A DNA stretch of 64,000 nt from Patescibacteria group bacterium (GCA_016861205.1 BOKX01000001.1:1076589-1140588), one strand, 5' to 3'. Counted from the first letter of the stretch, positions 1 through 64,000 are shown. Program-made: numbers and translations. The notes: generated from the letters alone by a model not told the origin.

Positions 1-762
1 GCCTTTTTGAGCGTAGGGTTCAGCCTGTAACCAGTCTATGAATGCGTTGTACGCTGCTTGTTCACGGTTGGTAGGGAACCGTTGTTTTTCTTGAAAGTGC
101 AATGCTGGCTCGATGCAGAGTACGGCCGGTGACTTTAGGTAGCCTAAACTTGTCAAAAGTTCAGACCAGAAGGCGGTGTACATGAGCATCACAGGGGCTG
201 CGGCCAGATCCGTGAAAGCGGGAGCCCCAATTGCTTGGGCCAAAACTTGAACTTGGTCTCTCAAGGCAACTTCAATATCAGATGTTAGCACCATCTGGAT
301 ATCTAGTACGCCAATGCGGCGAGCTAATCGTTCTAAAAGTTTCTGCACTTGTTTGGCTTGCTGGGTGAACCTGGGGGTATCAAGACCGGTCAGCTGTGCA
401 AACAACGAGTCTTCGCTGACAAACAGAACACGACTGTCTTGGACGAAACCGACGGTTTCAAAAAGTTGGTCAAGTCTGACCAGTTCGCTGGCTTTTTGCC
501 AATTTTGGGCCGGCGATTTAAGGTCACCAGTGAAGAGCTGGCAAACGCCACCGATGATGGTCTCCCAGCGGTTACCCAAACAGGCGCGCTCGATAGTTTG
601 GGCGGCCGGCCAGAGTGACTGAGCTTGTTTCTCGGCAAGTGGTTTGGCAGATGGGGCATATGCCCACCGGGTACTATCGATAGCTGCCAAACGGCTGGGG
701 TCAAGTCGAGCGGCCCTGATTTTGCTGAGTTGATCGTAATTGTAAAGTTGTTCGTTTTTCAT
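1..762 (-). CDS. hypothetical protein (3' end truncated by window edge)
   Basis: An ATG at 762-760 on the minus strand opens a reading frame (MKNEQLYNYDQLSKIRAARLDP...) that runs uninterrupted to position 1. It is absent from the ORF track because no stop lies inside the window. An AGGAAA sequence sits 6 nt upstream of the ATG. Confidence 0.45.
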   Translation of the reverse strand, partial: MKNEQLYNYDQLSKIRAARLDPSRLAAIDSTRWAYAPSAKPLAEKQAQSLWPAAQTIERACLGNRWETIIGGVCQLFTGDLKSPAQNWQKASELVRLDQLFETVGFVQDSRVLFVSEDSLFAQLTGLDTPRFTQQAKQVQKLLERLARRIGVLDIQMVLTSDIEVALRDQVQVLAQAIGAPAFTDLAAAPVMLMYTAFWSELLTSLGYLKSPAVLCIEPALHFQEKQRFPTNREQAAYNAFIDWLQAEPYAQKG

Positions 763-802
763 AAAATTTCCTAAAAAAGTTGTTGATAATTGAGTGAGGG
801 GC

Positions 803-828
803 ACAAAAAAGCCCCGCCGGAGCGGGGC
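803..828 (-). terminator. putative rho-independent terminator (GC hairpin GCCCCGC-CGGA-GCGGGGC followed by TTTTTT on minus strand)
   Basis: A perfect 7-bp GC stem at 811-828 is followed on the minus strand by a T6 run (805-810). It lies downstream of the TrpR-like gene. Confidence 0.45.
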
Positions 829-919
829 AAACAGGCGTCAAAGTAACAACGCTAAATCACCCCGCAAGTTGCGTGGTGATGATGAAGAGCCAATGTTTGA
901 CGAATGAGCGTAACCATAC

Positions 920-972
920 CAGCATTATAATGCTGAAATAATGAATGTCAACATGTTAGCACGATAACATGT
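920..972. promoter_or_regulatory. two palindromic candidate operator sites (CAGCATTATAATGCTG 920-935; ACATGTTA-n6-TAACATGT 951-972)
   Basis: Both are perfect inverted repeats read directly from the sequence. They lie between the TrpR-like gene stop and the downstream gene. Confidence 0.3.
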
Positions 973-976
973 GTTA

Positions 977-1291
977 TTATCTGGTAGTGGGCGCGCCGTA
1001 GAGTTTTTTAAGAACCAACCTGTAGCCGCCCTGATTCTCTTTGAACAACCACTGTGCCACTCTGGTAACGGTAGTAGTGCTGGTGTCAGCTTGGCGGGCA
1101 ATTTCAAGGTACGGGAGAGATGTTGTCCAAAGCAGTCGGGCGATAAAGAATCGTTTTGAAAACTCAGCAATTTCAGCTGGTGTTAGCAAATCACGCAGAA
1201 AGTGTTGCACATCTGTTTCAGTTGGCAGAAGATGAAAAGCTTTTATGAGCTGTTTGGCATCTTTATCAGGGTAGGAGGTGTAGTTATTCAT
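977..1291 (-). CDS. TrpR-like DNA-binding protein, YerC/YecD family
   Basis: A 104-aa ORF. The C-terminal helix-turn-helix (TSTTTVTRVAQWL) and overall length match the small Trp-repressor-like YerC/YecD family. Confidence 0.65.
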   Translation of the reverse strand: MNNYTSYPDKDAKQLIKAFHLLPTETDVQHFLRDLLTPAEIAEFSKRFFIARLLWTTSLPYLEIARQADTSTTTVTRVAQWLFKENQGGYRLVLKKLYGAPTTR

Positions 1292-1378
1292 GGTAAATGG
1301 TGCTTTTTTTACTTTAAAGCTTAGTCAGATTATACCGTACCTTACATACTTTACGGTTGTGATCATTTACAAATCGAG

Positions 1379-2350
1379 GTGCCAGGATCTAGAGTAGAGG
1401 TCATGATTGAAACCGGACTTACTCCTGAAAACCAAGTTGTTTTGACGCGTGTTGCAGCTCAGATTGAAGAAGCCGCTCAACAAGCTTTGGATAGCAGTTT
1501 GACGCTAGAGCAGTTGATGGAAATTAAAAAAAAGCTGGATGCTATAAACGAAAAAATTACCGAATATGAATCTCTAGATGAGAAGAGTGTTTACCAGCTG
1601 CGAGTGTTTCGACTTAAGGTGGAAACCCAAGTCATTCGTTTACTTTTGGACAAAGCGCAGGCGAGACCATTTACCTCGTATACGCGAGATGAACAAATCG
1701 GCCTCTTAAACACGGCTGCCGAGCTAGATCAGCAGCCACAGATTCAGTATCAGACCGAGTATGTTGGATTTGGGTCAACTTTTCGGCCAATAGAGGGAAC
1801 CCCAAGGCACCGTGCGCGACAACTAAAAGAAGCTCTGCACCGTCAACCCAGACCTGTCACTGCCGATGAACTGCAGTTGCTCAAAACAGATCAGCAAAAA
1901 GTTCTCAAGGTCCACGCCCAGTTTCCCGTGGAGTTTGCCTTAGAGTTCCAGCGATTGATCGTGGAAGGGAAAGCCGCTGCCCAGCAGCTGTTTCAGCAAG
2001 GCAAAACTGGCCAGGAGGGGTTTGCCCAGGTGCCTTTGAATGTGATCTGGAGTTGGAAGATAAGTTTAGAGCCTAACACGACCAGTCCTCGGTTGGTCAT
2101 GTACCTGAATCCTGAACCAAGTATTGCCGCTGAAACCGCGCTATCAGCTGTTGCAGCCGATCTGAAGGCCAAGTGTCAGCATCTGGAGATTCCTGCTCCA
2201 GTTAACACACTCCCATATGACAAAGTTGAGCCAGATGCACCATGGTTATCCACCGCGCAAGGCGATCGGGACTTGAAAAATGCTTTGGCTCAGGTTGGGC
2301 AACTTGATGACTTGTTCGATGCCAGCACTGGCTACAGTCGGGTGAAGTAG
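1379..2350 (+). CDS. hypothetical protein (coiled-coil rich; start may be the internal ATG near 1403)
   Basis: A 323-aa ORF in an otherwise empty interval. No recognisable family motif. Confidence 0.5.
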   Translation: MPGSRVEVMIETGLTPENQVVLTRVAAQIEEAAQQALDSSLTLEQLMEIKKKLDAINEKITEYESLDEKSVYQLRVFRLKVETQVIRLLLDKAQARPFTSYTRDEQIGLLNTAAELDQQPQIQYQTEYVGFGSTFRPIEGTPRHRARQLKEALHRQPRPVTADELQLLKTDQQKVLKVHAQFPVEFALEFQRLIVEGKAAAQQLFQQGKTGQEGFAQVPLNVIWSWKISLEPNTTSPRLVMYLNPEPSIAAETALSAVAADLKAKCQHLEIPAPVNTLPYDKVEPDAPWLSTAQGDRDLKNALAQVGQLDDLFDASTGYSRVK

Positions 2351-2403
2351 TAACTATTTCCTGCAAAGCTTTCCGCACCTCACGAACTGGGGAAGTAGTC
2401 GAA

Positions 2404-2515
2404 TCTGAACAAACTGTCTTTTTGAACGCCTCACAAAGTGCGAAATGAGCAAAACCAAAGTGGAAGTGCCTACATCTGAACAAACTGTCTTTTTGAACGC
2501 CTCACGAAGTGCGAA
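2404..2515. repeat. tandem direct repeat, 2 copies of a ~41-nt core (period 71 nt) adjacent to tRNA-Ala
   Basis: The core tctgaacaaactgtctttttgaacgcctcac[a/g]aagtgcgaa occurs at 2404-2444 and again at 2475-2515. Confidence 0.6.
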
Positions 2516-2539
2516 GTGAAAAAAGACAGTTTGTGAAGA

Positions 2540-2613
2540 GTGGACCCGATCGGACTCGAACCGACTACCTTTGCAATGCGAATGCAACGCTCTACCAGGT
2601 GAGCTACGGGCCC
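2540..2613 (-). tRNA. tRNA-Ala (anticodon CGC)
   Basis: The reverse complement folds as a cloverleaf with a GGGCCCG acceptor stem, a G3:U70 wobble (the Ala identity element), a TTCGCAT anticodon loop, a GGTTCGAGTCC T-arm and discriminator A. Confidence 0.85.
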
Positions 2614-2649
2614 AAACAGACAGTTTGGACTGTCGAACAGACAAGGGGA

Positions 2650-3162
2650 TTATAACAAACGTAGCCGCATTTCGATCTCATCGAAATACTGACCTTGCCA
2701 CTTCACACTCTGTGGCCGGGTACCACACTGCTCAAAACCGTACTTTAGATATAACTCTAATGCTGGCTGGTTGCCACTAATGACGGTTAAGTAGACTTGT
2801 TCGATACCAGCTTTCTTTAGTTCAGCTGTGATGTGGTCGAGCAGTTCCTTGGCTCGGCCCTGATGACGCGCGTTTGGCGTCACATACAAACTAAACAATG
2901 AAACAATGTGCAGCTGTTTTGGCAGGTAGGACGAGGTAATTCGACAAAAAGCTACCAACTGATCCTCGTCGTCAAACATGCCCCAAAATCCAAAATGTGG
3001 TGGGGCATAGACGGCGTCCAGTTCTTGGCTGAAACTGTCTTCATGACGACTGCTTTCGTTATCAAAAGTTGCTAAAAACGCTTCAGGATTTTCCTGCAAA
3101 GCTTCAAGTCTCAGTTTCTGAAATTGTGAACCGTCTTGTGCCGTGAGCAACCTGATGTGCAT
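2650..3162 (-). CDS. GNAT family N-acetyltransferase
   Basis: A 170-aa ORF. It shows the acetyl-CoA-binding core pattern (HQGRAKELLDHI...GIEQVYLTV...N..A..LY.K.GF) typical of GNAT enzymes. Confidence 0.75.
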   Translation of the reverse strand: MHIRLLTAQDGSQFQKLRLEALQENPEAFLATFDNESSRHEDSFSQELDAVYAPPHFGFWGMFDDEDQLVAFCRITSSYLPKQLHIVSLFSLYVTPNARHQGRAKELLDHITAELKKAGIEQVYLTVISGNQPALELYLKYGFEQCGTRPQSVKWQGQYFDEIEMRLRLL

Positions 3163-3172
3163 ACGATTGTTG

Positions 3173-4312
3173 CTAACGTACCACGTCAGCAGTCAGATTC
3201 ACAACCCCGGTTTCCGTGAGCGCGAGCGTGTTTTCGTAGCGATAACCAAAGTCATGTTCAAAATAAACCCCAGGTTCGAGAGTAATCACAAGATTGAGCC
3301 GCAGTGGATCGTGGTTGGTAAAGTAAACAGACGGTGGCTCGTGAATGTCTAGGCCCACGCCGTGTCCAGTGGTGTGAATAAAGACTTTGTCAAACCCGGC
3401 CTCACGCAGGTAGGTGCGAACGATGGTATCGAGTTCGCCAACCGATGGGCCCGTTTTTTGTGTGGCCAACTTTGGTAACTGAGCTTGCAGCCACTCAAAA
3501 CCACGGGCATAGGCAGTATCAACGGCAGCTTTAGCGGCCGAGAATTCTGGACTGGGCTGTTTGCCATACCACATCGTTCTGGTCATATCACTGCGATAGC
3601 GTTGCCATGTCGCGCCAAAATCGATTAAGATTGGCATCTCTTTCTCAAGCGGTGTCTGATCAGGTTGGTGGTGGGGTAGGGCTGCATGGGCGCCAAAGGC
3701 GACAATTGTGGGAAACGCTACTCGTTCTGAACCCACTTTCTTCAACTCATTCTCTAGTCGCTCAGCCAACTCCAGCTCGGTTAAACCTGGTTTTAGCCAA
3801 CCTGGGACTTGAGACCAGACTTGGGCAGCTTGACGGCCAGCTACTTCAAGACACTTTAGTTCATACTCGTCTTTCATTTGCCGTACCTGCCAAAACCAAC
3901 TCGGATCAACTTCTGACCAGGTCAGGTCAGCTTGAGTCTCAGCCCGTAACTGACGAGCCTCGGTTACAGTGATGGATTGACCATCCAGCAAAACCTCGGT
4001 AATGCCAACTTGTTGATGCCATGTTGCAAGAGTTTGGGCTAGTACCTTCAGGTGTGTGCCAGCGATCACGGCTAGATCATGATCATGTGCGGCTGGTGCA
4101 AAGTCAGTAAAGCTAGCCCGATGCAGCTGGGCGGCGTGAGGAGCAATTAAGAGCCATGCTTCACGTTCTTCAGGCACCAAAAAAGGAAAGCCAGTGAAGT
4201 AGTGCAGATGGTTGGGTTGGGCAAGTAACACAACCTGATTTGGTTGGAGCTGACGAGCCAGTTCAGCTCGACGAGCAGCGAACAGGGGAGATTGATGAAC
4301 GTCGTTCGACAT
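3173..4312 (-). CDS. Xaa-Pro aminopeptidase / M24 family metallopeptidase
   Basis: The C-terminal pita-bread domain carries a signature HTTGHGVGLDIHE and an LEPGVY motif. Confidence 0.85.
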   Translation of the reverse strand: MSNDVHQSPLFAARRAELARQLQPNQVVLLAQPNHLHYFTGFPFLVPEEREAWLLIAPHAAQLHRASFTDFAPAAHDHDLAVIAGTHLKVLAQTLATWHQQVGITEVLLDGQSITVTEARQLRAETQADLTWSEVDPSWFWQVRQMKDEYELKCLEVAGRQAAQVWSQVPGWLKPGLTELELAERLENELKKVGSERVAFPTIVAFGAHAALPHHQPDQTPLEKEMPILIDFGATWQRYRSDMTRTMWYGKQPSPEFSAAKAAVDTAYARGFEWLQAQLPKLATQKTGPSVGELDTIVRTYLREAGFDKVFIHTTGHGVGLDIHEPPSVYFTNHDPLRLNLVITLEPGVYFEHDFGYRYENTLALTETGVVNLTADVVR

Positions 4313-5098
4313 CTATGGGGTGGCGGCGGTGCCTAGTAGTTGGACCAACGTCGCCGTCGTCACATTTGCATCGTTGGTGGTGCCGATGACTAACACAGAC
4401 ATACTGGTGGTGATATCTTTGAGGGCTACTTTATTGCCGGTTGAGTCTTGATACACGGTATTTTTGCCAAGGGTGTAAGTACGGGCTTCACCACCGGCTC
4501 GAGGAGAAACAACGACCTGGGTTTTGGTGACTGATTCAACATTGCCGAGAGTGATAACCCGAGGCACAGGTCGCAGTGATGTGCTGACGATAACTAAATG
4601 TTCAGGTACAAAGTCATCTTCTGGTTCTGAGCCAATGGCCACAATCCAGTCGCCAACAGCGACATCATCAACAGAGATTGGTTTTTTGCCTTTGACCATC
4701 GAAACGTCTTTGTTCAGCGGCAAGATGACGGTGGTCCGACTGGTTTTGACAGTGATGGTTTCGGCTGATACTCTGGTCACTTCGCCAACAATACCGCGAC
4801 GGCGGGTGCGTAATTGATCCAAAGCTCCTTTGACTTGCTCGCGTTTTTCTTCGACGATTCGCTCAATGCGCTCTTTAAGTTTCTGAGTGGTGACTTCGGC
4901 ACTTGGGCTGCTGATTGGTGATGACGCAGCTTGTGGCGTGGTTCTCGGTGAAGCTTTGGGCGTTGATGAAGGTGAGGGTGAAGGAGTGGGACTGGCTGCT
5001 AAAGCCAGTGTGGGGTAGATCAAACTCACCAGCACACTCAAAAACAAACCACCCAGCAGCTGGGAAAGTTTTGAAGGTGATGAGGTGATGTGTGACAT
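4313..5098 (-). CDS. membrane-anchored hypothetical protein with Pro/Ser/Thr-rich linker
   Basis: The start was trimmed to the MSHITSS ATG, 5 nt after the stop of the upstream gene. An N-terminal hydrophobic segment is followed by a PSPSPS low-complexity linker. Confidence 0.55.
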   Translation of the reverse strand: MSHITSSPSKLSQLLGGLFLSVLVSLIYPTLALAASPTPSPSPSSTPKASPRTTPQAASSPISSPSAEVTTQKLKERIERIVEEKREQVKGALDQLRTRRRGIVGEVTRVSAETITVKTSRTTVILPLNKDVSMVKGKKPISVDDVAVGDWIVAIGSEPEDDFVPEHLVIVSTSLRPVPRVITLGNVESVTKTQVVVSPRAGGEARTYTLGKNTVYQDSTGNKVALKDITTSMSVLVIGTTNDANVTTATLVQLLGTAATP

Positions 5099-5105
5099 AT
5101 GAGTT

Positions 5106-5663
5106 TTAGTTTGTTTTAGGACTGACTGTTGGTTTCGGGCTAACAGTAGTTTTGGGACTGGTGCTGGGTTTTGCGCTGCCCGCTGGTGAAGCGGCAGTTT
5201 TTGCCGAACTACTGCTGTCATCAATCGACAAAAATTCGTTAACTGCCAACACGACTGATCGCTCAACTGTTGTGGTTTGGCCGCTTGGATCAATTGAAGT
5301 TATCACAATAATGCTCCCACCAGGTGGCAAAGTGACAGTGGTGGAGAAGTGGCCACCATTGTCAGCGGTGGTGGTGATGTCCTGGGTGCCCAAGCTGATC
5401 ACAACTGTGGAGTCCGGAATGGTGGTACCAGCTACGGTGAGCTCACTTTCTGAAACCAACGACTCATCTTCCGGGCTGGAGATCACCAACGTGCTTGACG
5501 CAGTCACTGGACTGGCCATTGGGGTGGGCGTCGCGGCCATGTTAGAGTCGGAACTGAGCGAGTTGCTCGCCACGTAAATGCCGTAGGTCATGATGAGACC
5601 CAGCGTCACGCCGATTAGGATTGCTAAAATGACTTCCTTGCGCATACGTTCAGGAAACATCAT
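5106..5663 (-). CDS. membrane-anchored hypothetical surface protein (bacterial Ig-like region, Ser/Thr/Pro-rich tail)
   Basis: The start was chosen at MMFPERMRKEVILAILIG, a signal anchor preceded by TATAAT. An internal segment (DSTVVISLGTQDITTTADNGGHFSTTVTLPPGGSI) resembles an Ig-like fold. Its architecture is paralogous to the next gene. Confidence 0.5.
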   Translation of the reverse strand: MMFPERMRKEVILAILIGVTLGLIMTYGIYVASNSLSSDSNMAATPTPMASPVTASSTLVISSPEDESLVSESELTVAGTTIPDSTVVISLGTQDITTTADNGGHFSTTVTLPPGGSIIVITSIDPSGQTTTVERSVVLAVNEFLSIDDSSSSAKTAASPAGSAKPSTSPKTTVSPKPTVSPKTN

Positions 5664-5855
5664 TATAAATGAGATAGTTTGATTAGAAAACCCGCGCTTC
5701 AATCTGGAGTGCTTCTTGCAGAGTGCCTTCAGCTGCTGAGAAGGCATCTTCATGCACTCTGCAAAACGCATTTGATGAAAGTATGCTGCTGAAAGCGTGA
5801 ACTTGTTCTTCTGGAGTTGTTTTGGTATTCTCTAGCCAGAAAGTTCGAGGTGGAT

Positions 5856-6521
5856 ATGGATATCACATACTTGGGTCACTCCTGTTTCAAACTGCGGGGC
5901 ACCGATGGCACGGTGGTCATGGACCCGTACACCGACATGGTGGGTTTCTCACTGCCGACCGTCAGTGCTGATGTGGTAACTGTTTCCCATCAACACGCTG
6001 ACCACAATAACGTGGCCGTCGTGGGGGGAACAGCTCGTCGCGATAAGCCATTTGTAATTACTGAGCCAGGTGAGTATGAAGTGGGCGGAATTTCTGTTTT
6101 CGGCGTGCCGAGTTTTCACGATGAACATCAAGGTGTTGAACGAGGTTCCAACACCATGTTCACTGTCTTGTTGGATGGCGTTCGGATTTGTCACTTAGGT
6201 GACTTAGGTCACGAATTGAGTCCCGAGCAGCTGGAAGCTATTGGCGAGATAGACGTGTTGTTATGTCCAGTAGGTGGTAACTTTACCGTTGACCCAGTTA
6301 CGGCAATCAAAGTGATTCAAGCCCTCGAACCACGAATTCTAGTGCCTATGCATTATCGAACCGAGCTGCACAAGCCGGAAGTTTTTGGTGATGTCAAAAC
6401 CTTGACGGAGTTCATTAACGAGTACGGTAGCAATCCTGCCCCGGTTGAAAAACTAACTTTGGAGGCACATAAGTTGCCAGAAGAAACTGAGTTAGTGATC
6501 ATTCAGCCGCAGATCAAGTAA
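5856..6521 (+). CDS. MBL-fold metallo-hydrolase
   Basis: It has an HQHADH (HxHxDH) zinc-binding motif and a conserved histidine in the C-terminal region (PMHY). The start was set at MDITYLGHS. Confidence 0.8.
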   Translation: MDITYLGHSCFKLRGTDGTVVMDPYTDMVGFSLPTVSADVVTVSHQHADHNNVAVVGGTARRDKPFVITEPGEYEVGGISVFGVPSFHDEHQGVERGSNTMFTVLLDGVRICHLGDLGHELSPEQLEAIGEIDVLLCPVGGNFTVDPVTAIKVIQALEPRILVPMHYRTELHKPEVFGDVKTLTEFINEYGSNPAPVEKLTLEAHKLPEETELVIIQPQIK

Positions 6522-6530
6522 GGAATCTAC

Positions 6531-7841
6531 ATGCCATCGCGATTGCCACCACATGATAGTACGGTGGAAGCCTCTGTTTTAGGGTCGATCATGATTGACC
6601 CCGAAGCCATCATTAAGGTGGCTGATATTTTGCGCCCCGAGAGTTTTTACGATCCGCAACATCAGGCAATTTACGAAGCCATGCAGTCGCTGTTTGAAAA
6701 GCGACAGCCAATTGATGTGGTGACGTTAACTGCCCAGCTAAAGAAACTCAAAAAACTCGAAGCAGCCGGCGGCGCTTCAAAATTAACTGAACTAGCCAGC
6801 TTAATGGCCACTTCAGCCAATGTTTTAGATTACGCCAAAACCGTCAGTGAGATGGCTACCAAACGGTTTGTGATCAGTATGGCCGGTGATGTGAGTACCA
6901 TGGCTTTTGATGATTCTCAAGAAGCCCAGAATGTTTTGAGCGAGTTGGAGCAACGCGTGTTTGCGCTGTCACAGCGCAGTACAGCTAAAGCGTTTTTGCC
7001 GATTAAGGACACGCTAGCTGAGAGTTTTGAACGACTCGATGAACTGCAGCGCTTGGGTAGTGACATCCGCGGTTTGCCAACAGGTTTTCAGGATTTGGAC
7101 AAAATCTTGGCTGGCATGCAGAAGTCAAACTTGATTATCTTGGCTGCCCGGCCAGGTATGGGTAAAACTGCCTTTGCTTTAAACATCGCTCAACATGTGG
7201 CTGTGACTGCCCGCAAAAAAATTGGCGTGTTTTCGTTGGAAATGAGTCGGGAAGAGTTGGTGGATCGTTTGCTGGTCGGGCAGGCTGATATCGACGCTTG
7301 GCGGTTGAAAACTGGCCGTCTGGATCAACAAGATTTCCTCAAACTTTCAGACGCCATGGGTGTACTGGCTGATGCGCAAATTTTTATTGACGATACCCCC
7401 GGTATGTCGATCTTTGAGATGCGCACAAAAGCCCGCCGGCTGATGATTGAACACCACATTGACATGCTGATCGTCGACTACCTGCAGCTGGCACAAGGTC
7501 GGACCAAAGACAATCGCGTGCAAGAAGTGGCTGAAATTTCGCAGGGTCTGAAGAATATCGCTCGTGAACTGAAAGTCCCAGTTTTGGCTTTGTCACAGCT
7601 GTCTCGTGCCGTCGAGAGTCGGGGAGAGCGCATTCCGCAGTTATCTGACTTGCGCGAATCAGGCTCCATCGAGCAGGATGCCGACGTAGTTTTGTTCCTG
7701 TATCGCAAAGACGATGACATTCGTGAGGCAGTCAGCTTGAAAATTGCCAAACACCGGAACGGTGCTCTGGGCGACATCGATCTCTACTTCCGTGGAGAAC
7801 GCATTAAGTTTTACGGCATGGAAACCCGCCGCATGGGCTAG
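6531..7841 (+). CDS. dnaB: replicative DNA helicase DnaB
   Basis: A 436-aa protein with an N-terminal DnaB domain (EASVLGSIMIDPEAI), a Walker A motif (GMGKTAFALNIA) and a RecA-like C-terminal domain. No intein is inserted. Confidence 0.9.
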   Translation: MPSRLPPHDSTVEASVLGSIMIDPEAIIKVADILRPESFYDPQHQAIYEAMQSLFEKRQPIDVVTLTAQLKKLKKLEAAGGASKLTELASLMATSANVLDYAKTVSEMATKRFVISMAGDVSTMAFDDSQEAQNVLSELEQRVFALSQRSTAKAFLPIKDTLAESFERLDELQRLGSDIRGLPTGFQDLDKILAGMQKSNLIILAARPGMGKTAFALNIAQHVAVTARKKIGVFSLEMSREELVDRLLVGQADIDAWRLKTGRLDQQDFLKLSDAMGVLADAQIFIDDTPGMSIFEMRTKARRLMIEHHIDMLIVDYLQLAQGRTKDNRVQEVAEISQGLKNIARELKVPVLALSQLSRAVESRGERIPQLSDLRESGSIEQDADVVLFLYRKDDDIREAVSLKIAKHRNGALGDIDLYFRGERIKFYGMETRRMG

Positions 7842-7867
7842 TCAGGTCTGCAGATTTGACAGAGGAT

Positions 7868-8113
7868 CTACGCCTTGGTGTAGCTGAACAACAGGCCAAT
7901 CAGCCCACCGGATACTACCAAGAACATCAGGAAAAAGCCGAGATTAGCTTTGAGGCTGCGCATCGACTGCTCAGGATTGGGCCGATCAGTACTGATGATA
8001 ATCACTAGGGAAATGCCGAGCCAAATCACACCACGCAGCACAATTGACCAGATGCTATCGACAGCAATAGCTTGCTGGACCAGGTTGCGAAACAGCTCCA
8101 TAAATGAGTCCAT
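7868..8113 (-). CDS. small hypothetical membrane protein
   Basis: An 81-aa ORF with two hydrophobic helices that fills the gap between dnaB and tRNA-Leu. Confidence 0.4.
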   Translation of the reverse strand: MDSFMELFRNLVQQAIAVDSIWSIVLRGVIWLGISLVIIISTDRPNPEQSMRSLKANLGFFLMFLVVSGGLIGLLFSYTKA

Positions 8114-8248
8114 GCTTCAACTTTACGTGAGTCTCATCAAAAATGCAACGCAAGGCAGTTTTTGTGACAAGCAGATGTTTTAAAATTGGCACCAGCCTGA
8201 TATACTTACGGCCTGATCTCGCGAGTTCGCGAGCTCACTTCACCACCT

Positions 8249-8332
8249 GGCGCGGTGGCGGAATTGGTAGACGCGTAGGTCTCAAAAACCTATGAAGGCA
8301 ACTTCGTGAGGGTTCGATTCCCTCCCGCGCCA
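8249..8332 (+). tRNA. tRNA-Leu (anticodon CAA)
   Basis: The GGCGCGG/CCGCGCC acceptor stem, D-arm GCGG-AATTGGTAG-ACGC, CTCAAAA anticodon loop, long variable arm, GGTTCGATTCC T-arm and discriminator A are all present. It closely matches the canonical bacterial tRNA-Leu layout. Confidence 0.85.
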
Positions 8333-8375
8333 CTTTCCTGCCCGGAAAGTTACAAGTTCTTAACAAAGGAGCTGT

Positions 8376-9170
8376 ATGGTGACATCCCCCCAAGAGTTAG
8401 TGGCTGCAAAAGCCCGAGCCCGTGAAATAGAGGGATTAGTTGATGATCCGATTACTGCTGCGATTGCCTATGAGTTATTACTGGCGTTGGTCCAAGAACA
8501 GGTAGCAGGGCATGATCAGGGTTCCAGTAGGTTGCCAGCCAAGGTTGACGGGTTACGATCTTACAAGGATGGAGAGCGAGTTTGGTTAGATGTTGACTAT
8601 CTGCCTCATCCAGGATGGTCTGGTCCGGGTGCTGAAACAGTCGCGGTCCAGCGTAATGATTCTGATGTACTGCCACTGAGTACACTGCGAACTGGCAGTG
8701 GAATGAGGACAGTGTCACTCGATCCCACGCTACCAGGAGAGGTAGTAGTTAGCTTTAGGGGTCCAAAAGGTGTTGAAGGTCAAGCAGCTCAGTTTGCTAA
8801 TCATGCTTTTACACTTGGGCGGACGCTCGAGCAAACTGCTAGTGATGCCTTAGTTGAAAAAATTGAAGATCAGGTTGATGCGAGTCGAACCGGTGGATTT
8901 TTGACAGATTGGCTGAGGTATCAGATCCACACTTTGTCGGCTCAAGTGTTGGAAATGGCCACACCTCCAGATACAAACAAAACATCACTGTTGTTAGCCC
9001 TCAACGGTAACGAACGCCACAGTTTGCAACAGTACCTGATTCTGCTACATGAGATGTTATCTGACATTATTCAGGTCAAACCTATAGCCGAGTTAACAGA
9101 TGAACTTCATCTGCTGGCTGAATTGACCACTGCAGTTAAGACGGTGACTCAAAGCATTGAGAAACAATAG
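8376..9170 (+). CDS. hypothetical protein
   Basis: A 264-aa ORF with GGAG-like sequence upstream. No recognisable motif. Confidence 0.5.
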   Translation: MVTSPQELVAAKARAREIEGLVDDPITAAIAYELLLALVQEQVAGHDQGSSRLPAKVDGLRSYKDGERVWLDVDYLPHPGWSGPGAETVAVQRNDSDVLPLSTLRTGSGMRTVSLDPTLPGEVVVSFRGPKGVEGQAAQFANHAFTLGRTLEQTASDALVEKIEDQVDASRTGGFLTDWLRYQIHTLSAQVLEMATPPDTNKTSLLLALNGNERHSLQQYLILLHEMLSDIIQVKPIAELTDELHLLAELTTAVKTVTQSIEKQ

Positions 9171-9201
9171 CTCAAGATTTGTTCCCGTTACTCGCAGTTA
9201 C

Positions 9202-9648
9202 TCACCGTAGCCAAAAAATGGTAGCTAGTGTTACCGCTTGTGGTGTCAGTCCTAGCACCATATTTGGAGTGGAGTGGTGCCAGTTTTGGTGAAAATCGTT
9301 GAAAGGCTTTAAAAAAGCCGGCTCCCACTTGAGAAAATTGCGAGGGGCTTCCATGAAGTCAGGTACCAGACCGACAAACGCCCCGATCCAGATATGCCAG
9401 CTTGGTCCCTGGCTGTTTGTTCGCCAAAATAAATAGACCAAAATTACTGAGACAGCTAACTCAACCAACTCCAACCCAATGGCCGTGGTTCGCTTTCGCC
9501 GCCCAGTACTCAGGCCAGTTCCCACATCCCAGTGGGGGATCCAATCCTCGAGATAATGTGAAGCAAAAACGAGCGGAATATACAGAATGGGGTGAGGTAA
9601 CTGGCTAGCGATGAACGCCCCTGTCAAGCTGTGAGAAATGGACAGCAT
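9202..9648 (-). CDS. hypothetical membrane protein, possibly YdjM/DUF457-like metal-dependent hydrolase
   Basis: A 148-aa ORF. The N-terminal His/Asp-containing segment (HSLTG...HYLEDWIPHWD) and the hydrophobic helices give a weak family resemblance only. Confidence 0.4.
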   Translation of the reverse strand: MLSISHSLTGAFIASQLPHPILYIPLVFASHYLEDWIPHWDVGTGLSTGRRKRTTAIGLELVELAVSVILVYLFWRTNSQGPSWHIWIGAFVGLVPDFMEAPRNFLKWEPAFLKPFNDFHQNWHHSTPNMVLGLTPQAVTLATIFWLR

Positions 9649-9732
9649 AGACGATTAGTATACCGCACCGAGCGCCAATTTTGCCTCCACCCAGTCGTTC
9701 ACTACACAGAACGTGATAAGATTACATGGTCT

Positions 9733-10533
9733 ATGTGGCCAATTTTGATTCGTTTCGGAAATTTTCAATTTACCACGCTGAGCTTGTTCATGATCTTAGC
9801 GGTGCTGGTGATCGCGTTTGTATTTTGGCGTAAAACGAAAGATGAGCACTATCAAGAAGAAGAGGCCTTCGATGCTTTTTTGTTGGCTGGTGTCGTGGGA
9901 TTGCTTATTGGGCGAGTGGCCTACGTGCTGTTGCAGTTGCCACGCTGGGGTCTCGATATTGCTAAGTGGTTTGATGTCATTAGCTATCCTGGCAGTATTC
10001 TGATTGCAACGGTGGTGGGAGCGGCTTGGTATCTGCGTCGCCAGGCAATCAAGCAGAAGTGGGATCCCTTTGAGTTGCTCGATTTCTGGGTGACTGCGGT
10101 TGCAGCGGGTTTAAGTGTGGTGTGGTTGGGTCTATTTTTCGATGGTAGCTACATCGGCGATCCAACCCGGATGCCGTGGGGGATTACGTTCCCAGGTTTG
10201 TTCGAAAAACACCATCCAGTACAGCTCTACTTGGCAGCCTATTTTTGGTTGGTTTTCTGGTACTTGAGCCAGGTTGAGTATAAGTATCGGACGTACGCCT
10301 GGTATCAGGGCAATCGCAACACAGCCCAAACGGGTTTTATCACGGCGATGTTTGCCATTTTGGTCAGTTTGGGTGGCTTGGTTTTCAGTTTGGTAGCACC
10401 TAGTTACTTGGTTGTCTTTGGAGTGCCTTTAGACGAGTTGCTGGCCGTGGTTGGTATGTTGTTTGGAGCCGGGCTGTTGTTTGTACGGTCAGGTCGGTCA
10501 TTGCGGCTCGGTCGGTCTGGACGACGAGTTTGA
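9733..10533 (+). CDS. lgt: prolipoprotein diacylglyceryl transferase-like membrane protein (Lgt family, tentative)
   Basis: A polytopic membrane protein. Its segment FDGSYIGDPTRMPWGITFPGL resembles the Lgt signature (G..PT..PWG..FP). It lies immediately upstream of lspA, the usual gene order. The start was set at MWPILIRFGNF. Confidence 0.5.
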   Translation: MWPILIRFGNFQFTTLSLFMILAVLVIAFVFWRKTKDEHYQEEEAFDAFLLAGVVGLLIGRVAYVLLQLPRWGLDIAKWFDVISYPGSILIATVVGAAWYLRRQAIKQKWDPFELLDFWVTAVAAGLSVVWLGLFFDGSYIGDPTRMPWGITFPGLFEKHHPVQLYLAAYFWLVFWYLSQVEYKYRTYAWYQGNRNTAQTGFITAMFAILVSLGGLVFSLVAPSYLVVFGVPLDELLAVVGMLFGAGLLFVRSGRSLRLGRSGRRV

Positions 10534-10554
10534 CCGACTGATACCTAAAAAACC

Positions 10555-10983
10555 ATGAATTCATTGCAGAACTCCATTTCTAGCTTTCGTTGGCCGATTG
10601 CGGCTTTTTTGGCATTAATTGTTACTGATGTAACAACCAAGGAATGGGCAACGCAGCAAGGCTGGAGCCAGCTGAATACGGGGGTGTCGTTTGGTCTGGG
10701 TGCTGAGTACACGAGCGTTGGCTGGATTTTGGTGACAGCGGTTATCTTAGTTTGGTTGACAGTCGCTTGGTGGCGAGAATCTGACCGATGGCGTTGGCCG
10801 CTAACCTGGTTGATTGCTGGAGGTTTTGGCAATCTTCTTGATAGAGTGGTGTGGGGCGGAGTGCGGGACTGGATTCCGTTGTGGCACACCGGAATAAGCA
10901 ACAATGCTGCCGATTGGTTTATTGCCATAGGTCTTGGTTGGTGGTTTGCGGTGTGGTATATCTCAGGACTACCAAGAAGTTGA
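10555..10983 (+). CDS. lspA: lipoprotein signal peptidase II
   Basis: It has the GNLLDRVVWGGVRDWIPL motif and NNAADWFI, the catalytic Asp-containing boxes of LspA. It has the expected four transmembrane helices. Confidence 0.8.
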   Translation: MNSLQNSISSFRWPIAAFLALIVTDVTTKEWATQQGWSQLNTGVSFGLGAEYTSVGWILVTAVILVWLTVAWWRESDRWRWPLTWLIAGGFGNLLDRVVWGGVRDWIPLWHTGISNNAADWFIAIGLGWWFAVWYISGLPRS

Positions 10984-10989
10984 GAGAGT

Positions 10990-11838
10990 ATGAACATATT
11001 GCCGAACGACATTTTATTTGAAGATAAAGATATTTTAGTCCTGAACAAACCAGCTGGCCTGGTTGTAAATCGGGCCGATACTACCAGTGAAGAAACGCTC
11101 CAAGATTGGTTGGCTGAACAAGTTATTGGCGACTGGAGCCAAACTTCTCGGGAAGCATGGTTGCCTTTGGTGCCATCTGAGTTCGCTGCTGAGTATGGTA
11201 CCCCTGAAGAAATTTTTGCTGAACGACTTGGTCTCGTGCATCGACTGGACAAAGAAACGAGTGGCGCCTTGGTACTGGCTAAAAACCCTGGAGCACTGGT
11301 CAATTTACTGGCTCAGTTTAAAAACCGCCAAGTGACCAAGCAATACTTGGCTTTGTGCCACGGTAAATTCGGAGTAGAGCACGATACACTCCATCTGCCA
11401 CTCGGGCGGGCTAGTCACAATCGCCAGCAGTTTGCGGTGCGACCGGACGGCCGGACAGCCGAGACCGAGTACCAAGTCCAGACCTTTTTTCCACATCTGG
11501 ATATCGAAAAGGTGATGGCTTTACCAACTGCCCAAGGTAGTGATATTCGGCGCAAAGCTAAGGTCTATCAGGGGTTTTCGCTGGTAGCCTGTTGGCCGCA
11601 TACTGGTCGCACCCACCAAATTCGGGTGCACCTGGCCCATATCAAACATCCGTTGGTGGGGGATGCTGTCTACGTTGGCAAAAAACGCCAAAGTCTTGAC
11701 GCAGCCTGGTGCCCTCGCCACTTTTTGCACGCGGCCGAGCTGAGTTTTAAACACCCTAGGACGGACCAAACTGTGCATATCTCAGCGCCGCTGACGCCTG
11801 ATTTGGGAGCAGTTTTGGAGTTGTTACTTCGAGATTAA
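10990..11838 (+). CDS. RluA family pseudouridine synthase
   Basis: The catalytic motif HRLDKETSGALVLAKN (HRLD with the Asp nucleophile) is present. The gene length is typical of RluD/RluC-type enzymes. Confidence 0.85.
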   Translation: MNILPNDILFEDKDILVLNKPAGLVVNRADTTSEETLQDWLAEQVIGDWSQTSREAWLPLVPSEFAAEYGTPEEIFAERLGLVHRLDKETSGALVLAKNPGALVNLLAQFKNRQVTKQYLALCHGKFGVEHDTLHLPLGRASHNRQQFAVRPDGRTAETEYQVQTFFPHLDIEKVMALPTAQGSDIRRKAKVYQGFSLVACWPHTGRTHQIRVHLAHIKHPLVGDAVYVGKKRQSLDAAWCPRHFLHAAELSFKHPRTDQTVHISAPLTPDLGAVLELLLRD

Positions 11839-11897
11839 TTGACAGCCTTAGTTTTGGGACTTGCATACATCACGGATGTGCATTTATAATGCCCAAT

Positions 11898-11923
11898 CTA
11901 GTGCCAGTCACTAGTTTTTTTTT
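11898..11923 (+). terminator. rho-independent terminator (CTAGTG-ccagt-CACTAG followed by T9)
   Basis: A perfect 6-bp stem followed by a nine-T run, 60 nt after the rluA-family stop. Confidence 0.5.
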
Positions 11924-12032
11924 GCCAACTAAACTTCATCAAGAACTGATGACACCAATCAGTTCAAACTCAATGTTTATCCTCGCAGACCGCGGGGATT
12001 TTTTTTATCTAAAGAGACTAAGGTAACTCAGC

Positions 12033-12998
12033 ATGACTAACTCAGGCGAACATACCACCAACTTTTCTGCGGCCCAAATGACCGATTGGGTGGGAACCAC
12101 GGGCGCCCCGAACCGCAAGCGTGGTATCAGTCAGATGGTACGGAATTGGCACGGCGATCAGGCGCGAACGCATTTCTTTAATCCTGAAAAAGATTGCGGT
12201 GTGCCAGAGTCCAGCGAACGAGCTGCGGTGCAAGTAGCTTGGCAAAAACTGGGAGTGATTTTGGCAGCGCTTAATGTGCCAACAATCAGCACCTGGCCAC
12301 ACTGGCTCGATCAGGTCATTCCGATTTCTGATGAACGGCGAGCCGAGCTCAGATTGGGCGAGCTGCCAATCGGGTTTTGGGCAGGGGACATTGTCACAAT
12401 TCCTGGCCATAATCCTGACACCATTATGGAAGAGGCTGAGCTCGTTCGATTGGCATATGAACTCGATAAGTTGCCACCTGGCGATTACGCCGCGCGCTAC
12501 AACGCCATTTCGGCCGACAAGAAACGAATGCGCGAACTGTACTGCGAAAAACCCTACTTCTATACCTACTTTAACGTCGGTACAGCCTGGTGGGTGAACA
12601 TGGTTGATGGATCGGTGCCAGCGGCCATGGCTGGGGCTAGTAGTGTCGAGTTCATGGTCAAGTACCGACGCATTCCACATCGAGTTTTGAATGAAGCCTA
12701 CCGCCCAGGCGGATCAGTAGCCCAGTCAGGTCCACGACTTGATTTAGCTTCACTGGCAGCTGAGTACGCGGAAAGCATTATGATTCGAAATAGTGGTGAG
12801 AGCGATGCTGATTGGCAGCCAACCACGCCAGAAGTGTTGGTCATGTTTGCTCGAGCCAGTGTGATGCCTGAACCACAGCTGAGCCAGTTTTTGATAGGTG
12901 GTAGCCCATTTGAGATGTATCCTGCCTTAGCACCCAGTATTATGGCTCTAGACTGGTCACAGCCACCCATAACTGAGTCTGAGGTTGTGGCTGTATAA
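12033..12998 (+). CDS. hypothetical protein
   Basis: A 321-aa ORF after a 190-nt spacer. No recognisable family motif. The antisense 12042..12680 ORF was judged spurious. Confidence 0.5.
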   Translation: MTNSGEHTTNFSAAQMTDWVGTTGAPNRKRGISQMVRNWHGDQARTHFFNPEKDCGVPESSERAAVQVAWQKLGVILAALNVPTISTWPHWLDQVIPISDERRAELRLGELPIGFWAGDIVTIPGHNPDTIMEEAELVRLAYELDKLPPGDYAARYNAISADKKRMRELYCEKPYFYTYFNVGTAWWVNMVDGSVPAAMAGASSVEFMVKYRRIPHRVLNEAYRPGGSVAQSGPRLDLASLAAEYAESIMIRNSGESDADWQPTTPEVLVMFARASVMPEPQLSQFLIGGSPFEMYPALAPSIMALDWSQPPITESEVVAV

Positions 12999-13009
12999 TA
13001 GCCGGAATT

Positions 13010-13297
13010 ATGGATATGACCTACGAACGATTAGCCCAATACATTCCTGCGGAAAGTCGGGTGCTCCGCGATACATTGGACGGCGGATTTACCTGGATGC
13101 GATTGTTGTTACCCAGCTTAATGGGCGTGGATTGTGAAGTTGATCTAGGCGAACAATTGGAAATTGATAACTGGGGCGAAGCTATTGTGATTGTCTACTG
13201 TTTGCGACTCGGTTTGAGTGAAAATGAGGGTGCCCAAATTTGCAAGAAACTGAGAGAAGTTTTACCAACCAAACACATTACTGACGTAGCGGCTTAG
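13010..13297 (+). CDS. small hypothetical protein
   Basis: A 95-aa ORF that begins 12 nt after the previous gene, so it is likely co-transcribed. Confidence 0.35.
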   Translation: MDMTYERLAQYIPAESRVLRDTLDGGFTWMRLLLPSLMGVDCEVDLGEQLEIDNWGEAIVIVYCLRLGLSENEGAQICKKLREVLPTKHITDVAA

Positions 13298-13340
13298 CCA
13301 GCCGAGGCTAGCCGACTTCTAACAGGGAGGAAGGACAGGT

Positions 13341-13979
13341 ATGGCTAGTAGTTCTCGAGTCACCATTGTTGATCATCCTTTTGTCATTGATTCATTGTCA
13401 CATTTACGCGATAAGCAGACGAAAGTCGACAAGTTCCGTCGTCACAGTGACCGCATTTGTACGTTGCTCTTTGCCGAAGCGATTCGCGGTCTGGATTTCC
13501 AAACTGTAACTATCGAAACCCCGTTGAAAGCCATGCAGACGCAAAAACTGGCCGATGAAGTGGTGGTGGTACCAGTTTTGCGTTCTGGTATCTGCATGTT
13601 GTTCGGGGCACTGGAGTTGCTGCCCAAGTCCAAAATTGGCTTTGTGGGACTCGAGCGTGACGAGAAAACGGCAGTGGCTAGTGAGTATTACTGGAAGTTG
13701 CCCAAAATCACATCGAGTAGTGTGGTGATTGTGACTGACCCGATGTTGGCCACTGGTGGCTCGATTTTGCACCTTTTGCGCCGAGTGGCTCAGGAGAAAC
13801 CCAAGCAAATCCGCGTGGTATCAGTCATCGCAGCCCCTGAGGGCATCGCCGCAATTCACCAAGAGTTTCCGGAAGTTGAGATTTTTGTGGGGTCAGTTGA
13901 TGAGTCACTCAATGACCAAAAATACATTGTGCCAGGCCTAGGTGACTATGGTGATCGATATTTTGGTACCGTCGAATGA
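13341..13979 (+). CDS. upp: uracil phosphoribosyltransferase
   Basis: It has the PRPP-binding loop VVIVTDPMLATGGS and the C-terminal motif PGLGDYGDRYFGT, which is diagnostic of Upp. Confidence 0.85.
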   Translation: MASSSRVTIVDHPFVIDSLSHLRDKQTKVDKFRRHSDRICTLLFAEAIRGLDFQTVTIETPLKAMQTQKLADEVVVVPVLRSGICMLFGALELLPKSKIGFVGLERDEKTAVASEYYWKLPKITSSSVVIVTDPMLATGGSILHLLRRVAQEKPKQIRVVSVIAAPEGIAAIHQEFPEVEIFVGSVDESLNDQKYIVPGLGDYGDRYFGTVE

Positions 13980-14018
13980 GATTAGCCAACGCGCCAGTTT
14001 CTAAGGTATAGTGCAAGT

Positions 14019-14807
14019 ATGCACACCGAAAACCAAGCCACCTCTATCTTGCAACAACGTATCAAGTCCATGCCGAGTCAACTCGCTATTTTGGGGAGTG
14101 GCTGGAGTCGCGTGCTTGAAGGAGCTGAGATCGAGGCCGAGGTAGGTTTTCAAGAGTGGTTGGGGGTGTCAGCTAGTGTGCCAGGTCATGACGGCAAACT
14201 GGTGATTGCGAAGCTGAATGGTCACCGAGTTGCGATCATGGCTGGCCGTCTGCATACCTACGAAGGGTACACAGCCGAGCAAGTTACGTTGCCGATTCGA
14301 GTTTTGGCGGCTGCCGGAGTAACTGAACTCCTGGTTACAGCGGCCTGTGGAGGCTTAAATCCAGAGTACCAGGTGGGTGACTTTGTGATTCTCAATGATG
14401 TGATGACGCTGTTTTTGGCTTTGGATAATCCGTTGGTGGGGCCAAAATTCTTGGATATGTCGGCTGTCTTTGATGTCGAGCTGCGGGCAAAAGCCAAGGC
14501 CATCATGACTAAACACCAAATCCGTTTCCAAGAGGGAAGTTACTGTTACTACCACGGTCCCAACTACGAGAGCCCAGTCGACAAACGAGCGCTCCACATC
14601 TTGGGAGCCGATGTGGTTGGGATGAGTACCGTGCCGGAAGTCCTGGTGGCTCGATGGTTAAAGCTGAAAGTAACTGGACTCGCGTTTGTGACTAACCTGG
14701 CCTTTGTGAAACACGACCATAAAGAAGTTTTGGCTGCCGCTGAAGCAGCCAGTAGTCAGATGGTGACGGTGCTACAGGAATTTCTGACCTCAGCATCGGA
14801 AAACTAA
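14019..14807 (+). CDS. purine nucleoside phosphorylase family protein (PNP/MTAP-type)
   Basis: The PNP family-2 core is present (LAILGSGWS ... VPGHDGKLVIAKLNGHRVAIMAGRLHTYEGY ... TAACGGLN ... VGMSTVPE). Confidence 0.8.
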   Translation: MHTENQATSILQQRIKSMPSQLAILGSGWSRVLEGAEIEAEVGFQEWLGVSASVPGHDGKLVIAKLNGHRVAIMAGRLHTYEGYTAEQVTLPIRVLAAAGVTELLVTAACGGLNPEYQVGDFVILNDVMTLFLALDNPLVGPKFLDMSAVFDVELRAKAKAIMTKHQIRFQEGSYCYYHGPNYESPVDKRALHILGADVVGMSTVPEVLVARWLKLKVTGLAFVTNLAFVKHDHKEVLAAAEAASSQMVTVLQEFLTSASEN

Positions 14808-15050
14808 CGTATTTTCGCTACGTGTTGGAGAATGACTTTCTAAAATTCGAAAACACTTACCAAAAATGGTTCTGGTCAAATCCGGCAAAGTAGTGTTTAA
14901 TACACAACCAATACATAGAAAAGGCGAGAGCACCCGACTTTCGCTCCCAAGCTACGAACCCCGCCGGCCCAGTGGGGGGACACCAAGTCGAGCTGAACAG
15001 AACGGTGTTTTTTTTGTACACTGGTCTGTAGTAGCTGACACCAAGCTGAC

Positions 15051-15653
15051 ATGACATCGGCCACCAAACTAGCTTTCCTTCGTCAACGGTTTCTCGAAAC
15101 AGCGTTTATCAAAGATGCGGCCAAAGGCTATATTGTCGCGGCTGAGTTCAACGTCACGATCGATCCTGATATTTTGCAACTGGCCTCAGAATGCTGGGCC
15201 GATCACTTCCGGCAGTTGGGTCACATTGATGCCATTGCCGGCTTGCCAGATGCTGGAAATCGTCTAGTCTCTAAGCTTGCTGACATACTCCGCATTCCGG
15301 TAATTCTGCCTACTAAACGGGCTGCAGTCACACCAGGTTCGTGGGTGAATGTTGTCAGTTATCACAATGATTCTTTTACCACGGGCCAAACCCAAGTTCT
15401 GAGTCATATCGGTTTTGTAAAACCAGGTATGAAAGTGCTTTTGATTGATGATGTGATTGCACACGGTGATACCGCCATAGCTGCGATTTCTGCGCTCCAA
15501 GCAGCTGGGGCAGAGGTAGTGGGGCTGGGAGTCATGTTTGATAAAGCTTGGCAAGGTGGGCTAGCAGCGATTGAGTTACAAACCAAGCTCAAACCACACT
15601 CATTGATTAGTATTACAGAGCTAGCTGGTGAAAAAATAATTTTGGATACCTAA
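15051..15653 (+). CDS. phosphoribosyltransferase family protein (type I PRTase)
   Basis: It has the PRPP-binding motif KVLLIDDVIAHGDTAIAAI. Substrate specificity is not assignable. Confidence 0.65.
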   Translation: MTSATKLAFLRQRFLETAFIKDAAKGYIVAAEFNVTIDPDILQLASECWADHFRQLGHIDAIAGLPDAGNRLVSKLADILRIPVILPTKRAAVTPGSWVNVVSYHNDSFTTGQTQVLSHIGFVKPGMKVLLIDDVIAHGDTAIAAISALQAAGAEVVGLGVMFDKAWQGGLAAIELQTKLKPHSLISITELAGEKIILDT

Positions 15654-15654
15654 G

Positions 15655-16206
15655 ATGATCCGGGAACAAGCACCATATTCGCAACAGCTCAAGGATCAAC
15701 CTCAGGATTTAGCGCGATTATTTTTTGAAGTTAGCATGCAGCATCCGGCTAACGTTGTACAACAGGCACTCGCCATCACTCGAGCCAGCTTAGGCGCAGG
15801 AGTCACTTTTTCTCAAGACACATTTTCGCAAGCTGCAGACCTCATTGTTAGTCGCCAAAAAACCATCGAAAACGCGCATCAGGCCAAGGGTGTGAGCGTC
15901 AAGTTGTCAGCTACTAAAATCCAGGAGGTGTTCGAGGAAGTGATGAACCTGAGCCACATTCTGCGACGGCTGGCTGATCAAGATGCAGAAGTGCTGGCCG
16001 CTTTTACCCAAGAAATGGCTTCCCGTGAGGCTGCTTATCAGCAAGTCCGTTTAGACAGAGATCCAGTTAAGACTGGTGATGAGCACGAGTACTACGTCAG
16101 TATGGCCTACGAAAGCGCCAAAAAAATAGCTCGACAAGCGGGGGTATCGATCAGCGATCTGTTACCCCGAGAACCTGATATATATGATCCCGATGAGTAT
16201 CGGTAA
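15655..16206 (+). CDS. hypothetical protein
   Basis: A 183-aa ORF that starts 2 nt after the PRTase gene. Confidence 0.45.
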   Translation: MIREQAPYSQQLKDQPQDLARLFFEVSMQHPANVVQQALAITRASLGAGVTFSQDTFSQAADLIVSRQKTIENAHQAKGVSVKLSATKIQEVFEEVMNLSHILRRLADQDAEVLAAFTQEMASREAAYQQVRLDRDPVKTGDEHEYYVSMAYESAKKIARQAGVSISDLLPREPDIYDPDEYR

Positions 16207-16230
16207 CACCTGAGAAGGGGAAAAGACATT

Positions 16231-17745
16231 ATGATTCTGATCGTCGATTTTGGCTCTCAAACAGCCCACTTGATTGGTCGCCGACTGCGGCAGCTTGGGA
16301 TTGAGTATCGCTATATCGATCCAGAAACGGTGATGTCTGAGGTCAAGGCGCATCAACCGACCGGTCTGATTTTATCAGGCAGTCCAGCCTTTGTGACCAA
16401 TGAGACTCGAATTGATATTGATTCCAAAATCTATGATCTGGGGATTCCGATTCTCGGGATTTGTTATGGTTGGCAGTTAATGGCCGACCAACTGGGAGGT
16501 ACTGTTAGTGGGGCATATCGCGAATATGGTCCAGAAAAGTTACTGGTTAAAAAAGCCAAGCTTGGTTTGAAAGCACAGAATTATCAAGTCATTATGTCGC
16601 ATGGTAGCTCAGTCACGAAACTGCCAGCCGGCTTTAGTGTTGTCGGGCAAACTGAACAGGGTGAACACGCCATGGCCATGAACCCAACCAAAAAATGGTA
16701 CGGGGTCCAGTTTCATCCAGAAGCTGACCACACCGAAGGTGGCTTGGAGTTATTGGCTGACTTTGCGCTCAAAGAGTGCGGTGAAACAGCTCAACCGCTC
16801 GATTTGAACCCTGAGCACCTGATTGCTGAACTCAAGCAACAACTGGGCGACACCGCTCAAGTCTTATGCGCTGTGTCCGGTGGAGTGGACTCGACCGTGG
16901 CCGCTTTTCTCCTTGGCAAAGCTATTGGTAAGCGCTTAGTTCCAGTCTATGTGGAGAGTGGTTTAATGCGAGAAGGCACAGTCGAGCGAGTCAAGGCTAT
17001 TTTCACCAAACAAGTAAAGGCAAGTCTCGTGGTGATCGACGCCCGTAAAGAATTTATGACTGCACTCAAAGGGGTGACTGACCCCGAGCAGAAACGCAAG
17101 GCGATCGGTAAGCTTTACGTTGAGCTTTTTCAAAAAGAAGCAGCCAAACATCCGGCTGTCGAGTACTTGGGACAGGGGACTATTTACTCTGATGTCATCG
17201 AGTCCAAAGGTTCCAAACATGCCTCACAAATCAAGTCACATCACAACGTGGGTGGTTTGCCGAAAGACATGAAACTCAAACTGATCGAGCCACTACGGAG
17301 TTTTTACAAAGATGAAGTTAGAGAGTTGGGGCGAAGAGCCGGGTTGCCTGAAGAATTGGTGATGGAACAACCATTTCCTGGTCCAGGTTATGCCATTCGA
17401 GTGCGGGGTGAAGTGACGCCCGAGCGGTTGGCCCAAGTAAAGCAAGCTGACCAAATTGTGATCGAAGAAATCACAGCCGCCGGACTCTACGATAAAGTGT
17501 TTCAGTGTTTTGCCATTATGTCTGGAGCGATGAGCACCGCGGTCAAGGGTGATGAGCGAGTGTTTGCCGAAGTCGTTGCCATTCGGGCTTATGAATCCAA
17601 TGACATCATGACTTCCCAGTGGGCACACTTGCCCCATCAAGTTTTGGAGCGCCTATCCCGGCGAATTGTTAATGAAGTACCTCAAGTGTCGCGGGTGGTG
17701 TATGACATTACTACCAAACCACCTGCCACTATGGAGTGGGAGTAA
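16231..17745 (+). CDS. guaA: GMP synthase (glutamine-hydrolysing)
   Basis: An N-terminal class-I amidotransferase domain (ILGICYGWQLM) is followed by an ATP-pyrophosphatase P-loop SGGVDSTV and a C-terminal dimerisation domain. Total length is 504 aa. Confidence 0.9.
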   Translation: MILIVDFGSQTAHLIGRRLRQLGIEYRYIDPETVMSEVKAHQPTGLILSGSPAFVTNETRIDIDSKIYDLGIPILGICYGWQLMADQLGGTVSGAYREYGPEKLLVKKAKLGLKAQNYQVIMSHGSSVTKLPAGFSVVGQTEQGEHAMAMNPTKKWYGVQFHPEADHTEGGLELLADFALKECGETAQPLDLNPEHLIAELKQQLGDTAQVLCAVSGGVDSTVAAFLLGKAIGKRLVPVYVESGLMREGTVERVKAIFTKQVKASLVVIDARKEFMTALKGVTDPEQKRKAIGKLYVELFQKEAAKHPAVEYLGQGTIYSDVIESKGSKHASQIKSHHNVGGLPKDMKLKLIEPLRSFYKDEVRELGRRAGLPEELVMEQPFPGPGYAIRVRGEVTPERLAQVKQADQIVIEEITAAGLYDKVFQCFAIMSGAMSTAVKGDERVFAEVVAIRAYESNDIMTSQWAHLPHQVLERLSRRIVNEVPQVSRVVYDITTKPPATMEWE

Positions 17746-17747
17746 TT

Positions 17748-18050
17748 ATGAGTTTAAGTCACATGAACCGCATTGAAGGTGAAAAAAACATTGCCAAACA
17801 ATGTTTTGTAAAACAGACAGTTCTCGAACAGTATGAACACGTGTTGCCATGGATTCATGACGCCCTACAGGGAGTCAACTTAGTTGGCTTGCCGACTGAA
17901 ACAAAGTATGCTCTAGTTTGGTCACACGCCAAAAATGCTTTAAGTGAAGCAGGACTTGAACACCCAGAGGGACTGACTCGTCCCATTACGATGCTGTACT
18001 GTTTAGTGTATGGGTGGGTTCCTCCAGAGGAAATTGGGATAACTCTCTAA
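17748..18050 (+). CDS. hypothetical protein
   Basis: A roughly 100-aa ORF with its start trimmed to MSLSHMN. A weak hairpin with a T-run follows near 18091-18109. Confidence 0.3.
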   Translation: MSLSHMNRIEGEKNIAKQCFVKQTVLEQYEHVLPWIHDALQGVNLVGLPTETKYALVWSHAKNALSEAGLEHPEGLTRPITMLYCLVYGWVPPEEIGITL

Positions 18051-18132
18051 AGCTCCCACCGAGTTGAGCCAGCTCAGCACATAATGGCAGAACAGCCGCT
18101 GTTTTTTTTATAACTTCCGCTAGAATAACCTC

Positions 18133-19449
18133 ATGGTAGATCCTATTTTTGACCTCATTACCCAAGAAGAAACTCGCCAGCGGGAGATGATTGGCTTGAT
18201 TCCCTCGGAGAACCACATTTCGCCAGAGGTATCCTCGGTGCTTAGTTCTTGTTTGAACAGCAAGTACTCTGAAGGTTATTCTCGTCGTCGCTATTACGAA
18301 GGTAACCAAATCATCGACCAAATCGAAGATTTGGCGGTCAATCGGGTCAAAAAACTGTTTGACGTACCCTATGTGAATGTGCAGCCTTACTCAGGTTCGC
18401 CAGCCAACGGAGCTATCTACTTTGCGCTGATGCAGCCAGGGGAGACGCTGATGGGCTTGGCGCTCAGTTCTGGTGGACACCTGACACATGGCCATCCCAA
18501 CGTCACCTTTTCTGGCAGATACTTTAAAACGGTTCAGTATGGTTTGGACAGTCAGGCCAGAATTGATTTTGACCAGCTAGCTCGACTAGCTCGGGAACAC
18601 AAACCAAAGGTGATTGTAGCTGGGACGACTGCTTACCCATTTGTGTTGGACTTTGCCAAGTTTCGCCAGATTGCTGATGAAGTCGGAGCCTGGTTAGTCG
18701 CAGATATTTCGCACATTACTGGTCTAGTAGTTGCAGGGGAACATCCCTCGCCTGTGCCACACGTTGATGTCATCATGTCGACAACTCACAAAACCTTCCG
18801 TGGACCACGGGGTGCCATGATTATGGTTACCCAGCGCGGTTTGGATCGCGACAAAGATTTGGGTAAAAAGATTGACGCTGCCATTATTCCTGGTTTACAG
18901 GGTGGTCCGCACAACGCCACAACTGCCGGCATCGCTGTAGCAGCAGAGGAGGCGAGTCGGCCGGCTTTTATCAAGTATGCCAAACAAATTCGCACCAATG
19001 CCGACACGCTAGCTGAGGCTTTACAAGCCAAGGGTTTAATGCTGGTCGGGTCGGGGACGGAGAACCATTTGATGCTCATTGATTTAAGCGCTATCAGCCC
19101 TGGCTTGGGTGCCCAGGTCGCTTACGCCATGGATGTGGCTGGAATCTACGCCAATCGCAACACGGTCCCCAACGAGCCAGTCTCGCCATTCTATCCTTCA
19201 GGTATCCGCATCGGTACACCGTTGGTGACCACGCGAGGCATGAAGGCCAAGGACATGAAACAAATTGCGACTTGGATTCAACAAGTGGTTGAGTTGACCC
19301 AATCAGCTCGGTTACCAGAGGTCCAGGCTGAGCGCTCACCGTTTTTGAAAGAGTTCCGAGCCAAAGCTGACAAAGATAAAAAATTGCGAGCGATTCGCCA
19401 AGAAGTCAGCGCTTTTGCTCGTGAGTTCCCATTGTTTACTTGGAAGTAG
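18133..19449 (+). CDS. glyA: serine hydroxymethyltransferase
   Basis: The PLP-lysine region STTHKTFRGPRGAMI and the N-terminal motif YSEGYSRRRYYEG are present. The protein is 438 aa. Confidence 0.9.
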   Translation: MVDPIFDLITQEETRQREMIGLIPSENHISPEVSSVLSSCLNSKYSEGYSRRRYYEGNQIIDQIEDLAVNRVKKLFDVPYVNVQPYSGSPANGAIYFALMQPGETLMGLALSSGGHLTHGHPNVTFSGRYFKTVQYGLDSQARIDFDQLARLAREHKPKVIVAGTTAYPFVLDFAKFRQIADEVGAWLVADISHITGLVVAGEHPSPVPHVDVIMSTTHKTFRGPRGAMIMVTQRGLDRDKDLGKKIDAAIIPGLQGGPHNATTAGIAVAAEEASRPAFIKYAKQIRTNADTLAEALQAKGLMLVGSGTENHLMLIDLSAISPGLGAQVAYAMDVAGIYANRNTVPNEPVSPFYPSGIRIGTPLVTTRGMKAKDMKQIATWIQQVVELTQSARLPEVQAERSPFLKEFRAKADKDKKLRAIRQEVSAFAREFPLFTWK

Positions 19450-19468
19450 CGCACCGGTGGCCCGAGCA

Positions 19469-20206
19469 TCAAGCGCGGTCGCTACGGGCAGCGCGGATCA
19501 TGACGAGGCCATTGCCGGCGGCAGCTATGCTGACCGGTTTGCCTTTTTTCCAAACACTGACTGTAAAACCAAGATTGGTCAGGTACTTGCACAAGGTGCT
19601 GAGCGATTGTTTAGGATGAGGGTGAAACTCGATCAGTAGCTGTCGTACTTTAACCAATTCTAATCCAGCGGACATCAGGATAGCTTGCTCCGCACCTTCA
19701 ATATCCATTTTTAACAAGTCTATTGAGTCAGTTAAAAACTCGCGAAGTCCCTTCATGGGGACAGTCAAAGGATAGGTAGCCTGATCACCTGTCCAGGCAG
19801 CGGGGAGGAGGCTGGCCGTACTCCACCATTGATCAGGGCTGCTATCGATGTACAGCTCTGTTTGCCCTGACTCAGTGCCGACCGCTACTTTCTCAACGGT
19901 GACCTGGTCATCAACTTGGTTTTGCCACAAGTTGCGCTCCAGAACTTCCGCTACGTACGGATTGGGTTCTACCGCAGTAATGTGCGCTCCTGGGGCTTGG
20001 GTCAAAAAGTATAGACTGGCCATGCCGATGTGGGCGCCAATGTCCAGGATGCGAGGTGAGGGAGTATCTGGTTCAAAAGAGTAGATATCACGGCCAAAAA
20101 TTTCCTGCTTCAAAACATGATACTCACGTTCATTGAGGTACTCGATTTGCCAGCCATGGAGTTTCGTTATCGGCACCTGCCTAGTATACTTCAGTCCATG
20201 ACCCAT
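19469..20206 (-). CDS. FkbM family methyltransferase
   Basis: It has a DIGAHIGMASLYF SAM-binding motif and the FkbM-type fold. The start is uncertain: the ORF extends to 20254 and overlaps the divergent nfo start. Confidence 0.6.
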   Translation of the reverse strand: MGHGLKYTRQVPITKLHGWQIEYLNEREYHVLKQEIFGRDIYSFEPDTPSPRILDIGAHIGMASLYFLTQAPGAHITAVEPNPYVAEVLERNLWQNQVDDQVTVEKVAVGTESGQTELYIDSSPDQWWSTASLLPAAWTGDQATYPLTVPMKGLREFLTDSIDLLKMDIEGAEQAILMSAGLELVKVRQLLIEFHPHPKQSLSTLCKYLTNLGFTVSVWKKGKPVSIAAAGNGLVMIRAARSDRA

Positions 20207-21091
20207 CACGACCCACACTCTCACGTTGCAGCCGACCGACGCATTGGAGCCCATGTTTCGGCGGCAGGGGGACTGGACAAAGCCATTGAACGGGCAGCTG
20301 CGATCGGCGCCAACTGTGTGCAGGTCTTTTCGGGCAGTCCTCGGGTTTGGGCACGGTCACCTCTAGAAAAAGTTGATACCGCCAAAGTGTTCTCAAAACA
20401 GCAAGAATTGTCTATCAATCCAATTTTTACGCATACCATCTATTTGACAAACGTGGCTTCAGACAACCCGAACCTCGTCCAAAAGTCTGCAGAGGTTCTG
20501 AAGTATGATTTGCAGTTTGATAGTTTGGTTAAAGGTTCGGGAGTGGTGGTGCATTTAGGTAGCCACCAAGGTCGCGGTTGGGAAGCGGTCAAAGATCAGA
20601 CTGCGCGGGTGATTAGTGAAGTTTTGCAAAACACACCTGATGATTCACATCTGCTCATTGAGAACTCGGCTGGCCAACAGGGCAAGTTGTGTAGTGACTT
20701 AAGTGAAGTGCGTTGGTTGTTTGACGCCGTCAAATCAACGCGGTTGCGTTGGTGCCTCGATACCTGTCACGCTTGGTGTGCAGGGCTTTCCCTAGGTAAA
20801 GTTGGTCGAGACGGTCAAAAAACAGCGATCGAAGTGATTGAAGAACTGGATTTAGCTGATAAGTTGACTTTGGTTCATGTTAACGACAGCCGCGACCCTT
20901 TTGCTTCTGGTCGAGATAGGCACGCCAATCTTGGAGATGGGGAAATTCCACCAGCGGAGCTAGCTTACTTTTTAACGCATCCGTTCATCAAAGATAAACC
21001 ACTGGTCTTGGAAGTGCCTGGTATTGAAGGCGATGGACCAGATGCTGAAAATATTCAGCGGCTGAGAACCTTAGCTGGCCTTGGGAAGTGA
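20198..21091 (+). CDS. nfo: deoxyribonuclease IV (endonuclease IV)
   Basis: The N-terminal segment RIGAHVSAAGGLDKAIERAAAIGANCVQVF is near-identical in pattern to Nfo. It has a TIM-barrel with conserved His/Asp metal ligands (HLGSH, HVNDS). Confidence 0.85.
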   Translation: MTHHDPHSHVAADRRIGAHVSAAGGLDKAIERAAAIGANCVQVFSGSPRVWARSPLEKVDTAKVFSKQQELSINPIFTHTIYLTNVASDNPNLVQKSAEVLKYDLQFDSLVKGSGVVVHLGSHQGRGWEAVKDQTARVISEVLQNTPDDSHLLIENSAGQQGKLCSDLSEVRWLFDAVKSTRLRWCLDTCHAWCAGLSLGKVGRDGQKTAIEVIEELDLADKLTLVHVNDSRDPFASGRDRHANLGDGEIPPAELAYFLTHPFIKDKPLVLEVPGIEGDGPDAENIQRLRTLAGLGK

Positions 21092-21970
21092 CAGTTCGGC
21101 TAAGAGTGGGGTAGCCATGGTTGCTACTTCGTCAGTGATAACGTGTGCCTGAACCAGGACACCAAGTATCTCGAGTGATAGCTGTCGGATTTGCTGGGGA
21201 AACTCCTCTTTACTCCAAGTAGCTGAGTTATCGATCACTAAATGGGACCGATTGCGAATCCCCTCTGCGGTGAAGTCGGTGGCATTTTGGCGTTTATAAC
21301 GGTCGGCATCTCGCAAGTGTCGTTCGGCGCGAATGCTAGCCACCTCTTCTATGGTGGTGTTCGAGTTTTTTTGGAGCTCGCGTTCAAGCATGCGTTGGGT
21401 GGCTTTGTCATCATCAGTTGTTACCCCGATGACGAGCATGTTGGGAAAAAGCTGGCGGTTGCGCTCAATGTCGGCGAAAACTTTTGAATCAACCACGACC
21501 ACTTGGCGCTCGGCCATTAGCTTGGCCACCTCGTCAGTAATCATCTGATCAAGTTCTGCGTCATGGTGATCATCGTTCTCGAGTTCAAGGTATGACCGCC
21601 AAGCATAAAATGCTTTGTGGAAGTTGCTATCTTCTTTGGCTTGCAGATAATCAAGATCAGGGTGGGCCAAGCTATACACTTGTTCAAAGAAGCGCCGACG
21701 CATCACTTCACCAGTTAAGACCAAACCAGGTTTAAAACGAATATCGGTTTCTGCCCGGGGGTTGAAACGCAAAAAGGATTCTTCCAGGGTGCTTGCTAGG
21801 GAAGTGGCAATTGAAGTACTACCAGTCCCGCCGCTGCGCAATACACCATCCTCACCCACGGTTGGCATGGCTCGGACCACAATCAGGAGCGTGTCAGTGT
21901 CGCTATACACCTCTACTTGGCGGTCAGCCAGTTCCTGAATAGATTGATAGTTTGCTTCAATTCTGCGCAT
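21071..21970 (-). CDS. hypothetical protein with degenerate P-loop-like segment (SGGTGSTSIA); possibly cytidylate-kinase-like family
   Basis: A 299-aa ORF that is convergent with nfo, overlapping it by 21 nt. Family assignment is weak. Confidence 0.45.
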   Translation of the reverse strand: MRRIEANYQSIQELADRQVEVYSDTDTLLIVVRAMPTVGEDGVLRSGGTGSTSIATSLASTLEESFLRFNPRAETDIRFKPGLVLTGEVMRRRFFEQVYSLAHPDLDYLQAKEDSNFHKAFYAWRSYLELENDDHHDAELDQMITDEVAKLMAERQVVVVDSKVFADIERNRQLFPNMLVIGVTTDDDKATQRMLERELQKNSNTTIEEVASIRAERHLRDADRYKRQNATDFTAEGIRNRSHLVIDNSATWSKEEFPQQIRQLSLEILGVLVQAHVITDEVATMATPLLAELSLPKAS

Positions 21971-22063
21971 GTTCTCGGGGATTATATCACCGTCGTGTGA
22001 CTTTTCTTATAATAATTAAGTTGTCGCTGGACCGAGACTACTTTGGACTTGGTACAATACACC

Positions 22064-22975
22064 ATGATTGTTTTTGACGGATACACCTACGCCGCTCGTC
22101 GTGAACGAGAGCTGTTGCCAGAAGTGGCTAAGCTTAAAACGCAAGGCGTCGTGCCCAAAGTCGTAGCCATTTTGTTTCAAGAAGACCAAGGTAGCCAGCT
22201 GTACACTCGGCTTAAAAGCGAAGCCGCTACTCGGCTGGGTATTGAGTATCAAGTTCAGTCATTCTCACTGCGGACTCCCGTTTCGGAAATTGCGGAAGCG
22301 GTCAAAGCTGCCAACGCCGACCCATTAGTCACTGGCATTATTATTCAGAAACCCTGGCGACAGACGTGGGTACAAGTTTCCAGCCCAAATCACCACGATG
22401 GTGACCAAGCCGGAGCATTTAAAGCCTGGTGGCACGAACTCGTATCACTGATTGATCCTGCCAAGGATGTCGATGGGTTACACCCCAGCACGCTGGAGCT
22501 GTTGGCTGCCAACGCCTGGTCTGCCACTGGCAAAGTTTTGCCAGCTACATGCTTGGCAGTTTGGGAAATTCTGGAAGAATCTAAACAGTTGTCACCGGAA
22601 AAGCAGATAGTAATTATTGGTAAATCTGATTTGTTGGGTTTGCCGTTGTATTACTGGTTGCGTCACCACAACTACAAGGTGGAGCTATGGGGCAAAGCTG
22701 AACTAGCTGCTCGGCGCGAGTCAGGCCAGCTGTTGCAAGATAAAGATATTGTTATCTCAGCCACCGGCCAGCCAGGCTTAATCACTGGTGACTTGCTCAA
22801 ACCAGGTGTGACTCTGGTGGATGTAGGGGAACCGCGGGCTGATATTGATCGGGCTAGCTTGAGCGAGACGGTGGCATTTTTGACACCCGTCCCAGGCGGA
22901 GTAGGGCCCGTGACAGTCAGTTGCCTAATGGCTAACGCTGTGACCTTAGCGAGCCAAAAGCTAACTACTCGCTAA
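22064..22975 (+). CDS. folD: bifunctional methylenetetrahydrofolate dehydrogenase/cyclohydrolase
   Basis: Motifs VVAILFQEDQGSQLY, DVDGLHP, IIGKSDLLGLPL and TPVPGGVGPVTV match FolD. The start was trimmed to MIVFDG. Confidence 0.85.
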   Translation: MIVFDGYTYAARRERELLPEVAKLKTQGVVPKVVAILFQEDQGSQLYTRLKSEAATRLGIEYQVQSFSLRTPVSEIAEAVKAANADPLVTGIIIQKPWRQTWVQVSSPNHHDGDQAGAFKAWWHELVSLIDPAKDVDGLHPSTLELLAANAWSATGKVLPATCLAVWEILEESKQLSPEKQIVIIGKSDLLGLPLYYWLRHHNYKVELWGKAELAARRESGQLLQDKDIVISATGQPGLITGDLLKPGVTLVDVGEPRADIDRASLSETVAFLTPVPGGVGPVTVSCLMANAVTLASQKLTTR

Positions 22976-23090
22976 ATTTTCTCTGGTGTGATATACTTCA
23001 CCTCTAGTAATTATATTGCGCTGTTTGCGGTCAGAGTCCTGATTCACCCAAACCAGCGCGCTCCTCACAAAGTGAGGGCAAACAAGGACA

Positions 23091-23810
23091 GTGATGATTG
23101 ATACCACCGCCTTACCTAACCATGCTCCAGAGTATGATCTGCAGCAGTTGTTTGATGCCGGTTGCCATTTTGGCCACCAAGCTCGCAAATGGCACCCAGC
23201 CATGGCGCAGTTCATTTACATGGAAAAAGATGGCGTGCACATCTTTGACCTGGCCAAAACCGCCGCTCAACTGCAACAAGCTTACAACTACGTTTACGAG
23301 TTAGGTCGCACTGGTGGCACTTTGGTTATGGTTGGGACCAAACGCCAAGCCAAAGAGTTAGTTAAAGCTGCCGCTGAGCCAGCGGGCGTGATGTTCATCA
23401 CATCTCGATGGTTGGGTGGTCTGTTGACCAACTGGGAACAGGTGCAAAAATCTCTCAAACGCATGATCGAGATCGAGACTGGTTTGCAGAATGACACTTT
23501 CAAAGGATACACCAAGTTTGAACGAGTTCAGCTCGAGAAAGAGCAAGGCCGATTGGAGCGTTTCTTCATCGGTATCAAGAACCTCAAGAAACGTCCTGAT
23601 TGCTTGTTCGTGATCGATCCAGCTCGAGAAAAGAACGTGATTCGCGAAGCCCAAAGTATGGGTGTGCCAGTCATTGCCTTGATCGACTCAAACGCCGATC
23701 CTCGCCAAGTTGACATCGCGATTCCCGCCAACGACGACGCTATGAGTAGTATCCAACTCATCGTCAACGAAATTGCCAAAGCCTACCAGGCTGGCAAAGC
23801 TGCCAAGTAA
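23091..23810 (+). CDS. rpsB: 30S ribosomal protein S2
   Basis: It has FDAGCHFGHQARKWHP and TSRWLGGLLTNW, the classic S2 signatures. Confidence 0.9.
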   Translation: MMIDTTALPNHAPEYDLQQLFDAGCHFGHQARKWHPAMAQFIYMEKDGVHIFDLAKTAAQLQQAYNYVYELGRTGGTLVMVGTKRQAKELVKAAAEPAGVMFITSRWLGGLLTNWEQVQKSLKRMIEIETGLQNDTFKGYTKFERVQLEKEQGRLERFFIGIKNLKKRPDCLFVIDPAREKNVIREAQSMGVPVIALIDSNADPRQVDIAIPANDDAMSSIQLIVNEIAKAYQAGKAAK

Positions 23811-23857
23811 TTTGGTAGTCTAGATAGAGACTTTTATTAATGAGTAGATGAAGGAGT

Positions 23858-23909
23858 GTTTTGTAGTTTTGAGTCCGACTTTTCTCTGGAGGAGGAAAAA
23901 CTACAAAAC
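23858..23909 (+). promoter_or_regulatory. long perfect hairpin in tsf leader (13-bp stem GTTTTGTAGTTTT / AAAACTACAAAAC, 25-nt loop containing GGAGGAGG)
   Basis: The stem arms at 23858-23870 and 23897-23909 are exact reverse complements. AAGGAG sits immediately 5' of the stem, and the ATG follows 8 nt after it. Confidence 0.4.
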
Positions 23910-23917
23910 AGACAATT

Positions 23918-24376
23918 ATGAGTTACACCGCTGCAGACGTTAAACAACTTCGTGAAGAAACCGGTGCTGGCATGATGGACTGTAAAAAAGCCCTCGACGA
24001 AGCCGGCGGCGACTACGCCAAAGCTCGCGACTTAGTGCGAGAGCGTGGCTTAGCCAAAGCTGAGAAGAAAGCTGACCGCGAAACCAAAGAAGGTTACATC
24101 GCTAGTTATGTTCACGCCACCGGCAAGAATGCCGTGATGGTTGAACTGCTGTGCGAAACCGACTTTGTCGGCCGCAACGAAGAGTTCCGCGCTTTGGGTC
24201 GGGATATCGCCATGCAAGTTTCTGCCATGGCCCCTGAGACCGTTGAAGAACTGTTAGCTCAAGAGTTTATTAAAGATGGCTCACAAACCATTGAGCAAAT
24301 GCTCAAGGCTTTGAGTGGCAAAATCGGCGAAAAGCTGATGGTTGGCCGCTTTGTGCGCTACGTAGTGGGCGAGTAA
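23918..24376 (+). CDS. tsf: elongation factor Ts (short form)
   Basis: It has an N-terminal UBA-like domain (VKQLREETGAGMMDCKKAL) and an EF-Ts core. It follows rpsB, the conserved rpsB-tsf order. Confidence 0.85.
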   Translation: MSYTAADVKQLREETGAGMMDCKKALDEAGGDYAKARDLVRERGLAKAEKKADRETKEGYIASYVHATGKNAVMVELLCETDFVGRNEEFRALGRDIAMQVSAMAPETVEELLAQEFIKDGSQTIEQMLKALSGKIGEKLMVGRFVRYVVGE

Positions 24377-24402
24377 ATCGTACCTACAGTATGAAAATGA
24401 AA

Positions 24403-24425
24403 GCCCTCGGAAACGAGGGCTTTTT
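24403..24425. terminator. bidirectional rho-independent terminator between convergent tsf and queA (GCCCTCG-GAAA-CGAGGGC + T5)
   Basis: A perfect 7-bp GC stem with a T-run on the plus side and a T-rich tail on the minus side. Confidence 0.6.
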
Positions 24426-24429
24426 GGTG

Positions 24430-25512
24430 TCAGGTAATCAGCATCGCATCACCAAAACTGAGGAATCGGTAGTCTTGTTGCAAGGCCACTTGGTAAGCAG
24501 CACCCAACGTGGTGTCGGCGAACGAAGTGAACGAGTGGGCGGTGTTGGGTTGGGTGACAAAGGCGGAAACAAGCATCAGTAACGTTGAGTCTGGTTCGTG
24601 GAAGTTGGTGATTAAGCCATCAATAGCCTCGAATCGATAGGGCGGATAAATGAAGATCCTGGTTTCACCACTGCCAGCTACAAATTGATGGCGTTCGTGA
24701 TCGAAGCAGGTTTCCAACACGCGAGTGGTGGTAGTTCCAACTGAGATGATACGTCGACCGGCCTGGCGAGCAGCATTGAGGGCGGCCGCGGTGTCAGCCG
24801 AGAACGAGTAGGTCTCAGCGTGCATCTCGTGCTGCGTGATGTCATCAACTTTGACACGCAGGAATGTGCCCAGCCCAACGTGCAAGGTAACTTCGTGAAT
24901 CTCAACACCCAGCTGTGTTAGCGCCTGGTCAACCGCTGGCGTAAAGTGCAGACCAGCCGTTGGTGCAGCGGCTGAGCCAGCCACTTTGGCGTAGAGGGTC
25001 TGGTACAACTGACGTAGTTCCTGTGGGTCATCACCGTGCCACTCGAGGTAGGGAGGTAGGGGAGTATGACCAATTTTCTCGAGGCTTTCGAACAGTTCGG
25101 TATGTGACTGGTTAAACTCAATCGTCCGACTAAAACCGGTGATCTCGGCACAACTTCCTTCAAGGTCCACATTGTCAAAGACGACTGTTTGGCCAGGTTT
25201 GAGACCGGGCTTGGTCAGACACTCCCAGCGCTCAGTCGCTGAGCCACTGCTTAGTCGTTTGGCGAGCAGGATTTCGACTTCACCACCGGACTTTTTTCGC
25301 CCGAAAATCCGAGCCGGAATTACTTTGGTGTTGTTGCGCACCAAGATGTCGGTGGGCCAGAGCAGGCTGGGCAACTCCCGAAAGTGGTGGTGATGCAGCT
25401 CGCCAGTCTCACGGTTGACGACCAGCAACCGGCTGCTGTCTCGAGGTACAGCTGGAGTCTGTGCAATTCGCTCAGCAGGGAGGTCATAGTGGAAATCTCG
25501 AGGTGAGAGCAT
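24430..25512 (-). CDS. queA: S-adenosylmethionine:tRNA ribosyltransferase-isomerase
   Basis: The N-terminus matches QueA (FHYDLPAERIAQTPAVPRDSSRLLVV). The start was trimmed to MLSPRDFHYDLP. Confidence 0.85.
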   Translation of the reverse strand: MLSPRDFHYDLPAERIAQTPAVPRDSSRLLVVNRETGELHHHHFRELPSLLWPTDILVRNNTKVIPARIFGRKKSGGEVEILLAKRLSSGSATERWECLTKPGLKPGQTVVFDNVDLEGSCAEITGFSRTIEFNQSHTELFESLEKIGHTPLPPYLEWHGDDPQELRQLYQTLYAKVAGSAAAPTAGLHFTPAVDQALTQLGVEIHEVTLHVGLGTFLRVKVDDITQHEMHAETYSFSADTAAALNAARQAGRRIISVGTTTTRVLETCFDHERHQFVAGSGETRIFIYPPYRFEAIDGLITNFHEPDSTLLMLVSAFVTQPNTAHSFTSFADTTLGAAYQVALQQDYRFLSFGDAMLIT

Positions 25513-25584
25513 AACCATGTATTATACTGCACCGGTTTTGAGCGCTCGGCTGGCTTGGCAGATAGAGTACAATAGCTGTTCAAG

Positions 25585-26739
25585 ATGCCAAACTCAACTT
25601 TTAGCTTTCATCTAGAGAAAACTGTCGGCCGAGCCAGAATTGGCTGGTTTGAGACACCACATGGCCGAGTTGAGACGCCGATTTTTATGCCAGTTGGGAC
25701 CTTGGCCACAGTTAAAGCCTTGGACACTCAGGATATTGCTGCTACCCAAGCCCAGATCATTTTAGCCAACACCTACCACCTGTACTTGCGACCCGGCATG
25801 GAAAGGCTGCAAGCGATGGGGGGAGTGCATCAGTTCATGAACTGGTCGAAACCCATGTTGACTGACTCAGGTGGTTTTCAAGTTTTTTCGCTCGGCAAAA
25901 CAGACGGCGGAGTCAAGATTACCGAAGAAGGCGTTGGCTTTACTTCGCACTTGGATGGTTCAAAACACTTCTTTACACCCGAGCGGGCGATCGAGATTCA
26001 GCAGCAAATTGGGGCCGACATCATGATGGCCTTTGATGAGTGCACACCAGATCAAGCTGACAGCCGATATGCTCGGGAAGCTTTGGATCGGACGCATCGA
26101 TGGGCCGATCAATGTCTGATGGCCTGGGAAGCGCGCGATCGACACAGCGTGTATGGTCAGTATCAAGCTTTGTTTGGCATTGTCCAAGGAGCCATGATTC
26201 CGGAGCTCCGGCGTGAGTCGGCTGAGTTTATGGTGGCGCGTCCCTTCGACGGTATTGCCGTGGGTGGCGAGACCATCGGCTACAACATGGCTGGAACGGC
26301 TGAGGTGATGGGCTGGATCGAGCAGTTGTTGCCTGCTGATAAGCCGCGCTATGCCATGGGTCTGGGTCTCAACCCCAGTGATTTAGTGGCAGCGGTGAAA
26401 CTGGGTTTTGATATGTTTGACTGTGTGGCGCCAACGCGACTGGCTCGCAACGGAGCCATCTACGTGGGTGAAATCCAAGGTACCGGTGAAAACGTGGAGT
26501 TCGTCAGCGAGTGGCCGAAAGGTCGCCTGAGCATTGGTAACTCGCGGTTTGCGACTGACCAGTCTGTGATTCAACCTGGGTGCGACTGTCACACCTGCCA
26601 GATGGGGTACAGCCGAGCCTACCTTCACCATCTCTACAAATGCGGCGAATTGACGTACTATCGATTAGCATCGATTCATAACGTCCGATGTATGGTACGC
26701 TTAACTGAGCAGTTGCGAACCCAGCTCAAGCTTGGGTAA
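25585..26739 (+). CDS. tgt: queuine tRNA-ribosyltransferase (tRNA-guanine transglycosylase)
   Basis: It has a DSGGFQ active site, the Zn site CDCHTC...H, and is 384 aa. It is divergent from queA. Confidence 0.9.
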   Translation: MPNSTFSFHLEKTVGRARIGWFETPHGRVETPIFMPVGTLATVKALDTQDIAATQAQIILANTYHLYLRPGMERLQAMGGVHQFMNWSKPMLTDSGGFQVFSLGKTDGGVKITEEGVGFTSHLDGSKHFFTPERAIEIQQQIGADIMMAFDECTPDQADSRYAREALDRTHRWADQCLMAWEARDRHSVYGQYQALFGIVQGAMIPELRRESAEFMVARPFDGIAVGGETIGYNMAGTAEVMGWIEQLLPADKPRYAMGLGLNPSDLVAAVKLGFDMFDCVAPTRLARNGAIYVGEIQGTGENVEFVSEWPKGRLSIGNSRFATDQSVIQPGCDCHTCQMGYSRAYLHHLYKCGELTYYRLASIHNVRCMVRLTEQLRTQLKLG

Positions 26740-26759
26740 AGTAGAACTACTCACAATTT

Positions 26760-27806
26760 ATGTCCCGTCGTGTCGCCGCCCACCGCCGTGGAACCAAGTA
26801 TGACTATGCTGCCTCAGGTCGCTCTACGCGACGCTCGGGGTCTGTAGTTGTCAGGCGAACCCGCCCTTCGAACCAGTCAAAGAGACCAAGTCACAAATCA
26901 AGTTCTGGTCCCATGAAGTTGTTGGGAGCGATTGTCACTGCCATGATCGGTTTACTGGCAATTGGTTGGTTGTCTTGGACACTTGCCCCGAACTGGTTGG
27001 GTTTTAAGCAAGATAGCCAAACATTATTCATTTCATCAGAAAAAGATGGACACAACAAGAGAATAATATACGCAGTATATTTAAAGGATGCCAACAGAAT
27101 TCACTTGTGGGAGCTCGACTCTCAAACACCGGTGCATTTGATTGGTGGATATGGTGAGTATCCGCTCAGTGCAGTAAACAGGTTGTTGGGTCTAGAGAAA
27201 AAATCGCCTGATTTCGTGCGAGCTGCCTACAGCCAAGCAATTGGGGTGGGGGCAAGTGACATTATCACAACTGTTGAGCCGACGTCAGATCTGACCACCT
27301 TAGAGGCCACCAGGAAATGGTGGTGGCAGACTGCTTGGGCCAATGTATCTCATCATTGGCAAGCGTGGCAATGGTATTGGGCAGCTGATCAAGTTGGGTC
27401 GTATGGCGTCACCTTCCATGGCCAGGTGCCAGTGGCCAATTTGGGTCGAGAAGTGAGGCTGTTGCCCGATTGGCTGGACAGTGAGTGTTCAATTGCTGTG
27501 GTGAACACCACGGCTGTCAGCGGGTTGGCCAGCCAGTTGGCCAGAGTTTTAGAAAACGGGCAGTTGCGAGTCATCCGAGTTACCGATAGTAAGCAACCGT
27601 CCGATGTGACACAGTTGGTGATGAATAACCAGGCGGCAGGACGTTGTCAGCGGGCAATGCATGGGGTTGAAACAGTGCTGCCACTTGAGCCTCATGCAGT
27701 GGAAAATCAAGAAGCGGCTAACCAATATCGTGCAGATATTGTGGTACTACTTGGCAAAGATGTTGAGCCTTTGTTCATGGGCCAGACTAGTGGCCCAAGT
27801 CGCTAG
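26760..27806 (+). CDS. membrane-anchored protein with LytR C-terminal (LytR_C)-like domain
   Basis: A basic N-terminus and one TM helix are followed by a C-terminal segment AVVNTTAVSGLASQLARVLENGQLRVIRV, which resembles the LytR_C domain. Confidence 0.45.
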   Translation: MSRRVAAHRRGTKYDYAASGRSTRRSGSVVVRRTRPSNQSKRPSHKSSSGPMKLLGAIVTAMIGLLAIGWLSWTLAPNWLGFKQDSQTLFISSEKDGHNKRIIYAVYLKDANRIHLWELDSQTPVHLIGGYGEYPLSAVNRLLGLEKKSPDFVRAAYSQAIGVGASDIITTVEPTSDLTTLEATRKWWWQTAWANVSHHWQAWQWYWAADQVGSYGVTFHGQVPVANLGREVRLLPDWLDSECSIAVVNTTAVSGLASQLARVLENGQLRVIRVTDSKQPSDVTQLVMNNQAAGRCQRAMHGVETVLPLEPHAVENQEAANQYRADIVVLLGKDVEPLFMGQTSGPSR

Positions 27807-28543
27807 TTCTCGTTCTCTTGATCAGAGATTTCGTAGCTACCCTTTTCCTCATCGAGGTCAGTGTCGAGCATTTGAACTGGGATGTTGTCTTCAAACAACA
27901 AATCTTGGTCAATATCATTAATTGTAGCTAAGTTAGACTTCACCAACGGGAATGAGTGTACGTCTTGGTTCTCATCTGAGCGGAATGTTTCGCGCAGGTA
28001 GACGCTGCAACTGTTACCGTTTGATGAGTAAACGTAACACTCGTATTGGTTGCCATGTTTCATCAGTTTGGTGAGGCGGAAAGATAAGTCTTCTGGCAGG
28101 GCTCCGATATAGGCCTTACCACTTTCAATTGAGATATAGCGATTTTTGGGTTTAAGCTCACAAAGTTGTCCAACTGATAGCTGATCAAGTACATTTTTGC
28201 CGGCTAGCCGGTGCAGGTCGATGATCTTAGTTTTACCTGGTTCTTCGATGAAGTATACGTGGTTGAAGTTGGGCGAAGTAGGAGCTTGGTTCGATTTTAG
28301 GCGAGCCAGATGTTTCTTGGCGATGGTGTTGGACTTGTCAATTTCGAGCACTTTTTGAAAACTGGTTTTAGCAGCCGAGCTTTCACCGAGCTGTAAATGA
28401 GCTACCCCTAAGCGATTGAGTGCCCCGACATCGGTCGGATTGAGTTCAATTAACTCAGTGTTAATTCTGACAGCTAGCGCCCAATCTTGCTGTTTAGCCG
28501 CGCTAATTGCTTGTTGTTGGAGTGAGTGGAATGTATTCATATG
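27803..28543 (-). CDS. TPR repeat-containing protein
   Basis: N-terminal TPR-like repeats (ALNRLGVAHLQLGESSAAKTSFQKVLEID) and an acidic C-terminal tail. The start was trimmed to MNTFHSL. Confidence 0.55.
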   Translation of the reverse strand, partial: HMNTFHSLQQQAISAAKQQDWALAVRINTELIELNPTDVGALNRLGVAHLQLGESSAAKTSFQKVLEIDKSNTIAKKHLARLKSNQAPTSPNFNHVYFIEEPGKTKIIDLHRLAGKNVLDQLSVGQLCELKPKNRYISIESGKAYIGALPEDLSFRLTKLMKHGNQYECYVYSSNGNSCSVYLRETFRSDENQDVHSFPLVKSNLATINDIDQDLLFEDNIPVQMLDTDLDEEKGSYEISDQENEN

Positions 28544-28607
28544 TAAATCGATATGCAAGGATACGCGGCCACCCTTCGCTTGTCAATGTGCGATATAATC
28601 AAGCCAT

Positions 28608-29171
28608 ATGTCAGGTCACAGCAAGTGGAACAATATCAAGCAGCGCAAAGGTGCAGCCGATGCCCAAAAGGCAAAGGTTTTTAGCTACATGGCAAAGGCG
28701 ATTCGGATAGCCGTCAAAGAAGGCAAGTCCGGTGACCCTAAATTTAATCCGACGTTGCGACTGGCTGTCGATAAGGCTCGCGCAGCTAACATGACCAAAG
28801 ATAAAATTCAGCGGGCTATTGATGCCGGTTTGGGTAAACGAGACGGCAAGACTATTTCTGAAATTGTTTACGAGGGCTATGGCCCAGGTGGGGTAGGCTT
28901 GCTGATTGTGACGATGACTGATAATCCCCAACGAACGAGTGCCGAGCTGCGGTCAACCCTGAGTAAGGCCGGTGGCAGTTTGGGTAGTCCGGGCTCAGTC
29001 CAGTTCTTGTTTACTCGAGAAGCGGATGGCAACTATGTGCCACAAATGCCGTTTGATGTTAGTGATCCAGCAACCGCAGCTCAGCTGACTGACTTAGTGG
29101 CTGATTTGCGCGATAATGAAGATGTTGATGATGTATATGCGGCTGCCACCTGGATAGAGCCGAGCGAGTAG
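28608..29171 (+). CDS. YebC/PmpR family DNA-binding regulatory protein (short variant)
   Basis: It starts MSGHSKWNNIKQRKGA, has EGYGPGGV, and ends DDVDDVYAAA. At 187 aa it is shorter than typical members, but both termini match. Confidence 0.75.
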   Translation: MSGHSKWNNIKQRKGAADAQKAKVFSYMAKAIRIAVKEGKSGDPKFNPTLRLAVDKARAANMTKDKIQRAIDAGLGKRDGKTISEIVYEGYGPGGVGLLIVTMTDNPQRTSAELRSTLSKAGGSLGSPGSVQFLFTREADGNYVPQMPFDVSDPATAAQLTDLVADLRDNEDVDDVYAAATWIEPSE

Positions 29172-29183
29172 AGTGATCTGATT

Positions 29184-29951
29184 ATGCGTCGACGAGAAAA
29201 ATTTGTAATCGCATCCATTTTGTTGAGTCTTGGTTTGCTGGCCATGCAGTACGTGTCACTGGAGTGGCGATACTTGGCAGTCGGGGTGCTGACCATGATT
29301 TCATTTGCGGTGTCAGGTTGGGCTTTGGCAGATGATTTGCAACGACATGAGTGGCTGACCATTGTGCCGTTTCCGGCTTTGTACACGATGGCGGTAGGAT
29401 TATTTTACTTTTTGTTACCAACAAACTTGGTAAGTAAATTTGCTATTTTAGCCTTGTTTTCAGTGGGCATGTACGGTCTGTACTTGACCTCAAATATTTT
29501 TTCGGTAGCGAAGGGGAGAACAATCCAGTTGTTGCACGCGGCTCATGCCATTGGTCTGCTGTTCACCTTACTGACTTCGCTGTTGTTTACGAATACCTTG
29601 TTTTCGCTGCGGTTTCCGTTTTACATCAATGGCTTGGGAATTGGGCTCGTGCATTTTCCATTGATTTTGATGTCATTATGGTCGGTTCAACTCGATAAAC
29701 GGTTGAGTGCCCAAGTAACCGGACTTACATCGTTGTTAACGTTGGTGCTAGTCGAGGTCGGCATCGTCATTTCGCTCTATCCGCTGTCAGCTTGGAACCA
29801 GGCGTTGTTTATCATGGCATTGGCCTATATTGGATTGGGAATTTTCCATAACTACCTCAAGGGGAGACTGTTTGCTAACACCTTGACGGAGTACTCATTG
29901 GTGGCTGTGTTTGTCGGAGCCATTTTTGTGTTGTTATTTCCAGGTAAATAA
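29184..29951 (+). CDS. hypothetical polytopic membrane protein
   Basis: A 255-aa ORF with at least seven hydrophobic helices. Confidence 0.5.
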   Translation: MRRREKFVIASILLSLGLLAMQYVSLEWRYLAVGVLTMISFAVSGWALADDLQRHEWLTIVPFPALYTMAVGLFYFLLPTNLVSKFAILALFSVGMYGLYLTSNIFSVAKGRTIQLLHAAHAIGLLFTLLTSLLFTNTLFSLRFPFYINGLGIGLVHFPLILMSLWSVQLDKRLSAQVTGLTSLLTLVLVEVGIVISLYPLSAWNQALFIMALAYIGLGIFHNYLKGRLFANTLTEYSLVAVFVGAIFVLLFPGK

Positions 29952-31638
29952 AAATCAGCTTTTGAAGCATCTTGGTCGTTTTTTTTAAACAAAAACGGAT
30001 TTTGTGGGCAGAAAAAAACTGTGTTGGCTGGACGAGGGGAGAGACCAGGCTAAAAAGGGGTAGATGATATAGTTTGATGCAGTATATCAAACTATATCAT
30101 GATTGTGGAAAACTTTCGTAAATTATAGGACATAATCTCGGGCTACCAGGCTAAAATAAATGTTTCACGCGTGAAAACAAATGTCAGGTTAACCAAACGC
30201 GACCAGGCAGTTTTCAGGCTGTCTCCTCTGGGGAGAGCAGCAGAAAAGAAAACCCGAATGCCTGTTTAGCCTGGTGCAAGAATAATTAGCCTGGTACCAG
30301 GCTACATAGTACGAGAGACCCAAGAGGGGTCAAAATGCCTGTCATCAGTGATGATGGGAATAGTCCAGATTAAATGCAGTGTGGCACACTGATTTCACCA
30401 GATAAAAAAACTGTGAGTTGGAAATTTCCTCGGTCTACTCCGTCGGGCGAGGGAGCAAGAATCAGAGCATAGATTATGTCGCACAATATTACTTTTACGA
30501 CATTAACTAAAAATACTCGAGGTAGGTCTGATTAGCTGTCTTGCCTTACAACTGGTTATTTTTGGTGCTGATTTTATCTGTATTATTCTTTTTGCTCTCA
30601 AATCAATCCATTTCCCCACATCTGTTAACTGTCTTTAAATCTGCCCGTTGTGACCAGATCTGACCAGGCTTGATTCTTGAGGGTGTCTCGCCTCTTCTTG
30701 GCCAACTTTAGCCTGGTGTAATCTGGAGAAGGGTGTGGTTACCAGCTTCAAATTGGCGGCAGAATAGATTTGAGCCACAACGACCGAGTTTTAGCTGGTT
30801 AGAGCTAACACACCAATGACCACTAGGTCGGATTTGAAATAAAAAGCCGATTTTGGGCGTTTAGGAGGCTTAATTTTTAGCCTGGAGATTTATATTAACA
30901 TTGATGTATCAATCTTTGATCGTTGGGGGTAAAAATTAGTTGAAAAGGCGGCGGTTGGGATTGGTCACCCAGGCATCAGTACGAGCTGCCAGACTAGGTA
31001 CACTGGTTGCAGCTAAGTACAGACATGTCATGTGACAGTTGGTTGCAATCTGTCACACCGCATAGTTTGTTTGTCCGTTTTGAGCGCCGAGCAAAACTCG
31101 ACCACCGTACAAGCCTGAACTCATAGCCATGAGGGATGTGTCTACAAACCAACCGCGGTGCCTTATGTCGCACAATTTTTTTGGCACTCGCCAATTTTTT
31201 GCCAAGCTAGCTGGCGATGCGTGTGTGCTACACATCGACATATGTACTAAGGTTGGTTTGTAATAGTAGCTAGCCTGTCCAAACCACTAGTACGGCGCTG
31301 TTTCATAATCGAATCGAAGTTCGAAGGGTGTTTTTTTGTTTTTTTAAAGTTGGTAAGCAACTGCCGAAACCATTCGGCCGTTATAGTGTACAGTTGACCT
31401 TTTTTTGCCTGGACTCAGTTTTAGGTTCGACCTTATTTTTTATTGATATATCAATCCCCACATCAAGATGATGGTTTTAGCAGAATTTAAGAAGTTCTGC
31501 CAAAGACTTATAGTATTTGAACTTGAGGTGATCTTGAGAGAGGTGGGTAGGGGGTGTGCCCTCCCCTGTCGCCGAACCAAGCTCAAAAGGTGAGCTTTCT
31601 GATATGGTTTTGGCGTAGCTGCATGATACCATGAAAGC
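29952..31638. other. 1.7-kb AT-rich non-coding island with repeated TTAGCCTGGT motifs, palindromes and direct repeats
   Basis: No ORF of 60 aa or more lies in 29952-30993, and only three short, implausible ones follow. The island is visibly lower in GC than its flanks. The individual repeats are listed in the findings. Confidence 0.6.
30287..30304. repeat. 18-bp perfect palindrome TAGCCTGGTACCAGGCTA
   Basis: Read directly from the sequence. It contains two back-to-back copies of the island's recurring TTAGCCTGGT motif. Confidence 0.7.
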
Positions 31639-32574
31639 ATGGCTGTCTCGACTAAACCTGCAGTAGCGTTAGTGACCTTTCTTGAGCATCTCGAGGTTGA
31701 GCGAAATGTCAGCCGACTGACGATTCGAAACTATGGTCACTATCTGCGCCGTTTTTGTGACTGGTTCGCAACACAAGGCGGTCAGGACCTCAAGACCCTT
31801 GATGCTGATGTGATTCGCCAGTATCGCGTCTACTTGGCTCGATATGTGGATGATCAAGGCAGGACACTTTCCAAGAAAACCCAGAGCTACTATGTGATTG
31901 CACTAAGATCTTGGCTCAAGTGGTTGACCAAGCAGGATGCTCCTGTGCTCAATCCAACTAAGATTGATCTGCCGAAAGCTGAGTCGCAATCAATGAAGTT
32001 TTTAAATGTTGAGCAGGTTGAACGGTTGTTGGCGCAACCAAAGTTGTCGAGTAAAACCGGACTGCGAGACAAGGCGCTACTAGAAGTCTTGTTTTCAACC
32101 GGATTACGGGTTAGTGAACTGGTGTCACTCAATCGGGATCAAGTTGATACTAGTCGTCGTGAGTTTGGAGTGATTGGAAAAGGTCGCCGACCACGGGTGG
32201 TTTTCTTAAGTGACCGGGCCGCTGATTGGGTTAACAAATGGTTAGCGAGTCGTGAAGATAATTGGAGACCGGTATTTATTCGGCTAAGTCGCAATAAACC
32301 TGATTTGCTCAGCGATGGTGAGGATATGCGTTTAACAACTCGCAGTGTGCAGAGGTTGGTAGATACATACTGTCGGCAAGCTCGGCTGCCCGTCAAAATT
32401 AGTCCGCACGGTTTGCGGCACAGTTTTGCCACTGATCTTCTGTCGAACGGAGCTGGTCTGCGCGACGTGCAAGAAATGCTCGGTCACAAGAGTATTGCTA
32501 CCACCCAAATTTATACGCATGTCACCCGGCCACAACTTCGCAAGATTCATGGTGAGTACCATAGCAAACTATGA
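31639..32574 (+). CDS. site-specific tyrosine recombinase, XerC/XerD family
   Basis: The N-terminal core-binding domain resembles XerD. Catalytic motifs LLEVLFSTGLRVSELVSL and HGLRHSFAT...LGHKSIATTQIYTHV carry the conserved R..H..R.Y residues. Confidence 0.85.
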   Translation: MAVSTKPAVALVTFLEHLEVERNVSRLTIRNYGHYLRRFCDWFATQGGQDLKTLDADVIRQYRVYLARYVDDQGRTLSKKTQSYYVIALRSWLKWLTKQDAPVLNPTKIDLPKAESQSMKFLNVEQVERLLAQPKLSSKTGLRDKALLEVLFSTGLRVSELVSLNRDQVDTSRREFGVIGKGRRPRVVFLSDRAADWVNKWLASREDNWRPVFIRLSRNKPDLLSDGEDMRLTTRSVQRLVDTYCRQARLPVKISPHGLRHSFATDLLSNGAGLRDVQEMLGHKSIATTQIYTHVTRPQLRKIHGEYHSKL

Positions 32575-32842
32575 TTTTTTGTTTAATACAGTTGTTTTCT
32601 GTATCATATTAAATTGGCAGTCATCGTCCAATATTGCTAGGATTGAAGATCCAAAATAAAGATTGATCTATAGATATAAAAATAGGCATCGTTTTTTGTC
32701 CTTCTCTCCCCTCTTTTTTAGCCACCAAACTATATCAATTTTTATCAAAACATATTTTTAACGTGCTTTATATGTCGAATAACTATAGATGGGTCGAGAC
32801 AGTGTGTGTAACGTGTGATAAAATAAATCTCTTAAAATCAGT

Positions 32843-32916
32843 GGGCCGATAGCTCAGTTGGCTAGAGCGCCTGCATGGCATGCAGGAGGCCAGGGGTTCG
32901 AGTCCCCTTCGGTCCA
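32843..32916 (+). tRNA. tRNA-Ala (anticodon GGC), CCA encoded at 32917-32919
   Basis: GGGCCGA acceptor stem with a G3:U70 wobble, D-arm GCTC/GAGC, anticodon loop ATGGCAT, T-arm AGGGG-TTCGAGT-CCCCT, and discriminator A followed by CCA. Confidence 0.85.
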
Positions 32917-32939
32917 CCAGATATATCCCCTGATTTTTT

Positions 32940-34163
32940 TCAATTGGTTGGTAGTGAGCTGATAACTTGGTCGAGTTGTGCCAAGCTTGTGGCAGTCAGG
33001 AATGGTTGCAGTGTTCGGTGATTCCGGGCGGAAAACTTACGGCGTAATGAGATGTTGCTCGCCAGCTGTCTGAGTTTTTTTGCTAGATCATTGGCCCGAT
33101 GAGGTGTAAAAAGTAAGCCAGTAGTGACGCCATCGACCACCTCAAGTTGTGGGCCGAATCGAGATGTGATGACGGGTAAACCAGCTGCCATCGCCTCAAT
33201 GGTAGTCATCCCAAAGCCATCTAGTTCCCACGCGCGAGTAAAAACAAACACCTGGCTGGCTGCCAGCAGGCTAAATTTCTCAGTTTCACTAACAAAACCA
33301 GCCCAGGTAAGGTGATCTTGAATTCCCAGCTGATTGGCCAGACGCTGATACTGTTGTCGTTCTGGACCGTCGCCAATGATTACAACCTGGATTTTGCCGA
33401 GCGTTTGGTCGCGCTTGAGTTTGGCTACGGCATGAAGTAGTACTTCAAGTTCGTTTTCATTTGCCAACCGCCCTACCCAAGCTACTACCAGCTTGTGGTC
33501 AAGTTGGTGATCACGTAGCCAGCTCTGACCTTGTTTGTGCCACTGTTGCAGCTGATTCAGACTGGGCACTGACACGTTGGGATAAACAAGCGTGATTTTA
33601 TTGGCCGGCAAGCCGGCTCGCACCATACTTTTGAGGGTGAAGCGCGAGGTTGTGACCAAGTGATTGGGCAGGTGTTGAACCCGACGGTACAACCAGCGTG
33701 GGAAGCCCCAGTTTTTGGCAAAAGTTGGTTCCAGCGGGCCAATCTCGATCCAAACCAGATGACAGCCTAACCACTTAGCCAGCGGTGAGAATACGAGTCG
33801 ATCAGAAAATCCAGCCCAGTAACAGACAATCGTGCGGTGCTCTTGTTTGAGATGACGTAGCTGGTGCCAGCACCACCAGAGAGCAGCCGGAACCGACCAG
33901 AAAAACTTGAGTAATCCTTTCCAGTTGCCAATGGCATCCAAGAGATAAGGGGCATCGATAACGTTGAAGTTTGAGAGCTGACGCTGTTTAATCCGGTCAT
34001 TAAAAATGCTTTTGACTTGGGTATTGTTGCTGGCTACCACGACTGGGTGGCCGCAGCGGTTTAAATGCTCAAGATGAGCCCAGAGATACTGCTCTGCTCC
34101 ACCGAAGGCCGGTGAGTCAAGTAAGCTGAAAATGAGCGGTCGTGGTGCGTGATGACGAGGCAT
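32940..34163 (-). CDS. glycosyltransferase family 4 protein
   Basis: It has the GT-B fold with a C-terminal EX7E-type motif region (FGMTTIEAMAAGLPVITS). The protein is 407 aa. Confidence 0.75.
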   Translation of the reverse strand: MPRHHAPRPLIFSLLDSPAFGGAEQYLWAHLEHLNRCGHPVVVASNNTQVKSIFNDRIKQRQLSNFNVIDAPYLLDAIGNWKGLLKFFWSVPAALWWCWHQLRHLKQEHRTIVCYWAGFSDRLVFSPLAKWLGCHLVWIEIGPLEPTFAKNWGFPRWLYRRVQHLPNHLVTTSRFTLKSMVRAGLPANKITLVYPNVSVPSLNQLQQWHKQGQSWLRDHQLDHKLVVAWVGRLANENELEVLLHAVAKLKRDQTLGKIQVVIIGDGPERQQYQRLANQLGIQDHLTWAGFVSETEKFSLLAASQVFVFTRAWELDGFGMTTIEAMAAGLPVITSRFGPQLEVVDGVTTGLLFTPHRANDLAKKLRQLASNISLRRKFSARNHRTLQPFLTATSLAQLDQVISSLPTN

Positions 34164-34166
34164 ACA

Positions 34167-35354
34167 TTAGGTGGTGGGCCGCGAGCCGAAAACCTCAGCC
34201 AAAGTTCGGAGTTCGGCAGTCGTAAGCTCAGGATTATTCCCAAAATAAAAACCTTGGCGGTGAATCAGTTTGGCGTTGGGGGTTGGGAGCCAATACTTGG
34301 CTGGCACGTACTTTTTGAAAAAAGGCTGATCAACCATGTTGCCACCGACGATAGGTCGAATCTCAACTCGACGAGCGCAGCGTTTGACCAAGGCGGCCCG
34401 GTCAGCTGGATTTTGGCAGATCAATGGCACTGCAAAGTTTGATACCTTGTCGAGATGATCAAAGCGAAGCTGGTGGTATTGGGGCAAGGTGTAGAGACGT
34501 TTAGCTAACCAAGTAAAATTGCGCTCTCGCTTGGTACAGATTTCGTCAGCAAACTGTAACTGGAACTGGCCTAAGAAACCAGCTAGCTCAGTCGGGCGTA
34601 AGTTGTAACCCAGGTCGTAAAACGTGTAGCGGGAGTAAAACGACGAGTTTACTTTGAACTGCGACCGAACTTTGGCTTGATCAGCTTCAGCTAGATTCCG
34701 ATCCCAGCCGTGGGCTCGCACAATGCGCAACATCACAGCTAGTTCTTCATCATTTGTACAGATCATGCCACCTTCAATGGTCGACATGTGATGGCCAACA
34801 TAAAAAGAAAATGTACTGGCCAGGCCAAAGTTGCCTAGTTTTTTACCTTGATAGACACTACCCATGGCTTCGCAGGTATCTTCCAGCAGAATGAGGTTGC
34901 GATCTTGGCAAAGTTTGGCGATGCCCGCCATGTCATCACAAAAACCCAGTAAGTGAGTGATAAACACTGCTTTGAGGGGGATTTTTGTGAGGGTTTTTTC
35001 CAACTGCTGGGGTGAAATGTTGAGCGTATCCAACTCCACGTCGATAGGGACGGGGTTGAGTCCCAACTGAATGAGTGGCATGACATTGGTTGACCAAGTC
35101 ACGGCTGAGAAGCCTACCGCATCACCTTTTTTTAGTCTGCCGAGATTGAGTAATGCTTGAATGATCGCCAGGTTTGCAGAACTGCCGCTGTTGACGAAAA
35201 CAGCCTGCTGGGTGCCCTGCCACTTGGCGAACGCAGTCTCAAAGCCTTGACAGTGCGTGTTGAAACTCAGGATGGGGGCTTGACCCAGAAACTGTTTTAA
35301 CGCTCGGGTGGTAGTCGCTTCGCGATAAAAAGTAGATTTAATGAGTTTGATCAT
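34167..35354 (-). CDS. DegT/DnrJ/EryC1/StrS family sugar aminotransferase
   Basis: It has the PLP-fold with the lysine region [17 protein letters not shown]. The gene overlaps the gyrA stop by 4 nt. Confidence 0.85.
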
Positions 35355-38101
35355 TCTTTGTAGGTCAACGCCACTGCAGCCACTTTGCTACCTGGCTTGA
35401 GCCGCATTAAAATCACACCTTGAGTTGGTCGTGTTAGGACCGGAATTGACTCAGGGGTGATGGGCAGTTTGATGGTCTGACCGTCGGTAGTGGTGATTAC
35501 AACTTCATTGTGCTCGTGTGTGACTGTCCGGGCACTTGAGATTTGGCCGGTCCGCTTGGTGATTTCAGACACCTTTACTCCCATGCCAGAGCGTTTTTGA
35601 AGTGGGTACTCACTCAACGCTGTGCGCTTGCCAAGACCATTTTCAGTCACGACCAATAGATGTTTGAAGTGATCGGCTGTTTGTTTATTTTCAGCCACCT
35701 CTGCCGGGGTAAATGCTTCAACGCCAACCACGTAGTCACCTTGGCGCAAAGTGATCCCTTTGACACCTTTGGTGTCACGGTTGGAGGCTTTAACTTCTTC
35801 TTCAGTAAAGCAGATTGACTTGCCTTGGAACGTGATCAGCATGATGTGGTCATGGCCAGTGGTGAGTTGACCCCAAACCAACTGGTCACCATCATTCAGA
35901 CTGATGGCCACAATGCCGTTCTGGCGAATGTTTTGGTACAACTTGACGGCGGTTTTCTTGATCAAACCATCGCGGGTGGCCAAGGTAATGAACTTGTCTT
36001 GGTCGGCGTTTTCATCGAGGACCAGCATGGCTTGGACGTTCTCGTTCGGTTTCAGGTTAACCAAGTTGACCACGGCTGTGCCTTTCGCTTGTCGACTGGT
36101 GTCTGGCAGTTCGAAAACGCGGAGTTTAAAGACTCGACCTTGGTTGGTGAACAATAACAAGGTGTCATGGGTGTTGGCGGTTAGCAGCGAAGCGACGGCA
36201 TCTTCATCACGCATCTTGAGACCAGTCATACCTTTGCCTCCCCTACCCTGCGAGCGGAACTGACCGGGGCTCAAGCGTTTGATGTAGCCGGTGGCAGTTA
36301 AGGTGATGACCGTTTCTTCATTTGCGACCAGGTCTTCTTCTGAGAACTCGCCGGCTTTGCCTTTGACCAGTTTGGTGCGACGATCGTCACCATATTGAGT
36401 AATCAGATCTTCTGTCTCTTGTGTGATCACCCCAAGAATTGCTTGTGGGCTTTCCAACAGTGTCAAAAGGCGGTCGATGGTTTGCTTGATGGCCTTGAAC
36501 TCATCCTCGATTTTTTGACGTTCGAGGGCGGCCAAGCGCTTGAGTTGCATATCGAGAATAGCGACCGCTTGGACTTCAGACAAACCAAACTTGCTCATCA
36601 AGGCTGCTTTGGCAGTTTCAGTGTCGGCTGATCGGCGGATGGTTTCGATCACATCATCTAAGTTATTGAGCGCAATCAACAAACCCTCGAGGATATGGGC
36701 GCGGTCACGAGCTTCACTCAACTCAAACTGGCTGCGACGGACGACCACCAGCTGTCGGTGAGCGACATACTCGCGCAAGATCTGCTTGATGTTCATGAGT
36801 TGCGGAGTGCCTTCACTGTTGAGGGCCACCATGTTCATGGCAAAACTAGTTTGGAGTTCGGTGTACTTGAACAGTTTGTTCAAGACAACCTTTGGCATAG
36901 CGTCACGCTTGAGATCAATGGTGATCTGGAGACCCGTCCGGTCTGAGTCGTCGTTAAGATCGCGAATGCCAACCAACTTTTTGTCACGAACTAGGTCGGC
37001 AATTTTCATCAGCAGCCGAGCTTTGTTTACTTGGTATGGCAACTCAGTGACGATGATTTGGAAGCCACCTTTTTTGGTTTCTTCGATGGATGTTTTAGCG
37101 CGGACGACGACTTTGCCTTTGCCTGTCTGGTACGCTTCTTTAATACTCTTGAAGTCATACATGATGCCACCAGTTGGAAAGTCTGGCCCTTGGATGTGCG
37201 TCATGATGTCGTCAAAAGTGATTTCGGTACTGAATTCACCAGCTAGCTGGGTGGGTGGTGTGGCTAGGACGCGGTCGATGTGATGAGTTAAGGTTTCAGT
37301 TACCGCCTTTGAGGTGGTGCTAGCTGATTTGGATTGATCGGCAGGTTCGGTAGCGGCTGGCGCTTCAAAAGGCTTGAGTTCCGCCTTACCAGCTTTGATC
37401 ATAGCAATGATGGCGTGACAGACTTCAGTTAAATTATGAGGCGGAATCTTGGTGGCCATACCTACCGCAATACCTTCTGATCCCATCAGGAGCAGATTTG
37501 GCAAACGACCAGGCAGAACAGTTGGTTCTTGTAGCGAGCCGTCAAAGTTGTCGACGAACTCAACGGTGTTTTTGTTGAGGTCAAGCAAAAGTTCTTGGGT
37601 AATTTTGCCGAGCCGAGCCTCGGTGTAACGCATAGCGGCTGGGCTGTCGCCATCGATAGAGCCAAAGTTACCTTGCCCATCGATTAACAAGTAGCGCATG
37701 CTAAAGTCTTGGGCTAAACGGACCAAGGCCATGTACACGGCTGAGTCACCGTGCGGGTGATACCGACCAAGCACGTCACCGACAATACGAGCTGACTTCT
37801 TGTAGCCACTGGTGTGGTGAATACCGCTCTTGTACATGGAGTACAAAATCCGGCGGTGTACTGGCTTGAGGCCATCGCGCACATCTGGCAAGGCCCGAGC
37901 CACGATAACACTCATGGCGTAGTCGAGATAACTCTTCTCCATCTCTGAGACAATCGAGATGTACTTGAGTTTGCCAAACTTGGTTTCTTCGATGGTGCCG
38001 ATCGCAACTTCTGACTCGGAGTTCACCACCGCAGATTCAGACACCTCAGTTTCTGGGGTTTCAGTTGTTTCGACTGGTGGGGTTAGTTCAGTATCAGTCA
38101 T
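35351..38101 (-). CDS. gyrA: DNA gyrase subunit A
   Basis: It has [27 protein letters not shown], the active-site region, GPDFPTGG, and C-terminal beta-pinwheel repeats. It also carries a roughly 35-aa acidic N-terminal extension and a roughly 55-aa low-complexity insertion before GPDFPTGG. Confidence 0.9.
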
Positions 38102-38109
38102 GATTACAC

Positions 38110-38418
38110 CTATCTAGACAAACCTTGTAACGCGAGAGACATAGGGCTGTTGGCTTTCCAGCGAAGCTCAGCATTTGGGGCTTTCTGGGTAGCTTGGGCG
38201 GCCAAATCACGCATGAACAGGTGATCATGCTGATGGTTATCGAGTTTGTGCTGGGTCGCATGGTCAAGCACAGTAAACCACGGACTGGTTTCCAGTTGGG
38301 TTGACGGTGTCAAAGCTAAAACCGCTTGAAGGATTGTTTCAGGTCTTTGATCGGCAGTCACTTCAATCGATTCCAACAACTGCTGGTAGCTAACTCGGCC
38401 ATTTTCCATAGGTCTCAA
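38110..38418 (-). CDS. hypothetical protein
   Basis: A 102-aa ORF between ppa and gyrA on the same strand. Confidence 0.4.
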
Positions 38419-38436
38419 GTCTTTCTAACTGGGCGC

Positions 38437-38934
38437 TTAGGCCGCGTGTTTAGCGAAAGCTTCCTCTAGTTCCTTGACAGCTTCAGCCTTGCCAACGAAC
38501 TTATTGATCTTGACCCATTTGCCTGGCTCGAGATCTTTGTAATGTTCAAAAAAGTGCTTTAAACGATCCAGACGCCACTGAGGCACGTCACTTAAATCTT
38601 GCCAACCACCACACTGGATGTCTTGCTTGGTTTTTTCTGGAACACATAAGAGCTTGTGATCAATGCCCTCTTCGTCTTCCATTTCTAACATGCCGATGAC
38701 GCGAGCTTTGATCCAGGTACCTGGGGCCATTGGCTGGCTGGTCAGAACTAATGCGTCGAGTAAGTCACCATCTTTACCCTGCGCACCCTCAATAGAACCG
38801 TAGTTCTCGGGGTAAAACATGGGAGTTGGGACGAACCGATCGACGTAAATTCGACCATTTGACTCATCTTGTTCGTACTTAATGTTTGAGCCGGCTGGGA
38901 TTTCAACCAGTATATGTAATGTTTGGTCTGACAT
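38437..38934 (-). CDS. ppa: inorganic pyrophosphatase (family I)
   Basis: The acidic metal-binding core DGDLLDALVL and the overall 165-aa length match family I pyrophosphatases. Confidence 0.85.
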   Translation of the reverse strand: MSDQTLHILVEIPAGSNIKYEQDESNGRIYVDRFVPTPMFYPENYGSIEGAQGKDGDLLDALVLTSQPMAPGTWIKARVIGMLEMEDEEGIDHKLLCVPEKTKQDIQCGGWQDLSDVPQWRLDRLKHFFEHYKDLEPGKWVKINKFVGKAEAVKELEEAFAKHAA

Positions 38935-38973
38935 ACTGCTCCTTTTTACTTGCTTTAACTAATTCTCCTGTTG

Positions 38974-41150
<2,177 letters not shown>

Positions 41151-41174
41151 AGCTGTCAAGTCGTCATGTAGGAA

Positions 41175-41951
41175 TCATGTACTCGTGGTTTGACTGAGTT
41201 GGAAGAAGGCCTGCTCGAGAACCAGCTTGACGTTGCCATTTGCCACTAAGTTTTGGTAGGCCTGCAAGAGCACTTGCTGGTGTTGGGTGGTCAGGCGAGT
41301 TGGTGGCAAGCCATGAACATATGTCACCAAAGTGTGGAGCGCGGTAACGGCTGTTTCCCGATCTGGGTACTGGCCAGCTAACTCAATGCTCTGCCAAGCT
41401 GGTGCGGTACGCAGTGTTTGATAGAGATCAGCCGGTGGCAGTTGGTCTGTTTTACTCTCTTTTTCAGGTGACATGATGGTGGTTTGAGACCAAGTGATCA
41501 GACGACAGCGACTGTGAATGGTTGGTAGCACCAAAGTGGGGTTGGCAGTGGTCAAAAGGAGTAGCGTTCGGACGGGTGGTTCCTCGAGCAACTTGAGTAA
41601 TGCGTTTTGGGCTGGAATTGAAGCCTGATCGAGCTTAGCCAAACCAATGACTCTGACTTGGCCAGGGTCGACACTGTAGCTAGTACTCATCAACAGTTCT
41701 CGAACTTGATCGATGCTAGGTGGAGTTTCACCGTTGTTGAGCCACTCGACTGCCTGGGTGGTTGGCAAATCAAACTGCTCTGTTAGCCAGGAGTGCAGTA
41801 AGTCAACATCTGGTAGGTTACTCGTAACCAGTAGTTGAGGTAAGAAAGTGGCGGATGACAGGACTCGAGTCATACCAGTATTATAGATGGTAGTTATGAC
41901 GGACACTGCCCCGGAAACTGTGGTGCCTAGCTCCACCCCTGATCCGGTCAC
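41175..41951 (-). CDS. holB: DNA polymerase III delta-prime-like subunit
   Basis: The motif ALLKLLEEPP ... TLLLLTTANPTLVLPTIHSRCRLI matches the delta/delta-prime clamp-loader signature. The N-terminus is divergent and the start is uncertain. Confidence 0.6.
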   Translation of the reverse strand: MTGSGVELGTTVSGAVSVITTIYNTGMTRVLSSATFLPQLLVTSNLPDVDLLHSWLTEQFDLPTTQAVEWLNNGETPPSIDQVRELLMSTSYSVDPGQVRVIGLAKLDQASIPAQNALLKLLEEPPVRTLLLLTTANPTLVLPTIHSRCRLITWSQTTIMSPEKESKTDQLPPADLYQTLRTAPAWQSIELAGQYPDRETAVTALHTLVTYVHGLPPTRLTTQHQQVLLQAYQNLVANGNVKLVLEQAFFQLSQTTST

Positions 41952-43902
41952 TACTGCCAGCCCCTCCTCTGCCTCACCTGTTCAGACAGCTGGCGTACCT
42001 GTTCCAACATTGGAGCCAATCAAGATCGAGCCGACGGTGCCGACTCCTGTTCCGGCTGAGCCAGTAGCGTCACCAGTCCCGCCGATTTCTGCCCCGCCCA
42101 TTACTCCCGCCGCGCCGCTGACGAATCCACTTTTAGCCAGCCAACCAGCGGCTGCAACAACGCCAGACCAACCCCCACAGAGTGTCGGCGAAATTTTGTT
42201 AGCCAAAGGTTTGCTGACGAAAGAACAGTACAACCAGCTCGAGTTGGAAAACATAAACGGTGGCTCTTCCCTCGAGGCGCTCATTGAAGAGAAAAAGCTG
42301 GTTCCAGAAGAAGCCCTGACAGAGGCTCGCTCCGCGCTCAACAACATCCCCTATATTAAGTTAGAAGAAGTTGGTGTTTCCCCTGAGGCGTTGACCCAGT
42401 TGCCCGAAGGTGTCGCTCGACGCTACTTCATGTTGCCATTTGCGCTGAATAAGCAGGATCACACGTTGTCAGTGGCCATGCGTGATCCGATGGATATTTT
42501 GGCTATCGATTTTGCCGAGCAAAAAAGTGGCTATCACCTGATCCCCTACTACGCCACGCCATCCGAGCTTGAGCGCATGATTGCCGAGCGCTACGCACAA
42601 AGTCTATCGACAGAGGTGACGCAAGCATTGGAAGAGACAAAACAAGTTGCCGATGACAAACGTCAGCTACAAGACTTGTCGGTGCTGTCTGGTGAAGTGG
42701 TCAAACAAGCCCCAATTACGAAAATTGTGGAGACAGTTTTGGCATTTGCCATGAAAGCCCGAGCCTCAGATATTCATATCGAGCCACAGCCCTCCAAAAC
42801 CCGTGTTCGATATCGGATCGATGGTATTTTGGTTGAAAAATTAATTTTGCCAAAGTCTGTTCACGAAGCGGTGGTTTCCAGAATCAAGATTCTATCTGAC
42901 CTGAAAATCGACGAGAAACGGGTGCCTCAGGATGGTCGGTTCACGTTTATGTCGTCAGGCGAAGAAGTTGACTTGCGTGTTTCGACGCTGCCGACTATTC
43001 ATGGTGAAAAAGTGGTGATGCGGTTGTTGAAGAAAAACTCGACAGTTCCCAGTTTGAACGAACTAGGGCTGCGTGACTTAGCACTGCGCAAGGTTGAAGA
43101 TTCAATCAAAGTACCCCATGGCATCGTACTGGTAACCGGTCCAACTGGCTCCGGTAAAACTACTACGCTCTACTCGGTGCTGCACAAAATTAACACACCC
43201 AAAGTCAACATTGTGACTTTGGAGGATCCAGTTGAGTACCAAATGGCTGGTATCAACCAAGTTCAGATCAACCCGCAGGCTGGTTTGACGTTTGCATCGG
43301 GTCTCCGTTCATTCTTGCGGCAAGATCCCAACATTATCATGGTGGGAGAAATCCGGGATGGCGAAACAGTTGAGCTAGCTATCCAGGCGTCGTTAACTGG
43401 TCACTTGGTCTTCTCTACTCTGCACACTTCCTCGGCTGCAGGTGCTATTCCTCGTATGATTGATATGGGAGCGGAACCTTTCCTGCTGGCGTCATCTATG
43501 ACCCTAACCATGGCACAGCGGGTGGTGCGCAAGATTAATGAAGCTTACATTGAGCAATACACTCCCGAGCCACCGGTGGTTCAGGACGTTAAAAACGTCT
43601 TGGGTGATCGCTATTCAGCCTGGTGCAAACAGAACAACAAGGATCCCAACCAAATGATTCTGTACCGAGCAAAAGCGGATCGGCCGCAAACAGAACCTGA
43701 GTACAAGGGCCGAGTAGCTATTTTTGAAGTCATGCCGATTACGGAAGAAATTAGCAAGCTCATCCTTGAGCGAAAAAGTGCGGCTGACCTTGAAAAGGTA
43801 GCCATCCGAGATGGTATGCTGTTAATGAAGCAGGATGGTTATTTGAAAGCGTTAGACGGTATTACCACTATTGAGGAAGTACTGCGTGTGGCGCAGGTGT
43901 AA
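41887..43902 (+). CDS. pilB: type IV pilus assembly ATPase PilB (GspE family) with Pro/Ala-rich N-terminal extension
   Basis: It has Walker A GPTGSGKTTT, Asp/His boxes, a GspE N-terminal domain and a tetra-Cys region. The first roughly 110 aa are Pro-rich low complexity. Confidence 0.85.
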   Translation: MVVMTDTAPETVVPSSTPDPVTTASPSSASPVQTAGVPVPTLEPIKIEPTVPTPVPAEPVASPVPPISAPPITPAAPLTNPLLASQPAAATTPDQPPQSVGEILLAKGLLTKEQYNQLELENINGGSSLEALIEEKKLVPEEALTEARSALNNIPYIKLEEVGVSPEALTQLPEGVARRYFMLPFALNKQDHTLSVAMRDPMDILAIDFAEQKSGYHLIPYYATPSELERMIAERYAQSLSTEVTQALEETKQVADDKRQLQDLSVLSGEVVKQAPITKIVETVLAFAMKARASDIHIEPQPSKTRVRYRIDGILVEKLILPKSVHEAVVSRIKILSDLKIDEKRVPQDGRFTFMSSGEEVDLRVSTLPTIHGEKVVMRLLKKNSTVPSLNELGLRDLALRKVEDSIKVPHGIVLVTGPTGSGKTTTLYSVLHKINTPKVNIVTLEDPVEYQMAGINQVQINPQAGLTFASGLRSFLRQDPNIIMVGEIRDGETVELAIQASLTGHLVFSTLHTSSAAGAIPRMIDMGAEPFLLASSMTLTMAQRVVRKINEAYIEQYTPEPPVVQDVKNVLGDRYSAWCKQNNKDPNQMILYRAKADRPQTEPEYKGRVAIFEVMPITEEISKLILERKSAADLEKVAIRDGMLLMKQDGYLKALDGITTIEEVLRVAQV

Positions 43903-43955
43903 GTACAGTTTTGTAGTAAGCGAATTGGAAGTTAGGAGACTAGAACAATTAAGGA

Positions 43956-44013
43956 GTTTTAAACTTGTCTTTTGCCTGATTTCTCTCTGGAAGGTAAAAG
44001 ACAAGTTTAAAAC
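43956..44013 (+). promoter_or_regulatory. long perfect hairpin in pilT leader (18-bp stem GTTTTAAACTTGTCTTTT / AAAAGACAAGTTTAAAAC, 22-nt loop)
   Basis: The arms are exact reverse complements. AAGGAG sits immediately 5' of the stem. The loop contains tttctctctggaagg, and the ATG follows 8 nt after the stem. Confidence 0.4.
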
Positions 44014-44021
44014 GAACTTTT

Positions 44022-45080
44022 ATGAACATTCACGACATTCTCCAACTAGCGGTTGATAAAGATGCTTCAGATATTCACTTGATCACTAAAATTCCGATCA
44101 TGCTGCGGGTTCACGGCCAACTGTCACCCGTGGAGGGATCGCCTCCCCAGCTGACTCCGGAACAAGCTGAGGCGCTGATTTTTCCGCTCATGACCCAGGA
44201 GCAAAAAGACTATGTTTTGGTAAACAAGGAAATTGACTTTGGGTACCAGTACAAAGATCTCGGTCGGTTCCGTATCAATGTGTACCACCAACAAGGTGCC
44301 ATGGCAGCCGCTTTGCGGTTGATTCCGTCGCGGGTCAAGAGCATCGAAGAACTGCAGTTACCGCAAGTTTTTTACCAGTTTACTGAGTACAAACAGGGCT
44401 TAGTGTTAGTGACCGGTCCGACTGGTGAAGGTAAGTCAACAACCTTAGCTGCGCTGATTGAACATATTAACGCCAACCGAAGTGAACACATCCTGACAAT
44501 TGAAGACCCTATCGAGTTTGTCTACACCCCACGCAACAGTATCGTGTCTCAACGGGAGATCAATCATGACACCAACGGCTGGGAAGTTGCGTTGCGGTCT
44601 GCTTTGCGCGAGGACCCTGACGTAGTACTCGTTGGTGAGTTACGCGACTACGAAACGATCGCATCGGCCATGACGATTGCTGAAACCGGACACTTAGTGT
44701 TTGCCACACTTCATACTTCGACGGCGGCCCAAACAATCGATCGTATCATCGATGTGTTCCCTGCCCATCAACAGGGCCAGGTTCGGCAACAGTTGGCCTC
44801 GTCTTTACAGGCAGTAGTGTCGCAGCGCTTGATCCCTAAAGTGGATGGCGGCCGAGTTCCGGCATTCGAGATCATGTTGGCAACGCCAGCTATTCGCAAC
44901 CTGATCCGTGAACAGAAGACCTTCCAAATCGACAACGTCATTCAGACCTCAGCTGAGCAAGGTATGTCACTGATTGAAACCTACTTGTGGAACCTCGTGC
45001 AACGAGGCGCAGTTAACCACGATAAAGCCCGTGAACATGCGTTTCGCCCTGATGAGTTTGATCGCCTAGGAGGTAGATAA
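44022..45080 (+). CDS. pilT: twitching motility ATPase PilT
   Basis: It has Walker A GPTGEGKSTT, the PilT signature region AIRNLIRE, and is 352 aa. Confidence 0.85.
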   Translation: MNIHDILQLAVDKDASDIHLITKIPIMLRVHGQLSPVEGSPPQLTPEQAEALIFPLMTQEQKDYVLVNKEIDFGYQYKDLGRFRINVYHQQGAMAAALRLIPSRVKSIEELQLPQVFYQFTEYKQGLVLVTGPTGEGKSTTLAALIEHINANRSEHILTIEDPIEFVYTPRNSIVSQREINHDTNGWEVALRSALREDPDVVLVGELRDYETIASAMTIAETGHLVFATLHTSTAAQTIDRIIDVFPAHQQGQVRQQLASSLQAVVSQRLIPKVDGGRVPAFEIMLATPAIRNLIREQKTFQIDNVIQTSAEQGMSLIETYLWNLVQRGAVNHDKAREHAFRPDEFDRLGGR

Positions 45081-46282
45081 TGGCATTGTTTGCTTACTCT
45101 GCCAAGAACGATCACGGTGAGCCGGTAAAGGGCAAGGTTGAAGCCCAAACCAAACAACAAGCGGTGGCGGCCTTGCGTGGCCGAAACTTGCTGGTGATTA
45201 GTATTCGCCCAGTTAGTGAAGAGTCATTCGCCATTCTCAAAACCCTGATGTTTGGGATTAAGGCAGATGATGTGGTGAACTTAACTCGTCAACTTTCAAC
45301 CATGATTACCGCTGGTCTGCCGTTGACGCAGGCCTTGGCCATCTTGGAACAACAGGGCAAGCCAGCCTTGATTAAGGTTGTTGGTCAAGTGAAAGCAGAC
45401 ATTGAAGGTGGCAGTACGTTTGCGGCAGCTCTGGCCAAGCATCCCAAGGTTTTTTCTCGCGTCTATATACAGTTAGTGCGGGCTGGCGAAACCGGTGGTG
45501 TCCTCGATGAGGTGTTGCTTCGGTTAGCAGACAACATGGAAAAGGACAAAGAGTTTCGTGCCAAGACTAAAGGTGCGTTGATCTATCCAGTGATTGTGGT
45601 GATTGCGATGATCATCGTCGCCATGGTCATGATGATTTTTGTAATTCCCAAACTGACCGAAATGTACAAGGATTTCGGGGCAGATTTGCCATTGGCTACC
45701 CAACTCCTAATTGACACCTCAACCCTCGTTTCCCGTTTTTGGTGGTTGCTGGGCGTTTTCGGTGCAGTTGGAGTGATGTTTTTCCGCAGCTGGGGTAAAA
45801 CGCACGCCGGCCAAGTTGCCATCGACAGTTTTTTGCTGAGAATGCCGGTCTTTGGTGTTCTGCGTCAAAAAGCCATGCTCACTGAGTTGACACGGACATT
45901 AGCTTTGTTGCTTGGGGCGGGTATCTCACTGCTGCAGGCTTTAGAAATTGTGTCAGATTCGGCAAATAATATCCTGTACCGTGAAGCTTTGGCCGATATT
46001 GCCAAACAAGTTGAGAAAGGTATTTCTCTCGCTCAGGCGGTCGGGGTGCATGCCATTTTCCCCCCACTCCTCTATCAAATGGTGGCGGTGGGTGAAGAGA
46101 CCGGTAAACTCGACGATGTATTGATGAAGTTATCAGCGTACTTTCAGTCGGAAAGTGAACACGCGATTAAAAATCTGACAACAGCCTTAGAGCCAATTAT
46201 CATGATTGTGCTGGGGTTGGGTGTGGGTTTGATGGTCATTGCGATCATCATGCCAATTTACAATCTCACCAGTCAGTTCTAG
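45080..46282 (+). CDS. pilC: type IV pilus platform protein PilC (GspF family)
   Basis: Two GspF repeats with conserved membrane helices. The protein is 400 aa. Confidence 0.85.
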   Translation: MALFAYSAKNDHGEPVKGKVEAQTKQQAVAALRGRNLLVISIRPVSEESFAILKTLMFGIKADDVVNLTRQLSTMITAGLPLTQALAILEQQGKPALIKVVGQVKADIEGGSTFAAALAKHPKVFSRVYIQLVRAGETGGVLDEVLLRLADNMEKDKEFRAKTKGALIYPVIVVIAMIIVAMVMMIFVIPKLTEMYKDFGADLPLATQLLIDTSTLVSRFWWLLGVFGAVGVMFFRSWGKTHAGQVAIDSFLLRMPVFGVLRQKAMLTELTRTLALLLGAGISLLQALEIVSDSANNILYREALADIAKQVEKGISLAQAVGVHAIFPPLLYQMVAVGEETGKLDDVLMKLSAYFQSESEHAIKNLTTALEPIIMIVLGLGVGLMVIAIIMPIYNLTSQF

Positions 46283-46327
46283 CTCTGTTACTGTTAACGT
46301 GAATCTAGTTGCTCTGGAATATTGATT

Positions 46328-46384
46328 GTTTTCAGGATAAGTTAGAGAGCGCCTTTTTAGCGCTCGAGAACTTATCCTGAAAAC
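46328..46384 (+). promoter_or_regulatory. long perfect hairpin upstream of pilin gene (16-bp stem GTTTTCAGGATAAGTT / AACTTATCCTGAAAAC, 25-nt loop with internal GAGCGC/GCGCTC hairpin)
   Basis: The arms are exact reverse complements and lie 43 nt upstream of the pilin ATG. Confidence 0.4.
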
Positions 46385-46426
46385 AACCCTTGCAATCAAC
46401 TTAAAAAATGGTGTACCCTGGAGAAT

Positions 46427-47035
46427 ATGAAACGAATTGCTTCCTACGCTCAGCGGTACCTCAATCAATGTTTGTCAGTCGCTTCCCAAGCAGCTGGTTT
46501 TACCATGATCGAGTTGCTGGTGGTTATCTCGGTAATTGGTGTTTTGGCGGTGGCTGTGCTCTCCTCCATCAACCCTATCGAGCAGATTAACAAAGGTCGA
46601 GACACTCGAACCCGTTCAGACGCAGCACAATTGATCAACGCTGTCGACCGCTACTACGCTATTCACGAAGTGTATCCTTGGAACACTGACAATGGTGCTT
46701 ACACCGCTGCTTCAGCTTTGCCAGAAGATGCCTTTGAAGAGGCTGGTGGCCAAGCTGGTTGGGGCTGGGTCCAGATCTTGGAAGACACCGCTGAAGTCAA
46801 GCAAGGTTTTGTGAACCGCGTGATTGCTGATGACGAGATCCGTATCTTCAAGGCGCAAGGTGCCAACGAAACCATGTACGCTTGTTTCGAGCCGACCTCA
46901 CAAGCTTTCCAACAAGAGGCCGTCACCAACTGTACCAACGGGACAACTCCCGCTGATGGCAGTGCCAACGTTGACCCATGTCCGCCAACTCCGACGCTCA
47001 ATGTTGACCCGCCAGAGCTAATCTGTCTCCCGTAA
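46427..47035 (+). CDS. type IV pilin (major pilin candidate) with long leader peptide
   Basis: The prepilin cleavage/methylation motif G|FTMIELLVVISVIGVLAV follows a 24-aa leader. GGAGA lies 5 nt before the ATG. Confidence 0.75.
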   Translation: MKRIASYAQRYLNQCLSVASQAAGFTMIELLVVISVIGVLAVAVLSSINPIEQINKGRDTRTRSDAAQLINAVDRYYAIHEVYPWNTDNGAYTAASALPEDAFEEAGGQAGWGWVQILEDTAEVKQGFVNRVIADDEIRIFKAQGANETMYACFEPTSQAFQQEAVTNCTNGTTPADGSANVDPCPPTPTLNVDPPELICLP

Positions 47036-47118
47036 TCGAGACACTCACCAAGAAACTGAAACCCCCTCGCCTAGGCGAGGGGGTTTGCGTTTCGGAGGAA
47101 AAGTTTTTATACTCAGGC

Positions 47119-47925
47119 ATGACCTTTTTATTGGTGTCTGGTTTGTTGTTTTTGATTGGAGCTATCTTTGGTAGTTTTTTAAATGTGATTATTTACCGGA
47201 CAGTCAACGATGAGTCTTGGGTTTGGGGCCGGTCAAAGTGTGAAAACTGTCTCAAGCAAATTGCTTGGTATGACAACATTCCGGTGATTTCTTTTTTGAT
47301 TCTAAGAGCTCGCTGTCGGTGGTGCCGAAAACCTATTTCTTTCACGCACCCGGTTTTGGAGTTTTTAACCGGTGCTTTGTTCGTCTGGTGGTACTGGGCG
47401 GGCTCGTTCTTTTTTCAGCTGACGCAACGGCCCTTTCAGACACTGCAACCACTCTTTTGGTTAACAGTGGGAGTCATCTTGCTGGCGATCTTTTTTGCCG
47501 ATCTGCTGTATTATCAGATTCCCGACATTTTGAGTGGTAGTCTGCTGATTATTACGATTGCATATCGGGTGGCATTAACTCTTTTTGGAGTGATGCAGCT
47601 GAGAGACTTGGGATTTGCAGTAATGGCGGTGGTTTTAGGCGTACTGTTTTTTGGAAGTCTTTTCCTCATTACGAAAGGTAAGGGAATGGGGTTGGGAGAC
47701 GTTAAAATTGCTGCTCCCCTAGCGCTGCTGGTGGGATGGCCTGGTTTTCTGGTGACAGTGTTTGGAGCTTTCGTGATGGGCGCGGTGGTGGCGCTGAGCT
47801 TAGTTGTGGCCAAACGACGCAAGTTTGGGCAGGTAGTACCGTTTGGGCCTTTTTTGATCGTAGGCACGTTTGTGGCTTTGCTCTGGGGTGATCAACTGGT
47901 GGCCTGGTACCTTACTTTAATTTAA
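47119..47925 (+). CDS. pilD: prepilin peptidase (A24 family)
   Basis: It has an N-terminal tetra-Cys zinc motif (CENC...CRWC) and a polytopic peptidase A24 domain with the conserved Asp residues. Confidence 0.8.
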   Translation: MTFLLVSGLLFLIGAIFGSFLNVIIYRTVNDESWVWGRSKCENCLKQIAWYDNIPVISFLILRARCRWCRKPISFTHPVLEFLTGALFVWWYWAGSFFFQLTQRPFQTLQPLFWLTVGVILLAIFFADLLYYQIPDILSGSLLIITIAYRVALTLFGVMQLRDLGFAVMAVVLGVLFFGSLFLITKGKGMGLGDVKIAAPLALLVGWPGFLVTVFGAFVMGAVVALSLVVAKRRKFGQVVPFGPFLIVGTFVALLWGDQLVAWYLTLI

Positions 47926-47928
47926 ATT

Positions 47929-48041
47929 CCTGAAACCTTCCAACCTCTGATTGGCGACAGCGAAGACTGTGAAGTAGCACTATTTAGTGGAGGCAAACTG
48001 CAGAGTTTGGTGGTGGTGCCAAACGTTTAGAAGGTTTCAGG
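47929..48041 (+). promoter_or_regulatory. long-range inverted repeat CCTGAAACCTTC ... GAAGGTTTCAGG (12 bp) enclosing an 89-nt structured loop
   Basis: Read directly from the sequence. The interior contains further small palindromes (CAAACTGCAGAGTTTG). It lies between pilD and the PKD-domain gene. Confidence 0.35.
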
Positions 48042-48069
48042 AGTTAAGATTTGTTCTATACTGAGTGGT

Positions 48070-48981
48070 ATGCGAGTACTGCGCACTTTTTTGAGTTCAT
48101 TGATTTTACTGGGATTGGCAGCTGGCATCGTTGGCTTAATTGCTCGTGAAGTACTGCTGGTTATGGCAGTTGGGGTGGTGCGAGAGGCAGTTTCAGAAAT
48201 TCGAAATCAGTCTGTCCAACAAGGTAATTTTGTTCAGGAGTGCCTGAGCCGAGGCGGTGGGAGTGATGGTGAATCTCCCGTCAGTGCTATTCAACTCCGC
48301 TTCACTTCGGATACCGAGTTTGTAACTGAGGTCGTCTGTTCCCAGACGCAGTTTGAATCACTCATTACCAGCACCCGCGAGCTGCCGTGGATGGTCCGAA
48401 AAGTGCCAGGTACATCAGGTATTATTTGGAGTGATGCACGGTCTGGTATTGAGCTGGAAGTGTTTGGTCGTCACCGAGCTGTCATTATTGAGAATCGGAC
48501 GGTTGAGTATAGTTCGGACGAGAATGTTGACCTGGGTATCGGTCCGGTTACGACTTGCGAGGGCTACGGGTTTACTTGTTGTGCACTCGATAGCCAGGTG
48601 GGATTGGATAGTCAGTGGAATCAAGCTACAAACTGTCCCCGCTCGTGTTACAGCCGCTGTGTATCAAGACCGGTGGTTTTGTCGGTGGCAACGGACCCAT
48701 ACTATGAACTGGAAACTCGACGTGTAGCTATCAGCTCAGGTCAGTCGGTGGTGTTCACGGTTTTAGTGGAGGTTGGGCAAGCTAGCCCCGCGCAAGTTCA
48801 CCTCGACTTTGGTGATGGGCAAAGTGAAACAGGTAACGAGAACACGGAAACATACACACACACCTACACTTGTTCGCAGCCGAGTTGTGAGTACCGAGCT
48901 AAGGTTTTGATTACTGACTCAAAAGGCATCACTTCAACCGAGACGCTATCGAGTTCCTTAACCGTAGTGGTCACACCGTAA
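48070..48981 (+). CDS. membrane-anchored secreted protein with PKD-like domain
   Basis: An N-terminal TM anchor is followed by a C-terminal PKD-like signature VHLDFGDGQSE...YTHTY...YRAKVLITDSKG. Confidence 0.5.
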   Translation: MRVLRTFLSSLILLGLAAGIVGLIAREVLLVMAVGVVREAVSEIRNQSVQQGNFVQECLSRGGGSDGESPVSAIQLRFTSDTEFVTEVVCSQTQFESLITSTRELPWMVRKVPGTSGIIWSDARSGIELEVFGRHRAVIIENRTVEYSSDENVDLGIGPVTTCEGYGFTCCALDSQVGLDSQWNQATNCPRSCYSRCVSRPVVLSVATDPYYELETRRVAISSGQSVVFTVLVEVGQASPAQVHLDFGDGQSETGNENTETYTHTYTCSQPSCEYRAKVLITDSKGITSTETLSSSLTVVVTP

Positions 48982-49002
48982 AAAATGCGTTATGCTGAGG
49001 AT

Positions 49003-49476
49003 ATGAAGAGTCTTTTCTCCCGCTTGTCGGTCTGGTCTCCCCAACCAAAAATTGCCTCGCGACGTGGATTTACGTTGCTGGAGTTGTTGGTCGTGATTGC
49101 CATTTTGGGTATCTTAATGGCCATGGGAGCAGTCGCCTTCTCTACTGCGCAACGGCAAGGTCGAGATGCCAAGCGACGCGCTGATATGAAAGCGCTGCAG
49201 GGTGCATTCGAGCAGTATTACGCCGAAAATAACTCCAGTTACGGTGCGAACTGTGCAGCTATGGCGGTGAGTCCCTACATTCCTAGTGGTATGCCGGTTG
49301 ATCCACAGTCACCCAACTTAGATTACACTTGTACGTTAAATGTGAACTTAACCAGTTACTGTTCGTGTGCTGAGTTAGAAAATGCTGGGACAGGTAATGC
49401 CAACTCAGCTGGGGCGGCTGGCGTCTGTAGTTTTGCGACTGGTGGCAACTTTTACTGCGTCACTAATTTACAGTAA
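49003..49476 (+). CDS. type IV pilin-like protein (minor pilin)
   Basis: RRG|FTLLELLVVIAILGIL prepilin motif after a roughly 22-aa leader. The start was trimmed to MKSLF. Confidence 0.6.
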   Translation: MKSLFSRLSVWSPQPKIASRRGFTLLELLVVIAILGILMAMGAVAFSTAQRQGRDAKRRADMKALQGAFEQYYAENNSSYGANCAAMAVSPYIPSGMPVDPQSPNLDYTCTLNVNLTSYCSCAELENAGTGNANSAGAAGVCSFATGGNFYCVTNLQ

Positions 49477-49504
49477 GACTAGCTTAAGGGCGGAGGCCCT
49501 GTGT

Positions 49505-49912
49505 ATGTCACACTTTTTTACCCGAACTACCCGTCCAACTTACCAACGTGGTTTTACCATGATCGAGTTGCTGGTGGTGACAACCATTATCATTGTGTTA
49601 TCAACGATTGGCTTAGTCAGTTATCGCCAAGCTACCATGCGGACACGCAACAGCAAGCGACAAGGTGACATGGAGACAGTGCGCCAAGCTTTGGTTTTGT
49701 ATCGGACTGACAACTCAACCTATCCAGCGTCCATCAACTGGAACACCATGAGTCCCATCGAGTCTTACTTGAGTGTGACATCGATGACTGATCCCAAAAA
49801 CACCAACCCATACACCTATACCTACACCCAAACGAATAGTGGGACTGGTTTTACGTTGTGCTACTACTTGGAGCCTGATCCAGGCTCACAGCGGTGTTTA
49901 GCGAATCCGTAG
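49505..49912 (+). CDS. type IV pilin-like protein (minor pilin)
   Basis: QRG|FTMIELLVVTTIIIVL prepilin motif after a 16-aa leader. The start was trimmed to MSHFF. Confidence 0.6.
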   Translation: MSHFFTRTTRPTYQRGFTMIELLVVTTIIIVLSTIGLVSYRQATMRTRNSKRQGDMETVRQALVLYRTDNSTYPASINWNTMSPIESYLSVTSMTDPKNTNPYTYTYTQTNSGTGFTLCYYLEPDPGSQRCLANP

Positions 49913-49919
49913 GTTTGTT

Positions 49920-50420
49920 ATGAATATTTTGGCCAGCCCGTCTACCCGCTCCACGTCACAAGGTGGTTTTACGTTACTGGAAATGTTGATTGCCACAGTG
50001 GTGATGATGATGATGACTGGCATTGGTCTGGCTTCGTACCTTCGGTTTACCGAACGTCAAACGTTGAGAAATGCCGGAAAAGAGTTGCAAACGTACATGC
50101 GAGCAGCTCAAAGTCGAGCGCGCTCGGGAGATCGTCCCACCGGCTGTGCGCAACTGTTTGGTTATGCGGTGACAGGCGCAAATGGGGGTGTTCAGATTCA
50201 GCTGTCAGCTGTCTGTGAGAACGGGGTGGAAGTGGTGACTGACACTTACACGCTTCCCTCGGGATCAACATTGGGTGGAGCTTTAGATATGACGTTTGGT
50301 AGTTTAAAAGGTGGCGTGACGGGTGCTGGCACAGTAACGCTCATTTCTGGTGCTCAAGAGTACGAATTCACAGTTAGCCAAGGAGGAGAGATCGGCGATG
50401 GTGACATTGTGGCCCAGTAA
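49920..50420 (+). CDS. pseudopilin / minor pilin
   Basis: QGG|FTLLEMLIATVVMMMM prepilin motif after a 16-aa leader. Confidence 0.6.
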   Translation: MNILASPSTRSTSQGGFTLLEMLIATVVMMMMTGIGLASYLRFTERQTLRNAGKELQTYMRAAQSRARSGDRPTGCAQLFGYAVTGANGGVQIQLSAVCENGVEVVTDTYTLPSGSTLGGALDMTFGSLKGGVTGAGTVTLISGAQEYEFTVSQGGEIGDGDIVAQ

Positions 50421-50886
50421 ACAAGTTGTCAGGCGGTTCACTGCTTCATCAGGCCAAAGTATCGTCGAGGTGCTGATTGCAGTGGCGGTGGTAGCGGTAG
50501 TACTAACCACGGTGGCTGCTGGGCTCACCTACTCCGTCAAAACGACTTCTGAAGCTCGCTATCGCGCCTTCGCTACTAACTATGCTCAGGATGCCATAGA
50601 GGTGTTTAGGCGAGAACGAGCGACTTTGGGCTGGGAGTTATTCCGAGACAACATTGAAGCTGGAACCACTTGTTTGAATACCCTGCCAGCAACGACCGAC
50701 GCTTTTGTCAACTTAACCCCGGCGGCTTGTACGGTAGGTGTCCCGATGCTTGGCATGGATTTCCGCAGAGAGGTGGTTGTCACCTTTTTGAGTCCCGATG
50801 AAATCCAAGTTGAAGCGGTGGTGAGTTGGACTGATGGGAACCGTAGCCCAGAGATTAGTGTGGTTCAACAGTTCCGGGCTTACTAG
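50398..50886 (+). CDS. pilin-like protein (atypical cleavage motif)
   Basis: SSGQSIVEVLIAVAVVAVVL is a hydrophobic pilin-type N-terminal helix with an Glu at the position corresponding to prepilin Glu+5. It overlaps the previous gene by 23 nt. The start was trimmed to MVTLWPSK. Confidence 0.45.
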   Translation: MVTLWPSKQVVRRFTASSGQSIVEVLIAVAVVAVVLTTVAAGLTYSVKTTSEARYRAFATNYAQDAIEVFRRERATLGWELFRDNIEAGTTCLNTLPATTDAFVNLTPAACTVGVPMLGMDFRREVVVTFLSPDEIQVEAVVSWTDGNRSPEISVVQQFRAY

Positions 50887-50929
50887 TCAAAAAAACAGCC
50901 TTTTTTGTGGATGTTATATCTACAAATTG

Positions 50930-51913
50930 TTAAACAGGCAGTTTGTATGTCACCCAACCTTGAGCAGCTTCTCGCCGCAACCAAATACTGAGTGTTTGGG
51001 TTGCGGTGTTAACCACAATTTTGGCAACACTTCGCTCATTGTGAAGACTATGATCAGGCCCGAGAGATTCATCGAGCAGTAGTTTTTTCAAATGTTCAGG
51101 TGTCAAGTAATTTGCGACGTGTTGTTTTGCAAATTGAAGGCGCGTATGTGTGCCCCAGATTTCCCTGCTAGAATGCCGAGAGCCGAGCAAGCAATGATTT
51201 GTGTGACAAAATGGACTCGAGGGGTTGGCAATATGTGCTGAAGAGGCTGTCAATTCAGCGTGCCAGAGCTGCCCGGTTGGACTAGCAAGTAAATGACTAA
51301 AACCAGAAGTCCTGGAAATTTGGGTTAGTTTAGCTAAGTCATGATTAGGATCATGACTGTCTAATAAATATCGTGCTTGGATTAGTTTCGGAACACCCAA
51401 CTGTTTTCGAGTGAATAACAGTGTATTTACAGCATGAACATAGCCTGCAGAATTGATCCCAATAGCCGATCCACCAGGTGTATTGTAGTAGAACAATTCC
51501 AATGTGCGATGTGAACCAATTCTCTTTTGAACAATGCAGACATCATCTTCTCCGCCAAGTACGTGATCTTCACTGTGACCGATCAGTTGTCCATCATTGG
51601 TTACTATTGTTGTGCATTTGGCACGAGCTGGTTTGTGAGGTCCGAACGCATCATCTTCAATTGAGATTGTCCATAAGTCATCGAATGACACTTCTGCCCC
51701 ATCAGCATATCCTCTAAGTTCAGAAACATACTGAGGGAAGTGCTTCTGGGCGTATGTCAGTTGTGCGTGGGCAATCTGGCAGTGGACCGGCCACTGTGTG
51801 TGCTGGTGTGCGGTTTTAATTGCTTGGTATGCTTGGGCAGCAAACTGACGGCCTATCTTGATACCTAAGTCAAAGTGATTGCGCGCGCTAAAGGCATAAA
51901 AGTGCTGATGCAT
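50930..51913 (-). CDS. C45 family peptidase / acyl-CoA:6-aminopenicillanic-acid acyltransferase-like Ntn hydrolase
   Basis: It has a candidate autoprocessing and nucleophile site AKC|TTIV, a GHSEDH box and an NTPGGSAIGIN segment typical of the C45/AAT fold. The protein is 327 aa. Confidence 0.55.
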   Translation of the reverse strand: MHQHFYAFSARNHFDLGIKIGRQFAAQAYQAIKTAHQHTQWPVHCQIAHAQLTYAQKHFPQYVSELRGYADGAEVSFDDLWTISIEDDAFGPHKPARAKCTTIVTNDGQLIGHSEDHVLGGEDDVCIVQKRIGSHRTLELFYYNTPGGSAIGINSAGYVHAVNTLLFTRKQLGVPKLIQARYLLDSHDPNHDLAKLTQISRTSGFSHLLASPTGQLWHAELTASSAHIANPSSPFCHTNHCLLGSRHSSREIWGTHTRLQFAKQHVANYLTPEHLKKLLLDESLGPDHSLHNERSVAKIVVNTATQTLSIWLRREAAQGWVTYKLPV

Positions 51914-51935
51914 ATTTCAGTATACGATACTAGGA

Positions 51936-52940
51936 TTGAGTGGTACTATCAAAAACATGCAATATCGCATATTAGGTAAAACAGGCTTGAAGGTGTCTTC
52001 AATCGGGTGTGGTACTTGGGGATTTGCTAACGACACAGACGCTTGGGTCGGTGCTACAAAAAAGGAGAGTGAGGCAGCGTTATTCTTGGCTTTAGATCAA
52101 GGTGTTAATTTCATTGATACAGCGCGCGTCTATGGTGAGGGTTTGGCGGAAGAGTGGCTCGGTGAAATGTTACAAAAAACATCACAGAAGCAAGTATTGG
52201 TTGCCACAAAGATGACACCACTTAATCAACAGTGGTCAGGTATGGTGGGTACACCAATCAGTGAGGCTTTCCCCAAACAACATATTATTGATCAAGTAGA
52301 TGCTAGTTTGCGAGCACTTCGGCGCGACTATTTGGATGTGGTTTACTTTCATGTTTGGGAAGATGAATGGAGTGATGTACCGAGTTGGAAAGAAGCAGTT
52401 ACAGAATTAACGCAGGCAGGCAAGGTTAGATTCTGGGGTATTTCTACAAATGATTTTCAACCCACTAACTGCCTGAAAGCATGCCAAACAGGACTTATCT
52501 CAGTGATTATGACTATTTTCAACATTTTTGCTCAAGAACCAATTTCAGAGCTTTTGCCAGCTGTTAAGAAAATGAATCTCGGCTTAGTAAGTCGCGTTCC
52601 TTTGGATGAAGGTGGTCTGAGTGGTTCTTACACGCATGACACAGAGTTTCCTGAGGGTGATTTTCGCCAAACCTATTTTTCCAAAGACAGATTAGTACAA
52701 CTTAATAAACATCTCGATGCTTTACGGCCACTGATCAAAAAAAGTAACGCTAAAAATGTAGCTGAGTTTGCATTGCGTTATGTTCTATCATTTCCGGAAG
52801 TCACAGTTGCGGTTCCAGGCATGCGCAGACAAAAGTATGTGATTGCCAACACTAAGGTTTCTGATTTACCGCCATTACCTCAAGGTGTCCTCGAGGAGAT
52901 GCCGAAACATGCTTGGTTCAGAAATTTTTACGATGCGTAG
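51936..52940 (+). CDS. aldo/keto reductase
   Basis: The AKR N-terminus is present (ILGKTGLKVSSIGCGTWGF ... FIDTARVYGEG) on a (beta/alpha)8 fold. Composition is visibly AT-rich relative to flanking core genes. Confidence 0.8.
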   Translation: MSGTIKNMQYRILGKTGLKVSSIGCGTWGFANDTDAWVGATKKESEAALFLALDQGVNFIDTARVYGEGLAEEWLGEMLQKTSQKQVLVATKMTPLNQQWSGMVGTPISEAFPKQHIIDQVDASLRALRRDYLDVVYFHVWEDEWSDVPSWKEAVTELTQAGKVRFWGISTNDFQPTNCLKACQTGLISVIMTIFNIFAQEPISELLPAVKKMNLGLVSRVPLDEGGLSGSYTHDTEFPEGDFRQTYFSKDRLVQLNKHLDALRPLIKKSNAKNVAEFALRYVLSFPEVTVAVPGMRRQKYVIANTKVSDLPPLPQGVLEEMPKHAWFRNFYDA

Positions 52941-55780
52941 GGATGTAGGAATCGCCTGACATAGTTTTGTAATAGGTCAAGGCTAGAAATAGAAGCAAAT
53001 TGAAGGGAATAGCCGGGACTTACTGCATTGGTTTCTGTCTCAAAAAAATGTATGCCTTTTTCTTTGAGGGCAGAGAAAAAAGGAGCTAGTTGCTTTCCTT
53101 TACCTTGCTTCAGTTGGTCCTCAAGTGTTTTCAGCCAAAGTTCAAAGGAGAGTACGCCGAGTCTTAAATTGGCTTCATCGGAGATGGTTGCAACCGCATC
53201 CGACAACTGTAGTGGCCGCTGATTCTTAAACAATATTTTCTGGTCATTGGATTGTCTTGGTGCTGTTATTGCTTGACTGACTTCATCAACAGGTACTAGA
53301 TCTAACCACCAGTTTACATTGGGAAAGTAGCCAATTTCTAGACAGCTTTGGATAAAAGACCAAAAGAAATCGTGTTCACCAAAAACTGGTCGTTCTAGTC
53401 TGGGTGTTATGGTGGCAGGTGCGACAATGTTTTGCCGATAACCCAGTTTCGAGTAATGCGCAAGTTTCTCTTCATTAATGTACTTCGTTAATTCATATCC
53501 ATCAAAATCACTCAACCTTGCCGATGAAGTTATTGATGCAGTACTGGATGATGATACGAAGGTTACCAAACTGTTTTTTATTTTTCCCGCCAAACGTAAG
53601 ATCTCGTCGAAACTTTGGACATTGACCTTTTTCAAGTCAAAATAGTCCAATAAAAAATTGACCCAGTACCCGACATGATAAATGTACTCCACTTGGTCTA
53701 CTATGATTTGTTCTGATTCTCGACTGATACCCAAATTTGGTTCAGATAAATCACCTAAAATTGGCGTGACTAGTTCCTGTGGATACCGGTCATCAAAGTA
53801 TTTGCGCCAGGTTTTTATGATTTTTTCTTCAGCAAGTGCCAATGAATTTGCTCGCGTTAAACAGTAAACGGGAGTGTCGGCACTGGTAAGCTGATGTAGT
53901 ACATGTATTCCCAGAAAACCAGTTGCACCTGTTAAAAAATGACCGGAACCAGTGCTATCTTTAGTATTTGATTTATTTGATATGAAGTCTGAGGGAAGTA
54001 AAGCATCAGATACTATGTCACGAACTAACGTTGGTTGGGTATCGGGGTTTATTGTTAGCCATGTTCTTATTTTTGATAATGAACGACCGCCATAAAACGC
54101 CTTAAGTGGAATCGGCTCCAAACCAGCGGCTTGCAGATCAAGGTTTATCATTTCAATTGTTAGGGAGTCAGCGCCATGCAGAAAAATATCATCATCAGGA
54201 TTAGTGTCAAACCTAATGTTTTTACGAAAAATTTCCAGATACGTATCAATGTTGGTTCCCGGTGTGGTTTTTGGTAATGCTTGACTTTGTAAGGTTGACC
54301 AAAGTATTTTGCCATCTGCTCGCCTTGGTATCTCATCAACAAAAACAAATTTAATTGGAAGTGTCGGAATACCACTGACGTCAACAGCTTTTTGATACAG
54401 GTTACTTATCCGTTCTGATTTTTCTGATAAAGGAGACACAATAAAACACATTAACATGGTACTCGGTGGCCGATTGACGTGTGATATGGCGATATCAATG
54501 ATCTCGGGGTCATTCCTGAAGGCTTGTTCTAACTTATATAGATCTACTCGGGTGCCATGAATTTTGACCTCTTGGTTGCTTCGGCCTGCTAATTTGTATA
54601 GACCGTTCATGCCTTTTACCACTAAGTCGCCTGTCTTCACTACACGAACGCCTTGATATTCACGAAAGTTTGTTTGTTCCATAGCTGAGAAGTACCCTGG
54701 TGAGAGACCTGCCGAAGAAATATGCAGTTCCCCAATTGTGCCGTCTGGGACCAGATTTTGTTCTTCATCAAGAACAAAAAAACGGGTCGTTCCGAAAGGC
54801 TCACCAATTGGAACAAGCTCATCCGGGGAAAGTGATTCTTCACGAATATCATGGGCAAAGAAAAGACCGTTATCGACAATAGACTCCGTAAGACCATATG
54901 AATTAAGTATCATTGCTTGTGGCCAGGTTGTCCTCAAATCTCTCATTTCTTGAACAAACCATGCTTCAGAACCAACTACGACCAGCTTAGGTTGGTGATG
55001 GTTGGCTTCTGGATTTTCACGTAAATGCCTGATAAGTTGTCGAACGTATGCGGGTGTTATGTCCAGAAAGTCAAGTTTATGCAGATTGATGTATGTAACT
55101 AGTTGATTAATGTTTCGTCTGACCGCCATGGGCACAATATGCATTGTTGCCCCGACTGAATTAACCATAAACATATCATCAAAAAAACCGGCTACGTCAA
55201 AGCCAGACATTACCAAAAACTGCTTGTAGTCTGAAATTGACATTACTTGTTGCCAAGTTTTGACCATTTCGACCCAGCCAGAATAGCTGATCAAAACACC
55301 TTTAGGGATACCGCTTGAGCCTGAGGTAAAAATAATGGCTGCAATGTCTTCGGGTAATTCAATCTGAAGTGATCTCTTGGCATTTTCACTAAATGTGCCA
55401 GTGTCAGTTTGTAGTGTTGTTATGTCTCCAACTCTTCTGACATGCTGAGCAGTGGTTAGTACAATATCGGGGTTAGTCTGGCTCAGTAGCGCATCAATTT
55501 TCTCTTGCGAAGCGGTTGGAGAGATAGGTACAAATGGCCTGCGAAGACGGGTGCAAGCCTGGGTTGCCACGAAAGCTTCAATAGAGGCCTCAAATAACAA
55601 GCCTATGATATGTCGATCCGTTCCGAGATGTTTTTCAAGGGTTGTTGCTAATTTGCTGACTCTTTCGTCTAGTTCTTGGTAGGTGAAAGATTGACCATGA
55701 TCAACGAGGGCAATGCCAGCTGGATTTTTTTTTGCAGACTGCGATAACAAATGTTCTAAATGCATATTCTGTAATTGCAA
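52928..55780 (-). CDS. NRPS-like adenylation-thiolation-reductase (A-T-R) enzyme / carboxylic-acid-reductase-like
   Basis: An adenylation domain carries cores A3 (FTSGSSGIPKGV) and A7/A8 (YKTGDLV ... GRSNQEVKIHGTRVDLYKLE). A carrier-protein domain has a Ser in LHGADSLTIEMI. A C-terminal thioester-reductase NAD-binding motif FLTGATGFLGIH follows. Composition is AT-rich. Confidence 0.75.
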   Translation of the reverse strand: MQLQNMHLEHLLSQSAKKNPAGIALVDHGQSFTYQELDERVSKLATTLEKHLGTDRHIIGLLFEASIEAFVATQACTRLRRPFVPISPTASQEKIDALLSQTNPDIVLTTAQHVRRVGDITTLQTDTGTFSENAKRSLQIELPEDIAAIIFTSGSSGIPKGVLISYSGWVEMVKTWQQVMSISDYKQFLVMSGFDVAGFFDDMFMVNSVGATMHIVPMAVRRNINQLVTYINLHKLDFLDITPAYVRQLIRHLRENPEANHHQPKLVVVGSEAWFVQEMRDLRTTWPQAMILNSYGLTESIVDNGLFFAHDIREESLSPDELVPIGEPFGTTRFFVLDEEQNLVPDGTIGELHISSAGLSPGYFSAMEQTNFREYQGVRVVKTGDLVVKGMNGLYKLAGRSNQEVKIHGTRVDLYKLEQAFRNDPEIIDIAISHVNRPPSTMLMCFIVSPLSEKSERISNLYQKAVDVSGIPTLPIKFVFVDEIPRRADGKILWSTLQSQALPKTTPGTNIDTYLEIFRKNIRFDTNPDDDIFLHGADSLTIEMINLDLQAAGLEPIPLKAFYGGRSLSKIRTWLTINPDTQPTLVRDIVSDALLPSDFISNKSNTKDSTGSGHFLTGATGFLGIHVLHQLTSADTPVYCLTRANSLALAEEKIIKTWRKYFDDRYPQELVTPILGDLSEPNLGISRESEQIIVDQVEYIYHVGYWVNFLLDYFDLKKVNVQSFDEILRLAGKIKNSLVTFVSSSSTASITSSARLSDFDGYELTKYINEEKLAHYSKLGYRQNIVAPATITPRLERPVFGEHDFFWSFIQSCLEIGYFPNVNWWLDLVPVDEVSQAITAPRQSNDQKILFKNQRPLQLSDAVATISDEANLRLGVLSFELWLKTLEDQLKQGKGKQLAPFFSALKEKGIHFFETETNAVSPGYSLQFASISSLDLLQNYVRRFLHPYAS

Positions 55781-55808
55781 AATAGTATAAAGGAGTTAGG
55801 ATGGGCTC

Positions 55809-56078
55809 ATGCAAGAAAAAATCACACCTACTGGTCCCGAAGTACTCCATGCTGAACCTGGTAATTTTATTACCAACCAAATGATGACCCTTGATGACGG
55901 CAGAATAGTACCATCTGGGACCGTTTTGGTCGATGGTGCAAATATCCTACAACTTGAAAAGGGCTTTTACCACTTTCGTGTTGCCCAATTGCCAGGTGGT
56001 GTCCATGAAAACTGTGTGGCAGTAGGTGATGAGTTCGTGTACAAAATTGTTGACAGTCCGGTAAAGCTTGTCAAGTAA
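55809..56078 (+). CDS. small hypothetical protein
   Basis: An 89-aa ORF divergent from the NRPS-like gene. Confidence 0.3.
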   Translation: MQEKITPTGPEVLHAEPGNFITNQMMTLDDGRIVPSGTVLVDGANILQLEKGFYHFRVAQLPGGVHENCVAVGDEFVYKIVDSPVKLVK

Positions 56079-56111
56079 AAAGCTAATCGGTTCCAGTTCA
56101 TTGGTTACCAA

Positions 56112-56702
56112 CTACAAACTCCTGATTTGCACTCCAGTGGAAAAGGTTTGCTCAACGATGTCTCGTGGTTGATCCACGCCGGGTGTCCCCTTGCGCAAGG
56201 TGAAGGTAACTGTCACATACTGTGAGGTAAAGTCTGAGCCGCGAGTGCAGTTGAACGTGGGTCCGCTGGTCAAAGTAATAGCCCCTGAGGTGAGGTAGCT
56301 GGAGTTCGAAGCAATTTTAGGTCGGTTGTCGCTTGGGTCGGTGGCGCGAGTCAGAATGGTGGTCTCACCGTCAATTGACTTAAGTGCCAAAGTGCCCATG
56401 CCACTTTCACAGGTTTTAATGACGTTGCCGGGTGGGGTGACAGTGTCAGTGGTTGACTCAAGTTCGATAGCATTGCGGATGAGAAAAGCCATTTGGTTGA
56501 GTGCAAAGTCACCTTCAGCTTTGACTAGCTTGGCCGTGGAAGTTTTGGTGTTACCGATCAGAAAGGTCATGAACATCGCGGTGGCTGTTAACATAATCAT
56601 GACTGACAACGTAGTTACCATCAGCAGCTCGACCAATGTAAACCCCGCCTGGCGGCGGCGGTGCGGCGAGTGGCTGCGGTGAGCTAGTTGGTTTCTTGCC
56701 AT
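56112..56702 (-). CDS. pseudopilin / minor type IV pilin
   Basis: RRQAG|FTLVELLMVTTLSVMIML prepilin motif after a roughly 20-aa basic leader. It overlaps the upstream Cys-rich gene by 19 nt. Confidence 0.65.
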   Translation of the reverse strand: MARNQLAHRSHSPHRRRQAGFTLVELLMVTTLSVMIMLTATAMFMTFLIGNTKTSTAKLVKAEGDFALNQMAFLIRNAIELESTTDTVTPPGNVIKTCESGMGTLALKSIDGETTILTRATDPSDNRPKIASNSSYLTSGAITLTSGPTFNCTRGSDFTSQYVTVTFTLRKGTPGVDQPRDIVEQTFSTGVQIRSL

Positions 56703-59065
56703 AGTGAGTAGGCTCGGGTCATGCGGGCCGGAATGTTTTCAATGAAGTCTGGTCGGAACACAAAAACTTCGGACGGGTTGGTGGCGTTTTGAGAGCCAGT
56801 GCCACCAGTTCGTAAATCACGGCTTAACGTTACGCCGGACCAGCCGATAAAGTTGCCGGCGCCCACAAATTGGCGGTCCCCACCTGTGCCGGAGGCTTGG
56901 ATGTTGATAGTGCCATTAGCAATGTAGACACCATCAAGTACCGGGCTGTTATTGGCAACTGGATTGCCAACGGTAGCATTAACAATGATGTCGCCCGAAA
57001 CGATGAAGGCTAAGAAACCACCTGGTTCCACTTCGATTAAGTGATCAACGCCAGCGGCGTTGGTGATGGTTAAATCGCCATTGATGAACACTACAATCGA
57101 TTCATCTGCTGCCACCAACCAGTCGTTGATGATTGTCACATCACCGTTGTAAGCATACGCCCGACCGTTGTCAGGGGCGGTCGCAGCATTATTGGGATCG
57201 GGTTTGACGAAATCATAAACTTGAACAGAGTCGTCATTGGTGACGATTGGTGAGCTGGTACCCATGCTGTAGAGCCGGTAAAAGTAATCATAGTTCTCTC
57301 GCAAACGAGTGGTGGCGGTTCCCCTAGCAATGAGGGCGGTGCCATCCTGATTGATGTTGGCGGTGTTCTGATTGCCCTGGGTATCTTCGACGTCTACTTC
57401 TCCTCCCGCACTGACCGCAATGCCAGCGGTGCCGGCGGTGTCATTCAAATCGCGCGCTGCTAAGTATGGGATGCAACCTACACCTGTGTCACACGTGTCG
57501 GCGGGAATATTGGAGTAAAACGATGTCCCAGTTGTGGCTCCGGTGTACGCGTTGCCGCCGCGGAACTGCCACCAAGCGGTGGTGTTTAAAACCAAGTTGG
57601 TGATGAAGTAGTTGACGCCACTTTGCGGTGAGGTCAAGCCGGCGTAACCGCAGCCTACTGTAGCCGGACATGTACAGGCATAGTTTGCACCTGGATTGAG
57701 TCCAGCGTAATTATTGGGACTTGGCCAGGATGCCCAAGGAATCCAATACGGGACAGGTTCAGAGAAGGTCCCATCATTATTGATAGCTACCACATGTGGA
57801 GCTGCATTTCTATCAAAAATACCCACAAATGACCCACTGCCGCCTTGCGTCCCGGTAGTGGTGGGACCAATACAAACTGCCCCCGGTGTAGGTTGATAGG
57901 CAGTTGCGTCGTTATCTAAATAAACCCGACCAGACAGGATTCCCGTGGCGGTGATAGTGCCTGTCACGTATGCGCCATACTCATAGGGTGGTCCACAAGA
58001 GATGTTGATTGGGCGTATGCTAAAAACGTATTCTGCGTATGGCCCTGGATAGATACTGACTGAGTTGGTGAAATTGACATTGCCACAATAGGCAACCCCG
58101 TAAATATCAAGCGAACAGTCACCGCCGACTGGATACAACTCAACCTCATATACATCAGCTGTCGAGCTGGCTGTCCAGCTAAAAGTGATGGTTCCATTAT
58201 TAGCTACAGCCACCGTCCCGTTATTAGCTGGAGTAGTGCTCAGAATACTTGGGACTCCGGTATCTGTACTGGCGCAGGTACCACCACAGCCATCAGTTTG
58301 GCCACAGGCAGACGTGCAGTTGGGGGTACAAACACCACAATTAGGGCAAGTATTATCAGCCACACAGACACTATCACAGAATTGGCCGGTGGAAATTGAT
58401 CGGTAATAGCCACTTTGTCTCTGGCAGTCATTACAAACGTCAACAGGACCACACCAATTGGTAGCAACATATTCACGATCGGCACCTTGGCAGACAGTCC
58501 CGGGATTGCTACATGATTGGGTGTTACAACTGCGAGAAGTAGAGGCACAGCCAGACGGGTTGCAACTGCGCGTTTGGATACCACCACCGCAGCTGGCGCT
58601 GCAAGCTGACCAGGCCGTGCAGTTACAAGTAGCTGGTGGGGGTTCGCAGCCGTAAGGGCTAGGTGGGTTCCACTGACAGTTCCCACCCAAAGTACCCGGG
58701 TAACAGTCCCCGGTGTTAAAGTCAGTTGCAACGCACTGACGGGCAGCATTCGTGGTGCACAGCCGACGCATTAATGTGTTGCCGCGACAGTTGTTGGAGT
58801 TGTTGCGACAACTGGGGTTAGGATGATTGGGACGACAAGAGCCATTACAAGGTGCGCCGGCTGGGCAACATGAAACCATTGGGTAACAATAAATTTCGCC
58901 ACCACAAGTACTAGTTGTGCCATCATTTTCACAGGGATCTGCGCCAGCGGTAGCCGCACTAAGTTTTCCTCTAGCACAGAAAAAAGTGAGCAGGAGTACA
59001 AACAAAGCGAAATATACCTTTTTTCTCACAGAAGTAACTATACCAGTTAAAAAATAGTCAGGCAA
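56684..59065 (-). CDS. large Cys-rich secreted protein with thrombospondin type-1-like motif and C-terminal parallel beta-helix repeats
   Basis: A signal peptide is followed by about 300 aa with more than 50 Cys, including CTAWSACSASCGGGIQTRSC, which matches the TSP1 repeat WSxCSxSCGxGxxxR. The C-terminus has Gly/Asn/Thr/Val-rich repeats (NGDVTIINDW ... FINGDLTITNAAG ... IVSGDIIVNATVGN) typical of right-handed beta-helices. Confidence 0.6.
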   Translation of the reverse strand: MPDYFLTGIVTSVRKKVYFALFVLLLTFFCARGKLSAATAGADPCENDGTTSTCGGEIYCYPMVSCCPAGAPCNGSCRPNHPNPSCRNNSNNCRGNTLMRRLCTTNAARQCVATDFNTGDCYPGTLGGNCQWNPPSPYGCEPPPATCNCTAWSACSASCGGGIQTRSCNPSGCASTSRSCNTQSCSNPGTVCQGADREYVATNWCGPVDVCNDCQRQSGYYRSISTGQFCDSVCVADNTCPNCGVCTPNCTSACGQTDGCGGTCASTDTGVPSILSTTPANNGTVAVANNGTITFSWTASSTADVYEVELYPVGGDCSLDIYGVAYCGNVNFTNSVSIYPGPYAEYVFSIRPINISCGPPYEYGAYVTGTITATGILSGRVYLDNDATAYQPTPGAVCIGPTTTGTQGGSGSFVGIFDRNAAPHVVAINNDGTFSEPVPYWIPWASWPSPNNYAGLNPGANYACTCPATVGCGYAGLTSPQSGVNYFITNLVLNTTAWWQFRGGNAYTGATTGTSFYSNIPADTCDTGVGCIPYLAARDLNDTAGTAGIAVSAGGEVDVEDTQGNQNTANINQDGTALIARGTATTRLRENYDYFYRLYSMGTSSPIVTNDDSVQVYDFVKPDPNNAATAPDNGRAYAYNGDVTIINDWLVAADESIVVFINGDLTITNAAGVDHLIEVEPGGFLAFIVSGDIIVNATVGNPVANNSPVLDGVYIANGTINIQASGTGGDRQFVGAGNFIGWSGVTLSRDLRTGGTGSQNATNPSEVFVFRPDFIENIPARMTRAYSLWQETN

Positions 59066-59079
59066 TTATTCAGATACAG

Positions 59080-61971
59080 CTATTTAATAGGGATGATACG
59101 GTCGAACTCTGGGCTCCAAGGGTCAGCCAAATTAGTCCTTAAAGACATATGGGGACTGTCTTGACCAAATACTAGCTCATTAAAAGCATCAAAATCGGGA
59201 CCACCCCAATTACCAGTAGAAAACTGTTCGATTTTACCTTGAGGGACAAGGAACATGTTTAAAATATTTCCAGAAATGCCACCAACAAAGGAAGAAAACT
59301 GGCTATTTAACCCAAATTGGAAAATATGAATGATATTTTTACCATCTGGTGTTGTTTCCACATCAGCAAATGATGTTGAACCCTGGTTATGAAGCAATCT
59401 GGATTCAGGGGTTTCCTCTCCAGCAATTGACATGCCTTGCAAGGTATCAAACACGATTTGGTCTTCGAATGGATCAAACTGAATCGTCTTAATCTCACCT
59501 TTGAAATTCATGATTCTCAATTCAAATGTTCCTCTAAACTGGAACTCGCCTGACAGAATCTGGTCAAAGGCTGGGATTTCACTACCGTCAGTTCCTCGCT
59601 CAATGTGGTCGCGAACGAGAAGGTAGTAAATAGTCTGCGCTCGCAGGTATCTCATTAACAACGCTGATTGCTCAGGATTAGCAGTGAAATCAGGGGTTAG
59701 ATTAGCCTGGTTCGAATTTGTGAACGAAATGCCGGCATCAGGGAAGTACACTAAACTGTTAGGGTTTAATGTCTCAGTAGTTTTCATGGGTACCTCAAGA
59801 CTTTGATAAGCCATGTCAGCACTAGTGAGCAGGATATCCTTTGAAATAGGTTCAACAGTAATGCCAGTCGCATCCGTTTCAGAAGGTTGGATGTTTTCTG
59901 AGGGGACTACTGGCGCTGGTGGCGTAGCCTCAGCCGACACCAAACTGGCAGGATCTGGATTTTGTTCACCTTCGCTGACCAACTCCATATTCACCCAGAC
60001 AATGCGGCCCTGTGGTTCGACCACCAAGACCCACTCGCCGTTGGCGACAATGCGACCGGTACTGGTGTCAATTTCGGTAGCAGCATCAAATAACTCACCA
60101 CGCTCAGCTTGAAGACTATCCAGCTCAGACACAGGGACAGGCCAGGCAGTTTCGTGAGGTTTGAGTGAGCCAACCGGCGTGTTGCCGGCGGCTTCTGGGG
60201 TTTCGCGCAAGTTAACTGAAGTAGTTTTGGCGTTGATCAGTGGTGTGACCCCCTCAGGATTTAGCAACATGGTATTGCTGGCGGCTAGGGCTTCATTCGG
60301 ACCATTGGGTCCGATGACCAACAATACTTTACCAGTTGAGGCTGTGCCAAGGACTTGGCGGTCTTTACTAAACAAGTGAGGTTTGACTTGCTCTAGGTCC
60401 CAGATCTCAACTCGCTCACTAGCCTCTGGTGACAGATAGCGCCACTCACCGGCTTGGTTGAACAACATGACTGTGCCAGCTGGCAGTACGAAGTCGTTAT
60501 TAAAGCGAATGGGAGTATCAGTTTGCCAGATAATGGTAGCTTTCATTTCTCCATTTTGATTGTCAAAGTACAGTCCAATTTTTTGGTCGGCGACTTGTTC
60601 AGGACTCATGACTTTTTGGTCAACAACCAGCTGCAAAATACCTTGAGCCACTTCCATAATCTCAGCGTGCAGCTGTGAGTTTTCATTGAATTTAGGCAAG
60701 CCAGCTAACGTAGTTCCGTCTTCCAGCATGTGCAGATCGCCGTACCAAAGTAAACCTTGGTCGCGATTGACAAACTCTGGCTCAGTAAGCACATGACTGC
60801 TCATGGTGTCTTTGTCGGCTTGATCAATTAAAAACTCCTGCAACAGCTGTGGTAACTGAGCGCCGTTCTGCTCTGGACTTGGGGTGCCAATTTCAGTTTT
60901 AGTTTCAGTAGCAAATTGACTGTCAAACGTGCTGGTATCTCCAGCTGATGAGCCGTCAACGATGCCGCCAAAAGTCGGTGACTCAACCTCTAGTTTTTCG
61001 CCCAGAAGTATTTCGCAGCGAGCGATGTAGTCTCGCAAAGCTGTAACATCAATACCCAGCACGGCTCGCAGGTCTTTGATAATCTGGTTGATCGTGGCGT
61101 TGTCTTGGCCATCTGGACAGACGTCAGCTTCGGTTAAGTGCTCTGCCACCTGACCTGGCATCTCTGAGCCAGCCATAGCAGTAGTAGCGATGGCGCCCGC
61201 GGCGAAGGTAGCTCCCCCGGCGGCTAGCTTTCTAGCTGTTCGACCGGTCATTAAACCACGCAGTTGGCTCAATCGATAGCGAGCCAGGCTCGGCTCGACT
61301 GGAGTTTTGAGTTGAGCTTCAACAGGTGGTTTGAGATTGGCAAAACGAGCTAGTAGTTTCTTCTCTCGGTTAGTAATATCTTGCCAGACTCCCCTTCTAA
61401 TTTGATAAATGACTTTTACAATTCGACGAAGGTAATCTTGACGTGAGTGCAACAATTTGGCAGTCACTTCTCTGCCCGACTCAATTTTGCTGATTAAGTC
61501 TTCGAGCTCTTGAGCGAGTTCGAGCTGATCAGAACTGCCTGAGTCACGAAGCCGGGCCGTATAAGCGTCGACATACATTTTGAGGGTGTCAAAATTGTCA
61601 TGAACAAACTCGACGTGTCGCAGTAGCTCTGCAGATAGATCGCGAGCTACTTCGATATCACTCAAGGTTGTCTCAGTGTTTTCCAGATCGGGAAATAGGC
61701 CAGTCAGATCCATGTGGCCTTTGAGGGCTTGCTGGAGTTCTGCTTTTAGTTGCAAAGCGAATTTTTTGAGTTCTTCAGGAGTTAAGGCATCAATTTTGTC
61801 TTTGGGGCTCAGATCAGAGCGTTGTTCAGAACCTTCAAGATTAAGGAGTCCAGTCATAACCACACCCTCTTCAGAGCCAAACCGTGTAACTTGCTGATCC
61901 GGCCCGTACCCTTTACGTTCATGTGTACTGGCATTTTTATAGACCATATCGTTTTGCCAAGCAACTGCCAC
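59080..61971 (-). CDS. large hypothetical membrane-anchored protein (963 aa)
   Basis: An N-terminal roughly 250-aa coiled-coil-like region and one TM helix (LAAGGATFAAGAIATTAMAG) are followed by a large C-terminal domain. It lies 14 nt upstream of the Cys-rich gene on the same strand. Confidence 0.55.
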   Translation of the reverse strand: MAVAWQNDMVYKNASTHERKGYGPDQQVTRFGSEEGVVMTGLLNLEGSEQRSDLSPKDKIDALTPEELKKFALQLKAELQQALKGHMDLTGLFPDLENTETTLSDIEVARDLSAELLRHVEFVHDNFDTLKMYVDAYTARLRDSGSSDQLELAQELEDLISKIESGREVTAKLLHSRQDYLRRIVKVIYQIRRGVWQDITNREKKLLARFANLKPPVEAQLKTPVEPSLARYRLSQLRGLMTGRTARKLAAGGATFAAGAIATTAMAGSEMPGQVAEHLTEADVCPDGQDNATINQIIKDLRAVLGIDVTALRDYIARCEILLGEKLEVESPTFGGIVDGSSAGDTSTFDSQFATETKTEIGTPSPEQNGAQLPQLLQEFLIDQADKDTMSSHVLTEPEFVNRDQGLLWYGDLHMLEDGTTLAGLPKFNENSQLHAEIMEVAQGILQLVVDQKVMSPEQVADQKIGLYFDNQNGEMKATIIWQTDTPIRFNNDFVLPAGTVMLFNQAGEWRYLSPEASERVEIWDLEQVKPHLFSKDRQVLGTASTGKVLLVIGPNGPNEALAASNTMLLNPEGVTPLINAKTTSVNLRETPEAAGNTPVGSLKPHETAWPVPVSELDSLQAERGELFDAATEIDTSTGRIVANGEWVLVVEPQGRIVWVNMELVSEGEQNPDPASLVSAEATPPAPVVPSENIQPSETDATGITVEPISKDILLTSADMAYQSLEVPMKTTETLNPNSLVYFPDAGISFTNSNQANLTPDFTANPEQSALLMRYLRAQTIYYLLVRDHIERGTDGSEIPAFDQILSGEFQFRGTFELRIMNFKGEIKTIQFDPFEDQIVFDTLQGMSIAGEETPESRLLHNQGSTSFADVETTPDGKNIIHIFQFGLNSQFSSFVGGISGNILNMFLVPQGKIEQFSTGNWGGPDFDAFNELVFGQDSPHMSLRTNLADPWSPEFDRIIPIK

Positions 61972-62186
61972 CAGAGAAATTGAGGCAGTGCGGTATGAAT
62001 TGATATAGAAACCAATAGTTTTTACTATCGGCCTGTTTGGGGAATTATAAAATTAGCCTGGTAGTACTCTCAATGTGTAACAGATAAGTAAACTATAGGC
62101 TTATGAACGAAGAGCTAAAATATAGCAACACCCTATCTCGGTTGCAATAGGAAAAAAACAGGTTCCGACTTGGCTGAGTAACAGAT

Positions 62187-62792
62187 GTGCGTTACAATAC
62201 ATTTTTAATGCATATCTTTTTAGCTGCTTCAATTCACGGTAAAAGCCACTCGCTCGCTATTTATCAGGATATCGTCAATCAGGTTACGGCAGCTGGCCAT
62301 ACCATCCAGGCCGATCACTTGCTCAAAACCAGTCATGATGAGCTACAAGCTTTGCCGCATGCCGATCAGATGGCGTTTTACCAGGGTGTGATTGATGGCA
62401 TCAAACAGGCCGATGCGGTGTTCGCGGAAGTGTCTTACCCCAGTACCAGTGTCGGTTACTTGATGAGTGTGGCCATGCAGGCCAACAAACCGACGGTGGC
62501 TTTTTACAATGGCGACAAAGAACCGCACCTATTCCACTACTTGGAAAAAAACACCGATAAGCTGCAAGTGGCGCGTTACAGTAACCCTGCCGAACTCAAG
62601 CAAGAGATCAAGTTTGGGCTGGAGTTTATCACCAGCAGCCAAGATGTTCGCTTCAACTTTTTTATTTCTCCACCCCTCTCGAGCTACCTCGACTGGATTG
62701 CTCGGAGCCAAAAAGTCCCGCGCTCGGTGTACTTGCGCCAGTTGATCGACGAGGACATGGCTCACCAAGCCGAGTATCAACGGGAAGCTTAA
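62187..62792 (+). CDS. nucleoside 2-deoxyribosyltransferase-like domain fused to C-terminal ribbon-helix-helix (CopG-like) domain
   Basis: The N-terminal half (HIFLAASIHGKS ... IKQADAVFAEVSYPSTSVGYLMSVAMQANKPTVAFY) follows the NDT/Rossmann-like pattern. The C-terminal RFNFFISPPLSSYLDWIARSQKVPRSVYLRQLIDEDM matches an RHH beta-strand plus two helices. Confidence 0.45.
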   Translation: MRYNTFLMHIFLAASIHGKSHSLAIYQDIVNQVTAAGHTIQADHLLKTSHDELQALPHADQMAFYQGVIDGIKQADAVFAEVSYPSTSVGYLMSVAMQANKPTVAFYNGDKEPHLFHYLEKNTDKLQVARYSNPAELKQEIKFGLEFITSSQDVRFNFFISPPLSSYLDWIARSQKVPRSVYLRQLIDEDMAHQAEYQREA

Positions 62793-62888
62793 CGTTCACT
62801 TTTAGGCCAGCCGTTAGGCACCGACTCTTTCTTATAGGACACCGATGAGATATAATACGCATTCAATACTTATAGCAAGTTTGAGTTT

Positions 62889-63944
62889 ATGTTTTTGAGA
62901 AGTCCACGACCATCGAGCCCTGAGAATGGACCAAGCCGGTACCAGTATCTGCAAGAGACTGGGTCATTGAGTGATTGGCAAGTTGAGTTGACGTTGATGG
63001 CCTATATGTTAGCAGCCCAGAAATACTCAGAAATTGAGTATCAGGCGAGCAGTATTGAGGCGGTAGTGAAGCAAGTCATCAAAGAAGTGGCTGAGTATGT
63101 GGTGAGCTTACCGCCAGGATCCAAAATAAGTTTACCGGCTGTGGCTTCAGGTCGCGATCTGATTCTGTTGGGGTTGCTCAAAAAAGAAGTTCACCTGTAT
63201 GGCTACGATATTACCCAGAACTTGCTAGAGTTGGGTCGTCAGCTGCTCTTTCCGGACGTTGCCGCCAGTGACATGCGGGATTTAAATAGGCAGTTGAACG
63301 AGCTGCCGATCAGCGACGTTATCGAACAAGCCATCATGACCATGCTCAAGAATAGTATGCCGGCTAATGGTTGGGTGGTGTTTTTCAAAGAGGTTTTAGA
63401 TAGCGCCAAACAGAACCTGAGTGATGAGGATCCTTATGCCATAGTTCGTGATAACATCCGTGGCAACATGGCTAGCATTGTGGCTGATTTGCAACGACGG
63501 GTACACCTTGTCCAGGGAAAAATGCAAGATAGCTTTTACGCGCCAGAATCATTTGATCTGACTCTGGTGGTAGCTGCATATCCGAACCTGACTGACGAGA
63601 GTTTCATCACGAGTTTGGACAAAGCTATGCTGCAACTGAAGCCAGGTGGTAAGTTATTTTTTAACGTGCGCTTTGATGGCAGTCCAGTTGTAGTCGGGGG
63701 TGATTTTGAGGGGCGTATTTTTACTGATAGCGTGCTGACGAGTCCAGAATCAGGAACACATAAAAAGCAGAACTTACCTCGTTACTTCCGTACTTTTTCA
63801 AAAGATGACTTGGAAAAGCTGGAGTTTTTCATTGCTGAGCGCTACGGGTGTCACATTGAAGACAAAGGCATTAGTCCCCACTGGGACAAAAACAAACCTA
63901 TGTTTGCCAAGTTCCTGATCACAAAAGCCAACGACAGAGAGTAA
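62889..63944 (+). CDS. methyltransferase-like protein (class I SAM-MTase fold, degenerate motif I)
   Basis: FDLTLVVAAYPNLTDESFITSLDKAMLQLKPGGKLFF matches the post-II/III region of class I MTases. No canonical GxGxG motif is present. Confidence 0.4.
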   Translation: MFLRSPRPSSPENGPSRYQYLQETGSLSDWQVELTLMAYMLAAQKYSEIEYQASSIEAVVKQVIKEVAEYVVSLPPGSKISLPAVASGRDLILLGLLKKEVHLYGYDITQNLLELGRQLLFPDVAASDMRDLNRQLNELPISDVIEQAIMTMLKNSMPANGWVVFFKEVLDSAKQNLSDEDPYAIVRDNIRGNMASIVADLQRRVHLVQGKMQDSFYAPESFDLTLVVAAYPNLTDESFITSLDKAMLQLKPGGKLFFNVRFDGSPVVVGGDFEGRIFTDSVLTSPESGTHKKQNLPRYFRTFSKDDLEKLEFFIAERYGCHIEDKGISPHWDKNKPMFAKFLITKANDRE

Positions 63945-64000
63945 TGGCTGCGGTGGGTGGCTTGGCCCAGTTGCCTCTTTCCCCTGGTAGTGTATAATCT

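What the first reader, a model, noticed from the sequence alone, without database searches (positions are those of the whole stretch)
56112..61971. Operon of a pseudopilin, a 793-aa Cys-rich protein with a TSP1-like repeat plus beta-helix, and a 963-aa membrane protein: candidate pilus-associated adhesin system
Three minus-strand genes are tightly linked (a 14-nt gap and a 19-nt overlap). The final gene is a prepilin-peptidase substrate (G|FTLVELL). Co-transcription with a giant disulfide-rich secreted protein suggests the Cys-rich protein is presented on or by a type IV pilus-like fibre, as a tip adhesin. The 963-aa protein, with a cytoplasmic coiled-coil, one TM helix and a large outside domain, may be its anchor or assembly partner. 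Together with the nearby pilus locus and its long-leader pilins, this may be a cell-attachment apparatus. None of the three large proteins has an obvious characterised homologue.
Basis: partly seen in the sequence, partly recalled or inferred. Interest (0 to 1): 0.7.

Follow-up and report, generated by a model that had tools for sequence, protein, structure and literature searches.

The report
Pilus-linked cysteine-rich solenoid protein and pseudopilin
In a small-genome (Patescibacteria-like) bacterium, a secreted cysteine-rich protein is always paired with its own minor pilin next to the type IV pilus genes, and its conserved tail folds like the cap of the Thermus competence pilus, so it is probably a new kind of pilus-tip binding protein with a strain-variable head.

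Summary
In detail: three co-oriented minus-strand genes of 963, 793 and 196 aa, with a 14-nt gap and a 19-nt overlap.

- **The 196-aa protein** is a genuine prepilin (G|FTLVELL, Pfam N_methyl above threshold).
- **The conserved unit is FAM plus the pseudopilin.** In 16 of 43 family loci the pseudopilin directly follows FAM. All 13 of those with enough flank, plus close relative L047, lie beside a PilB/T/C/D and minor-pilin operon.
- **The 963-aa protein** is nearly an orphan, with 3 hits in 1.84 billion proteins. It is conserved only as a position.
- **Strain comparison.** Against a sister strain the pilus operon is 97-98% identical. The FAM head and the 963-aa C-terminus are replaced, while solenoid and pseudopilin stay under strong purifying selection.

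Best reading: a non-pilin, PilY1-like tip adhesin docked through a ComZ/PilX-type solenoid. Adhesion and tip location are inferred, not shown.

The parts
62044..62073 (-). Promoter-like site (TTGAGA-18-TATAAT, 11 of 12) upstream of the 963-aa gene. It is a possible operon promoter.
   Evidence: This is a consensus match only. No terminator-like site of note lies between the three genes.
59080..61971 (-). Gene for the 963-aa protein (probably 955 aa from ATG 61947). It has a helical N-terminal region of about 245 aa, a weak hydrophobic segment at aa 249-268 (nt 61168-61227), and a mixed alpha/beta remainder. It is lineage-specific.
   Evidence: no family hit; 3 hits in 1.84e9; AF2 pLDDT 35.7, unusable.
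59083..59901 (-). Strain-variable C-terminal module of the 963-aa protein (aa 691-963).
   Evidence: It is 14-17% identical to the sister-strain protein, against 88% for aa 276-690. It is not alignable at the DNA level.
56684..59065 (-). Gene for FAM, the 793-aa Sec-exported, cysteine-rich modular protein.
58256..58945 (-). FAM cysteine-rich head (aa 41-270, 35 Cys). It includes a TSP1-like repeat at aa 147-185 (nt 58511-58627). Residues 41-140 are hypervariable between strains.
   Evidence: AF2 confidence is low in this region.
57611..58255 (-). FAM stalk: two beta-sandwich domains, one Fn3/Big_7-like and one CarboxypepD_reg/SdrD-B-like.
56687..57610 (-). FAM conserved C-terminal domain (aa 486-793). 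It is an ice-binding-protein-like beta-solenoid ending in the family signature RPDF..P..W-Q-E-T-N. This is the proposed pilus-docking module.
56112..56702 (-). Pseudopilin (minor pilin) of 196 aa, with a 20-aa leader and G|FTLVELL. Its ATG lies inside the codons for FAM's conserved WQETN tail.
41887..50886 (+). Type IV pilus operon that the pair belongs to: PilB, PilT, PilC, pilin, PilD, a PKD protein and four minor pilins.
   Evidence: The same operon abuts the pair in L001, L006, L014-L016, L020-L023, L025, L027, L040 and L047.
50887..56112 (.). Strain-specific 5.2-kb insertion that separates the pair from the pilus operon. It is not part of the system.
   Evidence: It is absent from L047 and L001. 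GC is 0.42 against about 0.49 elsewhere.

Best explanation
The 793-aa protein (FAM) and the 196-aa pseudopilin form an accessory module of the neighbouring type IV pilus.

**Pseudopilin.** It is cleaved by PilD and enters the minor-pilin priming complex at the pilus tip.

**FAM.** It is exported by Sec and disulfide-bonded outside the cell. It is not a pilin. I propose that its conserved C-terminal beta-solenoid, perhaps with the conserved and poorly packed WQETN tail, docks on the pseudopilin and minor-pilin complex. The solenoid would then cap the fibre. The Fn3/Ig stalk would hold the variable cysteine-rich head outward to bind a target, most likely a host-cell surface glycan or protein.

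**Comparison with known systems.** FAM would work like PilY1/PilC, which are non-pilin proteins with a variable N-terminal binding part and a conserved C-terminal docking part. The docking domain, however, is of the ComZ or cyanobacterial-PilX solenoid type, not a beta-propeller.

**963-aa protein.** It is a co-oriented, lineage-specific, probably membrane-anchored surface protein. Its C-terminal module varies together with the FAM head. Its role (second binding subunit, anchor or chaperone) is unresolved.

**Shown:** gene anatomy, the prepilin motif, fold, synteny, and the selection pattern.
**Inferred:** physical FAM-pseudopilin contact, tip location, and adhesion.
For: **1. Linkage**
- A homologue of the window pseudopilin follows FAM in 16 loci, with an iterated-profile E of 1e-47 to 1e-66. 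The gaps are -23 to +76 nt, apart from L001 (447 nt) and L021 (one gene between).
- Every strong pseudopilin-family hit in about 560 kb of loci lies next to a FAM gene.

**2. Pilus context**
- 13 of the 13 loci with enough flank, window included, have PilD/PilC (and, where the flank reaches, PilT/PilB) within 3-9 kb, in convergent orientation. Close relative L047 (fetched later) abuts the operon with a 4-nt gap.
- In L014 the pseudopilin sits on the pilus-operon strand.
- In L001 the pair lies between the pilus operon and pilM.

**3. Fold**
- AF2 from a 70-sequence alignment gives pLDDT >90 over most of aa 270-790.
- ComZ is a tip pilin. Its solenoid-bearing protein binds the adjacent minor pilin PilA2 with Kd 0.69 uM (PMC6561018).
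- Cyanobacterial PilX solenoids are proposed to act as PilY1-like tip plugs (bioRxiv 10.64898/2026.02.12.705559).
- Weak DUF7305 matches fall on the solenoid in 12 of 70 members.

**4. Export and adhesin-like modules**
- Sec-type signal peptides occur across the family.
- Head modules include TSP1 repeats, F5/8-type-C (galactose-binding-like) domains and CGDGxC-type Cys repeats.
- The stalks resemble those of Gram-positive adhesins (SdrD, UafA, Bap, SiiE).

**5. Selection, compared with sister strain L047**

| Region | dS | aa identity | dN/dS |
|---|---|---|---|
| Pilus operon genes | 0-0.13 | | |
| Pseudopilin | 0.44 | 97% | 0.03 |
| FAM solenoid | 0.95 | 95% | 0.04 |
| FAM stalk | 2.2 | | |
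| FAM head | saturated | 35% | |
| 963-aa C-terminus | | 17% | |

Divergence peaks at the outward-facing modules. The proposed docking parts are tightly conserved.

**6. Missing cap pilin.** Among the pilins scanned, Pfam gives GspH- and Tt1218-type hits in the pilus operon, and the pseudopilin gives weak GspJ/ComGF/PpdC-type matches. No GspK/PilX-type hit appeared. This leaves the cap position open.
Against: - No direct evidence of contact.
- About 27 of 43 family loci have no adjacent pseudopilin. These include copies in Chloroflexota records. Many pair FAM with a small N-terminally anchored membrane protein instead. The solenoid can therefore exist away from a pilin gene.
- FAM lacks the pilin helix that inserts ComZ/PilX into the fibre.
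- Similarity to ComZ is structural only, at 15% identity. A PDB profile search finds nothing real. Ice-binding proteins with no link to pili score equally well.
- The head could not be modelled, with pLDDT <50.
- The class of the pseudopilin is unresolved, since all class-specific hits are below cut-off.
- The reciprocal census, from pseudopilin to FAM, failed.
Confidence: 0.55

Rival explanations
1. DNA receptor of a competence pilus. FAM plus the pseudopilin would be the counterpart of ComZ plus PilA2. They would bind extracellular DNA at the pilus tip for uptake, which matters for Patescibacteria that scavenge nucleotides.
Against: Family heads carry TSP1, discoidin-type and Cys-repeat modules typical of protein or glycan binding. 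The head is replaced between near-identical strains, which is unexpected for a generic DNA binder. [quoted passage not shown]
Confidence: 0.13
2. Pilus-independent surface or secreted protein. FAM would be a cell-surface adhesin or matrix protein held by other partners, such as the small anchored membrane protein or the large upstream protein. The pseudopilin would simply be the last minor pilin of the pilus locus that happens to lie next to it.
For: Most family loci lack a pseudopilin but keep the arrangement [large protein] -> [protein of about 160-235 aa with an N-terminal anchor] -> FAM, with 4-8-nt overlaps. The ice-binding-like fold is common in non-pilus surface proteins. In L014 the pseudopilin is on the pilus-operon strand rather than the FAM strand.
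Against: The start codon of the pseudopilin overlaps or abuts the FAM stop in most linked loci, across deep branches of the family tree. The pseudopilin family was seen only beside FAM. Solenoid and pseudopilin share unusually strong purifying selection inside a divergence island. Pseudopilin-linked copies are spread over the whole tree, so linkage looks ancestral (NJ tree without support values).
Confidence: 0.22
3. Cargo of a secretion pseudopilus. The pilus-like machine would act as a type II secretion-like piston and FAM would be its substrate.
For: Pseudopilin-type N-terminal matches to GspH, GspJ and HpsB/C models. FAM is a large exported protein encoded beside the machine.
Against: The operon encodes a PilT retraction ATPase and a major pilin, as in type IVa pili. 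No secretin was seen in the window. These organisms are thought to lack an outer membrane, so Sec export alone puts FAM outside.
Confidence: 0.05

Closest known systems
ComZ-PilA2 of Thermus thermophilus (PDB 6qvi; PMC6561018)
   Different: ComZ is itself a GspK-like pilin, with the solenoid inserted into the pilin fold and an N-terminal hydrophobic helix. FAM has a Sec signal, a Cys-rich head and an Fn3/Ig stalk, and no pilin part. Sequence identity is 15% and no sequence-profile match exists. ComZ's known ligand is DNA.
Cyanobacterial PilX / HpsA-type minor pilins with a solenoid (bioRxiv 10.64898/2026.02.12.705559)
   Same: They carry a bulky ice-binding-like solenoid at the tip subunit. 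It is proposed to replace PilY1 as tip plug and adhesin in organisms without PilY1. The pseudopilin here gives weak matches to HpsB/HpsC-type models.
   Different: There the solenoid is again inserted into a pilin. Here it is on a separate non-pilin protein.
PilY1 / PilC tip adhesins of Proteobacteria
   Same: They are non-pilin, Sec-exported proteins encoded with minor pilins. They have a variable N-terminal binding region and a conserved C-terminal region that associates with the minor-pilin tip complex. This is established knowledge and is also summarised in the two papers above.
   Different: The PilY1 C-terminal domain is a beta-propeller. FAM's is a beta-solenoid. There is no Pfam or NCBIfam match.
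PilX1/PilX2 of Saccharibacteria TM7x (PMC11623550)
   Same: They come from the same superphylum. They are large accessory proteins in type IV pilus loci without a PilD-type signal, and are proposed as tip adhesins for binding host bacteria.
   Different: They are described as pilin-like lollipops with a jelly-roll or a seven-bladed propeller, not a Cys-rich head plus solenoid. They were not compared directly here.
Ice-binding proteins (DUF3494, e.g. 3wp9)
   Different: They have no pilus context. Only 1 of 70 family members gives even a weak Pfam Ice_binding hit. The similarity concerns the scaffold, not the function.

Membership tests
Type IV pilin / pseudopilin (196-aa protein) | Class III signal peptide: short basic leader, G/A at -1, hydrophobic N-terminus with Glu5 | tested here: met
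   The sequence reads RRRQAG|FTLVELL. Pfam N_methyl scores 26.3 against 21.2 bits and TIGR02532 scores 17.7 against 16.3. All 16 family members match N_methyl, and FTLxE is invariant.
Type IV pilin / pseudopilin (196-aa protein) | Prepilin peptidase and assembly machinery encoded in the genome | tested here: met
   PilD (A24_N_bact plus Peptidase_A24), PilB, PilT and PilC lie at 41887-47925.
Type IV pilin / pseudopilin (196-aa protein) | Globular alpha/beta pilin head domain | not tested
A PDB profile search matches only the N-terminal helix.
GspJ / PilW / ComGF class of core minor pilins (196-aa protein) | Match to class-specific models above their cut-offs | tested here: inconclusive
   PRK10557 and ComGF models hit 16 of 16 members and GspJ hits 11 of 16. 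All hits are far below cut-off and cover mainly the first 55 residues.
ComZ / solenoid-PilX tip pilins (793-aa protein) | Ice-binding-like triangular beta-solenoid domain | tested here: met
ComZ / solenoid-PilX tip pilins (793-aa protein) | Solenoid inserted into a GspK-like pilin fold with an N-terminal hydrophobic pilin helix | tested here: not met
   The N-terminus is a Sec-type signal followed by a Cys-rich region and two beta-sandwiches. No pilin motif is present.
ComZ / solenoid-PilX tip pilins (793-aa protein) | Encoded beside a minor pilin and binds it | tested here: inconclusive
   Adjacency is met in 16 loci.
PilY1 / PilC tip adhesins (793-aa protein) | C-terminal PilY1-type beta-propeller domain | tested here: not met
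   There is no Pfam or NCBIfam hit. The model shows a solenoid, not a propeller.
Thrombospondin type 1 repeat (793-aa protein, aa 147-185) | Pfam TSP_1 match above the gathering score | tested here: inconclusive
   The window segment alone scores 17.3 against 21.6 bits (E 0.006). Homologues P0007 (43.4 bits, 4 repeats) and P0008 (54.4 bits, 5 repeats) pass.
Pfam DUF7305 (793-aa protein, solenoid) | Match above the gathering score of 27 bits | tested here: not met
   The window protein gives no hit. 12 of 70 relatives hit at E<=0.01, and only P0052 exceeds the cut-off at 29.4 bits. The relationship is distant at most.
Ice-binding proteins (DUF3494) | Sequence membership (Pfam Ice_binding) | tested here: not met
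   1 of 70 members gives a weak hit at E 0.0013, and the window protein gives none. Only the fold is shared.
Any known family (963-aa protein) | Sequence or fold match | tested here: not met
   Pfam and NCBIfam give nothing. There are 3 hits in 1.84e9 proteins. The AF2 model is unusable at pLDDT 35.7.

The most novel reading that the evidence does not exclude
FAM proteins would be a previously unrecognised, Patescibacteria-wide class of non-pilin type IV pilus tip proteins, in effect a 'split ComZ/PilX'. The solenoid cap has become a separate Sec-exported protein that docks on a dedicated minor pilin. It carries interchangeable, rapidly replaced cysteine-rich heads that set which host cell or surface an episymbiont binds. 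Unlinked paralogues would be alternative heads for the same pilus. The adjacent large variable protein would co-evolve with the head as part of the same recognition cassette.
Probability: 0.35. Interest if true: 0.75.

Novelty: new variant of a known kind. Interest (0 to 1): 0.6.

Why it matters
- **Open question.** Patescibacteria are thought to depend on type IV pili to find and hold their hosts. The molecules that give specificity are known only tentatively, and only in Saccharibacteria.
- **What this offers.** It is a concrete, widely distributed candidate (61 relatives in a profile search; 41 loci in species-representative genomes). It has a conserved docking end and a strain-variable outer end. 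That makes host-range determination testable by head swaps, pull-downs and immunolabelling.
- **Evolutionary point.** The tip-cap solenoid of ComZ/PilX-type pilins may also exist as a stand-alone protein. That would be an intermediate between 'modular pilins' and PilY1-type non-pilin adhesins.
- **Annotation problem.** NCBI gene calls truncate the Cys-rich head (509 of 793 aa here, 651 of 788 aa in L001). The family is therefore under-recognised in databases.

Tried and rejected
- **Reciprocal census.** The metagenome scan starting from the pseudopilin alignment was saturated by the generic pilin N-terminal pattern. It returned only 5 unrelated pilins.
- **First genome scan.** The run with alignment A2 failed because it had no conserved stretch. 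It was repeated with A3.
- **AFDB fold search.** The afdb50 library was not installed.
- **963-aa model.** AF2 from 4 sequences gave pLDDT 35.7, so no fold search was attempted.
- **PDB profile search with the solenoid.** It gave only spurious additive hits to artificial RecA polyproteins.
- **Other fold searches.** Foldseek against the PDB and against viral models returned only Ig/Fn3 hits from the stalk.
- **Large upstream proteins.** BLASTP and jackhmmer among them found no relationship beyond subclades. 'Conserved trio' was therefore rejected in favour of 'conserved pair plus variable partners'.
- **Source organism.** It could not be named. Cluster look-up carried no names, P0003 is not on record, and the window has no rRNA. 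Patescibacteria is inferred from the relatives' record titles.
- **C-terminal sorting signal.** The idea that the WQETN end is an LPXTG- or PEP-CTERM-like sorting signal was rejected, because no C-terminal hydrophobic helix is present.
Full report
**Observation**

The three minus-strand ORFs exist as described: 59080-61971 (963 aa), 56684-59065 (793 aa) and 56112-56702 (196 aa). They are separated by a 14-nt gap and a 19-nt overlap.

The starts are uncertain.
- Public gene calls begin the first gene at ATG 61947, giving 955 aa.
- They begin the second at TTG 59005, giving 773 aa.
- GTG 59029 would give the best signal peptide for the second gene.

A good sigma-70-like site lies upstream of the first gene at 62073-62044, and nothing terminator-like of note separates the genes. 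The pseudopilin's ATG sits inside the codons for the last residues of the 793-aa protein.

**The 196-aa protein**

It is a prepilin. It has a 20-residue basic leader followed by G|FTLVELL. Pfam N_methyl and TIGR02532 both score above their cut-offs.

**The 793-aa protein ("FAM")**

It matches no Pfam or NCBIfam family above threshold. It has 45 cysteines, 35 of them in residues 41-270.

The segment CNCTAWSACSASCGGGIQTRSC...C (aa 147-185) gives sub-threshold thrombospondin type 1 hits. Homologues with 4-5 copies score clearly.

AlphaFold2 with a 70-sequence alignment models residues 270-790 with high confidence. It fails on the head.
- The stalk is two beta-sandwiches resembling Fn3 domains and adhesin stalks.
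- The C-terminal 300 residues form a beta-solenoid.

**The 963-aa protein**

It is close to an orphan. A full HMMER pass over 1.84 billion representatives finds itself, one close relative and one 28%-identical protein. Its AF2 model is unusable, with pLDDT 35.7.

The model's secondary structure and the sequence are compatible with three parts:
- a helical cytoplasmic N-terminal part;
- one weak hydrophobic segment at aa 249-268, preceded by basic residues;
- a mixed alpha/beta remainder.

**Family and context**

Full-length relatives of FAM are few, with 10 found. A profile of the C-terminal domain finds 61 proteins. It also finds 41 loci in species-representative genomes.
- Nearly all come from Patescibacteria (Microgenomates, Pacebacteria/Paceibacterota, Beckwith-, Shapiro- and Chisholmbacteria).
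- A few come from Chloroflexota records and one from a TM6-labelled record.

All share the signature WWQ...GGFLAFIVSGDI...FVGxGxFVGW...RPDF..P..WQETN at the very C-terminus. All have Sec-type signal peptides. The N-terminal parts vary widely: TSP1 repeats, F5/8-type-C domains, CGDGxC-type repeats and a Hint domain.

I called ORFs in all loci and searched them with profiles. In 16 loci, including the window, a homologue of the window pseudopilin follows FAM directly.
- The window and L001 pseudopilins are 46% identical (E 1e-51).
- The gaps are -23, -19, -19, -4, -1, 1, 3, 4, 4, 8, 14, 44, 61 and 76 nt.
- Two loci are exceptions (L001, 447 nt; L021, one intervening gene).

No strong pseudopilin-family hit lies anywhere else in the loci. 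All 13 linked loci with enough flank carry PilD/PilC (and, where the flank reaches, PilT/PilB) convergently a few kb away.

Three further observations tie the pair to the pilus.
- In L001 the pair lies between the pilus operon and a deoxyribosyltransferase-methyltransferase-pilM block. The same two flanking genes occur in the window at 62187 and 62889.
- In L014 the pseudopilin is on the pilus-operon strand.
- In the sister strain L047 the pseudopilin stop is 4 nt from the stop of the last minor-pilin gene.

The 5.2 kb between them in the window (50887-56112, GC 0.42) is therefore an insertion.

**What is not conserved**

The large upstream protein is not alignable between genomes beyond subclades.

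Most loci have a further gene between it and FAM. It encodes a protein of about 160-235 aa with an N-terminal membrane anchor, and it often overlaps FAM by 4-8 nt. The window, L001 and L015 lack it.

About 27 of 43 family loci have no pseudopilin. On a crude NJ tree of the C-terminal domain, pseudopilin-linked copies occur in all major branches, with unlinked copies interspersed. Linkage therefore looks ancestral and unlinked copies look like derived paralogues. The Chloroflexota copies nest beside the window/L001/L006 group (no support values).

**Selection**

Against sister strain L047, the pilus operon is 97-98% identical in DNA and the trio is about 80% identical. Window 58631-59908 does not align at all. 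That stretch covers the C-terminus of the 963-aa protein plus the FAM head.

Synonymous divergence (NG86) rises towards that junction.

| Region | dS | aa identity | dN/dS |
|---|---|---|---|
| Pilus genes | 0-0.13 | | |
| Last minor pilin | 0.21 | | |
| Pseudopilin | 0.44 | 97% | 0.03 |
| FAM solenoid | 0.95 | 95% | 0.04 |
| FAM stalk | 2.2 | | |
| FAM head | saturated | | |
| 963-aa, aa 691-963 | about 2.6 | | |
| 963-aa, aa 276-690 | 0.95 | | |
| 963-aa, aa 9-245 | 0.84 | | |

This is the pattern of old, maintained or exchanged alleles centred on two outward-facing modules. The solenoid and the pseudopilin stay tightly constrained.

**Interpretation**

The literature provides the frame.
- ComZ is a GspK-like pilin carrying an ice-binding-like solenoid. 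It binds the adjacent minor pilin PilA2 and is argued to cap the pilus (PMC6561018).
- Cyanobacterial PilX proteins carry the same kind of solenoid, which is proposed to replace PilY1 as tip plug.
- In Saccharibacteria, large pilus-locus proteins without PilD signals are the candidate host-binding tip proteins.
- Candidate-phyla-radiation bacteria encode extracellular disulfide-forming enzymes. That fits a Cys-rich exported protein.

The best reading is that FAM is a non-pilin tip protein. Its solenoid docks on the dedicated pseudopilin and minor-pilin complex, and its variable head binds a target. Functionally this is PilY1-like. Structurally it is of the ComZ/PilX-solenoid type.

FAM fails membership of both families on defining features: it has no propeller and no pilin fold. 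I therefore class it as a new variant of a known kind.

The last 13 residues are highly conserved (W789 nearly invariant) yet poorly packed in the monomer model (pLDDT 52-68). This would suit a partner-binding tail, but that is inference.

**Rivals**

Three alternatives remain open, mainly because no interaction test could be run and many paralogues are unlinked:
- a ComZ-like DNA receptor;
- a pilus-independent surface protein;
- a secretion cargo.

**Verdict**

- Its pilus-associated adhesin idea is supported for the pair, by synteny, fold and selection evidence it could not have had.
- The role proposed for the 963-aa protein is not supported beyond co-orientation and co-variation of its C-terminus with the FAM head.

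Noticed in passing
window 50887-56112: A strain-specific 5.2-kb insertion (GC 0.42) sits exactly in the 4-nt spacer between the pseudopilin and the last minor-pilin gene. It carries an AAT-like acyltransferase (50930-51913), an aldo/keto reductase (51936-52940), a 950-aa AMP-binding plus thioester-reductase (carboxylic-acid-reductase-like) protein (52928-55780) and an 89-aa ORF. It is absent from L047 and L001.
   Followed up: partly
window 56112-62090 compared with L047: This is a divergence island. Synonymous divergence rises from about 0.1 in the pilus operon to saturation at the junction between the 963-aa C-terminus and the FAM head (window 58631-59908 is not alignable). It then falls again. 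The pattern suggests allele exchange or long-maintained alleles at this locus.
   Followed up: yes
L006 5585-6166, L016 4234-4812, L020 6109-6717, L021 2322-2903, L022 6139-6723, L036 4151-4780, L040 6100-6693; also L009, L010, L011, L013, L018, L028, L035, L042, and L002 10411-10968: A gene lies immediately upstream of FAM and often overlaps it by 4-8 nt (in L002 it lies downstream). It encodes a protein of about 160-235 aa with an N-terminal membrane anchor and no PilD motif. Part of this set forms one family (L020, L021, L022, L040, L009, L018, L002). It is missing from the window, L001 and L015. It might be a degenerate pilin-like partner.
   Followed up: partly
window 57153-59065; L001 7590-8000: NCBI gene calls truncate FAM proteins: 509 of 793 aa here (P0003) and 651 of 788 aa in L001 (P0004). 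The signal peptide and Cys-rich head are lost. In one Logan contig a 169-aa shadow ORF (window 58240-58749, another frame) was called instead.
   Followed up: partly
L003, L004, L005, L007 (Chloroflexota / Aggregatilineales records), L018 (Anaerolineales): FAM copies in Chloroflexota-labelled assemblies (three in one 3.68-Mb contig) nest beside the Patescibacteria window/L001/L006 group on the NJ tree. They lack a pseudopilin. They are preceded by a 296-319-aa protein with a twin-arginine-like signal (SRRDFLK). This could reflect horizontal transfer or mis-binning.
   Followed up: no
window 48070-48981: A 303-aa PKD-domain protein is encoded inside the pilus operon, between PilD and the minor pilins. 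It is conserved at the same place in L001 and L047.
   Followed up: no
window 49382-49912: The apparent 'long-leader' pilin (N_methyl motif at aa 54-76 of the maximal ORF) is called as 135 aa in the sister strain. The long leader is therefore probably an artefact of ORF over-extension.
   Followed up: partly
P0010, P0061, P0064, P0072 (family members ending in ...YIWRYQ): This is a divergent subfamily with the same C-terminal domain. One member (P0010) carries an N-terminal Hint/intein-like domain, which hints at autoprocessing in some relatives.
   Followed up: no
window 62187-63944 and L001 3063-4821: A nucleoside 2-deoxyribosyltransferase-like gene and a methyltransferase gene are conserved, divergently oriented neighbours of the cassette. 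In L001 and a JGI contig they are followed by pilM, so pilM probably lies just beyond the window's end.
   Followed up: no
record titles of L010, L016, L017, L019, L026, L027, L031, L035-L038 and of P0004: Several small-genome assemblies carrying this Patescibacteria-type cassette are labelled 'uncultured Pseudomonadales' or 'Vitreimonas sp.' in public records. These are probably taxonomic mislabels.
   Followed up: no
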